Shown piece by piece: positions 1 to 64,000 of a stretch of DNA of 64,000 nucleotides. Made by a program: the position numbers and the translations under genes. Under the pieces are notes generated by a model that did no database searches, was not told where the DNA came from, and was given only the letters and a program-made list of their open reading frames with translations. Each line of letters starts with the position of its first letter. Positions within the stretch are counted from its first letter, which is position 1. The stretch is taken from NCBI GenBank assembly GCA_937960795.1, contig CALGPA010000002.1:25458-89457 (forward strand). The letters run 5' to 3'. The DNA comes from an uncultured bacterium. Its GTDB lineage: Bacteria > Cloacimonadota > Cloacimonadia > Cloacimonadales > Cloacimonadaceae.

Positions 1-543
1 TGAAAGTTGCACGGCTTTGGGTTCTTTTTCGCTGCCGCTGGTAAAGAGTATCACCGATATCTCGGATAGATCCCCATGGTGAACCATGTCTTTGAGGATG
101 CCGAAGGGCAGTTTTGTGATGAGGGCGGCTTTGAGCTTTGCTTTCAGATCCACTCTGGCAAGGATGTCTTCCACAAAGATCATGTCTTTAATGGGTTTGA
201 GGCCAAGCTTATCGAGCAGCTTTTTGCTGGTGATGATGGTCTTGAATTGGCATTTATCTTGGGCATAGATGCAGTTTTCGATGGCGCCGGTAGCGTAGTT
301 TATCATCACCGGTACTTTGCCTTTCATCAGGGTGCCAAGGATTGTGAGCATAGCGCCAACTCCTGTGGGCAAAAGCACTCCGATATATTTGCCTTTGATC
401 TTGCCAATATGTTCCTTTAGGATGAAGCTGGCGATCAGCATCCTGGAATAGCTGTAATCAGCCATAGTGGCTTTATCGTATACAGCAATGCGATTGGGAA
501 AACGTTTGGCTGTCTGAATGAATCTCTGATGTAATTGTAGCAT
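1..543 (-). CDS. AMP-dependent acyl ligase / acyl-ACP synthetase-like (Aas-type) protein, N-terminal 181 codons; gene continues past the window start
   Basis: My own minus-strand translation from ATG 543-541 gives MLQLHQRFIQTAKRFPNRIAVYD... and ends ...ISVILFTSGSEKEPKAVQLS at the window edge. That end matches AMP-binding motif I (TSGSxxxPK). A GAGG RBS lies upstream. It is absent from the ORF track because it has no stop inside the window. The plus-strand ORF 76..420 is its shadow. Confidence 0.7.
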   Translation of the reverse strand, partial: MLQLHQRFIQTAKRFPNRIAVYDKATMADYSYSRMLIASFILKEHIGKIKGKYIGVLLPTGVGAMLTILGTLMKGKVPVMINYATGAIENCIYAQDKCQFKTIITSKKLLDKLGLKPIKDMIFVEDILARVDLKAKLKAALITKLPFGILKDMVHHGDLSEISVILFTSGSEKEPKAVQLS

Positions 544-551
544 AATAAACC

Positions 552-1187
552 TCACTTAATAATATGTAGCCAGTCACCAAAGAGAAATTCAAGTCTGCCG
601 ATGAGTAGCGAGATGCGCGCCATCACGGTGTATCCGAAAGTAGCTCCGAAGCTAACCATCAAAAACCAGATTCCTATTTTGGAGGGCACTTTGGAGATTC
701 CCTCTTGTTTTTTGCTGAAATAGAAGAAATAGACTCCGCAAATAGTGCCGATGATCAAAAGCAGATTACCGATGATGATGGGTACTGACCCAGAAGCAAA
801 GGGATTGATCATCGTCGCGGTGACTTGCTGCAGGATATCACTTTTCATGTATCTGAGCATTGAGATCCCAGCCGTGGTGCCGATCATGATCGATATCGGA
901 TAGCGTGAGATCCACTCAGTCTTGGGGTGAATCCGCATCAGCATCATCACACCCAAAGCGGCGGGGATGAGAAGGATGATATTACCAGAAAAATCCGAAC
1001 TAAGCTTGGCAAAGAGATTGGGCACCATGATCGAATAGATGATATAGACCAACCAATATGCCGCTGACAAGCCGACAAAGACCTGCTCGGCAAACTTGTA
1101 GAACGGATTGTCTTTGTATAGAAAACTAAAGATGCATAGGGTGAAAAAGGCGGCAACCCAGATTCCGATCGTGGTCATGATAGTCAT
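552..1187 (-). CDS. polytopic membrane protein, unknown function (module gene 4)
   Basis: 211-aa ORF with about 6 hydrophobic helices and no catalytic motif recognised. Its ATG overlaps the upstream stop (ATGA, 1184-1187). The acyl-ligase start lies 9 nt downstream. Confidence 0.6.
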   Translation of the reverse strand: MTIMTTIGIWVAAFFTLCIFSFLYKDNPFYKFAEQVFVGLSAAYWLVYIIYSIMVPNLFAKLSSDFSGNIILLIPAALGVMMLMRIHPKTEWISRYPISIMIGTTAGISMLRYMKSDILQQVTATMINPFASGSVPIIIGNLLLIIGTICGVYFFYFSKKQEGISKVPSKIGIWFLMVSFGATFGYTVMARISLLIGRLEFLFGDWLHIIK

Positions 1188-2008
1188 TGTCTTTTCCTCC
1201 TTTTGCCGGCATAGGCTTTGATATTGCCCAAGCCTATGAAGATCAAGATCAGAAGGTGAGCGATGGATTGCGAATCCATCTTGGATGTGGCACTACCTAA
1301 TCTACCGATCAGGGTCTCATATTCACTGGCAGCTTTGAGACCACCCAGAAGACCCGTGAGCTGACGCTGTTCATTGACATAGGGGAAAAAGCCCGGAGCA
1401 CTGACAGCAGTGCAGCCGCCCGTGACCGGAACATCATAGCTATCTCGAGCCACCATCATCCACTCTTTGAGCCCTGGCACTCCACTGGAAAGGGAACTGA
1501 TCCAGGCAATGTCTCTGAGCCTGGAAATGCCGTCCAGCATAGGAATTTCAGCATAGGGAGTGTTTCTGGTATCAGTGGGAAAGACTTCTCTTAGACTTCT
1601 TCCCATGGCTTGGATGGTGACCATTCCACCCACTTTGTAGCCAAGATTCACATAGTCCACGCCGCGTTCTTTCTCGGGATATTCGATAAGAACGGTTTCC
1701 AGGGCTTGTTCAGCCATCTGTACGCCCATCGGCCACAAAGCAGTGAGGATGACCTTTTGATTGCGCATAAAAGCGTGCTCGATCATGGCTTCGCCCATGG
1801 GCTGAAGCTCGGTCATGGTAGATGGATCATAATCAAAAGATATGATAGCGACTGAGCCTTCGGGAGCGGATTGCACAAGATCGTAGACCATATGGGTATA
1901 TCCCGATACATCCGTCTTCCAACCAATCGGGAAGATCAATGGAAGCGCAACCGCGATAAATAGGACGGTGAAAATGATGCGGCGCTCAATGAGGATGTTC
2001 ATCTTCAT
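1184..2008 (-). CDS. bitopic membrane protein with ~210-aa hydrophilic domain, unknown function (module gene 3)
   Basis: 274-aa ORF. It has an N-terminal TM (RRIIFTVLFIAVALPLIF), a central soluble domain, and a C-terminal TM followed by a KRRKRQ tail. There are 4-nt start/stop overlaps at both ends. Confidence 0.6.
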   Translation of the reverse strand: MKMNILIERRIIFTVLFIAVALPLIFPIGWKTDVSGYTHMVYDLVQSAPEGSVAIISFDYDPSTMTELQPMGEAMIEHAFMRNQKVILTALWPMGVQMAEQALETVLIEYPEKERGVDYVNLGYKVGGMVTIQAMGRSLREVFPTDTRNTPYAEIPMLDGISRLRDIAWISSLSSGVPGLKEWMMVARDSYDVPVTGGCTAVSAPGFFPYVNEQRQLTGLLGGLKAASEYETLIGRLGSATSKMDSQSIAHLLILIFIGLGNIKAYAGKRRKRQ

Positions 2009-2703
2009 TTGTCACCTCCCAGATAGCTGCGCTCGATGCCTAGGATGATGCGCAGAGAACTGCCAACAATGCCAAGACCTGCAGATATCAAGATGGCTCT
2101 TTGAGCGGCAGTATTGGGAAATTCCATGATAAAATCCGCCAGATTGGGGAAATGCCAAAAGCTGAGAGATTCAGGCAGCCAGCCGGTGAGCATGGTTCCA
2201 ATGCTGGTGCGGCCGATGATTACTATGATGGCGGTGATCATCAGCAGGTTTGATTCCAGGCCGCGGATGATGAAGGCTCTGTATGCGGCAGAAGCAATGA
2301 AAAAAGCCAATAGTGAAAATAGAGTCGCGGAAAGCGGAAGATAGGCATTGTCAAAAAGATAGTCAAATGGCTTGAGCCCCAGCCAAGAAGCGATTCCTTC
2401 ACCATGACCCAATATTCCGGGAGTTTCGCGCATCCCCCACAACAGGCCAAAGCTGAGCATCAAGGCAAAGCTGATGAGCCCGGCGAGATGGTATTGCCAG
2501 TTTGGAGATTTGTGCATGATCTTGTGAGTATTCATGCGGATAAGACTGATCTGTCCAAGGAGAATGGCAAAACCGGAGATGATCATAAACCAGCCTTCCA
2601 AGGTGGAGACGATCTGATTGAAAGGACGATGGGGAATGAACTCTGAGAGCAAGACAATGAAGCCTACTATGAATGCAAAAACTAGGGGGAGAGATCTTTT
2701 CAT
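2005..2703 (-). CDS. polytopic membrane protein, unknown function (module gene 2)
   Basis: 232-aa ORF with about 6 hydrophobic helices and 4-nt overlaps with both neighbours. Confidence 0.6.
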   Translation of the reverse strand: MKRSLPLVFAFIVGFIVLLSEFIPHRPFNQIVSTLEGWFMIISGFAILLGQISLIRMNTHKIMHKSPNWQYHLAGLISFALMLSFGLLWGMRETPGILGHGEGIASWLGLKPFDYLFDNAYLPLSATLFSLLAFFIASAAYRAFIIRGLESNLLMITAIIVIIGRTSIGTMLTGWLPESLSFWHFPNLADFIMEFPNTAAQRAILISAGLGIVGSSLRIILGIERSYLGGDK

Positions 2704-3797
2704 GTGATAGCTCCGGCGATAAACTCTTTGAGATTTGAGATTCCAAGGATTTCTAATATGACGCCTACGATTATCAAAAAGATGACTAAGACTTTGCCAA
2801 AGTCATGTCCGCGCAAGCTGCCAAGCTGCTGAGGATCACGAGAGAGATAGGCGGATGCGGCAAATAGCTCCTCACCGATCAGGGTGTAGTCGCAGGTTAC
2901 CACAAAGAAGGGAAGTTGATGCGCTTGAGCCGTTCCTGCCGTCTGAATAGCGCCGGTGGAAAAGCCGGTCTCAGCCAAGATCAAGGATTCCGCGTAGAAA
3001 GAACCCATGAAGAAATTTGCCGCAGGCTGTTCGCGCAACATGATGCCGTCTATCCCGGCTACAAAGCCAAACTGATCGTCGGTCAAGTAAAAGACGTTAT
3101 CAGACTTGTAAGCATCAGGCTTGCCGGCTTTCATATAGGCTTCTTTGACCACTTCTCGAGCCGCAGAGAGCACCATGGAAAAACGGCAGGGGACGATGAT
3201 CTCCGTGTTGTACTCAGCGCTGCGCTCGGCAAGATGGGAGAGAATCGTGAGGCTGGCGATGGTCTGGATGTCGTCGAGATCACTGATGCCGGGTACATAG
3301 AGGATGGGTTTGCCCTTTTCGGTGGCTCGACCAATGGCTTCTTCCATGCTGTCCAATCCGGCAATGCGGCGGATGAAGAACTCTCTGCCGCGTCGGGCAG
3401 CGCGGATGTAATACAAGATGGCAAAGCATACCAGAGCCAGCAGAAGCAGAAAGCCCAGTTTTCCCATGTAGAACCACTGTTCCAAGGGGGTGGCACTGGC
3501 TTGAAGGACAAGGCTGTCATCTATAAAAGAGGCCACAAGTCGATAATCGTATTCGGTGTTTGCTTCTAGTCCCGTATCGGTATAGGAGCCTGAAGGCTCA
3601 TCTGAACTATGGACGGGTAGCCACATACCTTCTGAGACCATGCGGCTGATTGTGACTTGTCTGACCATTGGGCTGAGCTCCCAGCTGAGATCGATGGCCT
3701 TGCCGTCATCCCAGGGACTGTCCTTTGCGTCAAAGACATTTGTCCATAATGAGCTTGATAAAATAATTATAAAAAGGATTAAGAGGTATTTCCGCAT
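2700..3797 (-). CDS. FN3-domain membrane protein with large second domain, unknown function (module gene 1)
   Basis: I moved the start to ATG 3797 (MRKYLLILFIIILSSS, signal-like, AAGGAG RBS), because the ORF-track start at 3878 would read through a terminator hairpin. The protein has an FN3-like segment (DLSWELSP...YTDTGLEANTEYDYRLVA), a TM followed by RAARRGR, a ~250-aa domain, and a C-terminal TM. Confidence 0.6.
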   Translation of the reverse strand: MRKYLLILFIIILSSSLWTNVFDAKDSPWDDGKAIDLSWELSPMVRQVTISRMVSEGMWLPVHSSDEPSGSYTDTGLEANTEYDYRLVASFIDDSLVLQASATPLEQWFYMGKLGFLLLLALVCFAILYYIRAARRGREFFIRRIAGLDSMEEAIGRATEKGKPILYVPGISDLDDIQTIASLTILSHLAERSAEYNTEIIVPCRFSMVLSAAREVVKEAYMKAGKPDAYKSDNVFYLTDDQFGFVAGIDGIMLREQPAANFFMGSFYAESLILAETGFSTGAIQTAGTAQAHQLPFFVVTCDYTLIGEELFAASAYLSRDPQQLGSLRGHDFGKVLVIFLIIVGVILEILGISNLKEFIAGAIT

Positions 3798-3851
3798 CAG
3801 AGAACTCCTTTTGCTTGAATCCAAAATAGCACTAAGTGATATCACGAACAT

Positions 3852-3886
3852 CAAAAAACAAGCGGGCAGCGAGGCCACCCGCTTTT
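3852..3886 (-). terminator. rho-independent terminator after the lipoprotein gene
   Basis: The minus strand reads AAGCGGG-tggcctcgctg-CCCGCTT-gTTTTTT. This is a 7-bp GC-rich stem with an 11-nt loop and a T6 tract, 33 nt after the stop at 3919. Confidence 0.65.
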
Positions 3887-3918
3887 GGATATCTAATCTT
3901 CAATAAACCGCGCTGTTA

Positions 3919-4716
3919 TCATTTCTGAAAGGCAGCTTTGATCTCATCTGTCTTTGTGATGATCTCTTGTAATTGGACTTTAGAAAAGCCGGAACTGTCA
4001 TGGCTTCGAATGATGGCTTGTACTTCTTTGGTGAGTTTTTTTGCCTCTTGGAAGGCTTCTTGATCCACTATATGGGGAGTTGAGATCTCCTCAAGATTGC
4101 TCACCAAGCTGTTGAAAGTACCCTTTTGGGCGAGAACCCTGGAGCGATCCGCATTGTAGTCTTCATGGATCAGCCAGGCAACTCTGTTTGCGGCTTCGAT
4201 CCATCCGCCAAGAAGCATGAGGGTGTAGTTGTCGAAGTTCTCACTTTCCCAAAGCTTGTTCTCTACGTCAGCTTTGTGGAAATCTAAAGCTTTGTCGAGG
4301 TTTTCCCAGTCTTCTCTTTCGATCATGGTCTTCATCTCGTCACCAAGGCGGTTCACCTCAGATTCAAGCCCTAAGAGACTGGTTAGATTCATCATCTGAG
4401 CGGAGATATCACTGAGTTTGCCTTTGTCTCGTCCTTTGGCGGCAAGCACGGCATCAGCAGTGAGCAATCCCAATGAAAAGGCGTTTCTCACTTCTTCCTG
4501 CCTGGTTTGGTAGACAGAGCTTGGAACCGCAGCAGAGATATCTCTGACTTTGATCTGATCCAAAGCACTGTAGACATCTTTGAAAGAGGGCAGAGGAGCG
4601 AAAGTGGTGGAACCCTGTTCTGTCTCCCCACCAGGTGTGTCAGCAGCTTTTTGTTTGCAAGCAAAAAGCCCCAATATGACGATCATTATCATCCCAATTA
4701 TTAGTCTTCGGTTCAT
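3919..4716 (-). CDS. lipoprotein, unknown function
   Basis: 265 aa. The lipobox is MNRRLIIGMIMIVILGLFAC. The mature part is acidic and helical. A TAAGGAG RBS is present, 11 nt after the ABC gene stop. Confidence 0.6.
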   Translation of the reverse strand: MNRRLIIGMIMIVILGLFACKQKAADTPGGETEQGSTTFAPLPSFKDVYSALDQIKVRDISAAVPSSVYQTRQEEVRNAFSLGLLTADAVLAAKGRDKGKLSDISAQMMNLTSLLGLESEVNRLGDEMKTMIEREDWENLDKALDFHKADVENKLWESENFDNYTLMLLGGWIEAANRVAWLIHEDYNADRSRVLAQKGTFNSLVSNLEEISTPHIVDQEAFQEAKKLTKEVQAIIRSHDSSGFSKVQLQEIITKTDEIKAAFQK

Positions 4717-4727
4717 GATGTTACTCC

Positions 4728-7700
4728 TTATTCTTTAAAATAGTATTTCAGCTTTATCCAGGTGATCAAGTTCAGCCCCAAGGCATATAGCAGGATCACC
4801 CAGGCGTTAAAATTCCACGTCCGGTATCTGCGGTTGCCTCTGAGTTTGTAGCTGGACAAAAACTCATTGCGTTCACTGTTTAAGACCCTTCCATCCATCA
4901 TGCTTACAGCAGAATTCAGATATCTGTTTAGGATCTGGTTTGGGTCCCATTTTTCGGCTACGGCTGTTTTGGCATAGTAAATCTCACCCCGCAGAGCCTG
5001 AAATTCTTCACTAGTGATTGCAGCATTCCTATAATCCCGTAAATATGTCAATTCCTTTTTTTCGATCTTGGCCAAGGAACGGTGGAATTTGGTGTTTTTG
5101 GCGTAGGCAGTGGTAAGTCCTTCAAAGAGCCATCTTGAAGGGATTGTCTGGACGATCTCGGGTATGGGACTGTTTTCGTAGAGCTTTAAGTTTCTATTCA
5201 TGCGCTCAAATTCTATCACTGCCCCACCAAAGATGATCTGTGGGATCAAGATCAATGGTAGGAGGTTGATAATCGCCCGGTTTTCTTTAATGAATGATGA
5301 TATCATGAGCCCCAGAGAATTCCCGATCAGTGAAGCCAAGAAGAAATAAGCAATGCTGCTGACGCCCATGCCGCGGATGTTTAGGATCTGCGCTGCTACG
5401 ATGTGGTAAAGTATCGCCTGGATAAGGCCAAAGAACGAAAGGGTCGTAAGCTTCGAGATCTGATAGCTGCTCATCTTGAGGTTCATCAGTCGTTCTCGCA
5501 AGATTATTTTGCGTTCACTTAAGATCTCTTCGATGGAGTTTGACATTCCCAGAAAGATAAAGGCGATGATCGAGACAAAGATGTAGATGAAGATGTTGTT
5601 GTTCTCATGATATGAGTATCTTGCCGCGGTAGTATGTCGCAGGATGAAAGCGATCAGGATGCCTAAAAGCGGAGCTTCGACAAAGGTGATGATATTGTTT
5701 GTTTTGTTCCTGATCTTCATGCGGAAACTGCGAGAAACAAAAGCCCAAAGGCTGACCAAGTAGTTCTTAGGCCCTAGGGCCTTTTTGATTCTCTTGGCTT
5801 CAGTAAAGCCCTCAGAAGGCACTTGGCTTTCGCTTTGGATCATCTCATAGAGCATCTTTCGCTTGAACTTGTCACGCCAATAATCAGGGCTAAACTTGCG
5901 TTTTACTTGAACTTGCTTTTGGATCTGTTCATACACCAAGTGCCCATTCTTGTCGTACTCAGGATAGGTTATGATGTCGTAGAAATAGTCAGATGTGAGA
6001 AGGCGTCGCTTAGTCTCAATCTCGTTTTTCTTGATCTTGATAAGCTGTAGTTCGTCGTCAAAGTAGCTAAAGCTATCGGTGGGCTTGCCAAAGAACGCGA
6101 TTCTGCCGCCCATATCCATCATCATCACCTTGTCAAACTTGCGATATATGCTGCTATTGGGTTGATGAATGGTTATGATCACGATCTTGCCCTGTTCACA
6201 GAGTTTGCCCAAGATGTCAATGATCTCCTCGGCGTCGTTGAAAGATAGGCCACTCGTCGGTTCATCACAGATGATGATCGTGGGTTCAAAGAGCAGCTCC
6301 AGGGCGATGTTTAGGCGTTTTCTCTCTCCACCGGATAGGTTCTTGGCCTTAAAGTCTCCCACGATCGTGTCGCGGTGGTGAGAGAGCTTCACCTGATGCA
6401 GGATGTTTCGCACCTTCTGATCAATCTGAGGTTTTTGCAGCTTGGGCATTCTCAGGCGTAGTCTGTACCATAGGTTATTATAGACACTAAGATTTGGATA
6501 GAGCAGATCATCTTGTGGGACGTATGCCAGATACTCCAGATAGAAGTTTAGGTTTGCACGGATGTTTTTGCCATCTATAGCTATCTGACCATAGGTGGGG
6601 GTGATCTCGCTGGAGAGAACTTTGGTGAGAGTTGATTTTCCGCAGCCGCTTTGTCCCATGATAGCGACCAACTGACCGGGATTTACCTCAAATGACACTG
6701 AATCCAGAGCAAGTTTGCCATCAGGGAAGAAGTGCTTGATATCCGTCACCGATAGTCTTTTGATCTCAAAAGGCGTTTCGATGAGATCAAAGAAGCTGTT
6801 GATGCGATAGTTGCGCTTCTCAATGGTGATGATGTCCGAGTTTAGGTTTATAACAGAAGGCTCAGTGACTGCTTTGCGATTCACGAAGATGTGATAGCCT
6901 TTTTTGGGAGGCATAAGATAGTAGACCCCGGATCGGTACTCAATCACAGCGATGGTGTTTTCCGAATCTTCACGGCTGGAGGAGAAGTAGCCCCTTTCTC
7001 TTTTGATATACAGTTTCCCCGGGGTGTAGTCGTCTACTCCGATACTGCTGCGGCTTTCAATGAGCATGCCTAGATGAAATGGGGCATATCCTCTGATCTG
7101 CAGCTTATCGTCAAAGAACACATCATGCCTGCGCAGATGAGTCATCTCTCTTCCGTTGAGAGCCACAGACCCGCTGTTTATGACAAAGCTGAAGCTATTG
7201 TTCGTCTTGTGCACGACGAAGTCATAGCTGCTTTTGCGGAAGACAATGTCGTCACTTTCATCCCGATAGTGATACATCTTTTGGAGGCATGAATATGAAT
7301 ACTCTCGACCGCCAATAGAAAGATAGGAATCCGGGCTGAGCATTATTATCGAATTGTGCTCGGGAATCTGTGCGCTCAGAAGCGCGCTGCTGCTCGAGGG
7401 GATGCTTAGGAATAGATGCTTATCGATGGCAAATAGTGCGCATTCATAGGGACTTAGACGTTCGCTGCGGAAGGCTATGTCTGCATCAGCACCTGAGCCA
7501 AAGACCACGTAATCCGAGAAAACAGAATGTCTAAGATGACTCAGATGATGCCGACATGGTGCACTCACCTGGCCGCTGCGTTGATGCTCAAAGTGATTGA
7601 TCAAGCTTAGAAATGCTTCGGAAGATGTATTGAGCTTTTTGCTGAGCTCCATGATCTCGGCAATCTCCGAGATAGCGAAGTCACTTTCGGTCTTTGCCAT

Positions 7701-8015
7701 GATCACCAGGGATTGCAAGATCCTGACTTTGTCAAACAGGGAAAGATATCGATCCAGATATTCAAGCACTTCGTCGATGTCATATGGAGTTTCCATGATC
7801 TGTTTTACATAGGCTTCCCAAGATACATCGACTTGAGCAAAAAGATTGGTCAAAAGCGAATAAAGGATGCCTATCTCATTGGCACTGATCTCATCATCAC
7901 CCTGAAGCAAGTAAACATATAGCCGCGTGACCATGTCTATGGTTTTTTTGAGACGTTCCTGACTATCACGGGTAAAGCTCGGCGGTTTTAGCATATCTCT
8001 CCTGCTTGTTTGCAT
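4728..8015 (-). CDS. ABC transporter, fused ATPase + ABC-2 (ABCG-like) permease with ~415-aa N-terminal cytoplasmic extension
   Basis: 1095 aa with Walker A GQSGCGKST, signature LSGGERKR and Walker B IIICDEPTSGL, followed by about 6 C-terminal TM helices. The N-terminal extension has a helical TerB/DjlA-N-like region and FHA-like beta segments. Both of those calls are by eye and low confidence. Confidence 0.8.
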   Translation of the reverse strand: MQTSRRDMLKPPSFTRDSQERLKKTIDMVTRLYVYLLQGDDEISANEIGILYSLLTNLFAQVDVSWEAYVKQIMETPYDIDEVLEYLDRYLSLFDKVRILQSLVIMAKTESDFAISEIAEIMELSKKLNTSSEAFLSLINHFEHQRSGQVSAPCRHHLSHLRHSVFSDYVVFGSGADADIAFRSERLSPYECALFAIDKHLFLSIPSSSSALLSAQIPEHNSIIMLSPDSYLSIGGREYSYSCLQKMYHYRDESDDIVFRKSSYDFVVHKTNNSFSFVINSGSVALNGREMTHLRRHDVFFDDKLQIRGYAPFHLGMLIESRSSIGVDDYTPGKLYIKRERGYFSSSREDSENTIAVIEYRSGVYYLMPPKKGYHIFVNRKAVTEPSVINLNSDIITIEKRNYRINSFFDLIETPFEIKRLSVTDIKHFFPDGKLALDSVSFEVNPGQLVAIMGQSGCGKSTLTKVLSSEITPTYGQIAIDGKNIRANLNFYLEYLAYVPQDDLLYPNLSVYNNLWYRLRLRMPKLQKPQIDQKVRNILHQVKLSHHRDTIVGDFKAKNLSGGERKRLNIALELLFEPTIIICDEPTSGLSFNDAEEIIDILGKLCEQGKIVIITIHQPNSSIYRKFDKVMMMDMGGRIAFFGKPTDSFSYFDDELQLIKIKKNEIETKRRLLTSDYFYDIITYPEYDKNGHLVYEQIQKQVQVKRKFSPDYWRDKFKRKMLYEMIQSESQVPSEGFTEAKRIKKALGPKNYLVSLWAFVSRSFRMKIRNKTNNIITFVEAPLLGILIAFILRHTTAARYSYHENNNIFIYIFVSIIAFIFLGMSNSIEEILSERKIILRERLMNLKMSSYQISKLTTLSFFGLIQAILYHIVAAQILNIRGMGVSSIAYFFLASLIGNSLGLMISSFIKENRAIINLLPLILIPQIIFGGAVIEFERMNRNLKLYENSPIPEIVQTIPSRWLFEGLTTAYAKNTKFHRSLAKIEKKELTYLRDYRNAAITSEEFQALRGEIYYAKTAVAEKWDPNQILNRYLNSAVSMMDGRVLNSERNEFLSSYKLRGNRRYRTWNFNAWVILLYALGLNLITWIKLKYYFKE

Positions 8016-8074
8016 TCGGCATCAAAATCCGGACATCCAATCCTCTGAAAGTGATGAAGATAGATCCTAACCGC

Positions 8075-8103
8075 ATTTCTTGAAAGCAGCCTGCTATTGT
8101 CAA
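8075..8103 (-). promoter_or_regulatory. putative sigma70-type promoter of the ABC/lipoprotein operon
   Basis: Minus strand TTGACA (8103-8098), 17-nt spacer, AGAAAT (8080-8075), about 60 nt upstream of the ATG at 8015. Confidence 0.3.
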
Positions 8104-8157
8104 GAAAAAGCTTAGAAAAGCAGATCAATCGATCACTAGAGAAGCAGGCATGGATTA

Positions 8158-8211
8158 TTAACCAATTCTTAACTCAAGCCTTATAAAATCCTAACAATCC
8201 TCAAGTATAAC
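8158..8211 (+). promoter_or_regulatory. Pho-box-like array (four 11-bp-phased direct repeats) plus -10 element upstream of porin-pst operon
   Basis: TTAACC (8158), TTAACT (8169), CTTATA (8180) and CTAACA (8191) are spaced exactly 11 bp apart and occupy the -35 position. TATAAC follows at 8206-8211. The porin ATG is at 8256. Confidence 0.5.
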
Positions 8212-8255
8212 CTTAGCAGAGATGAATCTCAGACACGAAAATAAAGGAGAACCAG

Positions 8256-9374
8256 ATGATAAGACGCATGTACCCGATCATCACACTTTGTCTCATAATG
8301 ACGATACCCGCAATAGCAGGAGCTATTCAAAGCAGCATTGGCGGTGAGATGTGGTCAAGATGGACACTGCAGACCGGCACTTCAGCTGCAGATAGCAGCA
8401 CTGTAATCAAACAAAACTCCATGGCCTTAGAAAGAGGTTACTTGGATTTTCGCACTAAGTTCAACCCAAATACTGACGCACGTTTTACGATTGATTTGTT
8501 TTCGACAGACAGCCAAAAGGATGGAGCGGGACTCAAGCTCAAATATGGGTTTGTGGACTTCAAGAATATCCTCCCGATCTCCCATGCAAATCTGACTGTA
8601 GGGCTGCAAAAAGTATATTTTGGATCCATCTATGACTGGGACTATAGTCTCATCGGGAAAGCTCCGGTAGATGAACACAAGCTCGCCAGCAGTGCGGATT
8701 ACGGAGTCTCAATCAACGGTAAACTCTCTTCCGGAAAAGGCGAATATGCTTTAGCTATCTACAATGGAGAAGGCTACAAGAATTATGGAGCCAATCTAAA
8801 AGAAAACACCCGTTTCGAATATTTGGCAAATCTCAGATACAAGCCCATCTCGCAAGTTACTTTGGGCGGTTCATTTATGACCAACAGCATCGGACGAGAA
8901 CGCGATCTGACGGCTGATCAACCGGTAAACACATATCAAGAGCAGATCCTCATGGACTTCCTGATGCGTCTGGACATCGCTCCGGTAAACATCACTTTCG
9001 AATATCTTCACAAAGACGCCAAGTATCCAAACATAGCTGATGGCACAGCTGATTACACTGCATCTGGGATCAGCATCATTCCGATAGTGAGCCTTAAGGA
9101 CATCACCTCAAAGGACATCCAGCTGGTGGGACGTTATGATCGTTGGGATCAGACAGATGACGCTGCAAACAAACATCTGCTAAACCTTTTTACAGCAGGG
9201 ATCAACTACAATTTCATGCATGACGAAAAATCTAAGCCCGCCATGCAAGCACAGCTAAACATCAGCCACAAGAGCTATGATCCGGACAAGTCACTAGCTA
9301 CATATCAAAACAATCTAAAAGACAGCACGACCGTCATGGCTCAGCTCAAATGGCGATTTTCCCATAAGATCTAA
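8256..9374 (+). CDS. outer-membrane porin, probably phosphate-selective (OprO/P-like)
   Basis: 372 aa with a signal peptide (…IPAIAGA), beta-strand-like alternating pattern and aromatic-rich C-terminus (KWRF). It lies directly upstream of pstS behind the Pho-box-like array. AAGGAG RBS. Confidence 0.55.
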   Translation: MIRRMYPIITLCLIMTIPAIAGAIQSSIGGEMWSRWTLQTGTSAADSSTVIKQNSMALERGYLDFRTKFNPNTDARFTIDLFSTDSQKDGAGLKLKYGFVDFKNILPISHANLTVGLQKVYFGSIYDWDYSLIGKAPVDEHKLASSADYGVSINGKLSSGKGEYALAIYNGEGYKNYGANLKENTRFEYLANLRYKPISQVTLGGSFMTNSIGRERDLTADQPVNTYQEQILMDFLMRLDIAPVNITFEYLHKDAKYPNIADGTADYTASGISIIPIVSLKDITSKDIQLVGRYDRWDQTDDAANKHLLNLFTAGINYNFMHDEKSKPAMQAQLNISHKSYDPDKSLATYQNNLKDSTTVMAQLKWRFSHKI

Positions 9375-9385
9375 AGGAGAGAACA

Positions 9386-10195
9386 ATGCGTAAATATCTT
9401 ATCTTGACACTAGCTTTGGCAGCAGCTCTATCACTGGGGCACGCTCGCACAAATCAAATCACCAGTTCCGGATCCACGACCGTCCTACCCGTCGCTCAGG
9501 CAGCTGCGGAAGCCTATATGGATCTGAATCCCTCGATCAACATCTCAGTAAGAGGCGGAGGCTCAGGCGTGGGAGTAGCGGCGTTGCAAAATGGCACTGT
9601 GCAGATTGCAAATTCTTCCCGACCAATGAAGGCTTCTGAAGCCGCAGCATGTGAGGCCAAAGGCTTCAAGCCCGCCGCCTATGCCATCGCCAATGATGGA
9701 ATCGCCATGGTGGTTCACCCCACAAACCCCATCAAAAACCTCACCGTGAGCCAGATCCGGGACATCTATACCGGAAAGATCAGTAACTGGAAAGAGCTGG
9801 GTGGCAGGGATCTCGCCATCGTAATCATCTCAAGAGATGTTGCTTCCGGCACCTTTGAAGTCTTCAACGACAAAGCTCTGTCCAATAAGAAGGTAGTCTC
9901 TTCAGCTCAGCTATTAGCTTCAAACAACGCCGTAGTGACAGCCGTGAGCAGCACACCGGGAGGGATTGGCTATGCTGGTTTGGGATACATCACTGATCTG
10001 GTGAGAGTAGTCTCTGTAGATGAGATATTTCCAACGATAAGCACTATCCAAGATGGGACCTATCCCTTAAGCCGCAAATTGTTCATGTTCACTCGCGGCA
10101 AAGCTACAGGAGATGTAGATCGTTTCTTGGCTTGGATCCAATCTGCAGCCGGTCAAAAGATAGTTGCAGAACAAGGATTTATTCCGATCAGATAA
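9386..10195 (+). CDS. pstS: phosphate ABC transporter substrate-binding protein PstS
   Basis: 269 aa with a signal peptide and the PstS-type motif SSGSTTVLPVAQAAAEAY. Operon context with pstCAB. Confidence 0.9.
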   Translation: MRKYLILTLALAAALSLGHARTNQITSSGSTTVLPVAQAAAEAYMDLNPSINISVRGGGSGVGVAALQNGTVQIANSSRPMKASEAAACEAKGFKPAAYAIANDGIAMVVHPTNPIKNLTVSQIRDIYTGKISNWKELGGRDLAIVIISRDVASGTFEVFNDKALSNKKVVSSAQLLASNNAVVTAVSSTPGGIGYAGLGYITDLVRVVSVDEIFPTISTIQDGTYPLSRKLFMFTRGKATGDVDRFLAWIQSAAGQKIVAEQGFIPIR

Positions 10196-10264
10196 TCAAA
10201 ACCACCGCTCTCGGCAAGGAACATCCATCCTTGCCGGGATCGGGCTTAAAAGGAAAGCATTAAT

Positions 10265-11131
10265 ATGCAAATAATGGAAAAGACCTTCAAAGCCACCAGC
10301 TATATTGCGGCTTTCATCTGCATCATAGCCGTGTTTGGCATCATCATCAGCATCTTCATGGAAGGACTTCCACTCTTTAGGGTAGTGAGCATCAAAGAAT
10401 TCATCTTCGGTGATGCCTGGTATCCCACCCATCACGATGCCGCACAATTTGGGATCAGAAATCTCATCATCGGCTCTTTCTTAGCTACCTTGGGTGCCAT
10501 CGTCATTTCTGTGCCGTTGGGCTTGGGATCAGCCATTTTCATCTCAGAGCTTGCAAGCTCGAGCTACAAAGACTTTGCCAAGCCGGTGATTGAGCTTCTG
10601 GCAGCGATTCCGAGTGTGGTCTATGGTCTCTTTGGAATGGCGATTGTAGCTCCATACATCAGAGAAATCTTTGATTTGTCCACGGGACTCAATCTCTTCA
10701 CGACATCCATCATTTTGGGTCTGATGGTTGTCCCGATCATCGCCAGTATGAGCGAAGATGCTTTGTCCAATGTTCCCAAAAACCTCAAAGAAGCTTCATT
10801 AGCTCTGGGGGCCACAAAGTGGCAAACCATCGTCAGAGTAGTCGTTCCCACAGCCAAAAGAGGGATCAATGGATCGATTCTGCATGGCTTTGGAAGGGCA
10901 ATCGGAGAAACCATGGTAGTCTTAATGGTGGCAGGAGGATCAGCTCAGATTCCGGGATCAATCTTTGAGTCCATCCGCCCTCTTACTTCCACTATAGCCG
11001 CGGAGATGGGCGAGACCGTCGTGGGTGATCTTCATTATCGATCGCTTTTTGCAATCGCGATCGTGCTCTTTGTGATTACCTTCATAGTAAATCTCGCCGC
11101 TGAGCTCAGCTTTGCAAAGAGAGGCCGATAG
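10265..11131 (+). CDS. pstC: phosphate ABC transporter permease PstC
   Basis: 288-aa polytopic protein with an EAA-like loop (EASLALGATKWQTIVRVVVP). Confidence 0.9.
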   Translation: MQIMEKTFKATSYIAAFICIIAVFGIIISIFMEGLPLFRVVSIKEFIFGDAWYPTHHDAAQFGIRNLIIGSFLATLGAIVISVPLGLGSAIFISELASSSYKDFAKPVIELLAAIPSVVYGLFGMAIVAPYIREIFDLSTGLNLFTTSIILGLMVVPIIASMSEDALSNVPKNLKEASLALGATKWQTIVRVVVPTAKRGINGSILHGFGRAIGETMVVLMVAGGSAQIPGSIFESIRPLTSTIAAEMGETVVGDLHYRSLFAIAIVLFVITFIVNLAAELSFAKRGR

Positions 11132-11985
11132 TGAAGTTTCCCAGAATCTGTGATATTTTGGGCAAGAGCTTGGTGACAATGATGTTTGTCCTCACTCTAA
11201 GCGCGCTTGCTATCTTTTTGATCGCCGTCCTCAGTCGGGGACTGGGCATGATCTCATGGACGTTTTTGACAGATGTCCCACGAAATGGCATGACCGAAGG
11301 CGGAATCTTCCCGGCGCTGGTCGGCACGTTTTGGCTGACCATCCTTTCTGTAGCAATTGCCCTGCCTCTGGGCATCTTTTGTGCGATCTACCTATATGCT
11401 TATGGCAAGCCTTTGTGGTTTGTCAGCATCGTAAAACTCGCTATCAACACTTTGGTCGGGATTCCATCAATCATATACGGACTCTTTGGCATGGCAGTGT
11501 TTGTAAACATCATGTCGCTTGATGTATCTTTAATATCCGGAGCGCTCACTTTGGCGATCCTAGCTCTTCCTCTGATCATCATTGCCTCAGAAGAAGCCAT
11601 GCAGGCCGTTCCAAAAGACTTTTGTGATGCGTCCTATGCCTTGGGAGCTGCCCAAGGAAAGACGATCACCCGTATAGTGCTTCCGACTGCTCTACCGAAC
11701 ATCCTCACCGGAGCCATCATCAGCATTGGCAGAGTGGCAGGGGAGACCGCTCCCATCATGTTTACTGCTGCCACCTTCTATTCCCGCAGACTCCCGCAAT
11801 CTTTAAGTCACGAAGTAATGGCTTTGCCATACCATATCTTTGCATTGATGACGGAAGGCTCAAACTCTGCCAAACAAACCCCGATTGCTTATGGCACGGC
11901 ATCCGTGCTGCTACTTTTGGTATTGGGGATATCCTCGATTGCCATCATAATACGCTATCATCTTAGGAGAAAAAAACAATGGTAA
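11131..11985 (+). CDS. pstA: phosphate ABC transporter permease PstA
   Basis: 284 aa. GTG start overlaps the pstC TAG stop by 1 nt. EAA loop is [20 protein letters not shown]. Confidence 0.9.
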
Positions 11986-12737
11986 AAAGCCATATATCCA
12001 CCAAAGACTTGAATCTCTGGTTTGCCGAAAACCACGTATTGCACGATATAAATATGGATCTCTACGAAAACAAGATAACCGCCATGATCGGCCCCTCAGG
12101 ATGCGGCAAATCAAGTCTGCTTCGCTGTTTCAACCGGATGAATGACCTCATCCCAAAATCCAAAATCAAAGGAAGCATAATCCTTGATGATCTTGATATA
12201 TATCATCCGCAGATCCCTGTGACACAGATACGCACAAAGGTGGGGATGGTCTTTCAAAAACCCAATCCTTTTCCCAAGAGTATCTTCAACAACGTTGCCT
12301 ATGGACTCAAGATTCAAGGAAAATTTCGCAAGAGCGAGATCCGCGACAGGGTCGAAAAAAGCCTCATGGACGCGTGGCTTTGGGATGAGGTCAAGGACAG
12401 ACTCCATTCTTCGGCAATGTCTTTGTCGGGGGGGCAGCAGCAGCGCTTATGCATTGCCAGAGCTTTGGCAAATAGTCCCAGAATATTGCTTTTGGATGAG
12501 CCCACATCTGCTCTGGATCCCCAATCAACTGCCAAGATCGAAGAGCTCTGCCTGGATCTTAAGGATAAAGTCACCATCCTCATTGTAACCCACAATATCG
12601 CTCAAGCCGGAAGAATCTCGGATTATACCGCCTTCATGTATCTAGGAGACATGGTGGAGTTTGACGAAAGCTCAAAAGTCTTTACCGTTCCAAAAGATAA
12701 ACGCACTGAAGCATATCTCACCGGCGTTTTTGGATAG
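11979..12737 (+). CDS. pstB: phosphate import ATP-binding protein PstB
   Basis: 252 aa with Walker [10 protein letters not shown], signature LSGGQQQR and Walker [12 protein letters not shown]. It has the PstB-typical N-terminus. Confidence 0.95.
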
Positions 12738-12756
12738 ATCTAAATAGGAGAAAAAC

Positions 12757-13440
12757 ATGCTAAGTAATAAACTAAATGAACTCAAAAGAATGCTCTTGGA
12801 CGAAGCGGCATATGTCGAGAAAATGGTGATCATATCAATGAACGCTATCCAAAGGGGCTATGAATGCAATCTCGATTCTGTGCTCAGCTATGAAGACAAA
12901 GTAAACAAGCTGGAGCTCGAGATTGAGCGCTTTTGCACAAACATCATTGCCTTGTATCAACCCGAGGCTATTGATCTGCGCACAGTGTTGATGACCTACA
13001 AGATAAACAATGATCTGGAAAGATTGGCGGATCAGGCAGTTAACATTGCCGAAAGCGCAAATTCGATCTGCGGTGAACCGATCGGTGACTATCTGCCACA
13101 GATTATCTGCATGAAGAAAAAGGCAATCCAGATGTTGCACAAAAGTATATCAGCCTTCATCGATCGAAACATCGACTTGGCAAGACAAGTATGTCTGGAA
13201 GACAATGCTGTTGATGAGCTAAATAGAACCCTTCACAACACCCTGATCGACTTGATGAAGGACAGGCCGGGATATATCGATAGCTATCTGCATCTTATGC
13301 GTATATCCAAGAATCTGGAACGCGTAGCAGATCTTTCTACAAACATCGCCGAAAACACCATCTTCCTTGCCTCAGGGAAAGTAGTGAAACACCATATAGA
13401 CGAAACAGATCCCGAAAATGAGAAAAAGATCATAGGCTGA
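12757..13440 (+). CDS. phoU: phosphate signalling complex protein PhoU
   Basis: 227 aa with duplicated PhoU repeats (DLERLADQAVNIAE and NLERVADLSTNIAE). Confidence 0.9.
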   Translation: MLSNKLNELKRMLLDEAAYVEKMVIISMNAIQRGYECNLDSVLSYEDKVNKLELEIERFCTNIIALYQPEAIDLRTVLMTYKINNDLERLADQAVNIAESANSICGEPIGDYLPQIICMKKKAIQMLHKSISAFIDRNIDLARQVCLEDNAVDELNRTLHNTLIDLMKDRPGYIDSYLHLMRISKNLERVADLSTNIAENTIFLASGKVVKHHIDETDPENEKKIIG

Positions 13441-13473
13441 CAATCGAGAATAGCAAAAAAGAGATACAGCACA

Positions 13474-13500
13474 GCGTATCTACCTGAAAAATAGATACGC
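13474..13500 (+). terminator. hairpin after phoU (possible terminator)
   Basis: GCGTATCTA-cctgaaaaa-TAGATACGC, a 9-bp stem. The downstream T tract is weak. Confidence 0.3.
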
Positions 13501-13510
13501 TAGATTCGTT

Positions 13511-13575
13511 GCTCATGCCTCCCTCACCGGTCGCTCACCGGTCAAGCGTGCAAGCGGTGAGAAAATAAGGACTTA
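13511..13575 (+). repeat. intergenic repeat family A, copy 1 (core only)
   Basis: gctcatgcctccCTCACCGGTCGCTCACCGGTCaagcgtgcaagCGGTGAGaaaataaggactta is near-identical to the cores at 27262-27325, 49810-49875 and the reverse complement of 37525-37590. Confidence 0.85.
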
Positions 13576-13675
13576 GAGCTCTGGTAAGTTTACGACAAAA
13601 ACGGTTCTAAAGCAAGCTTTTGCGTAGCCAAGACATACTTGATAAAACGGATTATATATTGTAGGCTAATATATG

Positions 13676-14191
13676 CTAATGTATGGTTTTATACTCTTTA
13701 TAGAAAAGCCTCAGTCTCCGCAGAGCTTTGGATCTGATCTGTTTGATTCTTTCGGGTCTCAGCTTCGTGCGCTTGGCGATCTCAAGCAATGGTAGGCGCT
13801 CAGCATAGCTTAGTCGTAGAATGTCGCGCTCCAGCTCCGGCATATCATCCGGAAGGCTCATGTCGCTTGTTTTATGCTCAGCTTCCGGGGCTTGGATTCT
13901 GGCAAGATCATCGTGGTAGGAGCCGTGTTCTGAGTTCTGAGCAATCTCCCTTTTAATGGCCAGCAGGATTCGTTTCTTGATCCAGAAGTGAGCATAGGTG
14001 GAAAACTGAGTTTCACGCTCTGGATCAAAGCGCATATTTGCCTCCAAAAGACCAAAGATCCCCTCTTGAAAAAGATCTTCTTGGCTCAGTGATTTGTTCT
14101 TGTATTTTGCGACAAAACTGCGAACCAAGCCCTCATAGTCTTTGATTAGTATCTCAGGATCCATGAATGGATCAGTGCCAAGCATCTTCAT
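13676..14191 (-). CDS. small sigma-70 family RNA polymerase sigma factor (regions 2 and 4 only)
   Basis: 171 aa. Region 2 is DLFQEGIFGLLEANMRFDPERETQFSTYAHFWIKKRI. The region 4 HTH is LPLLEIAKRTKLRPERIKQIRSKALRRLR. It overlaps the phoR stop by 20 nt. Internal ATGs could shorten that overlap. Confidence 0.75.
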   Translation of the reverse strand: MKMLGTDPFMDPEILIKDYEGLVRSFVAKYKNKSLSQEDLFQEGIFGLLEANMRFDPERETQFSTYAHFWIKKRILLAIKREIAQNSEHGSYHDDLARIQAPEAEHKTSDMSLPDDMPELERDILRLSYAERLPLLEIAKRTKLRPERIKQIRSKALRRLRLFYKEYKTIH

Positions 14192-15500
14192 TGTAGAGAT
14201 TTTGGGGGATTAAGATCTGGAAGTGGCAGCCCTGCCCGGGACTGCTGTCGACTTTTATCTTGCCGTTGTGTAATGCAATGATGTGCTTGACGATGGAGAG
14301 CCCGAGTCCGGTTCCGCCCCTGGTGCGATTGCGTGAGTTTTCTCCCACCCAAAAGCGCTCGAAGATCCTGTGGTGATCTTTGGGATCTATTCCTTCTCCG
14401 GTGTCAAAGAAGTCAAAATGGATCATGTCCGCGACCAGTCTTGCTGAGATCTTGATTCCTCCCTTATTGGTGTGGCGGATGGAATTTTGAGACAGATTGA
14501 TAAAGACTTGCTCAAGCTTGAATGGATCAAAGAAAGCCCTAATGTCTTTGGCTACGTTCATCTCAAGCTCAAGCTCTGCGTCATCGGTCATGGGCTGGAT
14601 GATAAGGCGCAGATTTGCCATAAATTCTGCCAGATCAAGCTCTTGAATAGATAGACCAAAGCCCCGCTCAAGCCGGATAAGCTCCTCAAGATCGGCAATC
14701 AGGCGGATGAGGCGATGGGTATGGTTTTGGATGATGTCCAGAAACCTATCCTTTTGGGATTCATCATCCCGCAGAGCCTCGGAGAAGCCTTTGATGGCAG
14801 TGAGCGGAGTACGAAACTCATGAGCAAGATTGACGATAAAATCTCTCTTCATCTGTTGAGCTGCCCTGAGCTCGTCTATGCTTTGGAGCATAAAGACCCG
14901 CTTTTTTCCGTTGGAGTCTGAAGCAGCACTGAGCAGAAAATAGTGATCCTCAATGGTAAACTCCCTAAGCTCTTTCTGCTCAGATGGGCTGAAGTCCTTG
15001 AGGAATTCCAGCAAAAACGGCTCTCTGATAATCTCCCAATAGTGGGGATGTTTTTTGTCGGACGACTTATTGAACAGTTTGTAAAAAGAGCTATTGGCCC
15101 AGAGGATCTGCCCGGCTTCATCCTGAGCCCAAAGGGGGTCCTCATTTGAAGATAAAAGGAGACGCAATTCCTCTCTGTGGGCAGCTAAATGCCCGATCGT
15201 ATTATCTTTCTGATTGAGGAGTTCATTGATGGATTTGCCGATCTCGTCAAATTCTTTTATACTCAAGTCCGGGATGGATTGATTGAGGTCGCCTTTGCTG
15301 ATGCGCCGCAGCGAAAAGAGTATCTTGTGCAGCTGTCTGTCATATGTGATCAAGTGAAAGATCAAAATTCCGCCGGTGCTGAGGCTCATGATGAGCAGGG
15401 TGAGTCCAATCCCCGTCCTTGATACCAGGAGCATGTTTAGCAGCAGAAGATTCAGCAGATTCAGATATATGAGACTGCGGGTCAAGCTACGTTTTTCCAC
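14172..15500 (-). CDS. phoR: sensor histidine kinase, PhoR-like
   Basis: 442 aa with N-terminal TMs, a HAMP-like linker, a PAS-like segment, the H-box HEFRTPLTAIKGF and HATPase motifs (GGTGLGLSIVK). GTG start abuts the phoB stop. Confidence 0.8.
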   Translation of the reverse strand: MEKRSLTRSLIYLNLLNLLLLNMLLVSRTGIGLTLLIMSLSTGGILIFHLITYDRQLHKILFSLRRISKGDLNQSIPDLSIKEFDEIGKSINELLNQKDNTIGHLAAHREELRLLLSSNEDPLWAQDEAGQILWANSSFYKLFNKSSDKKHPHYWEIIREPFLLEFLKDFSPSEQKELREFTIEDHYFLLSAASDSNGKKRVFMLQSIDELRAAQQMKRDFIVNLAHEFRTPLTAIKGFSEALRDDESQKDRFLDIIQNHTHRLIRLIADLEELIRLERGFGLSIQELDLAEFMANLRLIIQPMTDDAELELEMNVAKDIRAFFDPFKLEQVFINLSQNSIRHTNKGGIKISARLVADMIHFDFFDTGEGIDPKDHHRIFERFWVGENSRNRTRGGTGLGLSIVKHIIALHNGKIKVDSSPGQGCHFQILIPQNLYNEDAWH

Positions 15501-16184
15501 CTATGTTTTCTCCACAAAAGTGTAGCCAACGCCTCTGATATTTTGGATATGCTTTGCATAATCTCCGATTTTGTCCCGCAGGTTTTTGATGTGGACATCT
15601 ACGCTGCGTTCTATCACTATCTTATCAGATCCCCAAAGAAAGTCCAAGATTTCAGAGCGAGACCAGACGCGGCCTGGATTAGTCACAAAGTGTTTTAACA
15701 AGCGAAATTCGGTCAAGGTGAGATCAAGTCGCTTGTCTTCGATGCTGGCTTCGTGAGCCACAATGTCAATACAAAGAGAAGGGGCGACATGATGGACTTT
15801 GTCAGGTTTTGCTTGGCATCTTCTGAGAACAGCATTCACCCGAGCTACCAGTTCTTTGCCATCAAAGGGTTTGCCAAGATAGTCATCAGCACCCATCTCC
15901 AAACCTTCCACCTTGTCGAGGGGAGAGATCCTGGCAGTTAGCATAATGATGGGCAAGAAAGCGAGCTCAGGATTTTCTCGGATCTTTTTGCAGATCTGAA
16001 AACCATCCATATCAGGCAACATTAGATCCAAGACCAAAAGGTCGCAAGTATGCTCTGCAAGAGCTCTCAGCATTGATGTTCCATGGTCAAATATCCTGGT
16101 GTCAAAGCCAGCACTTTGGAGCTTGATGGCTATCAGCTCGGCAATATCCGGTTCGTCTTCCACTATATAGATGAGTCTTTGCAT
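15501..16184 (-). CDS. phoB: OmpR/PhoB-family response regulator
   Basis: I moved the start to ATG 16184 (MQRLIYIVEDE, AGGAAG RBS). Receiver motif is DLLVLDLMLPDMDG. The winged-helix C-terminus contains RGVGYTF. Confidence 0.85.
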   Translation of the reverse strand: MQRLIYIVEDEPDIAELIAIKLQSAGFDTRIFDHGTSMLRALAEHTCDLLVLDLMLPDMDGFQICKKIRENPELAFLPIIMLTARISPLDKVEGLEMGADDYLGKPFDGKELVARVNAVLRRCQAKPDKVHHVAPSLCIDIVAHEASIEDKRLDLTLTEFRLLKHFVTNPGRVWSRSEILDFLWGSDKIVIERSVDVHIKNLRDKIGDYAKHIQNIRGVGYTFVEKT

Positions 16185-16239
16185 CTTTCTTCCTAATCCA
16201 TTTTGAGTCTCATCGTGGCGGATGGGCATTTTTCGGCAA

Positions 16240-16266
16240 GAATAATTTGGTTAAATCTTCTTAACA
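16240..16266 (-). promoter_or_regulatory. possible Pho-box-like repeats upstream of phoB
   Basis: The minus strand reads TTAAGA-agat-TTAACC-aaat-TATTCT. This is the same TTAAC core as at 8158-8196, but with 10-bp phasing. It lies about 60 nt upstream of the ATG at 16184. Confidence 0.3.
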
Positions 16267-16301
16267 AAACCGATTAGGATCTCCAAGCTCAGTCTGATGA
16301 G

Positions 16302-19160
16302 CTAATCTATGATGCTGACACTGGCTCTCACGACTCCCGCTCGGATCCTTGTATGCGGCTCAAGAAGGCAATCCTTGCCGATATTTTCCTTGAGGAAAGC
16401 CAGCTGTGCAGGGCTATATCTCAGATCTCCAAAACCCTGGATCAAGATCAAGGTAGCAGGAATGGGCTCAAAGCCTGTGTTGATCACACCCTGCTCTTGC
16501 CCGAGATATTCCACAGCCTCGGCTTCCGGTATGGCTGCAGCCACGATTCCCAGGGCTCCGGAATCGGAAAGATTCTTTAAATCCTTTGCGCTTGGGCGAT
16601 ATCCCAAGACCAATATGCTGCCTTGAGAAAAGACCCTGTTGTCATCTGAGCTTTCCTGCCAGATCAGTTTGCCATGGATCGGATTTCCCCAGCCTATGCT
16701 AGCTTCGAGGCGCACTGCTTCAAAAGCAATCTCGATAGCCTTAGCCTCGTCAACACTGATTATTTCACCGGGCACATGCGCATAGTAGTTGTGGGGTTTT
16801 GTATTGTATTTGATGGTCATTTCTGCGGTTTTCTTGTCGTAGGATACGATCTCTCCGGTCGTGGGGGATTGAACCATGGCAACACTGGAGGTTGCAATCT
16901 TTTGCGCCAACATATCGCCTTGATAGACAAAGTCTCCCACACCTTTCTTGAGGTATCTGCTGATCTTTTTGGCAGGCATGGACATCTTGTCTGCGAGATT
17001 TACCATCACCGGCTTCGAGCTGTAGTCTTGGATCTCACTAGCCACCACCATGCCGTTTGAGTAGTCAATGAACTCCACCTTGCCGCGTACCGGGGATCTG
17101 AAGGGAAGATTGTGCCTGGCGTTTGGCATGGGTTGAAGCAGGATCTGATCAAAATCAATCCTATCTCCGGGATTGATGGTGAGATTGCGTCTAATATCTT
17201 CTTCAAGCGCGTCTTCACAAGCTGAGCAAGTGCGAATGACATATAGTCGAGGAGGATTGTAGCGATTCACCGCCACGATGTCTTCCGGGCTGACCTTGTC
17301 TTTGACATTTTTGAGGATGTCACCATTGTATGGCAATTCCACATCTCTGTGATAAGTATCCCGAGCGGGGATGTTGTCATTGCCAAAACTAAGGCTTGTT
17401 TCTTCCGCAGAATCTGTGTTATAGATGCTTAAGATCCGATCAAAACCCTCATGATAGCGATCCCGATCAAGGCGAGTATCAATGATGATGGGCAGATCTG
17501 TCTCAATTTCCTGCCCATCAGTGGAGCCTTGGAGCATGCACTTTTTATGTGGGGTGAGCTGGATCTTTTGCTTAGCTTGAGCGGGTAGGAGCATTACTTC
17601 ATCAGCTCTGATGGTCTTGGTCGGCTGACTATCTTGTATAAGCTCCAGAACCTTGATTCCGGTTTTCTTGGGGAAATGAGGACGAACATAGATCGCCAGG
17701 CTTTTGAGGCATTCCTTCTCGAGAAGCTCAGCTGCCAAAGCCTCATCCGTATCCATCAAGACGCCCAAATGCGGCGATATAAAGTGTCTGTCGATGGCAA
17801 GTTCGGTGATGCCGGATGGTTTGAATCCTGATATCAAGACATCAACGGATTGGAAGTGGTTTTGCGCGTGAGCAAAGACTCCGCCTGCTCCGATGACGAG
17901 GTCAATATCGCTAGGGTAGAAATAGTGCTTACTTTCATTTTGGATGTATTCAAATTTCTCTTCATACTTGTCCTGACCGTTGTTCTTGAGCGCATCCAAA
18001 TAGCCGATCTTCTCGCTATTGTAGTGCATTTCCTGATGTTGAACAAAGGAAAGCTGAATGGCGGCTTTGGCGAGTGCGTGCTCGATCCTAAACTCTGTGG
18101 TGTTCTTTGGATTAAGAGTGGGGTAGAGGGTTTTATTTCCCACATAGTTTCTCAGCTGAGTTTCGCCTATATCCGGGGGCAAAGCTGCCAGGATGCTTTC
18201 CGTGCCACTCTCGCGCATGATATTCAGGGCACTGTAGCTCATTCCCAGATTGCCGCTTACAGTCCTTTGGTAGTGACCATTGATTCGAGTGAAAATATCG
18301 GTTGTCGCTCCACCAATATCAAAAGCGATGAGATCCATTTGGCGCTTCTCTCCAAGCTTTAGGATGGATTGCAAGACACCTGCGGGAGTGGGACGGATCT
18401 GACTCTGAACCAAACTCTTTAGCTTGCTATAGCCGGGAGCTCGCTCCATCACGTTTTCCATGAATAGCTCTTGGATCTTGTCCTGACTGGGTTTAAGGTT
18501 CTCAGCGTTTAGACTGGGACGAAGATTGGGCAGGACATGCAGATCAAAGTCCTTGGAAATCATGCGCTTGATCATCTCAGCCGCATCTTGGTTGCCGGCA
18601 TAGATGGTCGGGATGCGCGCCTGTGTGCTAAACTTTGGCACAGGCTTGGCGATGCGCAGGATCTCTGCCAAGCGCAGGACTGAGGCTATGGCTCCACCAT
18701 CGATACCTCCACTAAGCAGGATCATATCCGGACGTAGATTGCGCATTGAGAGCATCTGCTCTAGGGCACTACGTTTGTCGTCAATAGCAAAGACGTCGAG
18801 GATGACTCCACCGGCTCCATATGCTGCGCGGCGAGCGCTGCTGGCACTATCAAAAAGAGTGAGTCCGATGACCAAGATTTGCAGTCCCCCACCCGCGCTG
18901 CTGGTAGATAGATATCTGATATTGGGCTCAAAGCTCAGTTTAGTAGGCGTTGCATCAGCTGCCAAAAGCGGGATACTAAGGCGTTTCTGTAGCTCCTGAG
19001 TGGATTGGAAGACTCCATGAGACACATCGCTATGCGGCTCTTCAACCGTGGTATCAGAGTGTTCTATTCCCAATAGCTTGCCCTGAGCTCTGTCGATAAG
19101 TATGGCTTTGGTGGTCGTGGATCCAATATCTGTGATCAGTATGTATTCTATATCTTTCAT
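16302..19160 (-). CDS. GlmL/MutL-like ASKHA-fold ATPase fused to a ~470-aa uncharacterised C-terminal region
   Basis: 952 aa. The N-terminus ILITDIGSTTTKAIL and a later FDIGGATTDIF are the two phosphate-binding motifs typical of the glutamate mutase L (reactivase-like) family, which is normally about 460 aa. The C-terminal half has barrel-sandwich-like strands (PVRGKVEFIDYSNG, SPTTGEIVSYD, VPGEIISVDE). I recognise no family for it. Confidence 0.5.
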   Translation of the reverse strand: MKDIEYILITDIGSTTTKAILIDRAQGKLLGIEHSDTTVEEPHSDVSHGVFQSTQELQKRLSIPLLAADATPTKLSFEPNIRYLSTSSAGGGLQILVIGLTLFDSASSARRAAYGAGGVILDVFAIDDKRSALEQMLSMRNLRPDMILLSGGIDGGAIASVLRLAEILRIAKPVPKFSTQARIPTIYAGNQDAAEMIKRMISKDFDLHVLPNLRPSLNAENLKPSQDKIQELFMENVMERAPGYSKLKSLVQSQIRPTPAGVLQSILKLGEKRQMDLIAFDIGGATTDIFTRINGHYQRTVSGNLGMSYSALNIMRESGTESILAALPPDIGETQLRNYVGNKTLYPTLNPKNTTEFRIEHALAKAAIQLSFVQHQEMHYNSEKIGYLDALKNNGQDKYEEKFEYIQNESKHYFYPSDIDLVIGAGGVFAHAQNHFQSVDVLISGFKPSGITELAIDRHFISPHLGVLMDTDEALAAELLEKECLKSLAIYVRPHFPKKTGIKVLELIQDSQPTKTIRADEVMLLPAQAKQKIQLTPHKKCMLQGSTDGQEIETDLPIIIDTRLDRDRYHEGFDRILSIYNTDSAEETSLSFGNDNIPARDTYHRDVELPYNGDILKNVKDKVSPEDIVAVNRYNPPRLYVIRTCSACEDALEEDIRRNLTINPGDRIDFDQILLQPMPNARHNLPFRSPVRGKVEFIDYSNGMVVASEIQDYSSKPVMVNLADKMSMPAKKISRYLKKGVGDFVYQGDMLAQKIATSSVAMVQSPTTGEIVSYDKKTAEMTIKYNTKPHNYYAHVPGEIISVDEAKAIEIAFEAVRLEASIGWGNPIHGKLIWQESSDDNRVFSQGSILVLGYRPSAKDLKNLSDSGALGIVAAAIPEAEAVEYLGQEQGVINTGFEPIPATLILIQGFGDLRYSPAQLAFLKENIGKDCLLEPHTRIRAGVVRASVSIID

Positions 19161-19181
19161 TTTGAACCTCTTTTAATGGTC

Positions 19182-19215
19182 TATAGACAGTATAAAGCTA
19201 TTTAGACAGCGTCAA
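19182..19215 (-). promoter_or_regulatory. putative promoter with shared 15-mer TTTATACTGTCTATA
   Basis: Minus strand TTGACG (19215-19210), 15-nt spacer, TATACT. The 15-mer (19196-19182) ends exactly 21 nt before the ATG at 19160. An identical 15-mer sits at the same offset at 26691-26705. Confidence 0.4.
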
Positions 19216-19228
19216 GAGAAAATCTTCC

Positions 19229-20362
19229 TTAGATCTCTTCGTAATGAGTTGCGATGGTCTTCATCCACTGCGGAATATCAATCTGTTGAGGACATTTGGA
19301 TAGGCATTCTTCACATTCGATGCACTTATCAGCGCGCTTCTCTTCCGGGATGAAGCCGAGATACTCCTTCTTGTTCGTCTCATAGTTTCCAAACATCATG
19401 GCTTCCGAGTATTGTCCCAGTACTGAGGGGATCGCAACTTCATGCGGACACGGCATGCAATAGCGGCACTCACTACAGAGGAAGGGGATTCTGGACAGAT
19501 ATGCCTTGCGAGCTTTTTGATACACCCGAAGTTCCTTATCCGAAAGAAGATTAGGCTTTGCATTGCTGCTTTCTTGGATGTTTTCGCGAAGCTGCTCAAG
19601 GCTGGACATCCCGGAAAGTAAAACTGTGCACTCAGGCAGACTCCAAACCCATTTTAGTGCTCGCCTGAGTGGACTTTCGTTGTTCTTTGCTTTTTGCCAG
19701 ACTTCTTCCACTTCTTCCGGGATTTGGTGAACGAGCTTACCGCCACGGAGTGGTTCCATGCTGATGACTCCCATGTCTCTGGAAGCTGCCAGTCGAAGTC
19801 CTCTTATTCCGGCTTGATAATGAGTATCCAGATAGTTGAGCATAATCTGGGTAAAATCCCAATCCCATGCTCTGGTGATCTTTGAGAAAGTCGCATAGTC
19901 ATCATGAAATGAGAATCCAGCATAGCGGATTTTGCCATCTTGTTTAGCTTTGCTCAGAAACTCTAGAACGCCAAGCTCCTTCATCTTTTGCCAAGTACGC
20001 TTGTTTAGAGCGTGCAAGAGATAGTAGTCCACATAATCCGTCTGCAAGCGGGCAAGCTGCTTGTCTAGGAAATCATCCATATCCTCTCTGGAGTTTACCA
20101 GCCAGCACGGCAGCTTTGTGGCGACAAAAACCTTCTTGCGTTCGATCTGAGTGAGGAACCTACCCAGAAAGGGCTCGGATTCTTCGTTGTGATATCCCCA
20201 GGCAGTATCAAAGTAGTTCACGCCGGATTGATATGCTTCATGTAGGATCGCGAAGCTCTTGTCTTCGTCTATCCTTCCTTGATTGTCGGTGGGGAATCTC
20301 ATGCATCCAAAGCCGAGGATGGAGAGTTTGTCCTTTGATCTGGGCATAGTGCGGTGCTTCAT
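19229..20362 (-). CDS. aldo/keto reductase with C-terminal 4Fe-4S cluster domain
   Basis: 377 aa with an AKR N-terminus (LSILGFGCMRFP, NYFDTAWGYH) and C-terminal Cys clusters CSECRYCMPCP and CIECEECLSKCP. Confidence 0.8.
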   Translation of the reverse strand: MKHRTMPRSKDKLSILGFGCMRFPTDNQGRIDEDKSFAILHEAYQSGVNYFDTAWGYHNEESEPFLGRFLTQIERKKVFVATKLPCWLVNSREDMDDFLDKQLARLQTDYVDYYLLHALNKRTWQKMKELGVLEFLSKAKQDGKIRYAGFSFHDDYATFSKITRAWDWDFTQIMLNYLDTHYQAGIRGLRLAASRDMGVISMEPLRGGKLVHQIPEEVEEVWQKAKNNESPLRRALKWVWSLPECTVLLSGMSSLEQLRENIQESSNAKPNLLSDKELRVYQKARKAYLSRIPFLCSECRYCMPCPHEVAIPSVLGQYSEAMMFGNYETNKKEYLGFIPEEKRADKCIECEECLSKCPQQIDIPQWMKTIATHYEEI

Positions 20363-20364
20363 GC

Positions 20365-22176
20365 TTACTCCTTGTGATAGAATCCGTAAATGCTTTGTGC
20401 GGTTTTTTCACCTATTCCTTTGATCGACATCAAGCTCTGAATAGATGCGGTCTTTATGTTCTGAATCGATCCCAGTTCCTTTAGGAGAGTGAACTTCGTG
20501 CTTTCTCCGATGCCCGGGATCTCTTCGAGTTCGCTAATCAATGTGCGGCGGCTGCGCCTCTGGCGGTGGAAGTTGATGGCAAATCTATGAGCCTCATCGC
20601 GGATCGTGGTCACCAATCTGAGAGCGGAAGATGATCTGGCAAGGATCACAGATTCGCCATTGCCCGGAAGAAAGATCTCTTTCGCGCGCGTGGCGAGCGT
20701 GACTATCCTGATGTCCGCGTATGAAGAATCTTTGAGAATCTCATATGTGGAGCTAAGCTGCCCTTTTCCTCCATCAATGATGAAGAGATCCGGCTTCATT
20801 TCTGGTTCTTTGTCGATCTCCAAAAGAAACCTTCGCATAGTCTCTTGCAAGGCGGCGAAGTCATTTTGGGACTGGATATCCCTGATGATGAAGTGGCGAT
20901 AGAATCTCTTCTTGGTTTTGCCATTTTCAAAGTATACTGCGCTTGAAACTGTGTCGGTGCCTTGGATCGTGGAGATATCCATGCAGACGATCTTGCGAGG
21001 AAGCTTTGCAAAACCCAGAGCTTCCTTGAGTTCTTGGATCGGGTAGATAGTGCGATTTGCTTTGCGCAGATGAGCCAGTTTCTTCTCTTCCACGAGGTGA
21101 AATGCGTTGCGCTTAGCCATTGCCAAGAGCTTGTTCTTTTCCCCTCGTTGGGGAAGAGAGAGGCGATTGTGCAGCCAGGAATTGATGCTCTCAAAGTCTT
21201 CTGGTGCAAAGGGAAGAAGGATCTCTTGGGCCAGTTCTTCTCTGTGCGCATAATAGAGCTTGAGAAAGGATGCTAGGATGCTTTCTCTGCTTTCATAATT
21301 GAGGTTTTTCAGCGGATAGTTTTCTTGATTGATGATATTGCCCTGCTGCATACGCAGGACCAAGGCTACAGCATCTTTTTCTTCTTGATAGAAGCCGATG
21401 ATGTCGATGTTTCTGCGATCTGCATAGAAGACTATCTGCCGCTTTTGAATCTTTTGGATCGCCAAGATCCGATCACGGATGCGTGCAGCATCTTCATATC
21501 GCATCTCTTCGGCAAGCGCATTCATCTCATGTGTATATTCTTGCAATACTTCCTCATACTTTCCTTCAAAAAAGCGTATGAGCCTATCCACGATCTTCAT
21601 GTAAACTTCTTGTGAGATCTTGCCAATGCATGGGGCTGTGCATTTGCCGAGTTGATAATTGATGCATGCTTTGTCAAAGACTATCTTGTCCAGTGGGATC
21701 TTCCGCTTGCAATCCCTGATGGGAAAGAGCCATTCAAAATTGCGCAGGGTACGTCTGAGCGCACGGACATCCGTATATGGCCCAAAATAGCGGGAGCCGT
21801 CTTTGACGAGATCTCGGGTGACAAAGATCCTAGGGAAGGGCTCACTCAAAGTGATCTTGACAAATGGATAGCGTTTGTCGTCTTTTAGCAGAACATTGTA
21901 CTTGGGTTGATGCTCTTTGATCAGGCTGGCTTCCAGGATGAAGGCTTCATCCTCGCTTGAAGTGACGATATAGTCCAGTGAGGCGATGCTGGCTACCAAG
22001 AGACTGGTTTTGGGATCCTTTGTAGATGTGGAGATGTAGGATCGCACTCTTTGCTTGAGCTTGATAGCTTTGCCCACATAGATCACTTGATCTTTGTCAT
22101 CTTTCCAGAGGTAGACTCCGGGACTATCCGGCAGCATCGCCAGCTTCTGTGCTATCTGCGGCGTAGGCGCTTCCAA
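20365..22176 (-). CDS. uvrC: excinuclease ABC subunit C
   Basis: 603 aa with a GIY-YIG N-terminus (PGVYLWKD...VIYVGKA), a UvrBC-interaction region, an endonuclease domain and a C-terminal (HhH)2. Confidence 0.95.
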   Translation of the reverse strand: MEAPTPQIAQKLAMLPDSPGVYLWKDDKDQVIYVGKAIKLKQRVRSYISTSTKDPKTSLLVASIASLDYIVTSSEDEAFILEASLIKEHQPKYNVLLKDDKRYPFVKITLSEPFPRIFVTRDLVKDGSRYFGPYTDVRALRRTLRNFEWLFPIRDCKRKIPLDKIVFDKACINYQLGKCTAPCIGKISQEVYMKIVDRLIRFFEGKYEEVLQEYTHEMNALAEEMRYEDAARIRDRILAIQKIQKRQIVFYADRRNIDIIGFYQEEKDAVALVLRMQQGNIINQENYPLKNLNYESRESILASFLKLYYAHREELAQEILLPFAPEDFESINSWLHNRLSLPQRGEKNKLLAMAKRNAFHLVEEKKLAHLRKANRTIYPIQELKEALGFAKLPRKIVCMDISTIQGTDTVSSAVYFENGKTKKRFYRHFIIRDIQSQNDFAALQETMRRFLLEIDKEPEMKPDLFIIDGGKGQLSSTYEILKDSSYADIRIVTLATRAKEIFLPGNGESVILARSSSALRLVTTIRDEAHRFAINFHRQRRSRRTLISELEEIPGIGESTKFTLLKELGSIQNIKTASIQSLMSIKGIGEKTAQSIYGFYHKE

Positions 22177-23714
22177 AGCGACTCCCCGGCTTCCTTGAAA
22201 TATGACAGCTTAAGCAGAATGCCCAATAGATAGAACAAAGCAAAAGAGATCAACGAGATGACGCTCACCTTGATGAGCAAGCCCGGCTTTGATTCAAAAA
22301 CTAACAAGCCATAAAGCATCCGAGCGACAAGATACACGACGGCAGAAGCAGCTATCCCTTTTAGGATATTGCTGAAGATGCTCTTGTACTCCAGCCGAGA
22401 GATCTTTTTCTTAAGAAGCCATAGCAGTGTCAGGTAGTTTACAAAGGCAGTGATCGAGGTAGATAGCGCCAAGCCTCTGTGTTGCATGAACATCATCAAA
22501 ATTAGATTAAGCAGAATGTTTAGAACTACGATGGCGGCTGCCAGCTTGACCGGCGTCTTGGTATCACCATGGGCATAGAAAACAGGGGTCAGGACTTGAT
22601 TCATGCTATAAAACATCAGTCCCAATGAATAGAATACCAAAGCCTGTGAGCTCATCAAGACCGCTTTGTCGTCGAAAGCCCCATGCCCAAAGAGGATGCT
22701 CACAAAGTCCGGCGCGAGCACGAGGATCAAGGTCGTCACGGGCAGCATGATATAGACCAAGCTAAGTGAAGTGAAGCGAATGCTCGAGTTAAGCTGATCA
22801 TAGTCTTTGGAGCTCACTAAACGGGAAAAAGTGGGCAAGACAGCCGTCCCTGCGCTTATGGCAAAGATGCCCAAGGGCAATTGCATCAGTCGATTGCCAT
22901 ATGCCAATGCCGTGATGCTGCCAATGGGCAAGAAGCTCGCCATCAATGCGTCGGCTATCAGATTGATCTCACGGATCCCGATGCCGATCATTGCGGGGAC
23001 GAATCTTTTCCAAAGAGTTGCGATTGAAGATCCTGTAAAGCGTAGAATTAGCCTTATACGATACCCGATCTTTTTTAGAAAAGGGAAGTTAACTATCGTC
23101 TGCAGCGCTCCCCCGAAAGCAACTCCCCATCCGGCAATGTAGATGAGCCTTTCGGCACTGAAGCCGAATATCCAATATGGGATTACGATGCACGCGATCA
23201 TTCCGAGATTCAGCAGCGCACTGGAAAGGCCGGTCATAAAGAAATAGTCGTGTGAGTTTAGGATAGCGATAAATGTGGAAGACAATCCGATAAAGAAAAG
23301 ATATGGAAAGATAATGCGGGTGAGCTTGATGGCGACCACTGCCGTTTCAGGAGCCAGACCCGGATATAGCATGCGCACGATGAGTGGTGCGAAAGCTATG
23401 CCAAGTCCTGTCAGGATTAGAAGAAAGAGCGTGAGAATGCTGAGCACATTCAGCGCAAAGTCTATCTGCGAATCTTTGTCCTTTTGGATCCCGATCTCAT
23501 TGTAAAGCGGTACAAACGCCGTAGATAGCGCTCCTTCGCCAAAAAGGCGCCGCAGGAGATTTGGAATATTGTATGCCACATTGAAGGCGTCATTGAGAAA
23601 GCCCCCTCCAAAAAAGAACGCCATCACCTGATCTCGCACCAGTCCCAAGATGCGGCTCAAAAACACCGCAATGCTCATCACACTGATGTTCTTAGCGAGA
23701 CGCTTCTGGCTCAT
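22152..23714 (-). CDS. murJ: lipid II flippase MurJ
   Basis: 520 aa with about 14 TMs and the MurJ-typical N-terminus SIAVFLSRILGLVRDQVMAFFFG. Confidence 0.9.
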   Translation of the reverse strand: MSQKRLAKNISVMSIAVFLSRILGLVRDQVMAFFFGGGFLNDAFNVAYNIPNLLRRLFGEGALSTAFVPLYNEIGIQKDKDSQIDFALNVLSILTLFLLILTGLGIAFAPLIVRMLYPGLAPETAVVAIKLTRIIFPYLFFIGLSSTFIAILNSHDYFFMTGLSSALLNLGMIACIVIPYWIFGFSAERLIYIAGWGVAFGGALQTIVNFPFLKKIGYRIRLILRFTGSSIATLWKRFVPAMIGIGIREINLIADALMASFLPIGSITALAYGNRLMQLPLGIFAISAGTAVLPTFSRLVSSKDYDQLNSSIRFTSLSLVYIMLPVTTLILVLAPDFVSILFGHGAFDDKAVLMSSQALVFYSLGLMFYSMNQVLTPVFYAHGDTKTPVKLAAAIVVLNILLNLILMMFMQHRGLALSTSITAFVNYLTLLWLLKKKISRLEYKSIFSNILKGIAASAVVYLVARMLYGLLVFESKPGLLIKVSVISLISFALFYLLGILLKLSYFKEAGESLWKRLRRR

Positions 23715-24808
23715 CGCCCCAAAAGTCGCTTTGTGGCCAAAAACAGATTGATCTGGATCATGCCGGGATTCACATTCCCTTCCAGCTTGCTAGTAAAGCT
23801 ATCTAAGAGCAGAAGATAATCCGGGATCCTATCTGCAATGTCCTCGTGTGCCAATTCCCTAAGAAACTCAGCTTTATCCAGATTTGTGATCGCTTCCTCA
23901 CCAAAATTGATGATTGCCAGATCATTTGCGATGATGCCGACGTAGGAGATCAGGTCTCGCACTGCATCGGAGGCTTCTTTGTGGGAATTAATATGGTTCA
24001 GATAGTCCAGATCCTGCTTGTTATGAGCCATCTCCAATAGTGCAAACGCCTTATCGCGCGAGGAAGTACCGCTGTCTTGGACGATGCGTAGAGCAGTCTT
24101 CAGATTGCCTCCGCAGATTCGTGCTGCACTTTTTGCCAAGACAGAATCCACTTGATACTGATCGAAGATGATCTTTTGAATCACCGCTTGAGACAAAGGT
24201 TTAAAATACACCGGCTGGCATCTTGAGATGATGGTGGGCAAGACTTTTGGCAATCTCTCTGTGGTAAGGATGATCAGAGTATTCGGCGGAGGCTCCTCCA
24301 AAGTCTTCAAAAAGGAATTTGCCGTTTGGACATTCATCATATCGGCGTTCTCGATGATCACGACCCGATACTGCCCTTCGTGGATGGAGAGCTCCAAGCG
24401 CTTGATGAGCAAGCTGATGCTTTCCTTCCTGATCTCTGTGGAACCGGAAAAGAAGAAGTCCTGCCAAGGGGATTCGATCTTGTTCTTGATATAAGCCTCA
24501 TACTGCTTGAGGGCTTCACTGTCCTTGATCTCTCCATCGGATGAAAGCTTTAGATTCACGGTGGGGAAGACGTAGTTAAAGTCAGGATGCTCAAAATGAA
24601 GGAATTTATGACAGGAAGAACAGACACCGCAGGGGCGATATTGGCTGCTGGACAGGCAATTGACCGCCATGCCAAAATACAGGGCGGTCATAAACTTCCC
24701 CACTCCATCGCCTCCATGAAAGAGATATGCCGAAGCGATTCTTTCTTGATCAATTGCCTTTTGCAGCAAGTCCACGACCTGCTGCTGTCCTTTTATCTTG
24801 CGAAACAT
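23711..24808 (-). CDS. holB: DNA polymerase III subunit delta-prime
   Basis: 365 aa. Degenerate P-loop is HGGDGVGK, Zn module is CGVCSSC, and the SRC motif is ISRCQ. Confidence 0.85.
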   Translation of the reverse strand: MFRKIKGQQQVVDLLQKAIDQERIASAYLFHGGDGVGKFMTALYFGMAVNCLSSSQYRPCGVCSSCHKFLHFEHPDFNYVFPTVNLKLSSDGEIKDSEALKQYEAYIKNKIESPWQDFFFSGSTEIRKESISLLIKRLELSIHEGQYRVVIIENADMMNVQTANSFLKTLEEPPPNTLIILTTERLPKVLPTIISRCQPVYFKPLSQAVIQKIIFDQYQVDSVLAKSAARICGGNLKTALRIVQDSGTSSRDKAFALLEMAHNKQDLDYLNHINSHKEASDAVRDLISYVGIIANDLAIINFGEEAITNLDKAEFLRELAHEDIADRIPDYLLLLDSFTSKLEGNVNPGMIQINLFLATKRLLGR

Positions 24809-25414
24809 CTAGATGATCGTGATCTTGCTTCTGCCGGCTTCGTCGCTGATCGAATACTCAAAGGTCCTTTTGACATACGGACTGATAAAATCTTCTGCGA
24901 GCATATCGTAGATCAAGACGTCATGATAATCACCAGCCATAAAGATGTAGTTACGGCGTTTTCCCACATATTGAAATCCCACTTTTTCATAGCTTCGAGT
25001 TGCACGTTTGTTATAGTCAACCACTTCCAAGCTGATATTATTGAGATTCATGATGTTGAAGCCATAATCCAAGATCAATTTTGCTGCTTCAGTCCCGATG
25101 CCTTGATTCCAATAGGTCTTTTCACCGATAAAAATGCCAAACTGGGCATGACGATGAACTTCATTGACCAAGTGTAATCCGCAATTGCCGATTACCTTGT
25201 TGGTGTCTTTTTCCACAATGGCAAAGATGACGCTGTTTGCCATGAGCTCTTGCAAAGCACTACGCTCTTTGTCTACATCAAAGACAACTGATGAAAACAG
25301 CATAAACTGGCCGATTTCAAGATCATTTACCCACTCAGTGTAGCGTTCTACATCACCCAAAGATACCGGGGATAGGTAGCATTTTTCTCCGACGAGCTTG
25401 CGAAAATACTTCAT
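24809..25414 (-). CDS. GNAT family N-acetyltransferase (RimJ/RimL-like)
   Basis: 201 aa with the acetyl-CoA motif region WNQGIGTEAAKLILDYGF. It starts immediately downstream of holB. Confidence 0.8.
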   Translation of the reverse strand: MKYFRKLVGEKCYLSPVSLGDVERYTEWVNDLEIGQFMLFSSVVFDVDKERSALQELMANSVIFAIVEKDTNKVIGNCGLHLVNEVHRHAQFGIFIGEKTYWNQGIGTEAAKLILDYGFNIMNLNNISLEVVDYNKRATRSYEKVGFQYVGKRRNYIFMAGDYHDVLIYDMLAEDFISPYVKRTFEYSISDEAGRSKITII

Positions 25415-25659
25415 GTTTTACCTCATAGATGTTTTACTTCACTTTGTATGTCGGCTGATTCTGTCAAGAAGATTGTGCTTGGAACCTTGATCCTGCCAAC
25501 AGCACATGTTTGATTCCGGATGAGGATATCCACTGACCAAAGATCTGTACTGTCTGCCAAAGCACAATCACAAGACCTGTTTTAATGAGCGGATCCCGCC
25601 AATATTTGCTGGAATGGAACGATATATGCAAGCGGTATTACAAAAAGAAGGAGCTGATA

Positions 25660-26610
25660 ATGACAGTCTATAACCGCTTTGTTTTTATTGTGTTGTTTGT
25701 GTTTATCCTCTTGCAGGGATGCAGAGATGGGGCAAAACAATCGACCTTTATAGAACCGCAATTGGTCAAGGATTACAATTTTAATCTGATCCATCAGTCA
25801 TATGACAAGCTGCACAAAAACCGTAGCTCACTATACAATAGCTATGCTTCTCCTCCGCTTGATGAGAATGGTGTGAATCTTCTTAGCTACAACGGCGCTG
25901 AACATTATCACCCGGTATACCTCTGCCACAGGAGTCTGGAAGCTTTGAGCGACTATTACCTTAGCATGAACAACTTCTATCTCCAGCATGCCATCAAATG
26001 CATGGAAGCTCTGCGCTCGCGTGCAGTTCGAAAGGATGACATGATCTATTTCCCATACGATTTTGATTATAATGAAAGCAATGTGATCTTCTATACGGCC
26101 CCCTGGTTTTCAGGGATGGCGCAAGGCATGGCGTTATCTGCATACAGTAGGCTCTATCACTTCACAGATGAACCACTTTACGCGGCAGTGGCAGACTCCA
26201 TTCTGAGAACGATGTCAGATTTTGATGGTGAGTATGAGACGGTTTTGATTACCGATGAGTATTCACCATTTGTAGATGGAAGATACTATTGGGTAGACGA
26301 ATATCCCCATTTCATCAAACGCTATGTGCTCAATGGCTCCATCATCGGAGCTATGGGACTCTATGATCACTGGTGGGTCTTTGGTGATGATAGCTCAAAA
26401 AGTCTTTTTAGCAAAGAACTCACCACCATCAAGGACAATGTGCTTTTATATCGCAATCCGGGCGGGATAAGTTTCTATGATCTATACACTAGATACCCTC
26501 ATCCAAACTACCACCAAGTTCATCAAGATCTACTAAATTCCCTGACCGAGCTGACCGGAGATATGTTCTTTTCAGCAATATCAGAGCTGTTTTATATAGA
26601 TCATCATTGA
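25660..26610 (+). CDS. lipoprotein with D-glucuronyl C5-epimerase-like C-terminal domain
   Basis: I moved the start to ATG 25660 (AAGGAG RBS). The lipobox is LFVFILLQGC. WFSGMAQGMALSAYSRLY and YWVDEYP...YVLNGSIIGAMGLYDHW match the conserved W.SAMAQG and W.EEYP...VLNG....GLYD pattern of heparosan/glucuronyl C5-epimerases. Confidence 0.55.
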   Translation: MTVYNRFVFIVLFVFILLQGCRDGAKQSTFIEPQLVKDYNFNLIHQSYDKLHKNRSSLYNSYASPPLDENGVNLLSYNGAEHYHPVYLCHRSLEALSDYYLSMNNFYLQHAIKCMEALRSRAVRKDDMIYFPYDFDYNESNVIFYTAPWFSGMAQGMALSAYSRLYHFTDEPLYAAVADSILRTMSDFDGEYETVLITDEYSPFVDGRYYWVDEYPHFIKRYVLNGSIIGAMGLYDHWWVFGDDSSKSLFSKELTTIKDNVLLYRNPGGISFYDLYTRYPHPNYHQVHQDLLNSLTELTGDMFFSAISELFYIDHH

Positions 26611-26690
26611 TGTGATACATAGCTCGGTCTACGGATGTATCATGCCCACCAAGTGAGCATCAAATATTCTTTCGTCCTTAGCTTTCATGG

Positions 26691-26705
26691 TTTATACTGT
26701 CTATA
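26691..26705 (+). promoter_or_regulatory. shared 15-mer TTTATACTGTCTATA (contains TATACT -10-like hexamer)
   Basis: Identical to the minus-strand 15-mer at 19196-19182. It also ends exactly 21 nt before the start codon (ATG 26727). Confidence 0.4.
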
Positions 26706-26726
26706 TATCGCAGATAGGAGATTATA

Positions 26727-27206
26727 ATGATCAAAATACAAGGTCTTCCGCAAGCATACAGCAAAGTTCACTTGCCATCCAAAGTCACAATGGCAGTGAC
26801 ACAAAAGCCTGATGGGAACTACAATCTCATTACATTAGAGTGGTTTATGCGGACATCAATAGATCCGCCCATGTTTGCCATCTCTGTCGGACACACGCGC
26901 TACTCCCACGATTGCCTGATGGATGTGCGCTATTTCAACTTAGTTTTTCCCGGCAAAGACCAAAAAGATCTGCTCAGCCTGGCAGGATCTCAAAGTGGAA
27001 GAGATATCGACAAGTTTACTGCCGGAAAGGTAGAACATTTTCCTGGCAAACTCCGCAAACTTCCGATTCTCAAGAATGCCTCTGCCTGTTTTGAATGTGA
27101 GATAGTCACTCAGGTCAAGAGCGGAGATCACACTATATTTGTTGGCGAAGTGAAATACTCTTGGCTCAATGATGATGTGGATTTCTTTTTCTATCACAAG
27201 AAGTGA
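26727..27206 (+). CDS. flavin reductase-like (FMN-binding split-barrel) protein
   Basis: 159 aa. The pattern NLITLEWFM...SGDHTIFVGEV is typical of the flavin reductase domain family. Confidence 0.7.
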   Translation: MIKIQGLPQAYSKVHLPSKVTMAVTQKPDGNYNLITLEWFMRTSIDPPMFAISVGHTRYSHDCLMDVRYFNLVFPGKDQKDLLSLAGSQSGRDIDKFTAGKVEHFPGKLRKLPILKNASACFECEIVTQVKSGDHTIFVGEVKYSWLNDDVDFFFYHKK

Positions 27207-27236
27207 GAGTGACGGATTTCGCTCAAAATCAGCCCT

Positions 27237-27335
27237 CTAAATGCTTGCAAAATATGGGCTCCTCATGCCTCCCTCACCGGTCACTCACCGGTCGGGAGTG
27301 CAAGCGGTGAGAAAATAAGGACTTAGGCGATTTGC
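27237..27335 (+). repeat. intergenic repeat family A, copy 2
   Basis: ctaaatgcttgcaaaatatgg...ctcatgcctccCTCACCGGTCACTCACCGGTCgggagtgcaagCGGTGAGaaaataaggacttaggcgatt. The left arm and core are shared with copies 3 and 4. Confidence 0.85.
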
Positions 27336-27588
27336 GGCTGCGCCGGCAATCGAATTGAGAATTTAGAATTGAGGATGGAGAATTAAGGGGTAGTTTCGCA
27401 GGATGGATATGGTTTTGAAGTGCTGGAGTGCTGAGGTGCTCGAGTTACGGCTTATGAGTGCTGTAGGCATGCTATTTTAGATAGCATCGATGCTTCCTGT
27501 GGATTGCCTGAGTCCCGGCGAGACGCCACATGAATGCCCTCACCGCCTGTACATCACAATTGAGCGCTTGAAACCCACCCCTACAATA

Positions 27589-27677
27589 GTCATTCCGGAA
27601 AACGAAGCGAAGCGATCTGGGTCCCCGCAAAATTGAGCAGCAGTTTTGTGGGGCTAAGAAGTGTATCCGGAATCTAT
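27589..27677. repeat. palindromic element B, copy 1, carrying a nested 43-bp hairpin insertion
   Basis: GTCATTCCGGAAaacgaagcgaagcgatc[...]gtgtATCCGGAATCTAT. The inserted segment 27618-27660 contains CCCCGCAAAA-ttgagcagcag-TTTTGTGGGG. The uninterrupted 45-bp version is at 37775-37819. Confidence 0.8.
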
Positions 27678-27697
27678 GCTCCTGCACTCTACAGGTA

Positions 27698-28459
27698 TCA
27701 GATCAAACTGACAAGGCTCAAGGCAGATTCTGCTCCCAAGAGCGACCAGAGAATGGTCGAAACAGCGATGAATGTGCCAAAGGCAAATCCCTGATCTTTG
27801 TTGCGTACAAAGATCACAAAGTAGATGATGCCGAGCACAGCTGCAAAAAGGACCACATATGGCATGCTGAGCAAGCCAAAGAATGCTGCGATCCCGCTGA
27901 GCAGCCAGATGTCTCCTCCGCCCAAGCCGTCTGATTTGCGGGCAAGGCGATAGGCATATGCCAAAAACAGCAGAAAGCAGAAAAGAATCACAGCAGCCAT
28001 AAGGGAATTCGTGATCCCGACATCATTTCCGGGAATGAGAGCAAAGATGAAGCCAATCGGGATCAGCGGGATGGACAATTTGTGGGGGATGATTTGATGA
28101 AAAGCATCAATGAAGAAGATCGGGATCATCACCATGCAGAGTATGGCATATTTGAAAAAGAGCATGTTCATAAGCCCATACTGCAGGAAAAGACCGATCA
28201 AGATCAGAGGCGTGATGATCTCCACCAGAAGGTGATGCCAGTGAATCTTGGCACCACAAAACTTGCATTTTCCACCCAAGATAATGTAGCTAAGAATCGG
28301 GATATTCAGATATGGCGGGATGGCCTTGCCACAATCTCCACAATGAGATGCCGGGAAGACGATAGATTCTTTGCGGGGAAGTCTGTAGATGAGGACATTA
28401 AAAAAGCTGCCCAAAGCGGCGCCAAGGACAGCCAGGAGAATGATTACTATGCTAGTCAA
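27698..28459 (-). CDS. prepilin peptidase (A24 family)
   Basis: 253 aa. N-terminal Zn-binding CGDCGKAI...CKFCGAKI, polytopic, with a conserved Asp region (GGGDIWLL). Confidence 0.85.
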   Translation of the reverse strand: MTSIVIILLAVLGAALGSFFNVLIYRLPRKESIVFPASHCGDCGKAIPPYLNIPILSYIILGGKCKFCGAKIHWHHLLVEIITPLILIGLFLQYGLMNMLFFKYAILCMVMIPIFFIDAFHQIIPHKLSIPLIPIGFIFALIPGNDVGITNSLMAAVILFCFLLFLAYAYRLARKSDGLGGGDIWLLSGIAAFFGLLSMPYVVLFAAVLGIIYFVIFVRNKDQGFAFGTFIAVSTILWSLLGAESALSLVSLI

Positions 28460-28474
28460 GATTTAGCTTGCTCC

Positions 28475-28903
28475 TTACCACTTTTGATACCAAGGATTTG
28501 ACGGACGCATCATGCCTTGACTCATGTGAAACTCGATGGTCATGGAATCGCTTGGGCGATATCTCAGCGAAAACTCCGGCAAGACCTTGCTGTCGTTGTC
28601 GTCATTGAAACTAAAGTCATTTCTGGTGTTCATGGAACCGAAATTGACAAAATTCAGATCCAGATCAAGCTCCAGCTTTGGACTAAATCGGAAGTTCATA
28701 TGGTTTGTATATCTGGAGAGGTAATAGCCGGATCCGGTAGAGCTTGTCCCGGCCTCAAAACCCATGGAATGGGACATATCGAGGTTGGAAAGAGCAGAGC
28801 TCTGTAGGGAAAACGGATTAAAATCCGGCCGCGGTATATCATACTGGGCCAATAGCGGTATCGTGGCCAAGATCATTATTGTAGCAATTATCAGATTCTT
28901 CAT
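28475..28903 (-). CDS. small secreted protein, possibly outer-membrane beta-strand protein
   Basis: 142 aa with a signal peptide (…IPLLAQ), alternating beta-like pattern and aromatic C-terminus. No family recognised. Confidence 0.4.
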   Translation of the reverse strand: MKNLIIATIMILATIPLLAQYDIPRPDFNPFSLQSSALSNLDMSHSMGFEAGTSSTGSGYYLSRYTNHMNFRFSPKLELDLDLNFVNFGSMNTRNDFSFNDDNDSKVLPEFSLRYRPSDSMTIEFHMSQGMMRPSNPWYQKW

Positions 28904-28957
28904 TGGATACTCCTTAGAAGCTTTCTAATTACAAGATATAGCGCGGCCGCAATCTCG

Positions 28958-30175
28958 TCAAGCATAAAAGTCAGAGATTATCTTGCCCAGACTTTTGATG
29001 CCTTGATCTATCTGTTCCGGCGTGGCAAATGAGAAGTTTAGCCTGAGGCAATTGAACTTTTCTTTGCCGATCGGATAGAATTTGCTGCCGGGGATAAAGC
29101 TGATTTTCTCAGCTTTGGCAAGCTCAAACAGCTCGTCCGCGGACATATCTTCAGGAAGCCAGACCCACGTGAAGATTCCACCTTCGGGCTTTGTGTATTG
29201 CACATAGGAAGGTAGATAGCGGGACATGGCTGTCAGCATCGCATCAAGATATGGGGCATAGAAGCCGCAAATATGTTCCAGATGAGGCTCCATGTGACCT
29301 TCAGAGATGAATCTTGCCGCTACTCTTTGGGAGACATTGTCCGGGGCGATATTTATCTTTTGTTGCCAAGAGCACATGCGCTCGATCAATTTGGGACTAC
29401 CTTTGGCATAGGCAAGGCGCATGCCCGGACCGAGGATCTTGGAAAAAGATACGATCTCGGTGACTATCTCAGTATTTTGAAACTCATCATGGGCAATTCT
29501 AAACAAACTGGGCAAGGCGGTTCCGGAAAATCTCAAACGAGAATAGGGGTTATCCTCCAAAATGGGGATCTGCATGCCTAGGGCATACTCGACCAATGCC
29601 TTGCGGCGCTCATAAGTCATGGTAATGCCGCTGGGATTGTGGAAATCAGGGATTGTGTAGATAAACTTAACCTTTTTCCCTTCAGATCTGACTTTGTCGA
29701 CAGCTTTCTGCAATCCTGCCAGATCCATTCCTTCACGATCAAGCTCGACAGTGACGAGCTCTGCTCCGATGGCATCAAAGGCTACCAAAGATCCCAAAAA
29801 GCTGGGTGCTTCGCAGATGATTACATCACCTTCTTCCACCAAACATTGGGTCATGTAGAATATAGCATTTGTGGCTCCAGCGGTTATGAGAATCTGCTCA
29901 TGGGGCAGAGAATATCCTTCCCATTTGAGCAATTCTTCCTTGAGCAGGGGATCGCCTTCACTGGCTCCATATTGCAGGACGCCGTCGCCTTCATTGGCAA
30001 CAACCTCTGCATAGAGCCTGCTGAGTGTTTCCCGCGGGAAAGTCTTGGGCGAGGGGAATCCTCCTGCGAATGAGATCAATCCCGGAATATTGCGTGTGCT
30101 GGCTACCAGCTCGCGGATCATCGAAGACTTCATGTTCCTCGTTGCCTGAGTCAGTTTTTCACTAATCATCATCAT
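28958..30175 (-). CDS. PLP-dependent aminotransferase, class I/II
   Basis: 405 aa. SSMIRELV near the N-terminus, SFSKILGPGMRLAY (PLP lysine) and a GNPSG-like NPSG motif. Confidence 0.85.
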   Translation of the reverse strand: MMMISEKLTQATRNMKSSMIRELVASTRNIPGLISFAGGFPSPKTFPRETLSRLYAEVVANEGDGVLQYGASEGDPLLKEELLKWEGYSLPHEQILITAGATNAIFYMTQCLVEEGDVIICEAPSFLGSLVAFDAIGAELVTVELDREGMDLAGLQKAVDKVRSEGKKVKFIYTIPDFHNPSGITMTYERRKALVEYALGMQIPILEDNPYSRLRFSGTALPSLFRIAHDEFQNTEIVTEIVSFSKILGPGMRLAYAKGSPKLIERMCSWQQKINIAPDNVSQRVAARFISEGHMEPHLEHICGFYAPYLDAMLTAMSRYLPSYVQYTKPEGGIFTWVWLPEDMSADELFELAKAEKISFIPGSKFYPIGKEKFNCLRLNFSFATPEQIDQGIKSLGKIISDFYA

Positions 30176-30235
30176 TTCCTTTTATCTTCTATATTTATTA
30201 AAATCATTCATGACATTCAGAGGGCGGGATCAAAA

Positions 30236-30274
30236 TGAAAAATGAGCTCATGCCCATCATAAAATGGGCATGAG
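30236..30274 (-). terminator. rho-independent terminator after asnS
   Basis: The minus strand reads CTCATGCCCA-ttttatga-TGGGCATGAG and is followed by ctcaTTTTTcaTTTT. The 10-bp stem lies 12 nt after the stop. Confidence 0.55.
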
Positions 30275-30285
30275 ACGAGATTTGC

Positions 30286-31581
30286 TTATGGATAGATCCG
30301 ATAAATCATCCTTGGGAATGGAATGGTTTCACGGATGTGATGAATGCCGCTCATCCAGGTGACCAAACGCTCTAGCCCGATGCCGAAACCACTGTGGGGC
30401 ACAGAGCCGTATTTGCGCAGATCCAGATACCATTGATAGGCTTTAATATCCATCTTTTCAGCCTGCATACGAGCAAGTAAGAGATCGTGATCATCTTCAC
30501 GCTGGCTTCCGCCAATGATCTCGCCAAAGCCTTCCGGGGCGATTAAATCGTTGCCCAGGACATAGTCTTCATTGTCCGGATCACGCTTCATATAGAATGC
30601 TTTGATCTCTTTTGGCCATTTTTCGATGAAGACCGGCACGGGGGATCCTTCGGTGATCAGGGCTTCGTCTTGAGCTCCCAGATCGCTGTCGTGATCTATC
30701 TCGCTGCCTTTGGATCTGAGATACTCAATCGCTTCAAAATGAGTCATGCGCTTAAAGGGTGCGTCAGATGCTTTCAGAGCCTCTTTGTCGCGCTCGAGAA
30801 CGTCAAGCTCGTGGTCGCACTTAGACAGCACAGTGCGAATCACGTGGCGGATCAGTCCTTCTTGGATCTGCATGTTTTCATCATGCTCGACAAATGCGGC
30901 TTCCGCGTCCATCATCCAAAACTCTGTCAGATGTTTGCGAGTCTTGGAGCGCTCTGCTCGAAACACCGGACCAAAGTCATAGACTCTGCCCAGGCTCATG
31001 ATCCCGGTTTCCAGATACAATTGTCCGGATTGTGATAGGTATGCCATGCCTTCATCAAAGTATTCTACCTCAAAGAGGGTGGTAGTACCTTCACATGCAT
31101 TAGGCGTGAGGATTGGGGAGTCAAAACGGAAGAAATGATTCTCATTCAGATAATCACTGATAGCTTTGTAAACTGTATGGCGGATGCGCATGATCGCCCA
31201 TTGCTTGGGTGAGCGCAGCCAAAGATGGCGGTTTGACAAGAGAAAATCCGGGCCGTGTTCTTTTTTGCTGATGGGATAGTCTTCTGAGATCTGAATTGCT
31301 TGTATTGCAGTGACATCAAGCTCAAATTCGCCGGTTTTTTTTTGGTGTTCTTTGGGAATCCCTGTGATAATGAGGCTGGATTCCAAGCTGAGGCGTTTGG
31401 CATCCTCAAAAGCTTCTTCTCCCAAAGCCGGCTTGAATGCTACTGCTTGAATAGAGCCGGTGCCATCACGAAAGATGATGAAGAGCAGTTTTCCACTGCT
31501 ACGGATGTTGCGAACCCAGCCTTTGAGCCGGATCTCTTGACCCAGATGGGCAGAAATGTCTTTTACAAATACATCTTGCAT
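30286..31581 (-). CDS. asnS: asparagine--tRNA ligase
   Basis: 431-aa class IIb aaRS. OB-fold N-terminus is IRLKGWVRNIRSSGKLLFIIFRDGTG. Motif 2 context EFWMMDAEAAF is AsnRS-like (EFWM). C-terminus is GFGIGLERLVTWMSGIHHIRETIPFPR. Confidence 0.85.
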   Translation of the reverse strand: MQDVFVKDISAHLGQEIRLKGWVRNIRSSGKLLFIIFRDGTGSIQAVAFKPALGEEAFEDAKRLSLESSLIITGIPKEHQKKTGEFELDVTAIQAIQISEDYPISKKEHGPDFLLSNRHLWLRSPKQWAIMRIRHTVYKAISDYLNENHFFRFDSPILTPNACEGTTTLFEVEYFDEGMAYLSQSGQLYLETGIMSLGRVYDFGPVFRAERSKTRKHLTEFWMMDAEAAFVEHDENMQIQEGLIRHVIRTVLSKCDHELDVLERDKEALKASDAPFKRMTHFEAIEYLRSKGSEIDHDSDLGAQDEALITEGSPVPVFIEKWPKEIKAFYMKRDPDNEDYVLGNDLIAPEGFGEIIGGSQREDDHDLLLARMQAEKMDIKAYQWYLDLRKYGSVPHSGFGIGLERLVTWMSGIHHIRETIPFPRMIYRIYP

Positions 31582-32583
31582 TTATCTTACCTTGTCTTTG
31601 TTTATTTTGAGCTGTTCATTGATGATATTGATGATGCGCATTGCTACTTCCAGTGCTTTGGTGCCATCGTGTCCATCCACTATCGGACGGGTGTCGTTTA
31701 CTATGCAGTCCACCCAAGATTGCAGCTCCATTGATAGAGCATCTGTAGGACTCTGTGAGCAGTCGTGGATGCTCTGGTCTACTAGTTTCTCGGGATCAAT
31801 ATCCGTGGCTCCCATCATGATCTTGGGAAGATAGAGCATCACCTTCGGGCTCTTCTTGACCACTTTTGCTTCCTTGCTTTGGAAATCAAGACTGATATAG
31901 CTGTCTTTTTGAAAGAAGCGGATTTTACGCTCCAGCTTCAGGGAAACACGGGAACTTGTCACATTGGCAATCGCTCCATTTTCAAACTCAAGACGAGCAT
32001 TGGCAATATCGATGCTGGAAGTAAAAAGTCCGATCCCACTGGCATGAATATCCTTAATCGGGCTGTTAATAAAGCTCAGGATGAGGTCGATATCATGGAT
32101 CATGACATCCAAGACCACCGGAACGTCCGTGCCGCGTTTGTGAAAGGTTGATATGCGAGTAGACTCGATAAAGAGCGGATCTTTGATCTCTTTTTCTACT
32201 TTCATGATCACTGGGTTGAATCTCTCAATATGTCCTACCTGGATCTTGAGCTTTTTCTTTTCTGCCAGCTCAAGAAGCTCGTATGCTTCATCAAGCTTAC
32301 CGGTGATGGGCTTCTCTAAAAAGATGTGTTTTCCGGCAATGAGAGCTTGTTCGGCAAGCGCATAATGAGCGGTAGTGGTGGCAGCAATATCGACGGCGTC
32401 GCAGGCGTCAAGCAGCGCTTCATAGGAGTCATAACTCACAGTTTCCAGTTTGCCGGAAATCTCTTTGGCTCGCGCTTGGTCCCTATCAAAAATCCCAGCT
32501 AGGCTGGCATTGTGCATACTCAGAAACTTTCGGGCATGATGCTGTCCCAGGTGCCCGACACCTACTACGCCGATCTTTAACAT
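31582..32583 (-). CDS. Gfo/Idh/MocA family NAD(P)-dependent oxidoreductase
   Basis: 333 aa with Rossmann N-terminus MLKIGVVGVGHLGQHH and an EKP motif (IFLEKPI). Confidence 0.85.
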   Translation of the reverse strand: MLKIGVVGVGHLGQHHARKFLSMHNASLAGIFDRDQARAKEISGKLETVSYDSYEALLDACDAVDIAATTTAHYALAEQALIAGKHIFLEKPITGKLDEAYELLELAEKKKLKIQVGHIERFNPVIMKVEKEIKDPLFIESTRISTFHKRGTDVPVVLDVMIHDIDLILSFINSPIKDIHASGIGLFTSSIDIANARLEFENGAIANVTSSRVSLKLERKIRFFQKDSYISLDFQSKEAKVVKKSPKVMLYLPKIMMGATDIDPEKLVDQSIHDCSQSPTDALSMELQSWVDCIVNDTRPIVDGHDGTKALEVAMRIINIINEQLKINKDKVR

Positions 32584-32591
32584 ATCTTGTC

Positions 32592-33545
32592 CTAATTCTT
32601 AAGTTTGGCTGAGATTTTCTGGATCATGTCGATGGTCATTTTTTCAAGATTATACTCAGGTTTCCATCCCCATTCTTTGGTGGCCGCGCTGTCATCCATG
32701 CTGTTTGGCCAGCTATCTGCAATGGCTTTCTTGATGGGATCTACGTCATATTCCAAGACAAAATCCGGGATGTGTTTGCGAATCTCGGCTGCGATGATTT
32801 CCGGATCAAAGCTCATGGCGGTCACATTGAAGCAGTTTCTATGAACGAGCTTGGCAGGATCTGCTTCCATGAGTTCCACTGCGCTACGAAGAGCATCAGG
32901 CATATACATCATATCCAAGAAAGTACCGGCTGGAAGATTGCAGCGGTATTTCTTTTCTTTGATGGCATCCTAATAGATTTCCACAGCGTAGTCGGTGGTG
33001 CCGCCGCCGGGAAGGGTGACGGTTGAGATGATGCCGGGGTATCTGTGTCCGCGTGCGTCAACTACATATTTCTGGAAGTAATAATCACCTAGAAGCTCTC
33101 CTGCTACTTTGGAGATACCGTAGATAGTGGTCGGCCGCATGATGGTGTCTTGAGGAGTCTGATCTTGCGGGGTGGTCGGTCCAAAAGCTCCGATAGAGGA
33201 AGGAGTGAAGACCGCACCTTTGACGTCTTTCATGATCTCAAGGCAGTTGAAAGTAGTCTCCATGTTTATCTTCCAGCTGAAGGTGGGGTTTGCTTCGCCT
33301 TTGGCTGACAAGACGGCAACAAGGTTGAAGATCGTGTCGATATCATACTTTTTGACTACTTCATTCATCGAGTTTGCATCGATGGCATCCATCTGTGCTG
33401 CGGGTCCTGCTTCCATCAATTCTTTGGGAAGAGGAGTGCGATTATAAGTGGCGATGACATGGCTGTCACCATAGATCTTTCTGAGGTAGGGCACCAATTC
33501 GGAACCGATTTGTCCGGCTGCTCCGAGTACGAGGATATTCTTCAT
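32592..33545 (-). pseudogene. tdh: SDR-type L-threonine 3-dehydrogenase interrupted by one in-frame TAG (32970-32972)
   Basis: Two ORF-track pieces (32970..33776 and 32592..32918) are in the same frame: ...[44 protein letters not shown]... The read-through product (about 316 aa, true start MKNILVLGAAGQIGSEL at 33545) is collinear with extended-SDR TDH. The pattern is [9 protein letters not shown].IF.xA...G.F.C.L...T.LPMMYM.D, as I recall it from the mouse and Flavobacterium enzymes. Confidence 0.8.
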
Positions 33546-33728
33546 AGGTTCATACTCCTGCTTGTTATTTCTTTTGTGACACAGGATTTTTGTGCTAGTC
33601 AAGTTGTCAATGATTATTCCCGCTTGGAATTTGCGTCTTTGTGAAAGTGGCACATATATGGAGCCAAAAATACTTTGCAAATTCTCAAAAGAGATTAGTC
33701 TATCTAAAAAAAGACATGTGAGGACGAA

Positions 33729-34232
33729 ATGGCAAACAAAACAAACTTGATTGATTCGATAAAAAAGGCAATGCAAGGCGAAAGAGATAGCGTGAATCTA
33801 TATCAAAGCGCAGCTGACCATTGTGGAGACCCTGAAGTTAAGAACTTTTTCCATGAAAGAAGGGACGAAGAACGCCGCCACTACAACTATCTATTGGACT
33901 ATTATCAGCAGATATCAAATGATATGCAGCCTGCTGACATCAGCGCAGAGATACTCCCTGAGAATCTCGAAGACAGCATCTTCAGCGAGTCCTTTATCAA
34001 GCGGATCGGGGAAGATCAGGTGCTGTTCTCAGCCATATCTACTGCCCTGCTTCTAGAAAAAGACGCCATAGATCACTATAAGAAATGCGAGAATGAAACA
34101 GAAATTGCCGCGCTCAAGGCATTCTTTGCCGTGCTGACACAATGGGAAATGAGGCACTATGACGATCTTCTGCAGATCCAAAAGGAAGCGGAAAGATATT
34201 ATTGGCATGAGAATAGATTCGAACCTTTCTAG
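33729..34232 (+). CDS. ferritin-like diiron (rubrerythrin-family) protein
   Basis: 167 aa with paired E...ExxH-like helices (RDEERRHY and TQWEMRHY). Confidence 0.6.
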   Translation: MANKTNLIDSIKKAMQGERDSVNLYQSAADHCGDPEVKNFFHERRDEERRHYNYLLDYYQQISNDMQPADISAEILPENLEDSIFSESFIKRIGEDQVLFSAISTALLLEKDAIDHYKKCENETEIAALKAFFAVLTQWEMRHYDDLLQIQKEAERYYWHENRFEPF

Positions 34233-34238
34233 AGAGCT

Positions 34239-35018
34239 TTAATAAAATTGTGATAACACGCTCAGGCTCTTTAGCTTGAGCGTTTGTTTATTATGGACAG
34301 AATAGTAGTCCAGAAAGACTTTGTTGAGCTCCTGGATGACGCTTCTATCGAGCTTGATGCTTTCTAAGTGATTACCGATCTGAGGCAGCAATGAGAGCAC
34401 CTGTTGAGCGGTGGCACTCAGAGGCTGATATTGGCCGGTTTCAGAGCATTCCTGATAGCAGCACTTGCATATGAGATTCCCGCTATGCCCCATAGCCTCA
34501 GGAGCACATGGCGACTGACATCTGTCGCAGATCCCGAGATCCATACGGATGCCCATCATCACGAACAGCCTGGAAATCAATCTCCAAAAGATCAAGATGC
34601 CATTTTCGGGAAGCTTCTCTAGATAGGCAAGATAGTCGCGCATCAAAGCGTAGTAATCCCCGGCTTCTGAGATGGGTATGATGATCTTACTGATCAGCTC
34701 AGCCCCTGCTTCTGCGGCTGCCCATGTGGCTGAGCTGGGATAGCCGGAGAAATCCTTTACAAAACTCAGCTCCTTGAGAATATATAGTCCTTCTTCCTTG
34801 GGTTCTGAAAGGCAGAAGTCATATTCGACAAAGCGGAGTAATGGCTCTTTCTTTTTGCGCCAGCCTTTGGCAATGATCGAGATCTGAGCTTTTTCACGAG
34901 TTAGAGCTTTGATGATGTAGCTACTTTCGCTAAATGGAATGAGATCTATGGCGATGCCTTGGCTCTTAATCACCCTGTGTTTCCTTTCTGATGCTACGCA
35001 GATCCTTGGGGTTTGCAA
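34239..35018 (-). CDS. recO: DNA repair protein RecO
   Basis: 259 aa in the ORF track. It has an OB-fold N-terminus and a Zn finger CDRC...CKCC. The true start is probably GTG at 34973 (VIKSQGIAIDLIPF), which overlaps the upstream stop by 8 nt. Confidence 0.75.
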   Translation of the reverse strand: MQTPRICVASERKHRVIKSQGIAIDLIPFSESSYIIKALTREKAQISIIAKGWRKKKEPLLRFVEYDFCLSEPKEEGLYILKELSFVKDFSGYPSSATWAAAEAGAELISKIIIPISEAGDYYALMRDYLAYLEKLPENGILIFWRLISRLFVMMGIRMDLGICDRCQSPCAPEAMGHSGNLICKCCYQECSETGQYQPLSATAQQVLSLLPQIGNHLESIKLDRSVIQELNKVFLDYYSVHNKQTLKLKSLSVLSQFY

Positions 35019-36375
35019 AGACGGTCTTATAATTTGAATAGGTCACAAATCCTGATGGACTGCCTTTGGGCTTTCGCACATAGCGAATCTGGGTGTAATC
35101 CACGGGGACATTCACCGAGAACTTGGCCTGTGAATACCAGGCAGCAAGGCTGCAGCAGATCTCGATCAACTCATCAGGAACACTTTTTTTCTTGAGGTTT
35201 TTAAGGACTACATGTGCCCCGCGGTAGATGCGGCTGTGAAACCACCAGTCCTGTGCTTTGCCAAGTTTGGTGGTCACAAAGTCATTCTCTTTAGCCTTGC
35301 GACCAATGTAGATATGCCAATCATCAGAATAGCGATATTGCAGGATTCGATCTGCATGATTGACTCTTTGAGTGATCTTGCCACCGGCTTTGCCGTGAAT
35401 CTCAAGATCCAGATCTTCACCCGCTTTGAGGCGCTCAATAAGGCTGTTGATCGCATCAATCTCTGCGTTTGTGCGACTGATATTTATCTTGATGATGGAT
35501 AACCCACTTTTGGCCTTCCGATATTTCTTGATGTAGAAGGCCAGATTCTGCTGCGGACTTTTATCGCTTTGCAGATCTACAGTGATATTATTTATCTCGG
35601 GATCCAGATAGTTTGTGACAGTCAGGCTCTTTTGCCCGTTTTTGATCAGGTGCATATTTGGCTTTATGGCTTCTGCGCAAGCATGGTAATATTCTGCCTT
35701 TTCGGCATTATGTAGATCTCTGTGCTGTGAGCTCAGCTTTTTCTTGAGGCGCTTGCTTTCTTTGCTTAAGATCTTTAGCTTCTGCTCGAGATCTCCCTTT
35801 TTGTCTTGAGGTTTGAGGATCTCTGTGTGCCTTTTGGCAAAGAATCGATTGATGTCTGAGATCGGTTTACCGTCTGAATCAAGCGGCAAAGCTTCCGGAT
35901 CCGGAGTAAAACTCGTCTTGGGCGGGTAGTATGGCTGATTTGGCAAGATCATTCTCATTGGATTATCCGCCAGGGAATACTTGAAGATTGCATCACGAAC
36001 AAGGCCGGTGTCTGTCTTCAGCAGGATCACATTCGGCTTTGGAGGCATCAATTCACAGATCAATTGATAGTCCCTATTGTCACCATAGATATCTGTGTAT
36101 CTGAGGCTTAAGGTGAGGATGCGATCGTTTTCCTTGATGTATATCACATCTATTGTGCTCTTGCGGAGATCCTTCCATAGCTCTGTGGCGCGCTTTGGCA
36201 TCTCATCTTCAGGGTCATGGTAGATAAAGCTATCGGTGGGGCTCAAGACCACTATCAGGCTTCCTGACTTAAACAGCGCTATGTGCAGGGCATTGTCATC
36301 CAGCCAGATTCTCTCAATCGAGCCGGTAAAATCCCCATAATCCTTTACCCAACGTGCTAAGAAAACATATTTCAT
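34966..36375 (-). CDS. NFACT-family (RqcH/FbpA-like) protein with DUF814-type NFACT-R domain
   Basis: 469 aa. It has a central coiled coil, and DWWFHSRIYRGAHVVLKN is the NFACT-R signature. Confidence 0.7.
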   Translation of the reverse strand: MKYVFLARWVKDYGDFTGSIERIWLDDNALHIALFKSGSLIVVLSPTDSFIYHDPEDEMPKRATELWKDLRKSTIDVIYIKENDRILTLSLRYTDIYGDNRDYQLICELMPPKPNVILLKTDTGLVRDAIFKYSLADNPMRMILPNQPYYPPKTSFTPDPEALPLDSDGKPISDINRFFAKRHTEILKPQDKKGDLEQKLKILSKESKRLKKKLSSQHRDLHNAEKAEYYHACAEAIKPNMHLIKNGQKSLTVTNYLDPEINNITVDLQSDKSPQQNLAFYIKKYRKAKSGLSIIKINISRTNAEIDAINSLIERLKAGEDLDLEIHGKAGGKITQRVNHADRILQYRYSDDWHIYIGRKAKENDFVTTKLGKAQDWWFHSRIYRGAHVVLKNLKKKSVPDELIEICCSLAAWYSQAKFSVNVPVDYTQIRYVRKPKGSPSGFVTYSNYKTVFANPKDLRSIRKETQGD

Positions 36376-36399
36376 TATTACTGTCCATTATTATTTGTC

Positions 36400-36428
36400 T
36401 TGACATAAATCCTAATTATATTGAGAAT
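36400..36428 (+). promoter_or_regulatory. putative sigma70-type promoter
   Basis: TTGACA (36400-36405), 17-nt spacer, GAGAAT (36423-36428), 34 nt before the ATG at 36462. Confidence 0.3.
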
Positions 36429-36461
36429 GACACTTACAGAATAACGCGATAGGAGTCAAGC

Positions 36462-37334
36462 ATGAAAAGTATCCAAATCATAATCATCATAGCTTTGGCC
36501 ATATTGGCCATTGTCTTTGGCATTGTATGGATGAATGCAGCCAAAGAAAACAAGGCTTTGGTGCAATCCAACGAAGACCTTAAGACTCTCTATGAATCAT
36601 CAACACAGACTATTGATGAGATCACAGCCAGCTTAGAAGCGATCGATGAAGATCTTTCCGGTCAGCTTTTTACCCAATCTGAGATCCCGGACTTGTCCCC
36701 CGCAGAGCGCCAAAAGCGTCTGATCGGGACCATTGCAAATATGCGGGAACAGATCGAAGCTGACAAAAAGAAGATAGCACAGCTTGAAGCACAATTGGCA
36801 AGCTCTCGCACGCAACTGCGCGGTGTGCAAGAAACAGTCAATCGCCTCAAAGCATCGATTGCTGAAAAGGAGACCATCATGGCAGAATTGCAGGATCGAC
36901 TGGGAATCGTAAATGAGACCCTAGAAGAAGAACGCAGGCTTAGCCAGATGGAAATCGCAGCCAGAGAGCAAACCATCATGGAAAAAGATGCAGCACTCAC
37001 CGAGGCAGAATGGGAAGCCAATAATATATACTACGTTTACGGCTCCCGCAGAAACCTCATGGATCAGGATATCATTGACCGCAAAGGCGGCATCCTGGGC
37101 ATCGGTAGAGTGACCACAGTCACCAAGAATCTGGATTTGGACAAGTTTGACCAGATCAATCTTGGCGAAACCATCGAGATTAGATTCCCTGCTACCAGAA
37201 AGGGGTATAGTGTTCTGTCCAATCACGTCGCAACTACCTATAGTGTGGAAAGAGACGGCGATGAATACGTACTAACCGTTTTAGACACGGAGAACTTCCG
37301 CAAACAAAAATTCCTCGTAATAGAACTACTCTAA
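36462..37334 (+). CDS. membrane-anchored coiled-coil protein, unknown function
   Basis: 290 aa with an N-terminal TM (IIIIIALAILAIVFGIVW), a ~170-aa heptad-rich Q/E/A segment and a globular C-terminal ~100 aa. AGGAG RBS. Confidence 0.5.
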   Translation: MKSIQIIIIIALAILAIVFGIVWMNAAKENKALVQSNEDLKTLYESSTQTIDEITASLEAIDEDLSGQLFTQSEIPDLSPAERQKRLIGTIANMREQIEADKKKIAQLEAQLASSRTQLRGVQETVNRLKASIAEKETIMAELQDRLGIVNETLEEERRLSQMEIAAREQTIMEKDAALTEAEWEANNIYYVYGSRRNLMDQDIIDRKGGILGIGRVTTVTKNLDLDKFDQINLGETIEIRFPATRKGYSVLSNHVATTYSVERDGDEYVLTVLDTENFRKQKFLVIELL

Positions 37335-37355
37335 CGCGTTATCTTTATCTGTACC

Positions 37356-37388
37356 AAGCCCCGGATTCGTTCGGGGCTTTCTTTATGC
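37356..37388 (+). terminator. rho-independent terminator
   Basis: AAGCCCCG-gattcgtt-CGGGGCTT-TCTTTAT, an 8-bp GC-rich stem, 22 nt after the stop at 37334. Confidence 0.7.
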
Positions 37389-37480
37389 TCGTGGTTTTTT
37401 AGGAATGCTGGTTATAGCAAACGCGGCTCATATCACAGCGGGCAATGCATTTCACCACTTCAAGGGACTCTGATTATCAC

Positions 37481-37610
37481 GCAATATTTGAGCTTGGTTT
37501 ACACATTTCGGGCGAATCGTGTAAGTCTTTATTTTCTCACCGCTTGCACGCTCGAGCGGTGAGCGACCGGTGAGAGGGGCATGAGCGCGCCATATTTTAC
37601 AAGCATTTAG
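37481..37610 (-). repeat. intergenic repeat family A, copy 3 (full length, inverted)
   Basis: The reverse complement aligns over about 130 bp with 49784-49913, with only scattered substitutions. Confidence 0.9.
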
Positions 37611-37645
37611 AGGTGGTTTTAAGTCCCCAAGAGTGGACGCTACGT

Positions 37646-37740
37646 CACATATCATGAGCACCAGACCTACACCTGCCATCACATATCATGAGCACCAGAC
37701 CTACACCTGCCATCACATATCATGAGCACTAGCCCTACAT
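37646..37740. repeat. 34-bp tandem repeat, about 2.8 units
   Basis: CACATATCATGAGCACCAGACCTACACCTGCCAT is repeated head-to-tail at 37646, 37680 and 37714. The third unit is diverged and truncated. There are no spacers. Confidence 0.9.
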
Positions 37741-37774
37741 TAGTCATTCCATCCCCACGACTAGCCCCAGAAAA

Positions 37775-37819
37775 GTCATTCCGGAACATCGAGCGAAGCG
37801 AGATGTATCCGGAATCTAT
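37775..37819. repeat. palindromic element B, copy 2 (uninterrupted)
   Basis: GTCATTCCGGAAcatcgagcgaagcgagatgtATCCGGAATCTAT has inverted ends ATTCCGGA/TCCGGAAT. A partial extra copy of the left end (tagtcattcc) is at 37741-37750. Confidence 0.8.
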
Positions 37820-37837
37820 AGAAACTAATCAACAGCC

Positions 37838-37886
37838 AAATCGCCCTTCATGCTCTTCTGACTGAACCTCGCATGAAGGGCGATTT
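37838..37886. other. perfect 16-bp inverted repeat (stem-loop), A/T-flanked
   Basis: AAATCGCCCTTCATGC-17 nt-GCATGAAGGGCGATTT. No gene ends next to it. Confidence 0.85.
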
Positions 37887-38150
37887 TGCTGTGATTTCTG
37901 CCCATCTCTTGCTTCATAGGCGTCACTTTACTATCCTGAGAACTTCCTCAGCTCAGCAAAGGAGCTTTGGGAGAGAGTCCTAGGGGCAAGGGAAGCCAGC
38001 GCAGAGTTTAGAGGTAACCGGAATCTAGCGCATCAACGCAGGCTAATGATTCAGTCTGCTTATGAGGTCTCATGCCCATGAAATGCTTCATAGCAGAAAT
38101 CTTATCTTGCGCCACTCTCTCATTTTGAAAGAGATTAAAAAATCTCAGAC

Positions 38151-38178
38151 AAAAAAACCCGCACTATCAAGCACGGGT
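38151..38178 (-). terminator. possible terminator after htpG
   Basis: The minus strand reads ACCCG-12 nt-CGGGT followed by T7. The stem is short (5 bp). Confidence 0.4.
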
Positions 38179-38202
38179 CTATTGATCTGTGGGGCAAGGG
38201 TA

Positions 38203-40206
38203 TTAGATGAATGATAGCACTTTGTTGGCCTTGCCGATGAAGTCCTTGAGCTCTTGGCCACTGAATGCTTTCTGCTCAAGCAAGGATAGATCATGGATGT
38301 AGGAGCAGAGGGTCTTGACCTCGTCGGTCTTATCTTCATTGTCCAGCTCAATAATCTTGTGGATAATGGGGTTCTGGGTGTTGATCACCAAACTATGATG
38401 CTTTAGCATGTCACTGCCTGCGCCCATTTTGGAGACCATGTCCATATCGTGCCAGCGGCGCATAAACTCACTAAAGACAATCATTCCGGGGATCTCAGGA
38501 GTCTTCAGATTCTTCAGCTCCACCTTGATATCAGTGTATGCGTGGTTTTCCAGCTCGGTCAGAGCTTTTGTGCCCAAGTCCTTTCGTACATCTTCAGGGA
38601 GATCCAACAGATTGATGAGAGTCTGTTCGTCCTGCTGAACCTGATAGGGACTCAGAATCGTGCTGGCATCGGGATGCTTCTTGAGAAATTCTTTGAAGCT
38701 TTCTTTGCTAAATGATGCTTCCAGCTTCTGATCTAGGGCATCGTAGAATATCTTTTTGAGACGCGACTTCTGCTCAGCCGTGATAGTTTCGGATTCTGCG
38801 CTTACCAGTGTGTCATTCACCTCACTATCAATGCGGATAAACTCGGCTTTGTCCAGCTTCGCTTCCAGCCTTTGGAAAAGATGGATATCCAGTGGTGAAG
38901 TCTGATATATGACCTCGATACCTTGCTCTTTCATTAGCTTGAGATAGCTCACCTGAGTATCTTCGCTGGCGGCATACCAGATCTTGGTGCTTTCTTCAGC
39001 AGTCGCTGCATTTCTATTCTTATATTCTTCAATGGTTAGATAATCGCCGCTGGCGCTTTTGAAGATGGCGATGTCTTTCATGGCTTCAAAGAAATCATCC
39101 TCTTTGAGCATGCCAAATTTGATGAACGTGTTGATGTCTTCCCAATATTCTTCATACTTCTTGCGATCTTCTTTGAAAGTGCTCTGGAAATGATCCGAGA
39201 CTTTTTTGATGATATACTGAGATATCTTGCGAACCTGAGAGTCGTTTTGCAAAAAGCTTCTGGATACATTTAGGGGAATATCGGGTATATCAATCCCGCC
39301 TTTGAGCAAGAGCAGAAACTCCGGAATCAGATCTTCTAAATTGTCTGCGACAAAGACGTTGTTGCAAAACAGCTTGACTTCGCCCTTGAAGAAATCCGGC
39401 TCATTACGAAGCTTGGGAAAGTAAAGAATTCCCTTGAGATTGAAAGGGAAATCCACATTCAGGTGGATCCAAAAGACGGGATCATTATAGTCGTGAAAGA
39501 CTTGTTTGTAAAACTCTTTGTATTCTTCTTCTTTCACGTCCTTCGGTTTCCGATTCCATAGAGCTTCCAATTGGTTGACTTGTTTGGAATCAAAGTAGAT
39601 AGGAACCGGCATGAAGTTGCAATAGCGTTCGAGGATTTCTTTGATCTTTCCGTCTTCAGCGTATTCCTTGGAATCTTCGTTGAGATGCAGAGTGATGGTA
39701 GTGCCGACCTCTTTGCGTTTACCTTCGCTCATGATGTACTCTGTGCTGCCATCACATTCCCAGAAAGCCGCTTGGCTGTCAGGCTCGATCGACAGGGAGT
39801 CTATAGTGACTTTATCTGAGACCATAAAGGACGAGTAGAATCCCAAGCCAAAGTGACCGATGATATTGGACTGCACATCCTTGAATTTGTTTACGAACTC
39901 CTCAGCACCGGAAAAGGCGATCTGATTGATGTATTTCTTGATTTCCTCAGCGGTCATGCCTATGCCTGTATCGATGATCTGCAGAGTATTCTTGGATTTA
40001 TCAAGCTTGATCTCGATCTTCATGTCTTCTTGCTTAAAGGCCGAATCTGCATATTTACGCTTAGAGATCGCATCTACCGCGTTTGATACCAGTTCTCTGA
40101 GGAAGATATCGTGTTGGGAATAGAGCCACTTTTTTATGATGGGGAATATGTTTTCAGTGTGGATACTGAGTGCCCCTTTTTCTTTTTGTTTTGTAGCCAT
40201 ACTCAT
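38203..40206 (-). CDS. htpG: molecular chaperone HtpG (Hsp90)
   Basis: 667 aa with LRELVSNAVDAISK, the GHKL ATPase motif HFGLGFYSSFMV, and middle and C-terminal domains. Confidence 0.95.
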   Translation of the reverse strand: MSMATKQKEKGALSIHTENIFPIIKKWLYSQHDIFLRELVSNAVDAISKRKYADSAFKQEDMKIEIKLDKSKNTLQIIDTGIGMTAEEIKKYINQIAFSGAEEFVNKFKDVQSNIIGHFGLGFYSSFMVSDKVTIDSLSIEPDSQAAFWECDGSTEYIMSEGKRKEVGTTITLHLNEDSKEYAEDGKIKEILERYCNFMPVPIYFDSKQVNQLEALWNRKPKDVKEEEYKEFYKQVFHDYNDPVFWIHLNVDFPFNLKGILYFPKLRNEPDFFKGEVKLFCNNVFVADNLEDLIPEFLLLLKGGIDIPDIPLNVSRSFLQNDSQVRKISQYIIKKVSDHFQSTFKEDRKKYEEYWEDINTFIKFGMLKEDDFFEAMKDIAIFKSASGDYLTIEEYKNRNAATAEESTKIWYAASEDTQVSYLKLMKEQGIEVIYQTSPLDIHLFQRLEAKLDKAEFIRIDSEVNDTLVSAESETITAEQKSRLKKIFYDALDQKLEASFSKESFKEFLKKHPDASTILSPYQVQQDEQTLINLLDLPEDVRKDLGTKALTELENHAYTDIKVELKNLKTPEIPGMIVFSEFMRRWHDMDMVSKMGAGSDMLKHHSLVINTQNPIIHKIIELDNEDKTDEVKTLCSYIHDLSLLEQKAFSGQELKDFIGKANKVLSFI

Positions 40207-40239
40207 AATCTCCTTAACTAATATTCATGTTTAAATGAT

Positions 40240-40267
40240 AAGATAGTTGACAGCGGATATCTGTCAA
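40240..40267 (-). promoter_or_regulatory. putative sigma70-type promoter of htpG
   Basis: Minus strand TTGACA (40267-40262), 16-nt spacer, TATCTT (40245-40240). The -35 lies in the inverted repeat TTGACAG-7 nt-CTGTCAA, which also presents TTGACA on the plus strand (40247-40252). Confidence 0.4.
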
Positions 40268-40274
40268 GAGCTTT

Positions 40275-40301
40275 TTAGCAGTCCAGAACATAGACTGCTA
40301 A
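40275..40301. promoter_or_regulatory. CIRCE-like HrcA operator
   Basis: TTAGCAGTC-N9-GACTGCTAA compared with the CIRCE consensus TTAGCACTC-N9-GAGTGCTAA. It matches 8/9 per arm, the substitution is symmetric so the palindrome is perfect, and the spacer is exactly 9 nt. It lies 69-95 nt upstream of the htpG ATG. Confidence 0.6.
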
Positions 40302-40465
40302 ATCACCAGACGGAGAATCGCTGCGTCAGGCATGCATCAAGCGCGGCGTCTTTGCAGGACAAGGTGATGAGATGGATCTCATAGTTCTCAACAAATATGC
40401 TGAATTGGAACACAGTTTGCATCTATCAAATGCTAATAGAACAAGGAAATTTTATAGGTGGACGT

Positions 40466-43400
40466 ATGAAATCAAGTATTCTAAGCATTCTTATGCTGTT
40501 TGCGACAGCAATCCTTTTTGCAGGGGTCAGCCATACCTACTTGCTGAATAATCCTCAGATAACGAACAGTGAGCATGGGCTTGTAATCAAGCTGGATGGT
40601 GCCAACAGTTTTTCGGAGCCCGGAGAGCCTGACCTGCCCTGGTTTGGCTTCAAGATTCTATTGCCAAGTGGCATGGAAGCTGAGGATCTCACGATCAAGC
40701 GTTTTGGTGAGATCCGGATCTCTTTGGACGACATAGTGATGCCCACACAGCGGCAGTATCCTCTATCATACAAAGGACAGCTATCCTTCGATAGCCCAAG
40801 AGCGGATATCTACGATTCATTTGACGCATATCCCGCTAAGATATCAAAGGGTCTCAGCACCCATTTCCTCAGCGGACATCCAATAGCTTTTGGTGCAGTT
40901 TCTCCCTTTGAGTATCGTCCCCAAGATAATGAGCTTGTTTTTTACAGTGGGCTGGAAGTCACTGTCAATTATAGATCAGGCATTCGCGCGCAGGAAGCCA
41001 CTCGCCTCTTGAAGCAGGATTCCTTCGTAGCTCGCAGATTGAACCAAAGCGTAGACAACCTGCAGGATATTCCTGCATATCAATATATGCAAAACGATGG
41101 TTATGAATATCTGATGATCGTCGAAGAAAGCAAGATCCCCATCTGGGAGACTCTTGCGGATCTGTATGAAGGTCGAGGCATTTCTGTGTCGATCAAAAGT
41201 GTAAGTCAGATCACCGCAAGTCAGACCGGACAGGATGAACAGGAGAAGATCCGCAACTATATCATTGCTGCCTATGAGTCTAACCCGCTTCGTTATGTTC
41301 TTCTGGGCGGTGATGTGGATGTGATCCCTCATCGTGGTTTTTATGTGAGCATGGGCTATGGGGGAGAGACCGACGATGACATCCCCGCCGACATGTATTA
41401 TTCTTGTTTGGATGGAAACTGGAATTATGACGGAGATGAATATTGGGGAGAACCTCAAGAAGCCGATTTGGTTCCCGAGCTTGCTATCGGGCGTATTTGC
41501 TACAACAGCGATGAGGAGATCATAAATCAGATAAACAAGATATTCATGTATCAAGTTGCACCGGTGGAGGATCATGTCAAGTCCGTAGATTTCATCGGAG
41601 AATGGCTTTGGGACGGCCCCACCTGGGGTGGCGACTATATGGACGAAATGATTGGCGGATCTAGCATGCATGGTTACACGACTGCGGGAGTTCCGACTGA
41701 TTGGGATATCACCACGCTCTATGATAGGACCAACGGCTATTCTGATTCATGGGGACCCACCCAAGTCAGACCGATCCTCTCCGCGGGAGCAAACCTAGTC
41801 AATCATCTGGGACACTCTGCCACGACCTACAATATGCGTCTTTCGAATAACCAAGTGACCCAGACGTCCATAACAAATGATGGCGTAACCGGTAATTATT
41901 CCATATACTTCACTCAGGGCTGCTATGCCGGCAGTTTTGACAATCGGGGCACCAATCCCAATTCCTATGGTGCTGATAGCATCACAGAGAGGTTCACCGC
42001 TCTTCCCACTTCTGCGGCCGGCATGATCTCCCATTCCAGATATGGTTGGGGCGTCCAAGGCTCAACTAATGGCGCATCTCAATACTTCCACCGCGAATAC
42101 ATCGATGCTCTTTTTGGTGAGAACATCTACGAGCTGGGATATGCATTGGTGGACTCAAAGATAGACAACATACCCTTCATAACAGGCAGTGCCGTGATGC
42201 ATTGGGTCACATATGAGACCAATCTTTTTGGCTGTCCTGTCACAAATGTCTGGACTGATACTCCGCAAGATCTCTCAGCTCAATTGCCCGGCACTTGGTT
42301 GGTGGGCTTGAATCAATACACTATCCAGACAAATGCAGCTGATGCACAGCTGAAGATCAAGCGTCAAAATGAGATCATCCATGAAGCTTATGCAGATGAG
42401 AGCGGGATCATCAATGTCAATCTTGATGAAGGTCTTATCCCGGGAAGCTACACCGTCTACATCAATGCGGCAAATCACTATCCGATTAGTCAAGAGATCT
42501 CTGTTACAGCGGCTGAGATGCCCTATTTGATCTGTGAAGATATCTCCGTGATTGACAACGATGGTATCTTCCACACCGGAGAAGAGCTGCAGCTTTCATT
42601 CAGGATAGCAAATCTTGGTATGATCGATCATGAAGGACAGGCAGAGATTAGCCTTGAAAGCCAATCCCCCAATATCGAGATCTTGGAGGGAACATATTCC
42701 TTTGAGAGTGTAAATGCGGGTGAAAGCCTTGATGTCGAATCAGCTTTTGAGGTCGCCATAGTAGGTACCTTTGAAGACCAGACAATAGCAAGTCTCACAT
42801 TCACGATCAATTTTGGGGATTACGAGACTGAGACCTTTCATCGGATCATTCTTTCTGCTCCGGTTCTGGATCTGGTTTCCTATACGGTGCAATCCGAAGA
42901 CATATATCTGATGCCGGGGGGAGAGGCTCAGATCAGCTTTAGCATTCAAAACAATGGTCATGGGACTGCATTTAGTCCTTCTATCATGTTCTTCACCAAT
43001 GATAGCTCTGTCAATACCAGTGTTTTTGAACTCCCACTTCCCATAATTGGCGCTGATTCATCAATTGAGATGTCTGATGCATTTTACATTACAGTCTCAG
43101 AGAACCTTGAGCTGGGCTCCACTGTGGGCGTAAACTACATGCTCACTGCTGAAAACGGATCTGCCACGGATGGAACTTTTGTGATCCATATCGGCATGAT
43201 AAACTATGGTTTTGAGGAAGACGAGCAAGGGTGGATCAGCGAATCGCTCAATCAAGGCTTCATCAATCAATGGCATCGCAGCTCACATCGCAATGTGACG
43301 CCGGGCGGGTCATACTCAATGAAGTTTGGCGGACAGGGATCTGCTCAATATGCTTCCGGTGCTTATGGCGCTTTGGTTTCTCCCGAGATGTATTTGGCTC

Positions 43401-44047
43401 CAAACAGCGTGCTCAAATTTTGGCACTGGATGGACGCTGAGATCCACGAGAACCAATCTCAAGCATGGGATGGAGGCAATCTGCAGATGTCAATCGATGG
43501 TGGTCAGTGGTTCTTGATTGAGCCCACGGGTTCCTATCCTTGCACGATATACAGCAATCCTGCTTCCCCGTTTAGCGCAGGAACACCCGTATATTCAGGA
43601 AGCTTCGGCTGGACAGAAGCCAGCTTTGAATTGGGAGCACACACCGGGCAAGCGAGATTCCGTTTTGTCTTTGGCAGTGATGGTTACGTGACCGGTGAAG
43701 GATGGTATATTGACGATCTTCGTCTGGAATCCGATACCGTATCTATTTCTGATCTATTAACACCCGTGCCGGTTTTGACACTTGCTCAAAACTATCCCAA
43801 TCCATTCAATCCCAATACCACTATCAGCTTTGTCTTACCTTCCCGCCAGCAAGCCAGACTCAGTATCTTCAATCTCAAAGGACAGCTTGTTCGCACTTTG
43901 GTCGATGCCAAATTGGAAGCAGGGCAAAACACCTTTACTTGGGATGGCAAAGACGCTCGCGGCAAAACTGTGGCTTCCGGAGTATATAGCTATCGATTAA
44001 GCACCGAGACCGGACATCTAATAAAGAAAATGATACTAATGAAATGA
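40466..44047 (+). CDS. gingipain-like cysteine peptidase (C25 family) with T9SS-type C-terminal sorting domain
   Basis: I moved the start to ATG 40466 (MKSSILSILMLFATAILFAG signal). The His/Cys dyad context is VNHLGHSA and YFTQGCYAGSF. Ig-like repeats and a MAM/lectin-like domain follow. The C-terminal tail is NYPNPFNPNTTISFVLP...GVYSYRL. Confidence 0.8.
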   Translation: MKSSILSILMLFATAILFAGVSHTYLLNNPQITNSEHGLVIKLDGANSFSEPGEPDLPWFGFKILLPSGMEAEDLTIKRFGEIRISLDDIVMPTQRQYPLSYKGQLSFDSPRADIYDSFDAYPAKISKGLSTHFLSGHPIAFGAVSPFEYRPQDNELVFYSGLEVTVNYRSGIRAQEATRLLKQDSFVARRLNQSVDNLQDIPAYQYMQNDGYEYLMIVEESKIPIWETLADLYEGRGISVSIKSVSQITASQTGQDEQEKIRNYIIAAYESNPLRYVLLGGDVDVIPHRGFYVSMGYGGETDDDIPADMYYSCLDGNWNYDGDEYWGEPQEADLVPELAIGRICYNSDEEIINQINKIFMYQVAPVEDHVKSVDFIGEWLWDGPTWGGDYMDEMIGGSSMHGYTTAGVPTDWDITTLYDRTNGYSDSWGPTQVRPILSAGANLVNHLGHSATTYNMRLSNNQVTQTSITNDGVTGNYSIYFTQGCYAGSFDNRGTNPNSYGADSITERFTALPTSAAGMISHSRYGWGVQGSTNGASQYFHREYIDALFGENIYELGYALVDSKIDNIPFITGSAVMHWVTYETNLFGCPVTNVWTDTPQDLSAQLPGTWLVGLNQYTIQTNAADAQLKIKRQNEIIHEAYADESGIINVNLDEGLIPGSYTVYINAANHYPISQEISVTAAEMPYLICEDISVIDNDGIFHTGEELQLSFRIANLGMIDHEGQAEISLESQSPNIEILEGTYSFESVNAGESLDVESAFEVAIVGTFEDQTIASLTFTINFGDYETETFHRIILSAPVLDLVSYTVQSEDIYLMPGGEAQISFSIQNNGHGTAFSPSIMFFTNDSSVNTSVFELPLPIIGADSSIEMSDAFYITVSENLELGSTVGVNYMLTAENGSATDGTFVIHIGMINYGFEEDEQGWISESLNQGFINQWHRSSHRNVTPGGSYSMKFGGQGSAQYASGAYGALVSPEMYLAPNSVLKFWHWMDAEIHENQSQAWDGGNLQMSIDGGQWFLIEPTGSYPCTIYSNPASPFSAGTPVYSGSFGWTEASFELGAHTGQARFRFVFGSDGYVTGEGWYIDDLRLESDTVSISDLLTPVPVLTLAQNYPNPFNPNTTISFVLPSRQQARLSIFNLKGQLVRTLVDAKLEAGQNTFTWDGKDARGKTVASGVYSYRLSTETGHLIKKMILMK

Positions 44048-44748
44048 CGAAATACCTAGTTATGACGGGAGCCGGAATCAGTGCAGAATCCGGCATCCGC
44101 ACTTTTAGAGACACCGGTGGTCTCTGGGAAGAACACAGCGTCGAGCAGGTGGCAAGCCCAGAAGGCTTTGCCGCAAACCCTAAGCTTGTTTGGGACTTTT
44201 ATAAAAAGCGATATGAACACAGCTTGGAATCAGAGCCCAATCCCGCGCACATTGCCTTAAAAAAGATGGAAGATTCCTTAGGAGATAGGTTTAATCTGAT
44301 CACCCAGAATGTCGATGGCATCCACCGCAAGGCGGGGAACAAGCGTCTTTTGGAGATGCATGGCAGCTTGGACAGATGCTATTGCACTTCCTGCCGCAGC
44401 TACTATCGGATGGAGGATATCGAGCTCAATGTCGATCTGCCAAAATGCACTTTTTGCAAAGCAGTGCTAAGACCGGACATTGTCTGGTTTGGCGAAGTGC
44501 CTTATTATCTCTATGAGATAGAAGAGATGCTGAAGAATTGTGATGTGTTCATGATCGTCGGAACCAGCGGTACTGTATACCCCGCAGCGGGTTTTGTGAT
44601 GACAGCAAGGCTCTTTGGAGCCAGAACAGTTGCGATCAACCTAGAGCATCCGGACAACCTGAGCTTCATCGATGAATTTCATCAAGGTAGAGCAGGTGAG
44701 ATCCTTCCTTCTTTGATAGACAAGATCTTAGGAGAACAAAATGGATGA
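44044..44748 (+). CDS. cobB: NAD-dependent protein deacylase (sirtuin, CobB type)
   Basis: 234 aa with GAGISAESGIRTFR, QNVDGIH and a Zn ribbon CTSC...CTFC. Its ATG overlaps the protease stop (ATGA). Confidence 0.9.
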   Translation: MTKYLVMTGAGISAESGIRTFRDTGGLWEEHSVEQVASPEGFAANPKLVWDFYKKRYEHSLESEPNPAHIALKKMEDSLGDRFNLITQNVDGIHRKAGNKRLLEMHGSLDRCYCTSCRSYYRMEDIELNVDLPKCTFCKAVLRPDIVWFGEVPYYLYEIEEMLKNCDVFMIVGTSGTVYPAAGFVMTARLFGARTVAINLEHPDNLSFIDEFHQGRAGEILPSLIDKILGEQNG

Positions 44749-47542
44749 GTTATTTTTTGGTCCCGACTTCCTCAGTGAAGAAGATGCCGCCCCGAAGCTG
44801 AGCCTCAAAGAGGGAGAACTGCGCGAAGTATCCGTGCTCTTTGCTGATATAAAGGGCTTTACCAAGATCTCGAATCTTTTCGAACCGGAAGTAATCCATG
44901 GCAAGATGGATGAGATCATGAAGATCTTTAGCAGATGCATCAATTTCTACGGCGGCTTTGTAGACAAATACATCGGCGATGGCATCATGGCTCTCTTCGG
45001 AGCCAAACAAGCCACCGAACAAGATACACAAAGAGCTATTTTGGCTGCCATTAAGATGCAAGAACAGCTCAGGCTTTACAACAAGCTGCTCAATCGTGAA
45101 CCCGGCTTTGAGTACTTGGAGCTAGGCTTGCGAATCGGGATCAATACAGGGCTGGTTTCGGTCGGAAAGGTTGGAGAATCTCGAGAAGGTGATTTCACAG
45201 TCTACGGCCCGCAGGTGAATCTTGCCAGTCGCATGGAGAGCAATGCTCCGGTCAATCGGATCATGCTTCCCGCATCCACCATGCATCTCGTTGAGAATGT
45301 ATTTGACTTTGAGAGTCAGGGTCCCGTCTTGGTCAAAGGCATGGAAGATCCCATCGATTGTTGGTTGGTATTAGGGCAGAAGACACAGCAAAGACAGAGC
45401 TTTAAAACGGCGTTTATCGGCAGAGAAAGTGAGATGGAATTGCTAGCGCAGAGCTTTCAACAATCACATCAGACACTGCAAATCCTTGGCCTCAAAGGTG
45501 ACGCCGGACTTGGCAAAAGCCGCTTAGTTCAAGAATTCTGTAGTCAAAATCCCAAAGCAATGGTATTGACGGGAACTTGCTCCTCAATCAGTCCCAGCCC
45601 TCTAAACCTCTTCGCGCAGATCTTCGAGAAGCATTTTGGAATCCGTCACAACGATCCCGCGCAAACCAGGAAGCTCGCTCTAGAGAAAGGCATTCATGAA
45701 CTTGCTAAGAGATCCGAGATGAATGCTGATGAAATCATCGACGCAGTTCCCATGATTGGCTTGATCATGGAAATTAAATACGATGATCCCCGCATCAAGC
45801 AGAAAGGGAAAGATCTTCTGGATCACCTTTTAAGAGCTGTTGATAGCGTGTTTATGGCGATCATATCCGCTTCCAAAGATGAGAATGACGGCATTATCCT
45901 GATCTTGGATGACATCCACCTTGTAGATGATGCCAGCGCCCAGGCTCTGGGCTTTCTCTTGGATCGCTTTGATGCTAAGGCGCTTGGGATCTTGATCATT
46001 GCTCTATATCGCTTGGATCACGAGATCTTAGATGCAATCACCGGACACAAGTCTTTCACCGAGATCGAGATCTTGCCATTTAGCCCAGAAAAGATAGACG
46101 AACTGGTCATGCTCTACACCAAAGACATGGATCTCTCTAAAGAGACTCTCAAACTGGTGCGGGAGCTTTCCAACGGCAACCCTTTTTTCCTCGAAGAATG
46201 GTGCAATTTTATCGCCAAGCTTCCTAAAACAGACATGGATGAATATCCGGTTCCGGGAAATCTCCATGCCCTGATCTTATCCCGGTTGGACAAATTGCCT
46301 GAAGATCTTAGGCTCTTGCTACACAAAGCTGCAGTGATCGGTCACGAATTCTTTGTAGAGATTCTACGTGAGGTAGAGCAAAGACTGGATGATCCCACAA
46401 ATCTCGAAACCACTCTGCATGATCTCGAAGAACACTCTCTGATCATGCGCATGCTGGGCTTTGACTTTTCCACATATTTCTTCAAACATGTAACCACTCG
46501 TGAGGTGGCATATCAGACCCTGCTTCAGCAAAATCGCAAACTCCTTCACCACTTAACCGCTGAATCCATAGAAACCCTTTTTGCCGATCGCTTGGATGAT
46601 TTTTGCTTTGTGCTTTCGGATCACTTTCTCAAGGCGGAGATGCCTCAGCGGGCTTTGCCTTATCTTCAGCAGTCAGTTGAGATGGCCATCAAGGTTTATG
46701 ACCATTCTTCAGCGCTGAGGCTGGGTAGAGAGCTTCTCAAACATCTGCAGGATGATGCCCAAAAAGCCGATTTGTATATCAAGTTGGCAGAGATTCTGTG
46801 GGTGATCGGAAGATGGGATGATGCTGCAGATTTTGTAGACCACGCCGAATCACTGAGTTCTGATGAATCTGAGCTCATCTGCGAAGTGCATCGCGCTCGT
46901 GGAGTAGCCGCTTTCTACATGGGAGATTTTGATAAAGCTCTTCGCGAGTTTCAAGCGGGCTACTCGCAAGCTAAGAGCATCAAGGATGATCTGAGCCTGT
47001 GCACAGCTCTGAACAATCTTGGCATCTGGCACCAACATCATCAGCTCTATGATCAAGCTATCGAATACCACAATGAGGGACTAGCTCTGTCTCAAAGACT
47101 CAATGAGGCGCAGAAACAAGCCAAGACTCACTCAAATCTAGGGCTGATCTATCTTGAGAAAGAAGAGCTTGAGAAGGCTTTGGAAGCATTTGGTCTCAGC
47201 CTCAAGATCAGTCGGGAGCAGCGCTTGATGCGAGACGAGTCGATCGCCCTAGGAAACCTCGGTTGGGCATATCTTATTGCCCAAAGATACGATGAAGCCT
47301 ACTCTTGGCTGGAAATGAAGCTGGAGCTTGCCACAAAGATGAATGACAAAATGGAGATGATCAAGGCATATGGGAATCTTGGTAACTTGGCTTTTGAAAC
47401 AGAAGACTATCCTAAAGCCTTAGAACTGTATGAGCAGAGCCTTCTTCTAAAAGAAAAGCTGGGAAACAAGCAGGAGATCGAAAACAGCAAAAAGATGATA
47501 GAGATTACCCAGAAGAAGATCTCCGAGATGGCAAACGGCTAG
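44741..47542 (+). CDS. class III nucleotidyl cyclase - STAND/AAA ATPase - TPR repeat protein
   Basis: 933 aa with cyclase motifs VLFADIKGFT and KYIGDGIMALFG, a P-loop GDAGLGKS, and more than 6 C-terminal TPR units. Its start overlaps the cobB stop by 8 nt. Confidence 0.85.
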   Translation: MDELFFGPDFLSEEDAAPKLSLKEGELREVSVLFADIKGFTKISNLFEPEVIHGKMDEIMKIFSRCINFYGGFVDKYIGDGIMALFGAKQATEQDTQRAILAAIKMQEQLRLYNKLLNREPGFEYLELGLRIGINTGLVSVGKVGESREGDFTVYGPQVNLASRMESNAPVNRIMLPASTMHLVENVFDFESQGPVLVKGMEDPIDCWLVLGQKTQQRQSFKTAFIGRESEMELLAQSFQQSHQTLQILGLKGDAGLGKSRLVQEFCSQNPKAMVLTGTCSSISPSPLNLFAQIFEKHFGIRHNDPAQTRKLALEKGIHELAKRSEMNADEIIDAVPMIGLIMEIKYDDPRIKQKGKDLLDHLLRAVDSVFMAIISASKDENDGIILILDDIHLVDDASAQALGFLLDRFDAKALGILIIALYRLDHEILDAITGHKSFTEIEILPFSPEKIDELVMLYTKDMDLSKETLKLVRELSNGNPFFLEEWCNFIAKLPKTDMDEYPVPGNLHALILSRLDKLPEDLRLLLHKAAVIGHEFFVEILREVEQRLDDPTNLETTLHDLEEHSLIMRMLGFDFSTYFFKHVTTREVAYQTLLQQNRKLLHHLTAESIETLFADRLDDFCFVLSDHFLKAEMPQRALPYLQQSVEMAIKVYDHSSALRLGRELLKHLQDDAQKADLYIKLAEILWVIGRWDDAADFVDHAESLSSDESELICEVHRARGVAAFYMGDFDKALREFQAGYSQAKSIKDDLSLCTALNNLGIWHQHHQLYDQAIEYHNEGLALSQRLNEAQKQAKTHSNLGLIYLEKEELEKALEAFGLSLKISREQRLMRDESIALGNLGWAYLIAQRYDEAYSWLEMKLELATKMNDKMEMIKAYGNLGNLAFETEDYPKALELYEQSLLLKEKLGNKQEIENSKKMIEITQKKISEMANG

Positions 47543-47544
47543 AG

Positions 47545-48423
47545 CTAGCTTTTCTGAAAAACGTTTGAAAGCACTATCAGAAGAAGCCCGACTATCGTGG
47601 CAGGGTGGATTGGCTCTTTTAGAATCGTGAATATAAACAGCATCGACACAAAAGGAGTCAGGAAGATCAAGTTTGAGATCTTGGCGGTGTTTTCTGTGAG
47701 CTGAAGCGCCTTTAGCCACAAAAGAAAGGTGAGCCCCATCTCAAAGATGCCGACCCAGACACTGCCCAAAAGGCCGTAGCTAAAAGCCGCGCTTTTTTCA
47801 AGGATGCTGACTTGAAAGGCAAAGACACTCATTGTAATCAGCATGAATCCCACAAGAAAGTTGTAAAAGAGCTTAACGGGATTTGGACGCTTGTCCTTCA
47901 TGCTCAGGATCCAATATGCGGCCCATATAAATGAGGACCCCAAAGCAAGGCCGGTGCCCAAGATGTCGTCAAACTGCATAGCCAGCAGCTGTCCCTTGCT
48001 GGAGATTATCACTACTCCAAAAAGGCTGACAGTGAGCGCCAGCAGATCCTTAAGCCTCAATCTCTCCCTTAAGAACAACACTGAAAACAAGGATAAGATG
48101 ATCGCCCAAGTATAGTTTAGAGCCTGAGCTTCTTGGGCACGAAGTCTGTCATATGCCACAAAAAGTACCAAGTAGTACAAAAAAGGATTCAGAAAGCCGG
48201 CGAAAAGCGATTGCCGTAAATTGCGCAGGAAATTGGCGAGGAAGCCGGGACCCGACATGAGGTTGTAGGTACCCAAAAATAGTGTGGCCACAAATGATGA
48301 AATCAAAAGCAAGCCCATTGGGCTGAGCTGATTCAGACTTACCTTGAAGGCGGTGGACACAGTGCTCCAGAATAGAATCGCCAATGCCGCGAAGAGATAG
48401 CTTTGCCTTTGATTTATAGTCAT
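47545..48423 (-). CDS. EamA/DMT family transporter
   Basis: I moved the start to ATG 48423 (MTINQRQSYLFAALAILFWS). It has 10 TMs in two EamA repeats. The ORF-track start at 48615 would overlap the upstream gene. Confidence 0.8.
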   Translation of the reverse strand: MTINQRQSYLFAALAILFWSTVSTAFKVSLNQLSPMGLLLISSFVATLFLGTYNLMSGPGFLANFLRNLRQSLFAGFLNPFLYYLVLFVAYDRLRAQEAQALNYTWAIILSLFSVLFLRERLRLKDLLALTVSLFGVVIISSKGQLLAMQFDDILGTGLALGSSFIWAAYWILSMKDKRPNPVKLFYNFLVGFMLITMSVFAFQVSILEKSAAFSYGLLGSVWVGIFEMGLTFLLWLKALQLTENTAKISNLIFLTPFVSMLFIFTILKEPIHPATIVGLLLIVLSNVFQKS

Positions 48424-48478
48424 CAAAACATAAAAAAGGGGTGGAGAACAATCCACCCCATAGTATTTTATGAAAGTA

Positions 48479-49576
48479 TTATTGGTTACGCATGGATTGA
48501 AGAATTCTGGAATAAGTATTCCGAAGAGCTTCATTCTCTGTCTGTGAAGCGCCCAAGATGATAAACTGCACGGCGTCTTCACTGCTGTTGTCCCATTGAT
48601 ACCATCTTTGAGCATAGGTGATCAGCTTGTCATAGTCTTCCATCTCATAGAGAATTCTGGCGATCTCGACAAAATCTGCGTCTATACTGCGTTGGTCTAT
48701 CAGACGCTCAAGATAGCTGACAGTGAGCTCATTATCACCCTGCATATAGGCGATATCTTTGGCATTTTGAAGGATATCGATATTTCCGGGATCCAGAGAC
48801 AACGCCTGCTCGGTCACCTCTAGAGCTTTCTCAAAATCTTCTATCTCATAGTACACATAGGAAAGATTCAGAAGGTTATCCAAGTTTGCGGGAGCGAGCT
48901 CACGAGCTTTTGCAAAATATGTGGCTGCTTCTTCAAAATCGTCTTGGTTAAAATAAAACGCGCCGGTCTCTAAGATATAATCCAAGTTGTCAGGATCTTG
49001 CTCCAAAAGAGCAAGCAGAATCTCTTCGGCTTTTTCATTATCTTCCAGCTCTTTTTGGTAGATGTCTTTCAGGCGGATCATCGGCTCATATCTTTCAGGT
49101 TGAAGATCGTGAGCAAGCTCAAAGATCTCAAGAGCTTCTTGGGTATCTCCAGCTTCCAAAGCAGCATCACCGGCACGATAAATGCGAGTCCATGCGCCTT
49201 CACGACGACGTGTCATATCCCTGATATCTAGTCTTTCGTCAGCAGTCAGGTTTTCAAAAGTAGCATACACATCCAAGGCTTGGGTATAGAGATTGAATGC
49301 TTCAGAATTGAACTCGACAGAACGAGCCGGCATCTGTTCCGCTTTGTAAAGATTGATGTCTGCCATGCGACGAAGTGACAAGGCATGATCAGGATGCTCT
49401 TCCAGTACCAAAAGATAAAAATCTTCGGCTCTCTCAACATTTTGCTGAGCATAATAAACGCCGGCTGTCTTTGCATTTACATTGGCTTGGGGGCTAAGTC
49501 TCTGTCTAGGTCTGAATGCGCTACAGGCTCCCAATCCAAAAGCTAGGGCTACTATCAAGATAATGAGTTTTCTCAT
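48479..49576 (-). CDS. TPR-repeat lipoprotein
   Basis: I moved the start to ATG 49576 (MRKLIILIVALAFGLGAC lipobox). There are multiple TPR units along its length. Confidence 0.7.
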   Translation of the reverse strand: MRKLIILIVALAFGLGACSAFRPRQRLSPQANVNAKTAGVYYAQQNVERAEDFYLLVLEEHPDHALSLRRMADINLYKAEQMPARSVEFNSEAFNLYTQALDVYATFENLTADERLDIRDMTRRREGAWTRIYRAGDAALEAGDTQEALEIFELAHDLQPERYEPMIRLKDIYQKELEDNEKAEEILLALLEQDPDNLDYILETGAFYFNQDDFEEAATYFAKARELAPANLDNLLNLSYVYYEIEDFEKALEVTEQALSLDPGNIDILQNAKDIAYMQGDNELTVSYLERLIDQRSIDADFVEIARILYEMEDYDKLITYAQRWYQWDNSSEDAVQFIILGASQTENEALRNTYSRILQSMRNQ

Positions 49577-49783
49577 ATGTGTACTCCTGTTAATATTCTT
49601 CTTTAACAAGGATTATTTCCTTATGATAAAAGTCAAGCCATTTTTTCTGCAGTTTGATGAAGATTGACTCTCCCTCAGATTCTTGGTTGAGCCCTATGTT
49701 CCCGCGGAAAAGCTAAGCAACTAGATCGGCTGCATAGATCCTCGACATCACAGCTAGTCTCAATATAGCCCAAATCCAGGCTC

Positions 49784-49913
49784 CTAAATGCTTGTAAAAT
49801 ATGGCGCGCTCATGCCCCTCTCACCGCTCGCTCACCGGTCGAGCGTGCAAGGGGTGAGAAGATAAGGACTTACGCGATTCGCCCAAAAAGTGTAAACCAA
49901 GCTCAAAAATTGC
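49784..49913 (+). repeat. intergenic repeat family A, copy 4 (full length)
   Basis: ctaaatgcttgtaaaatatggcgcgctcatgcccctCTCACCGCTCGCTCACCGGTCgagcgtgcaagGGGTGAGaagataaggacttacgcgattcgcccaaaaagtgtaaaccaagctcaaaaattgc. Confidence 0.9.
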
Positions 49914-50340
49914 AGTATAATTTGAGATCCGAGAGTAGTGAAGCTTTGTAACAGCTTATCTCGAGCAGCTTGCCCTGTAAAGTGGCTGACGGTTTTTTGT
50001 ATAGCGATCCTTCCCAAAGACCGGCAGATCTGCATGATCTGTTCCTTTGTGGTCAAACGCAAAAAGATGGGAGCTTAACATCGAGAAAACTATGAAAACA
50101 AAAATCATCCAATTTGCTGCGCGAGATAGAGGGTAAGCACGCTGTCCGGTGCCCATCGGCTCTATCAAGCGCAAGGCACAGTGAGACTCATGGCTGAGTT
50201 GCTGATCCAACGAAGCTTAGGCAAAGCCGGATCTGTATCCTGCAAGAATAATTTTGTGCTTGACTGCAGAGGGGGTCTTCTAAAAGATGATCACAAATAA
50301 ACCTTTAATCAAAGCCAGTGAGCTTGAAAGGAGAAAGATT

Positions 50341-51273
50341 ATGATACCTCAATTCTTAGGACGCAACGTCTACGACCTTGATGATTATTCGCGGGAAGAA
50401 ATTCTGTACATCCTCGAAGCAGCAAAAGGAATGAAAGAAATCAACCTTCGTGAATACAAGAAGATACCCACTCTTCGTGGCAAGACAATCTGCACACTTT
50501 TTGTGGAAAATAGTACTCGCACCAGAATGAGCTTCGAACTGGCGGCAAATCGTCTTTCAGCAGACGTGGTGAGCTTTCAGGCAAGTGTATCTGCCCTTCA
50601 AAAGGGAGAAAGCCTGCAGGATACGGTATACACGCTCAATGCCATGGGGATTGATCTATATTGCATTCGCCACAGCTCTCCCGGAAGTCCCCAATTGGTA
50701 AACAAATATTCTGGTAAGCCTGTGATTAATGGTGGAGACGGGCGTCATGCTCATCCGACCCAAGCGCTTCTGGATATATATTCCATATGGGAGAAAAAGG
50801 GGAGCTTGAAAGATCTCAAGGTCACCATTGTGGGAGATATCCTAAACAGCCGTGTCGTGCGTTCCAATCTGATTGGGATGTCCAAGCTCGGTGCCAAGGT
50901 GACAGTATGCGGTCCCAAGACTCTAATGCCCGGGAATATGGAAAGCGTCTATGGTTGCAGGGTCGAATATGATCTCGGTAAAGCTCTGGACAAAGCTGAT
51001 GTCGTGATGGGCTTGCGTATGCAGCTCGAGCGCATGAGTGAAGGCCTTTTCCCGAGTTTAGAAGAATATAGCAAACACTATGTGCTCTCAAATGAGACAC
51101 TTAAATATGCCAAGCCCAATGCTTTGATCATGCATCCGGGGCCCATGAACCGTGGTGTGGAGATTCTGCCGGAAATCGCAGATAGCAAAGACAGCGTGAT
51201 TGTGGAGCAGGTGGCAAATGGGGTCGCCATTCGCATGGCACTCATGTTCTTAATCTTGGGTGGGAAAGCATAA
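50341..51273 (+). CDS. pyrB: aspartate carbamoyltransferase catalytic subunit
   Basis: I moved the start to ATG 50341 (AGGAG RBS). Motifs STRTRMSFE, HPTQALLD and HPGP are present. Confidence 0.95.
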   Translation: MIPQFLGRNVYDLDDYSREEILYILEAAKGMKEINLREYKKIPTLRGKTICTLFVENSTRTRMSFELAANRLSADVVSFQASVSALQKGESLQDTVYTLNAMGIDLYCIRHSSPGSPQLVNKYSGKPVINGGDGRHAHPTQALLDIYSIWEKKGSLKDLKVTIVGDILNSRVVRSNLIGMSKLGAKVTVCGPKTLMPGNMESVYGCRVEYDLGKALDKADVVMGLRMQLERMSEGLFPSLEEYSKHYVLSNETLKYAKPNALIMHPGPMNRGVEILPEIADSKDSVIVEQVANGVAIRMALMFLILGGKA

Positions 51274-51281
51274 AGGAGTAT

Positions 51282-52556
51282 ATGATGAAGACTATAATAA
51301 AGAATGCACAAGTATACTTGGATGGCGAGCTCTTACAGAAAGATCTGCTTATCGACAGAAAAAAAATATGCAAGATCGAAGACAAAATTGACGTCAAAGC
51401 TGACAAGGTAATCAATGCCAAAGGCTCAATAGTTTTTCCGGGATTCATTGATATCCATTGTCACTTAAGAGATCCCGGGCATACATATAAGGAAGATATT
51501 CCGACCGGGATGAAAAGCGCTGCCAAAGGTGGCTTTACATCCATCTGTGCGATGCCGAATACGGATCCTGTGACAGACAATATCGCTTCTGTGGAATACA
51601 TTCAATTGCGCGCTAAGGAACATGGCTATGCCAGGGTCTATGTCATCGGCGCACTCACCAAACAAAGCAAGGGCGAAGAGATCAGTGAAATGGCGACCAT
51701 GAAATCCGGCGGGATCGTTGCTGTAAGTGACGATGGCAAATGCGTGCAAAATGCACGATTGATGCTTTCCTGTCTGCGCTATGCCTCAAATTTCGACATC
51801 CCCGTGATCGTTCATCCTGAGGATTATGCGCTTGCCGGCAAAGGACAGATCACCGGCGGGAAAGTAGCCACTCAGACAGGTCTTTCCGGCATTCCCGGTT
51901 TGGCCGAAGAAGTGATGATAGCGCGTGACATCATGCTTGCGGAAAGTGCCGGAGCAAGACTGCACATTGCGCATATCTCCACAGCCAAATCATTGGACTT
52001 GGTGCGTCAAGCGAAAGAGCGCGGTTTGCCCGTGACCTGCGAAGTGACTCCACATCACCTTGTGCTCAATGAAGAGGCATGCCTTACATTTGATACAAAC
52101 ACAAAGATGAAACCACCGCTCAGAAGCGAGAAAGACCGCCTGGCTTGCGTGCAAGCACTGAGGGATGGGCTCATAGATTGCATTGCAACAGATCATGCGC
52201 CACATGCGGATTTTGAGAAAGAGCGTGAGTTTGATCATGCGCCATTTGGGATTATTGGCTTTGAGACCGCGTTCCCTGTACTCTATGACAGGCTGGTCAA
52301 GCCCGGTGCCATCAGTTTGTCAGACCTGGTTGACAATCTCACCCAAAAGCCGGCATCGATCCTAGATCTTCCCGGTGGCAGCATCAAGATAGGCGCAAAA
52401 GCGGATCTTACCATCATCAATCTCGATGAAAGTTCCACATTTACCAAAGAATACATTGCGTCCAAAAGCAAAAACACTCCGTGGTTGGATAAGACCATGA
52501 GCTCCAAAGTGAAATACACTATCAAAAGCGGAATGATAACCTATCAGGAAGATTAG
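51282..52556 (+). CDS. pyrC: dihydroorotase
   Basis: 424 aa with DIHCHLRDPG (HxH), and the DHAPH motif in ATDHAPHA. Confidence 0.9.
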   Translation: MMKTIIKNAQVYLDGELLQKDLLIDRKKICKIEDKIDVKADKVINAKGSIVFPGFIDIHCHLRDPGHTYKEDIPTGMKSAAKGGFTSICAMPNTDPVTDNIASVEYIQLRAKEHGYARVYVIGALTKQSKGEEISEMATMKSGGIVAVSDDGKCVQNARLMLSCLRYASNFDIPVIVHPEDYALAGKGQITGGKVATQTGLSGIPGLAEEVMIARDIMLAESAGARLHIAHISTAKSLDLVRQAKERGLPVTCEVTPHHLVLNEEACLTFDTNTKMKPPLRSEKDRLACVQALRDGLIDCIATDHAPHADFEKEREFDHAPFGIIGFETAFPVLYDRLVKPGAISLSDLVDNLTQKPASILDLPGGSIKIGAKADLTIINLDESSTFTKEYIASKSKNTPWLDKTMSSKVKYTIKSGMITYQED

Positions 52557-53342
52557 ATGAACAATCCCCAATATCGACAACGTGCCATCCAATATCGGGA
52601 AGAACTTTCCGATGATTATTTCATCCTATGGATATGGGATGAGGCATTGGGTGCAGCCGGAAGACCCGGGCAGTTTTATGAGATCCGGGCTTTGGCCAGC
52701 CTAAAGAATGCCGACAATGTGAACAAGATTCCCAAGCTGTTTAAGCCCGTCAGCATATACGACAATCAAGGTGGGCGCATCGGATTTATGATCAAAAGAG
52801 TGGGGGAGGGCACAAACGCCCTCTCCAAGCTCAGAACCGGTGATATGCTGGAGCTGATCGGTCCGGCAGGGAACGGATTTCCAATCTACCGCGGAAAGCG
52901 TATTCTCTTGCTGAGCGGAGGAATCGGCTATCCACCCTTGTGGTATTTGCAGAAAGAGCTCATCAATCACAACCAAGTATATTGGATGCATGGTGGGGCT
53001 CGGCAGGGGGATGTCTTTCCATGTGATGAGATCTGGACAGAGGATGGCTCAATCGGTAAAACCGGTCGAGTCTGCGATGGAGTAGCTGAGATCATTCAAA
53101 AAAGTGAGATTGATATCGTCTACAGCTGTGGTCCGCTGCCCATGCTGAGTGCGGCTAGCAAGATTATCTCGGACTTGGGGGTCGAGCACTATACATCGCT
53201 TGAAGCCTATATGGCATGCGGAATCGGTGTATGCCACGGTTGTGCCGTTCCGATCGGGACAAAGGATAATTGGGATTATCTTCGTGTGTGTAAAGAAGGT
53301 CCGGTCTTTAGAGCTGAGGAGGTGAGATGGGAGCTGTTTTGA
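52557..53342 (+). CDS. pyrK: dihydroorotate dehydrogenase electron-transfer subunit
   Basis: 261 aa with an FNR-like fold and a C-terminal 2Fe-2S motif CGIGVCHGCAV. Confidence 0.85.
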   Translation: MNNPQYRQRAIQYREELSDDYFILWIWDEALGAAGRPGQFYEIRALASLKNADNVNKIPKLFKPVSIYDNQGGRIGFMIKRVGEGTNALSKLRTGDMLELIGPAGNGFPIYRGKRILLLSGGIGYPPLWYLQKELINHNQVYWMHGGARQGDVFPCDEIWTEDGSIGKTGRVCDGVAEIIQKSEIDIVYSCGPLPMLSAASKIISDLGVEHYTSLEAYMACGIGVCHGCAVPIGTKDNWDYLRVCKEGPVFRAEEVRWELF

Positions 53343-54277
53343 GTGATATCTGGAAAAAAACTCCAAATGCAAGTGATCTTTTGAAGACTCGGCTTGGTAA
53401 ACTGGAACTAAAGACACCTTTGACAGTGGCTTCCGGCACATTTGATCTGGAAAATCTTGAGTTTTTTGATGAAGCATGTCTGGGTGCATTTGTGTGCAAG
53501 ACCATCACACGAGATCCCAAAAAGGGAAACCCGCCTCCTCGTCTTTATGAGACAGAAGCCGGGCTGATCAATTCTATCGGGCTTCAAAACCCGGGCTTGG
53601 ATATCTTCATCAATGAGAAGCTTCCTCAATATCGAGAAAGACTTCATGTGCCTTTGATTGTAAGCTTCTCAGGCTCCAGCATTGGTGAATTTGAGTCCAT
53701 GCTGGTTCAGCTTGAATCTTGCTCGGGTATCAGCGGATATGAGATCAACATATCCTGCCCAAATGTAGAGAATGAGGGCATTGCATTTGGAGTCTGTCCG
53801 GATGTGGTCTACGATTTGGTATCTCGTTTGTCTTCGCAGACAAATCGGGAGCTCTGTGTCAAGCTCAGTCCCAACGTCACAGATATTAGTCAGATTGCTC
53901 AGGCGGTGGAATCCGGGGGAGCAGATTCTTTGGCATTGATTAATAGCGTTTGGGGGATGGCGATAGACTACCAAAGTGGCAAATCTCAGGTCAAGAAAGG
54001 AATTGCCGGATACACGGGAATCGGGATCAAGCCCATAGCACTCGCCCTGACTTATAAGGCAGCTCAAAAAGTAGATATCCCCATCCTGGCGATGGGTGGA
54101 ATCTACAATTGGCAAGATGCCCTGGAATTCATCTGGGCAGGCGCTTCGGCTGTGGCGCTCGGCACGGCAAATTTCGTCAATCCCTTGGCGGCACCGGAGC
54201 TGATTATGGGACTAGGCGAGTATCTCTTGCAGACGGATCAAAAGATCTCGGATATCATCGGGAAAGTGAGTTTCTAG
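53327..54277 (+). CDS. pyrD: dihydroorotate dehydrogenase B catalytic subunit
   Basis: 316 aa with TPLTVASGTF, NISCPN (catalytic Cys) and GGI...A.E.I.AGASAV. AGGAGG RBS. Confidence 0.9.
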   Translation: MGAVLSDIWKKTPNASDLLKTRLGKLELKTPLTVASGTFDLENLEFFDEACLGAFVCKTITRDPKKGNPPPRLYETEAGLINSIGLQNPGLDIFINEKLPQYRERLHVPLIVSFSGSSIGEFESMLVQLESCSGISGYEINISCPNVENEGIAFGVCPDVVYDLVSRLSSQTNRELCVKLSPNVTDISQIAQAVESGGADSLALINSVWGMAIDYQSGKSQVKKGIAGYTGIGIKPIALALTYKAAQKVDIPILAMGGIYNWQDALEFIWAGASAVALGTANFVNPLAAPELIMGLGEYLLQTDQKISDIIGKVSF

Positions 54278-55629
54278 GAAAGAGCACGATATAGCTCTCG
54301 AATGTCCTTGAGCTTGTGTACCTTCTTGTTTGCCTTGATCTTGGCATAGGCTGAGACATAGATCTTTGAGTATCCCAGCTTGCTGGCTTCTGAGATTCGG
54401 ATCTCTTGTTGGGATACAGGGCGAACCTCTCCATTGAGGCCGACCTCACCGATGAAGACCGAGTTTTCCGGAAGAGGGCTGTCCTTGAGGCTGCTGATAA
54501 TGGCTGCCAGGATAGACAGATCCAAGGATGGATCTGAAGATCTGATCCCTCCTGCAAGATTGATGAAGACGTCATTGTTTCTCAGATATAGGGATAGACT
54601 TTTTTCCAAAATGGCCAAAAGTATCGCCAGCTTCTTTTGCTCAAGCCCAACGACAACTCTTTGGGGGGTGCCATAATTTGATCCCGTGGCAAGAGCCTGA
54701 ACCTCCACAATGAAGCTGCGGCTACCTTCCACAATGCATCCGATCGAGGCACCGATCTGAGACAAATCATTGCTAATAAAAATGGATGACGGATTTTCAG
54801 CAGGGATCAAGCCAAGATTGGTCATTTCAAACAGCCCGATCTCATTGGTGGAGCCAAAGCGGTTTTTAACAGCTCTGAGGATTTTGAATTGATTTCTCAT
54901 CTCACCTTCAAAGTATAAAACGGTATCAACCATATGTTCCAATATCTTGGGCCCTGCCACGTAGCCTTCTTTGGTCACGTGTCCCACCATGAAGATAGGA
55001 ATTCCAGTGCTTTTGCTGCATCTTAGGAGCCTGTTTGTGCTCTCTCTTAGCTGTGAGATGCTCCCCGGGATGGAATCAATTGAGCTGAGGCTGATGGACT
55101 GGATGCTGTCCACGATGGCAAGATCAGGAGATTCTTCATCGATCGAAGTAATGATGTGTTCCGTATCATTTGTGCAGAGCAGAAGTATGTTCTCACTGTC
55201 GACTTGAAGCCTTTTGCTACGAAGGTGGATCTGATTTGCGCTTTCCTCTCCAGAACAGTACAAGACTTTCTTTTGGGCTTTTCCAAGCCACTGTGCGAGT
55301 TGTAGCATCAGGGTGGATTTTCCGATTCCAGGTTCGCCTCCGATGAGGATGAGCATGCCCGATACTATCCCACCACCCAATACTAGGTCAAGCTCACTAT
55401 TCCCGGTTGGCATTCGTTTAAGATCTGTGCTATTGAGCGTGGCTATCTTCTGAGCTCTGGCCATGGTATGTCCGGTCATGCTGTTGACTGCTTTTCCCAG
55501 AATTCGGCTGCTTTCTTTCATGGTGCTCCAGCTTCCACAATTTGGGCATTTTCCTGCCCACTTGCTTGATTCAAATCCGCAGTCGGTACACACAAAGCTA
55601 TTTGGCATCAAGTACTCTCCAAAATTCAT
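54274..55629 (-). CDS. radA: DNA repair protein RadA
   Basis: 451 aa with a Zn finger CTDCGF...CPNCGSW, Walker A GEPGIGKST, KNRFG and a Lon-like C-terminal domain. It converges on pyrD with a 4-nt overlap. Confidence 0.95.
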   Translation of the reverse strand: MNFGEYLMPNSFVCTDCGFESSKWAGKCPNCGSWSTMKESSRILGKAVNSMTGHTMARAQKIATLNSTDLKRMPTGNSELDLVLGGGIVSGMLILIGGEPGIGKSTLMLQLAQWLGKAQKKVLYCSGEESANQIHLRSKRLQVDSENILLLCTNDTEHIITSIDEESPDLAIVDSIQSISLSSIDSIPGSISQLRESTNRLLRCSKSTGIPIFMVGHVTKEGYVAGPKILEHMVDTVLYFEGEMRNQFKILRAVKNRFGSTNEIGLFEMTNLGLIPAENPSSIFISNDLSQIGASIGCIVEGSRSFIVEVQALATGSNYGTPQRVVVGLEQKKLAILLAILEKSLSLYLRNNDVFINLAGGIRSSDPSLDLSILAAIISSLKDSPLPENSVFIGEVGLNGEVRPVSQQEIRISEASKLGYSKIYVSAYAKIKANKKVHKLKDIRELYRALS

Positions 55630-55746
55630 TTTGTGTCATATGCTCATAAAGCCTCAATTTGGCAAGGAAATTTTGGCTTGATCTTTTGCAATCTAGATTT
55701 GGATCAAATGCAAAAAGGGGGATGGGAAAAAAGTGATGAATTTCCC

Positions 55747-55775
55747 TTGACGGAATACTGGGTATCGAAAATAAT
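55747..55775 (+). promoter_or_regulatory. putative sigma70-type promoter of the glycogen cluster
   Basis: TTGACG (55747-55752), 17-nt spacer, AATAAT (55770-55775), 37 nt before the ATG at 55812. Confidence 0.35.
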
Positions 55776-55811
55776 CAACACATAGTCTGATTTTGATCTT
55801 TAGGGGGTTTG

Positions 55812-57848
55812 ATGAAAAACTACTTCATGGAGACTCATCACCACGAATGGGTTCTTGCAAACAAGCTTGGTGGCTATGCGTTGGGGACAGGGAACCTGAT
55901 CAACCAGCGTAAGTACCATGGCCTATTGATAGCGGGAGACTCGAAGTCAAATCGCAATCATCTAGTAGCCGGAATCGAGGAAAAGGTGGAGTGGCGCGGT
56001 GAAACAATACATCTGGATAGCAACAACTATAGCAATTGTATCTATCCTGAAGGTTTTCTACACTTAGTAAAACCCTGGTTAAGGCCATATCCGGCTTTCT
56101 TGTATTCAGCTTTGCCGCATCAAAATGAGATCCTCATCCTCAAAGAGATCATGATGGACGAGCTAAGCAATAGCACTCTTATACGCTATACAAATCTTGG
56201 CAGCCACAAACTGCACTTTCAATTTCATCCAAAGTATACGATGAATCCGCATCATGAGATCAATCCCCACGGAAGTCTGGATTTTACCGAGTATGATATA
56301 GATCTGAAGTCTTCAGAGCATTTTAGTAGTTGCAGTGCTACTCGCAAAGACAATGGCATCCAGGTGCATTGTTCGGCGGAGAAAGCTAAGATTTTTAGCA
56401 ATCGGTATGTCTATTATAATGTATACTATCCTTGGGAAGTGATGAGCGGCTATGCTGGAATCGGAGATCAGATCAGCCTTTTTGAGCTTTCCTTTGATCT
56501 GGTGCCCAATGAGTCCATCCAGATCATCTTTAGCGATGCTCCCATAGACCACCATCAGATCTTGGCAAAACGCATTGTTGATCGATATCAATCCCTGCCC
56601 TTGCCGGCTGATTTTCCGAAGCAAGCATCACCGGGAGATTCCCTCTTGGAGAGCCTTGATTATGATGATGAGCTACTTTTTGATCGTCAGCAGTATCTCA
56701 AGATCTTGGAGACGGCATTGATGGATTTTGTAGGGGCGGATGACGTCGTCGCGGGATATCCATTTTATGGGGCTTGGGGCAGAGACAGCATGGTCGTGCT
56801 AAACACACTTTTGCACTCTGACAAGCAAAGAATTGAGATAGCTGAACGCATCCTGAGCAGATATAGTCGCCACATTAAAAACGGCTTGATTCCCAATGTC
56901 TTTGCCGAGTCGGGGCGGGAAGCGAATTATGACAGCATTGATGCAACTTTGTGGTACGTAATTCTACTTTGGAAGCTAGGGAAGATCAAAGCGAGCAAGG
57001 TCTACTGGAAAGAGGTAATTCATCTGACTGAAGATATCTTCAGATCCATCCTAGAATTTCCGAATCACCCCTTTAATATCCGAGAAGATGGATTGATCGA
57101 GCTAGAACCATCCTTTTCCCATGGGACATGGATGGACGTTCGGATAGACGGCAAGGCTGTCACTCCGCGGTGGGGGGCTCCTGTGGAGATTAACGCTTTG
57201 TGGTACAATGCTCTGTCTTCATATGAGGCAATGTGCAAAGCATACAGCGCTATGGCTGAAGAATATCGGCCCAAACAAGACTATCTTCTTTTCAAGGATA
57301 GAGTATACTCTTCCTTCGACAAGTTTTGGACCGGAGAATATCTAGCAGATAGACTTGAGGGAGATAAGCCAATCATAGAGATTCGCCCCAATGCCATCAT
57401 CGCACTGTCGCTGCCGTGGTCAGTCTGCTCGCAAGAGATCATGAAGAAAGTGTTTAAGCGTGCAAAAGAAGAGCTGCTAACGCCATATGGTATTCGCACA
57501 CTGAGTCCTCGGGATCCCCGTTTTCGCAAGAAGTATTATGGAACTCAGGTCCAAAGAGATCTCAGCTACCACAATGGCAGTGTCTGGGCTTGGCTTTTGG
57601 GAGCATTCTGCGGATTATATCTGAAGCTGTATCATGGCGTCAAGAGTAATGCTGAGATGGTGGAGGAAATGGGTTCGTTTGTAAAACAACTCAGGCATGG
57701 TTTTATGAAGGGGCATATCGCCTCCGTTGCCGAGGTTTGGGATGGAGACAAGCCGCATTTCCCCAAAGGAGCTCCCGCCCAAGCATGGAGCGTTGCTGCT
57801 TTGTACAACATTGAGACTTATATATACTCACTGGAGAGACGGAAATGA
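55812..57848 (+). CDS. glycogen debranching enzyme (amylo-alpha-1,6-glucosidase, GDE_C type)
   Basis: About 678 aa with YGAWGRDSMV, GLIPNVF, DATLWY, EINALWYNAL and YHNGSVWAWLLG, which are typical of the (alpha/alpha)6 GDE family. Confidence 0.8.
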   Translation: MKNYFMETHHHEWVLANKLGGYALGTGNLINQRKYHGLLIAGDSKSNRNHLVAGIEEKVEWRGETIHLDSNNYSNCIYPEGFLHLVKPWLRPYPAFLYSALPHQNEILILKEIMMDELSNSTLIRYTNLGSHKLHFQFHPKYTMNPHHEINPHGSLDFTEYDIDLKSSEHFSSCSATRKDNGIQVHCSAEKAKIFSNRYVYYNVYYPWEVMSGYAGIGDQISLFELSFDLVPNESIQIIFSDAPIDHHQILAKRIVDRYQSLPLPADFPKQASPGDSLLESLDYDDELLFDRQQYLKILETALMDFVGADDVVAGYPFYGAWGRDSMVVLNTLLHSDKQRIEIAERILSRYSRHIKNGLIPNVFAESGREANYDSIDATLWYVILLWKLGKIKASKVYWKEVIHLTEDIFRSILEFPNHPFNIREDGLIELEPSFSHGTWMDVRIDGKAVTPRWGAPVEINALWYNALSSYEAMCKAYSAMAEEYRPKQDYLLFKDRVYSSFDKFWTGEYLADRLEGDKPIIEIRPNAIIALSLPWSVCSQEIMKKVFKRAKEELLTPYGIRTLSPRDPRFRKKYYGTQVQRDLSYHNGSVWAWLLGAFCGLYLKLYHGVKSNAEMVEEMGSFVKQLRHGFMKGHIASVAEVWDGDKPHFPKGAPAQAWSVAALYNIETYIYSLERRK

Positions 57849-59185
57849 AGATATTGATGTTTACATGGGAATTCCCACCCCTGATCTCCGGTGGACTGGG
57901 CATGGCTTGCTATGGGATGGTGAAAGCCCTTTTGGGACTTGGCATCAAGATTGACTTGGTCCTGCCCACCAAAGAAATGGTTTATTTCCCATTGGAAAAA
58001 CCCGGCGATGTTGACACTCTGCCCGCGGTCTTTTTTGAGCAAAGCAAGCAGCTGCGCTATACAGCACAGACCTTTGTGACTCTCGAGGAAAGACTGGAGT
58101 ATATCGGCATCTCAGATGATCCCGAGTCCTACTTTCAGCTTTCTGATATCAAGCAGTATGTCCAGAGCATCAAAAAGGAATATTGGATATCCGAAACCGC
58201 ATCGGTGCAGGAGCATGAGCTTCTGCAGCAGATGACGGATAGTCTTGTGGGCGAGGAGGATCTCATCCATAAGATCCAAGAGTTTACCATGCGATCTGAG
58301 CGATTTGCCCGGGTCTTGGATTATGATCTGATCCATGCTCATGATTGGCTGACTTATCCGGCGGGGATGCTTGCTCGGAGAATTAGCGGGAAACCGTTGG
58401 TTACTCATATCCATGCGACCGAATTTGACAGAGCTGGTGGCCCGGGGGATGAGCGTGTGCACAAGATAGAACACTCAGGAATGCGTTTTGCAGACCAAGT
58501 GATAGCCGTTTCAGAGTATACCGCTCAGATGATCATGAGCCGATATCGTATCGACTCCGGCAAGATCAAGATTGTTCACAATGCCTTTTCTGTCCCGGAT
58601 GATGCGGTGCGCGGTAAGAAGCGGATCTTTAAGGGTCCGGTGATTCTATTTTTGGGTAGGATCACTCTGCAAAAGGGTCCTGATTACTTTTTGGATATAG
58701 CCCACAAAGTGCTCCAGTCGCATCCGGAAGCTCGCTTTATCATGGCAGGAACAGGTGACATGGGAAGAAAGCTACTGCGTCGCTCAGCCAGCCTTAAGCT
58801 CCAAAATAGATTTCTTTTTACCGGCTTCCTCAATAGAAAGCAGGTGGAAAGGATTCTGAGAGCATCAGATATATATGTCTTGCCATCTGTCTCCGAACCA
58901 TTTGGAATCAGTCCCTTGGAAGCTATGGCATTTGGGATTACTTCGATCATATCCAAGCAGTCCGGGGTTGCAGAAGTCGTGAATCACGCTTTTAAGATTG
59001 ACTTCTGGGATACAGATCTTTGGGTCGAAACCATCAATCATCTCATCGCCAATCCCGAGAAGTGCATCAAGATGGGTATAGATGGAATGCATGAAGTAAA
59101 CAAGATCCAATGGAACGATGCAGCCGTCAAGATTCGGAACTTGTACATAGCCACTCTCGCAGAGTATATCCGAAACCAAGAATAG
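57845..59185 (+). CDS. glycosyltransferase, glycogen synthase-like (GT4/GT5)
   Basis: 446 aa. The N-terminus is KILMFTWEFPPLISGGLGMACYGMVKAL and the C-terminal domain contains EPFGISPLEAMAFG. It overlaps the GDE stop by 4 nt. Confidence 0.8.
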   Translation: MKILMFTWEFPPLISGGLGMACYGMVKALLGLGIKIDLVLPTKEMVYFPLEKPGDVDTLPAVFFEQSKQLRYTAQTFVTLEERLEYIGISDDPESYFQLSDIKQYVQSIKKEYWISETASVQEHELLQQMTDSLVGEEDLIHKIQEFTMRSERFARVLDYDLIHAHDWLTYPAGMLARRISGKPLVTHIHATEFDRAGGPGDERVHKIEHSGMRFADQVIAVSEYTAQMIMSRYRIDSGKIKIVHNAFSVPDDAVRGKKRIFKGPVILFLGRITLQKGPDYFLDIAHKVLQSHPEARFIMAGTGDMGRKLLRRSASLKLQNRFLFTGFLNRKQVERILRASDIYVLPSVSEPFGISPLEAMAFGITSIISKQSGVAEVVNHAFKIDFWDTDLWVETINHLIANPEKCIKMGIDGMHEVNKIQWNDAAVKIRNLYIATLAEYIRNQE

Positions 59186-59196
59186 AGGGAGAACCG

Positions 59197-60396
59197 ATGC
59201 TCAATATAGTATTTTATTTTCAAGTGCATCAGCCATATCGCTTGAACCACTTTAACGTTCTGGACATCGGCAGTGACTCATCGCTGTTTGACGATAGGCT
59301 CAATAAAGAGGTCATGCTAAAGGTGGCTCAGAAGTGTTATCTGCCCACGAATAAACTCTTGCTGGAGCTGATTAAGGCTCATGAAGGAAGATTTAAGGTA
59401 GCGTTTTCCATCACCGGCACTGCGATCGAGCAGTTTAAGTTATACAGCCCTAAGACCCTGGACTCTTTCAAAGAACTCGTGAATACAGGGTGTGTCGAAC
59501 TATTAGGGGAGACGTATTATCATTCATTGGCGTTTTTGTATGACAGGGATGAGTTTCTGGATCAAGTCAGTATGCATCGAGAGCTTATGCAGCAAGAATT
59601 TGGCTATCATACTCAAACCTTCCGCAACACTGAATTGATCTATCAGGACAGTCTTTCGGATATAGTCTATGAGATTGAGGGGTTTAAAACCATCGTCACA
59701 GAGGGAGTGGACCGGATTCTTCAGTGGCGCTCACCTTTGTATGCGTACAAAAATTATAGCAAACGCATGAACCTGCTCTTGAAATACTATCAATTGGCGG
59801 ATGACATCGCATTTAGGTTCTCCAATCGTGATTGGCCGGAGTATCCTCTGACTGTCCAGAAATTTGTGCACTGGATCGACAAGCTGTCTTTGGGAGAGCA
59901 TAAGGGGCGCAATCAGTTTCTCAATCTCTTTATGGATTATGAGACCTTTGGAGAGCACCAATGGGCGTCCAGCGGAATCTTTGACTTTATGCGTCACTTC
60001 CCCTCTGAGATCCTTAAGCACTCTCATCTGGGCTTTGTCACACCCCAAGAAACAGCTGATTTGGCAAACTATCAACAAGAATCCATATCATTCCCCGAGC
60101 CTGTTTCATGGGCAGATGAGCAGAGAGATCTTTCAGCTTGGCTGGAAAACGATATGCAGCATAATGCTATCGAAACGCTCTATGGCCTGTTTGAAAAGAT
60201 CAGAATCAAGGGCGATGAAGAGCTTCTGCGAACCGCTCGCCTTCTGAGTACTTCAGATCACTTTTATTATATGTGTTCCAAATACTTCCAAGATGGAGAC
60301 GTGCACAAATACTTCTCACCATACGATTCCCCGGATCAGGCATACATATATTATATCAATGCTTTAGCAGAATTGGAAGAAAGGCTAATGAGGTAA
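59197..60396 (+). CDS. glycoside hydrolase family 57 (alpha-amylase / branching enzyme type)
   Basis: I moved the start to ATG 59197 (GGGAGAA RBS). The N-terminal FYFQVHQPYRL and a later DYETFGEHQW fit GH57. Confidence 0.8.
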   Translation: MLNIVFYFQVHQPYRLNHFNVLDIGSDSSLFDDRLNKEVMLKVAQKCYLPTNKLLLELIKAHEGRFKVAFSITGTAIEQFKLYSPKTLDSFKELVNTGCVELLGETYYHSLAFLYDRDEFLDQVSMHRELMQQEFGYHTQTFRNTELIYQDSLSDIVYEIEGFKTIVTEGVDRILQWRSPLYAYKNYSKRMNLLLKYYQLADDIAFRFSNRDWPEYPLTVQKFVHWIDKLSLGEHKGRNQFLNLFMDYETFGEHQWASSGIFDFMRHFPSEILKHSHLGFVTPQETADLANYQQESISFPEPVSWADEQRDLSAWLENDMQHNAIETLYGLFEKIRIKGDEELLRTARLLSTSDHFYYMCSKYFQDGDVHKYFSPYDSPDQAYIYYINALAELEERLMR

Positions 60397-60399
60397 GCC

Positions 60400-61818
60400 A
60401 TGAAAAAAGGAAAAGTTCTTATCCTAGAAGATGATGTCGTTTTAGCAGATCAGATAGCCCTTGTCCTAAACAGATATTCATATGAGGTCTTGGTCACGCC
60501 AAACTCAGATATATTCTTTGAGGAGCTTCGTATATTCAATCCTGATGTCATACTTTTGGATGTCTACCTGGTAGGAAGCAAACTCAATGGCATACAGGTA
60601 CTTAAGCAGTTAAAAGAGAAAATGGACTTGAACTATAAGGTCATAGTCATTTCCGGAGAAGTGACTACCGCCCAAGTTCAAGAGATCCGAGCCTTGGGAG
60701 CATATCATTTCATTGAAAAGGGTGGAAGCTTTAGCACAAACCAGCTGCTGCTACATATCGACAACGCGATCACACTCAAAAGACAAGAGGAAGAACACAT
60801 CGGTTTGCAGATTGAGTACATCAATCTAAAGAAGCAGTTTACCAGATCTTTTCCATTAATTGGTGAGTCTGAGGCTATCAAAAAAGTCAGGGATCAGATC
60901 CATAAACTTGCTGAGGTTGACGAAGATCTCTTCTTGGTCGGAGAGACCGGGACCGGGAAAGAAGTGGCCGCAAACTATTATTACATCAGTTCACGACGCT
61001 TTGGTAAGCCATTTCACACTCTAAATTGCTCGACCCTGACCGAAACGTATATCGAGAGTGAGCTCTTTGGCCATATGAAGGGAAGTCTTCCAAATGCCAC
61101 CGGTAACAAGATTGGTTTCTTTGAAGAATGCAGCAATGGCCTCCTTTTTTTGGACGAGGTGACTCATCTGAACCCATTATCACAATCCAAGATACTTCGT
61201 GCAATCGAAAACAAAGAGATTCAGGTCGTCGGTGGTGCAATGAAGAAGGTGAATACCCGGCTCATCTTTGCAACAAATTCTACCATGAACAGACTGGTAA
61301 ATTCGGAGTCTTTTCGCAAGGACCTGCTCTTTAGGATCGAAGGGAACATTGTAGAGCTGCCTCCGCTCAGAGAAAGGGGAGATGACATCCTGCTGCTCAT
61401 GAGTTTTTTCCTGACCAACTTCTCAGTCAAATACAATATCAATGATCAACTGGACCTTGTGAGCCTCAAGGATTCGCTTTTGGCATATGACTGGCCGGGC
61501 AACATTCGGGAGCTTAGAAACTTTTGTAAGTTCATCATGATCAATGAAGAGAATATCACAAATTCGATCATCATGAAGCATCTGGAGCACAAGATTAATG
61601 GCTTTGAGCCTGAGCGCGATGTCGATACCTCCAAGTATATGCATATTCGAAACCTAAAAGAAAGCATGGCAGAATATGAAAAAGATTATCTTTTGTACCA
61701 TCTGGAACGCAATAAGTGGCAAGTCTCAAAAACCGCTCGTAGCATAGGCATAGAGCGTACGACGCTGTACAAAAAGATCAAACAGCTTGGCATAAACACT
61801 CGAGGGGTTGAAGAATAA
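60400..61818 (+). CDS. NtrC-family response regulator (receiver + AAA+ + Fis HTH) with degenerate GAFTGA loop
   Basis: 472 aa with receiver DVILLDVYL, Walker A GETGTGKE and HTH VSKTARSIGIERTTLYKKIKQLGI. The sigma54-contact motif reads ELFGHMKGSLPNA instead of ELFGHEKGAFTGA. Confidence 0.85.
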   Translation: MKKGKVLILEDDVVLADQIALVLNRYSYEVLVTPNSDIFFEELRIFNPDVILLDVYLVGSKLNGIQVLKQLKEKMDLNYKVIVISGEVTTAQVQEIRALGAYHFIEKGGSFSTNQLLLHIDNAITLKRQEEEHIGLQIEYINLKKQFTRSFPLIGESEAIKKVRDQIHKLAEVDEDLFLVGETGTGKEVAANYYYISSRRFGKPFHTLNCSTLTETYIESELFGHMKGSLPNATGNKIGFFEECSNGLLFLDEVTHLNPLSQSKILRAIENKEIQVVGGAMKKVNTRLIFATNSTMNRLVNSESFRKDLLFRIEGNIVELPPLRERGDDILLLMSFFLTNFSVKYNINDQLDLVSLKDSLLAYDWPGNIRELRNFCKFIMINEENITNSIIMKHLEHKINGFEPERDVDTSKYMHIRNLKESMAEYEKDYLLYHLERNKWQVSKTARSIGIERTTLYKKIKQLGINTRGVEE

Positions 61819-62685
61819 ATGCTCAAGGACAATCTTGGTTTACGCGTTTTTGCGATGTTTTTGGCTGTTATCCTGTGGATGCAGTCAATTCTGGTGTCAG
61901 AGCAAAGAAGCGTTGTCTCGTTCCCACTTACTCTTCGCGATGTTCCTCTGGGAATCACTTTAGAAAACATTCCGGAGCAGCTTTCCTTCAATGTTCGCGG
62001 CAAGGGCTTGGATATACTGCGTATGATACTCAGCAAGCCCACTGTGTCGATCGACGCCAGCATGATCTCAGTCAATACAGATCAGATACCTTTGCAAGAC
62101 TACATCATAGATTTGCCCGAAAACATCAACGTGAGCTTCCTGGGTCCCAGCGACGCTGAACTGCTAAATATCCAGGCTGATGTTTTTCATCAAAAGTCAG
62201 TTCCCATCAGACTTGACTTTGCAAACACATACACCCAAAATAGACTTTCTGAGATGACATATCGGATCACACCGGAAACTGTGACGATCTTCGGCTCCAG
62301 ATCCAGACTCCAGAACATCAGCATGATTCTCACTCAATCCATCGATCAGGAGATACTCAGTGCCGGAAGAGCGGAGATAAACCTGGTGCTGCCTTATGAT
62401 GATGTGTCCTTGTCGGAGGATAGTGTTACACTCAGCATATCCGGGATACAAGAAGCAACCAGAGTCTTTACTGATGTATCCCTTCCTGCAGGCCATATCC
62501 CTTCCCGAATTGCCGTCAGATTGCAAGCTCCGGCGTCGATACTGGAAAGGATCAGTGAAGACGACATTGCTGCATCTGTGATGGTAAATGCCGATGAATC
62601 CGGCCTGTATCCGATCATGATTGTGGTGCCGGAAAACGTGCAGGTCATTGCCGTAACTCCTGATCGAGTAAGGAAACGCCAATGA
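61819..62685 (+). CDS. YbbR-domain protein (CdaR-like)
   Basis: 288 aa. The N-terminal anchor NLGLRVFAMFLAVILWM is typical of YbbR proteins. Repeated beta-rich units follow. Confidence 0.65.
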   Translation: MLKDNLGLRVFAMFLAVILWMQSILVSEQRSVVSFPLTLRDVPLGITLENIPEQLSFNVRGKGLDILRMILSKPTVSIDASMISVNTDQIPLQDYIIDLPENINVSFLGPSDAELLNIQADVFHQKSVPIRLDFANTYTQNRLSEMTYRITPETVTIFGSRSRLQNISMILTQSIDQEILSAGRAEINLVLPYDDVSLSEDSVTLSISGIQEATRVFTDVSLPAGHIPSRIAVRLQAPASILERISEDDIAASVMVNADESGLYPIMIVVPENVQVIAVTPDRVRKRQ

Positions 62686-63692
62686 GCTTGATTTTGGCTT
62701 TTGAATCCTCCTGTGACGACACTTCCGTAGCGATATTAGATACGGATTACAAGGTTCTTGCGAATCTCATCTCATCTCAGCCCGAGCACCTAGATTTTGG
62801 AGGCGTTCTGCCAGAGCTAGCTTCCCGTCTGCACATGAAGAACATCATGCATCTTTCGGATTTGGCCTTGAGTCAAGCCGGAGTGACTCTCAATCAGATA
62901 GACGCTATAGCGGTGTCCATCAATCCCGGACTCATCGGCTCTCTGATAGTCGGCCTCTCCTTTGCCAAAAGCCTCGCTTGGGGGCTGGGCAAACCGCTGA
63001 TTACTGTGAATCATCTTTTAAGCCATGTGTTTGCGAATTACATTGACCACCCGCGGCTGGAGACGCCCTTTTTGGCTTTGGTAGTATCCGGAGGGCACAC
63101 AGAGCTTGTGCATTTCAAGACTGATAGGGATTTTGAAGTCGTGGGTAAGACACTAGATGATGCCGCCGGAGAGACTTTTGACAAAGCTGCCAAGCTCATG
63201 GGCTTGGGTTTCCCGGGAGGTCCCATCATCGACAAGCTGGCAAAAGGAGGTGACCCCAAGTTCATCAAGCTGCCCTATCCGCTTCCGCAAAAGGATAACT
63301 TCAATTTCAGCTATAGCGGGCTTAAGACAGCTATCCGAACATACATCAAGAGCCAAGAGCCTGATCTTTTGATCAAGCACCAAACCGACATTGCCGCAAG
63401 TATCCAGGAAGCCATCGTGAACCCACTGATAAACAAGACAGTAAGGAAAGCTCAAGAGCTTCAGCTTGATCGAATCCTCATAGCAGGAGGAGTAGCTGCA
63501 AACAGCGCTCTGCGTAGTGGACTACTTAAGAAAGCGGGTGCCTGCAAGATCCAAGTATATTATCCAAGCCTCAAGCTATGTATGGACAATGCCGCGATGG
63601 TCGCCGCTGCAGCCATTCCAAAATATAAAGCGGGACTCTTTGCAAAGCTGGATGTGAACGCAAACTCAATCAAGGGAACACGTCTGCTATAG
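62682..63692 (+). CDS. tsaD: tRNA N6-adenosine threonylcarbamoyltransferase
   Basis: 336 aa with ILAFESSCDDTSVAI, HLLSH (metal-binding His pair), VSGGHTEL and GGVAANS. Confidence 0.95.
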   Translation: MSLILAFESSCDDTSVAILDTDYKVLANLISSQPEHLDFGGVLPELASRLHMKNIMHLSDLALSQAGVTLNQIDAIAVSINPGLIGSLIVGLSFAKSLAWGLGKPLITVNHLLSHVFANYIDHPRLETPFLALVVSGGHTELVHFKTDRDFEVVGKTLDDAAGETFDKAAKLMGLGFPGGPIIDKLAKGGDPKFIKLPYPLPQKDNFNFSYSGLKTAIRTYIKSQEPDLLIKHQTDIAASIQEAIVNPLINKTVRKAQELQLDRILIAGGVAANSALRSGLLKKAGACKIQVYYPSLKLCMDNAAMVAAAAIPKYKAGLFAKLDVNANSIKGTRLL

Positions 63693-63887
63693 TTGATCTA
63701 TGATCATGATGGACATAGTCACAGCTGTTTTGGCATGCTTTTCAACAATGCAAAAGATGGAGATCATAATGGCATGATAGGCAGTGACAAAGCCACTTGT
63801 GTGTCGTCTGAGTGTAAGATTTTCCTTGTCTTTTTTTCAATGCACTAAATAACGGGAACAAAGAATAATCCTAAGAGGAAAAAGGAA

Positions 63888-64000
63888 ATGAATCTATCAA
63901 GCAGAGCTCAAAACGTGCAAGCTTCCCCGATTCGGAAGCTGATGCCTTACGCCATTGGCGCTAAAGCAAAGGGTATCAAAGTATATCATCTGAATATCGG
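63888..64000 (+). CDS. PLP-dependent aminotransferase (AspC-like), N-terminal fragment; continues past window end
   Basis: My own translation gives MNLSSRAQNVQASPIRKLMPYAIGAKAKGIKVYHLNIG. The ASPIRK...IG pattern is typical of class I aminotransferases. AGGAAA RBS. Confidence 0.6.
   Translation, partial: MNLSSRAQNVQASPIRKLMPYAIGAKAKGIKVYHLNI

Follow-up and report, generated by a model that had tools for sequence, protein, structure and literature searches.

What do the four genes at the start of this stretch of Cloacimonadota DNA (the window, 64,000 nucleotides in all) encode, and do they belong to a system that has already been characterized? The genes, g1 through g4, are minus-strand ORFs chained by ATGA start/stop overlaps, which lie exactly where a preliminary description had placed them (2700-2703, 2005-2008, and 1184-1187) and support its proposal of one co-transcribed, translationally coupled module predicted to encode a membrane complex. 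g1 (2700..3797, minus strand; 365 aa counted from the ATG at 3797) reads as signal/anchor, FN3 ectodomain, transmembrane helix (TM), cytoplasmic DUF6754 alpha/beta domain, and C-terminal TM; g2 (2005..2703, minus strand; 232 aa) is polytopic; g3 (1184..2008, minus strand; 274 aa) has two TMs around a periplasmic domain; and g4 (552..1187, minus strand; 211 aa) is again polytopic. The ATG at 3797 is likely to be the true g1 start, since a Shine-Dalgarno AAGGAG (3805..3810, minus strand) lies 7 nt upstream, g1 homologs are 364-368 aa long, and an alternative longer ORF from GTG-3878 would start within a terminator-like hairpin (3884-3860). The hairpin feature as a whole (3850..3884, minus strand; a stem of 11 bp, 7 of them G-C, followed by a T-tract) is located between an upstream lipoprotein-like gene and g1, and is probably the 5′ boundary of the g1-g4 transcript.

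Synteny in relatives, which the preliminary description had set as a check, is very strongly kept: the order g1-g2-g3-g4 is retained in 322 of 326 neighboring gene pairs from loci in many phyla, and the junctions have medians of 9, -1, and -1 nt. At least 15 named phyla or candidate divisions of bacteria contribute cassette loci (Cloacimonadota, Zixibacteria, WOR-3, Fermentibacteria, Poribacteria, Ignavibacteria, Planctomycetota, and Acidobacteriota among them), and there are at least 596 matching stretches in the species-representative genome collection; all four families always co-occur and are chromosomal, and no plasmid or phage homologs of the four were found. Such an arrangement is far beyond chance, and the cassette is a genuine, ancient module inherited as a rigid unit in many phyla. 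The ATGA overlaps, the conserved order, and the constant co-occurrence of the four families indicate that the core subunits of a single cytoplasmic-membrane complex, an obligate hetero-oligomer, are encoded by g1-g4, with a predicted total of about 16 TM helices, a very highly conserved cytoplasmic DUF6754 domain, a periplasmic g3 domain of about 210 aa, and a variable periplasmic g1 ectodomain.

The FN3 domain that had been recognized in g1 by eye is real. Residues about 21-102 (3492..3737, minus strand; predicted periplasmic) give an AF2 model with seven strands and a pLDDT of about 90, and Foldseek matches this model to the FN3 structures 7jgu and 3mpc with E values of 4e-6 to 4e-5 (best match E 4e-6, target-normalized TM-score 0.78, rmsd 1.9 Å); there is also a weak sequence match to 3mpc (E 0.025), although no Pfam FN3 model matched g1 at E<=1. 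The ectodomain is variable: one long homolog has a BamB/PQQ-like beta-propeller where FN3 stands here. Residues 106-359 (2721..3482, minus strand), comprising TM1 (about 113-133), a cytoplasmic alpha/beta core, and TM2 (about 332-355), match the full-length Pfam DUF6754 model (PF20539) with E 5e-123 and a score of 410 bits (cut-off 27). All listed g1 homologs carry a precomputed DUF6754 domain; they number at least 8000, in 2445 clusters at 50% identity. The region is 45-62% identical across phyla, and an alignment of 33 sequences from multiple phyla has 42 invariant columns; 12 hold an acidic or basic residue, among them D332 and K335 where TM2 begins. AF2 modeled DUF6754 with moderate quality only (pTM 0.61, pLDDT 65.5) and gave it a Rossmann-like 4-strand core, and a PDB fold search with this model returned no match at E<0.09; the most conserved stretch has a pLDDT below 50, and its secondary structure differed between two AF2 runs. 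A literature search for DUF6754 found no paper mentioning it: this is a family without assigned function, and it spans only one of the four components of the cassette (or of seven, with the partners described below).

Applied to 31-33 homologs and averaged, hydropathy and the positive-inside rule agree with the topology proposed at the outset, in which the g1 domain is cytoplasmic and the g3 domain outside. g1 is predicted to have a signal/anchor, the FN3 domain outside, a TM, a cytoplasmic domain of about 195 aa, and a second TM; g2 about 6 TMs, N-in and C-in; g3 a cytoplasmic N terminus, a TM, the periplasmic domain, and a second TM followed by a basic tail inside; and g4 about 5-6 TMs. Homolog alignments locate conserved polar residues within or beside the TMs: R142, R202, and R225 are invariant in g2, Q247, H251, and N262 are conserved in the second TM of g3, and N27, E34, Q121, and R191 are invariant in g4. 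Sequence searches with 31 diverse g2 members, and likewise with g3 and g4, found no relative in Pfam, NCBIfam, or the PDB, so that the earlier impression that none of the four proteins belongs to a characterized family appears to hold, with g1 placed only in DUF6754 and g2, g3, and g4 in no family.

The preliminary description had also seen in the cassette a duplicated two-gene unit, g1 with g2 and g3 with g4. The motif strings it quoted are present in the proteins, but the paralogy built upon them failed on every count: i) BLASTP of g1 against g3 and of g2 against g4 found nothing; ii) hhalign gave probabilities of 0.4-1.1% for both pairs, with shallow and deep profiles alike; iii) global and local profile scores were no better than those of column-shuffled controls (z from -0.9 to 1.1); and iv) the four cassette HMMs showed no cross-matches. 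The g1/g3 and g2/g4 paralogy is thus not supported. The duplicated unit could be reinterpreted as an ion-coupled secondary transporter made of two inverted-topology halves, g1+g2 and g3+g4, in which the G/A/S/T-rich conserved stretches of g1 (cytoplasmic) and g3 (periplasmic) would be opposed re-entrant elements. The predicted placement of the two domains on opposite sides of the membrane would suit such a transporter, as would the similar spacing from motif to AAS.Y helix to final TM (by manual count about 27 residues in g1 and 30 in g3, then about 19 in both), and the poorly modeled, run-dependent stretch of g1 would fit a membrane-embedded element; yet the sequence signal is zero in the comparisons just given, hydropathy does not call the conserved stretches TM, and the ATPase partners are left unexplained, making inverted halves rather improbable.

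Those partners, which the preliminary description missed, are a small hydrophobic hairpin protein (p132), a GlmL-family ASKHA (actin/Hsp70-fold) ATPase, and a 375-aa barrel-sandwich protein (p375). p132, the GlmL-like gene, p375, and the cassette stand in tight series in several phyla, including Fermentibacteria, Eisenbacteria, Planctomycetota, Acidobacteriota, and Zixibacteria, with a gap of 3-25 nt between the end of p375 and g1 at four loci (L031, L037, L038, and L045) and a 4-nt overlap at a fifth (L082); in a Vulcanimicrobiota locus the trio is downstream of g4, and in Latescibacterota p375 alone precedes g1. When loci were collected by the cassette, the trio was adjacent in about a quarter (12/46); in the reverse search, seeded with p375, a GlmL-like gene lay upstream in 43 of the 53 loci with room, and the cassette was present in 20 of the 39 with at least 4.5 kb downstream, beginning within 800 nt in 17 of these. 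The window itself contains a GlmL-like/p375 fusion gene (16302..19160, minus strand; 952 aa, with the ATPase at residues about 1-560 and p375, a barrel-sandwich/alpha-beta protein, at about 600-950) on the same strand as g1 and 12.4 kb upstream of it. The fusion matches Pfam MutL (PF13941) with E 2.5e-95 and the HMMs built from separate GlmL-like and p375 genes with E 1.6e-140 and 6.8e-30, and scores 145-213 bits with the NCBIfam GlmL models, under their cut-offs; its protein is likely to be the cytoplasmic partner of the cassette. A MurJ gene is located about 3 kb from it.

The partner ATPases resemble GlmL/MutL, the accessory protein of B12-dependent glutamate/ornithine mutases (TIGR01319, NF040745, and NF040744), in matching PF13941 (E 2.5e-95 to 2.7e-119) and in retaining intact ASKHA phosphate-binding motifs for the nucleotide (DIGSTTTKA and DIGGATTD). 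They differ in scoring below the cut-offs of all three NCBIfam models (145-224 bits vs 204, 475, and 600), in being about 150 aa longer than the GlmL models of roughly 450-460 residues, and in lying beside tol-pal-like genes or the membrane cassette; among their annotated neighbors there was no recognizable mutase gene. In some loci p375 is directly followed by tolQ-tolR-tolA-tolB-pal-like genes; Fermentibacteria loci have a TonB-dependent receptor with ExbB downstream of the cassette, and WOR-3 and Stahlbacteria loci have ExbB about 3 kb downstream. Because the trio also occurs beside tol-pal-like genes with no cassette within the fetched stretch, it could serve another system.

Recurrent operon adjacency and the gene fusion lead us to infer that the complex works with the GlmL-family ATPase, and also with peripheral p375 (an RnfC_N/NqrA_N-type barrel-sandwich protein) and the hairpin protein. 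Our preferred reading, which we hold tentatively and at somewhat less than even odds, is that together they form a hitherto undescribed kind of envelope machine, ATP-coupled and serving transport or assembly; in such a machine g2 and g4 would make up the conduit through the membrane, whose TM helices bear or adjoin conserved Arg, Glu, Asn, Gln, and His, the ATPase-p375 pair would be docked or coupled by DUF6754, and g3 and the g1 ectodomain would handle cargo or a partner on the periplasmic side. Sequence searches detect no homology of any subunit to a transporter, motor, or enzyme, so the function is read wholly from genomic context, and ATP-coupled transport or assembly, taken by itself, is a best guess of low confidence. 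The polar TM residues, the FN3 or beta-propeller ectodomains, the tol-pal-like, TonB, and ExbB neighbors, and three tandem differentiated cassettes in some genomes speak for an envelope or transport role; against the machine count the adjacency of the trio in so few cassette-seeded loci, its distance in the window, and the moderate DUF6754 model. We know of no ASKHA-energized transporter.

The preliminary description had instead linked the complex to acyl or lipid chemistry, through the 5′ part of an AMP-dependent, Aas/AasS-type acyl ligase (1..543, minus strand). The ligase does directly follow g4, its ATG at 543-541 lying 8 nt (not 9) past the g4 stop at 554-552. It matches Pfam AMP-binding, a domain it shares with Aas/AasS acyl-ACP synthetases, and in NCBIfam it comes closest to the ligase half of Aas (acyl-[ACP]--phospholipid O-acyltransferase) and to long-chain-fatty-acid--ACP ligase, with equivalog cut-offs out of reach for the mere 181 codons within the window; unlike Aas, its relatives are stand-alone 509-aa proteins without an acyltransferase domain. 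Of the "4-gene plus ligase" order whose conservation the preliminary description proposed to check, the four-gene part stands, but having the ligase after g4 is confined to the 10 closest Cloacimonadota loci (L001-L010, including three fetched as contigs of one homolog) and seen in none of roughly 70 loci from other lineages: the ligase is a lineage-specific neighbor, not a defining or conserved part of the cassette. The same holds nearly as well upstream, where a lipoprotein-like gene (3919-4716, minus strand; 265 aa) and an ABC_tran + ABC2_membrane protein gene (4728-8015, minus strand; 1095 aa), both separated from g1 by the hairpin, are neighbors almost only in Cloacimonadota loci. Handling of lipids or acyl chains (for example uptake of fatty acids or lysophospholipids, or lipid transport in the envelope) with the Aas-like ligase could account for the ligase position kept in the closest relatives, and has weak hints in accA, which 8 metagenome loci carry 0.8-1.2 kb downstream of p375, and in the tol-pal-like genes nearby (the first gene of the E. 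coli tol-pal operon is the thioesterase ybgC); set against these are the roughly 70 loci lacking the ligase and the failure to detect a lipid-binding or acyltransferase family in any subunit, and we consider lipid handling quite unlikely.

Among known systems, the rnfCDGEAB and nqrA-F operons have subunit types resembling those of the cassette plus p375: a pair of small polytopic subunits, a periplasmic bitopic one, and a peripheral one of the RnfC_N/NqrA_N type. If the cassette and p375 made up a complex like Rnf or Nqr, one that translocates ions or conserves energy, the role of the peripheral subunit NqrA/RnfC would fall to p375, that of the small 6-TM pair to g2 and g4, and that of the periplasmic bitopic subunit to g3, and indeed 10 of 19 p375 members match RnfC_N (best E 3.8e-5) and 6 match NQRA_N. 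However, the p375-RsxC likeness is limited to the barrel-sandwich motif (hhalign probability 3%); 31 members each of g2, g3, and g4 match none of Rnf-Nqr, NQR2_RnfD_RnfE, or FMN_bind at E<=1; the HMMs score at most 4.5 bits against E. coli RsxABCDGE; and the alignments reveal no conserved Cys/His clusters or flavin sites. The membrane subunits of the cassette have neither homology to those of Rnf and Na+-NQR nor motifs for cofactor binding, and no ASKHA ATPase partners Rnf or Nqr; such a complex is very unlikely. Envelope ABC-type systems (GldF/GldG and MlaE/MlaD) share with the cassette a TM-periplasmic domain-TM protein like g3 paired with a small polytopic protein, but the cassette has no ABC ATPase (the adjacent ABC gene being lineage-specific and behind the terminator-like hairpin), and g2, g3, and g4 have no Pfam matches to those families. 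In these comparisons the cassette appears to match no characterized system.

Membrane assemblies can also be built around an actin-fold protein, as in PilM-PilN-PilO, MreB-MreC-MreD, and GspL-GspM, where, as here, a cytoplasmic ASKHA-fold protein is encoded with bitopic and polytopic partners; the analogy is architectural, as no sequence relationship to the cassette was detected, and the conserved surroundings of the cassette showed no secretin and no hexameric ATPase. By analogy with MreB-MreC-MreD or PilM-PilN-PilO, the cassette might encode a structural or scaffolding complex of the envelope, related to Tol-Pal, cell shape, or division, which would hold an actin-fold protein at the membrane and transport no substrate. 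The ASKHA fold of the partner, the Tol-Pal-like genes that immediately follow p375 in several loci, the protein-interaction ectodomains (FN3 or BamB-like propeller), and MurJ about 3 kb from the fusion gene are all consistent with a scaffold, which we nonetheless regard as unlikely: to our knowledge GlmL-family proteins are not known to polymerize, the conserved polar TM residues suggest conduction or binding inside the membrane, and three tandem differentiated cassettes per genome better fit specificity variants than a single scaffold. These tandem paralogous cassettes, found in Zixibacteria and Ignavibacteria, are ancient and conserved in position; copies at the same position are 70-89% identical between genomes, whereas identity within a genome is 53-72% for g1 and 27-41% for g3.

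The preliminary description had linked four membrane-protein genes on the minus strand (g1 to g4, here called the cassette) by ATGA start/stop overlaps, and the ORF map finds each overlap exactly there: g1 at 2700..3797 (365 aa counted from the ATG at 3797), g2 at 2005..2703 (232 aa), g3 at 1184..2008 (274 aa), and g4 at 552..1187 (211 aa). An AMP-dependent acyl ligase gene does follow g4 directly, its ORF starting at 543 and leaving the window at its edge, and the distance from the g4 stop is 8 nt, not the 9 nt first reported. The g1 start is likely the ATG at 3797 because i) an AAGGAG Shine-Dalgarno sequence lies 7 nt upstream; ii) homologues measure 364-368 aa; and iii) the alternative GTG at 3878, ruled out by homologue length and Shine-Dalgarno position as well, falls within a terminator-like hairpin. 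This strong hairpin (3850-3884, minus strand; an 11-bp stem followed by a T-tract) separates g1 from a 265-aa lipoprotein-like gene, and the cassette genes, with the ligase, therefore probably have their own transcript, distinct from that of the ABC and lipoprotein genes. Between the hairpin and the g1 Shine-Dalgarno lies TATTTTGG, a candidate promoter element which we take to resemble the Bacteroidetes-type -7 motif TAnnTTTG. Rfam gave no match to a riboswitch or any other element, either in the window or among 8 loci from other phyla.

The cassette is widespread and its gene order is remarkably stable. Homologues of g1 number at least 8000 at 90% clustering and form 2445 clusters at 50% identity, and at least 596 stretches were confirmed when a single genome for each GTDB species was scanned by pattern. 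We kept 79 loci, which belong to Cloacimonadota, Zixibacteria, WOR-3, Fermentibacteria/Aegiribacteria, Stahlbacteria, Coatesbacteria, Eisenbacteria, Edwardsbacteria, Latescibacterota, Ignavibacteria, Poribacteria, Planctomycetota, Acidobacteriota, Armatimonadota, Bacillota, and Vulcanimicrobiota. When every ORF of these loci was searched with iterated HMMs, g2, g3, and g4 were each found in 74-77 of 82 loci, and the inspected loci without them (L014, L034, L059, L079) reach a contig edge right after g1 or g2. The order first seen here is conserved in relatives from many phyla, 322 of 326 neighboring pairs following g1-g2-g3-g4; of the four exceptions, three are ORFs that are split, presumably by frameshifts, and the fourth is a gap without a called g2 ORF (L080). 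Median junctions along the cassette are 9, -1, and -1 nt, and the four families, 35-60% identical between phyla, invariably occur together. We conclude that g1-g4 constitute an obligate, ancient four-subunit module of the cytoplasmic membrane with domains on both membrane faces. A mobile-element or defence context is not supported, no plasmid or phage homologue having been found.

Zixibacteria and Ignavibacteria carry two or three complete cassettes in tandem (triplicate in L039, L043, L057, L060, L065, L070, L076, and L078). Copies in the same position are 70-89% identical between genomes for g1, as against 53-72% for copies within a genome, and the corresponding figures for g3 are 51-88% and 27-41%. 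Same-position copies are closer across genomes than copies within one, and the triplication must therefore be ancient and each copy kept; judged by these identities, copies 1, 2, and 3 each have their orthologues at the corresponding position elsewhere and form ancient, positionally conserved paralogue classes.

Hydropathy and positive-inside counts, taken as means over 31-33 homologues from many phyla, predict that g1 consists of a signal/anchor, an ectodomain, a TM at ~113-133, a cytoplasmic region of ~195 aa, and a second TM at ~332-355, with D332 and K335 invariant at its start. The original positive-inside placement of the g1 domain in the cytoplasm and the g3 domain outside is thus reproduced by the homologue-averaged counts. 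The FN3 assignment of g1 also stood up, by structure and not by sequence model: Pfam FN3 gave no match to g1 at E<=1, and the best relative among PDB sequences was a weak one, the FN3 structure 3mpc (E 0.025). An AF2 model of the ectodomain has seven strands at a pLDDT of about 90 and superimposes on 7jgu in Foldseek (E 4e-6, TM-score normalised to target 0.78, rmsd 1.9 Å); there were 46 Foldseek matches at E<=1e-3, and nearly all of the best-ranked 50 are FN3 domains. On the predicted model, the g1 ectodomain is a true FN3 domain. This N-terminal part is of very variable length, nearly absent in some homologues and reaching about 1000 aa in others: in P0245, an 803-aa homologue, BamB/PQQ-like beta-propeller repeats (residues ~340-530) replace the single FN3, and in P0369, a homologue of 1276 aa, no domain was detectable via PDB sequences.

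The rest of g1 is already catalogued in Pfam as DUF6754, which matches residues 106-359 at E 5e-123 (409.7 bits against a cut-off of 27) over model positions 3-256 of 257; none of the papers searched mentions DUF6754. Conservation is unusually high, with 45-62% identity among representatives of 50%-identity clusters and 42 invariant columns in a 33-sequence multi-phylum alignment. A DUF6754-only AF2 model built from a 60-sequence multi-phylum alignment (pLDDT 65.5, pTM 0.61) has a Rossmann-like four-strand alpha/beta core, with a long helix at either terminus. In that model the pLDDT is under 50 for the most conserved stretch (AESLILAETG...GAIQTAGT...QLPFF), and its secondary structure differed between the DUF6754-only run and a full-length run on a shallow alignment, in which the DUF6754 part was poorly modelled. 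The best Foldseek comparison of the fold with the PDB reached only E 0.09 and TM 0.26; F1 gamma subunits, the top matches at TM 0.2, were judged a topological coincidence.

By predicted topology, g2 has about six TMs with both termini inside and invariant R142, R202, and R225; g3 has an N-terminus inside with invariant R9, a TM, a ~210-aa periplasmic domain, a second TM with conserved Q247, H251, and N262, and a basic tail; and g4 has about five to six TMs, its invariant residues being N27, E34, Q121, and R191. None of these three window proteins matches Pfam or NCBIfam, and 31 diverse members of each family gave only scattered hydrophobic noise against Pfam, the commonest being TMD0_ABC in 9 of 31 g2 sequences (best E 0.0025). 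Searches for solved structures by phmmer (g1, g3) and profile hmmsearch (g1-g4 and the ~375-aa partner p375 described below) returned the weak FN3 relative and noise. The earlier impression that none of the four belongs to a characterised family is borne out: g1 is DUF6754 only, and g2, g3, and g4 lack Pfam, NCBIfam, or PDB relatives.

The cassette had been read as a duplicated two-gene unit, with g1 paralogous to g3 and g2 to g4, and at the sequence level this proposal fails in every comparison: i) BLASTP gave nothing; ii) hhalign gave a probability of 0.4% with shallow profiles, and 0.4% for g2/g4 and 1.1% for g1/g3 with deep multi-phylum profiles; iii) global and local hhalign scores of trimmed regions, covering the soluble domains, the quoted motif stretch, and the polytopic pair, were indistinguishable from 60-100 column shuffles (z -0.9 to 1.1); and iv) iterated HMMs of the four families never match one ORF in common. 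The motif strings said to be shared are indeed present, and partly conserved inside each family, but their likeness does not rise above chance by sequence. An inverted-repeat secondary transporter, one of the rival readings, has no sequence support.

A second early suggestion makes the cassette a partner of the ligase in lipid or acyl chemistry; the linkage behind this rival reading is lineage-restricted. The ligase matches Pfam AMP-binding, and among NCBIfam models it comes closest to long-chain-fatty-acid--ACP ligase and to the ligase half of Aas (best equivalog score 115 bits against a cut-off of 1221, with only 181 codons in the window); relatives are stand-alone proteins of 509 aa with AMP-binding and AMP-binding_C only. 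It adjoins the cassette only in L001-L010, the Cloacimonadota group. The gene for a single-chain ABC protein of 1095 aa (ABC_tran plus ABC2_membrane; 4728-8015, minus strand) and, 11 nt after it, the 265-aa lipoprotein-like gene (3919-4716, minus strand) are found upstream of the cassette almost only in Cloacimonadota loci, with one or two odd loci besides. All three genes are lineage-specific neighbors. The ABC protein has a ~430-aa N-terminal extension with a weak FHA-like match.

Clustering of the ORFs flanking cassette loci revealed a different recurrent set: a ~132-aa hydrophobic-hairpin protein (p132); a ~610-aa protein matching Pfam MutL (PF13941, E 2.7e-119), which is not the MutL of mismatch repair but an ASKHA-fold ATPase, the GlmL/MutL protein that is accessory to glutamate mutase; and p375. 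In Fermentibacteria, Eisenbacteria, Planctomycetota, Acidobacteriota, and Zixibacteria the trio directly precedes g1, as does the same series on one further contig; p375 stops 3-25 nt ahead of g1 in L031, L037, L038, and L045, and in L082 the two genes share 4 nt. In a Vulcanimicrobiota locus the trio is downstream of g4, on one Zixibacteria contig it sits between two cassettes, and in Latescibacterota p375 alone precedes g1. No family model matches p375 above threshold; the first member examined had RnfC_N, NQRA_N, and Biotin_lipoyl matches below curated cut-offs, and among 19 members the matches were RnfC_N in 10 (best E 3.8e-5), Biotin_lipoyl in 10, and NQRA_N in 6. These matches indicate that the p375 N-terminus is a probable barrel-sandwich hybrid domain; TEGFG and GATQIRAGV are conserved motifs of the protein.

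The window has its own version of these partners. A single ORF at 16302..19160, on the cassette strand, encodes a 952-aa protein that matches Pfam MutL over residues 7-484 (E 2.5e-95, 320 bits against a cut-off of 27), our GlmL-like HMM over residues 2-556 (E 1.6e-140), and our p375 HMM over residues 601-950 (E 6.8e-30). To judge from these matches, it is a "Rosetta-stone" fusion, whose two halves are encoded in other phyla by a pair of neighboring genes just ahead of the cassette. The fusion scores under the NCBIfam GlmL cut-offs (145 bits against 204 for TIGR01319, 213 against 475, and 175 against 600) and therefore represents a distinct subfamily; no mutase family was found among the annotated genes flanking it or among representatives of the recurrent flanking clusters, and an exact-sequence look-up of the 952-aa protein returned no record. 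Between fusion and cassette lie a pst-phoU operon and sigma-factor, kinase, and regulator genes.

The reverse test, a metagenome scan seeded with p375, found a GlmL-like gene ahead of p375 in 43 of the 53 loci long enough to show one, and the cassette in 20 of 39 loci having at least 4.5 kb downstream, with the g1 start within 800 nt in 17. Seeding with g1 gave the ATPase or p375 in 12 of 46 non-Cloacimonadota loci having at least 4 kb upstream. The association of the cassette with the ATPase and p375 is strong, recurrent across phyla, and backed by the fusion; adjacency is not obligatory. Where no cassette follows p375, the downstream genes are often tolQ/exbB, exbD, TonB_2, a PD40 propeller, and an OmpA-family gene, a Tol-Pal-like set, and other p375 loci have an outer-membrane-barrel-like protein and accA downstream; Fermentibacteria loci have a TonB-dependent receptor with ExbB after the cassette, and WOR-3 and Stahlbacteria loci have ExbB or ExbD genes ~3 kb downstream of it. 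Such neighborhoods bring in a rival reading, in which the cassette would be a non-transporting scaffold for the actin-fold protein near Tol-Pal. No homologues of Tol-Pal, accA, p132, or the proteins p151, p265, and p278 were found within the window.

Several features of these loci may be recorded here. In L102, L105, L121, and similar loci the Tol-Pal-like set is on the same strand, 3′ of the GlmL-like, p265, and p375 genes, and L102 and L121 also carry two divergently oriented cassettes upstream. Ahead of the GlmL-like gene and upstream of p132, at 2-6 kb before p375, a ~150-aa protein with two TMs and a soluble domain is encoded repeatedly (L085, L088, L095, L098-L100, L126, L141, L145, L157), and a GcvP2-type glycine dehydrogenase gene is a frequent upstream neighbor in those metagenome loci.

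Genomic context leads us to infer that the cassette works with three partners: an ASKHA ATPase, a peripheral protein of barrel-sandwich type, and the small hairpin protein. That cassette and partners together make an ATP-coupled envelope transport or assembly machine with a four-part layout is the likeliest reading, held tentatively and at somewhat less than even confidence when taken whole; that the four cassette proteins form one complex we hold with much higher confidence. In such a machine g2 and g4 would form the conduit, DUF6754 would serve as the cytoplasmic coupling module and g3 as the periplasmic module, and the variable g1 ectodomain may be a periplasmic adaptor. An Rnf/Nqr-like ion pump would have the barrel-sandwich motif in common with these loci and nothing else: a direct HMM test against E. 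coli RsxABCDGE was negative (cassette HMMs scored 4.5 bits or less with RsxA-E and RsxG), and cofactor motifs were not seen. Kinship of the membrane subunits to Rnf/Nqr was rejected, 31 members each of g2, g3, and g4 giving no Rnf-Nqr, RnfD/NqrB, or FMN_bind Pfam match at E<=1. Unlike the MotAB/ExbBD/TolQR motors, g1-g4 have no MotA_ExbB or ExbD/MotB match, true ExbB and ExbD occurring only as separate neighbors; unlike ABC transporters, the cassette has no ABC ATPase of its own, Pfam finding no ABC_tran domain in g1-g4 and the upstream ABC gene sitting behind the terminator-like hairpin. We saw no defining feature of a known transporter, motor, or respiratory family, g2, g3, and g4 having been compared by sequence; these three, or the assembled complex, may have fold-level kin among known systems.

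We found no description in the literature of the four-gene cassette, its partners, or any function for them; three of the four families are without Pfam or NCBIfam membership, and all four are unrelated by sequence to solved structures. Known primary transport systems are driven by ABC, P-type, rotary, or AAA+ ATPases, and coupling to an ASKHA ATPase, if true, would be a new energy-coupling principle for membrane biology. Such coupling would also give a role to a large "hypothetical" gene block in Cloacimonadota, Zixibacteria, WOR-3, Poribacteria, and related uncultivated lineages, which are abundant in digesters, sediments, and sponges. The most far-reaching version, a new class in which a GlmL-type actin/Hsp70-fold ATPase powers a four-subunit complex for moving or assembling some part of the envelope, ancient and housekeeping-like in many FCB-group and other candidate phyla and present in three specialised versions in Zixibacteria and Ignavibacteria, we consider rather unlikely. 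Even if the function proves mundane, the first reading is corrected: the ligase link is local, no internal duplication shows in the sequences, and the true conserved partners are elsewhere in the window.

A phosphate-uptake block occupies 8256-16229, headed by a 372-aa ORF without a Pfam match (8256-9371) and continuing with pstS-, pstC-, pstA-, and pstB-like and PhoU-domain genes on the plus strand (9386-13440), then genes for a sigma-70-family factor, a HAMP/PAS histidine kinase, and an OmpR-type response regulator on the minus strand (13676-16229). Just past the fusion, the minus-strand housekeeping genes at 19229-25414 encode an aldo/keto reductase with a 4Fe-4S dicluster tail, UvrC, the MurJ lipid II flippase, a DNA polymerase III delta′-like protein, and a GNAT acetyltransferase.
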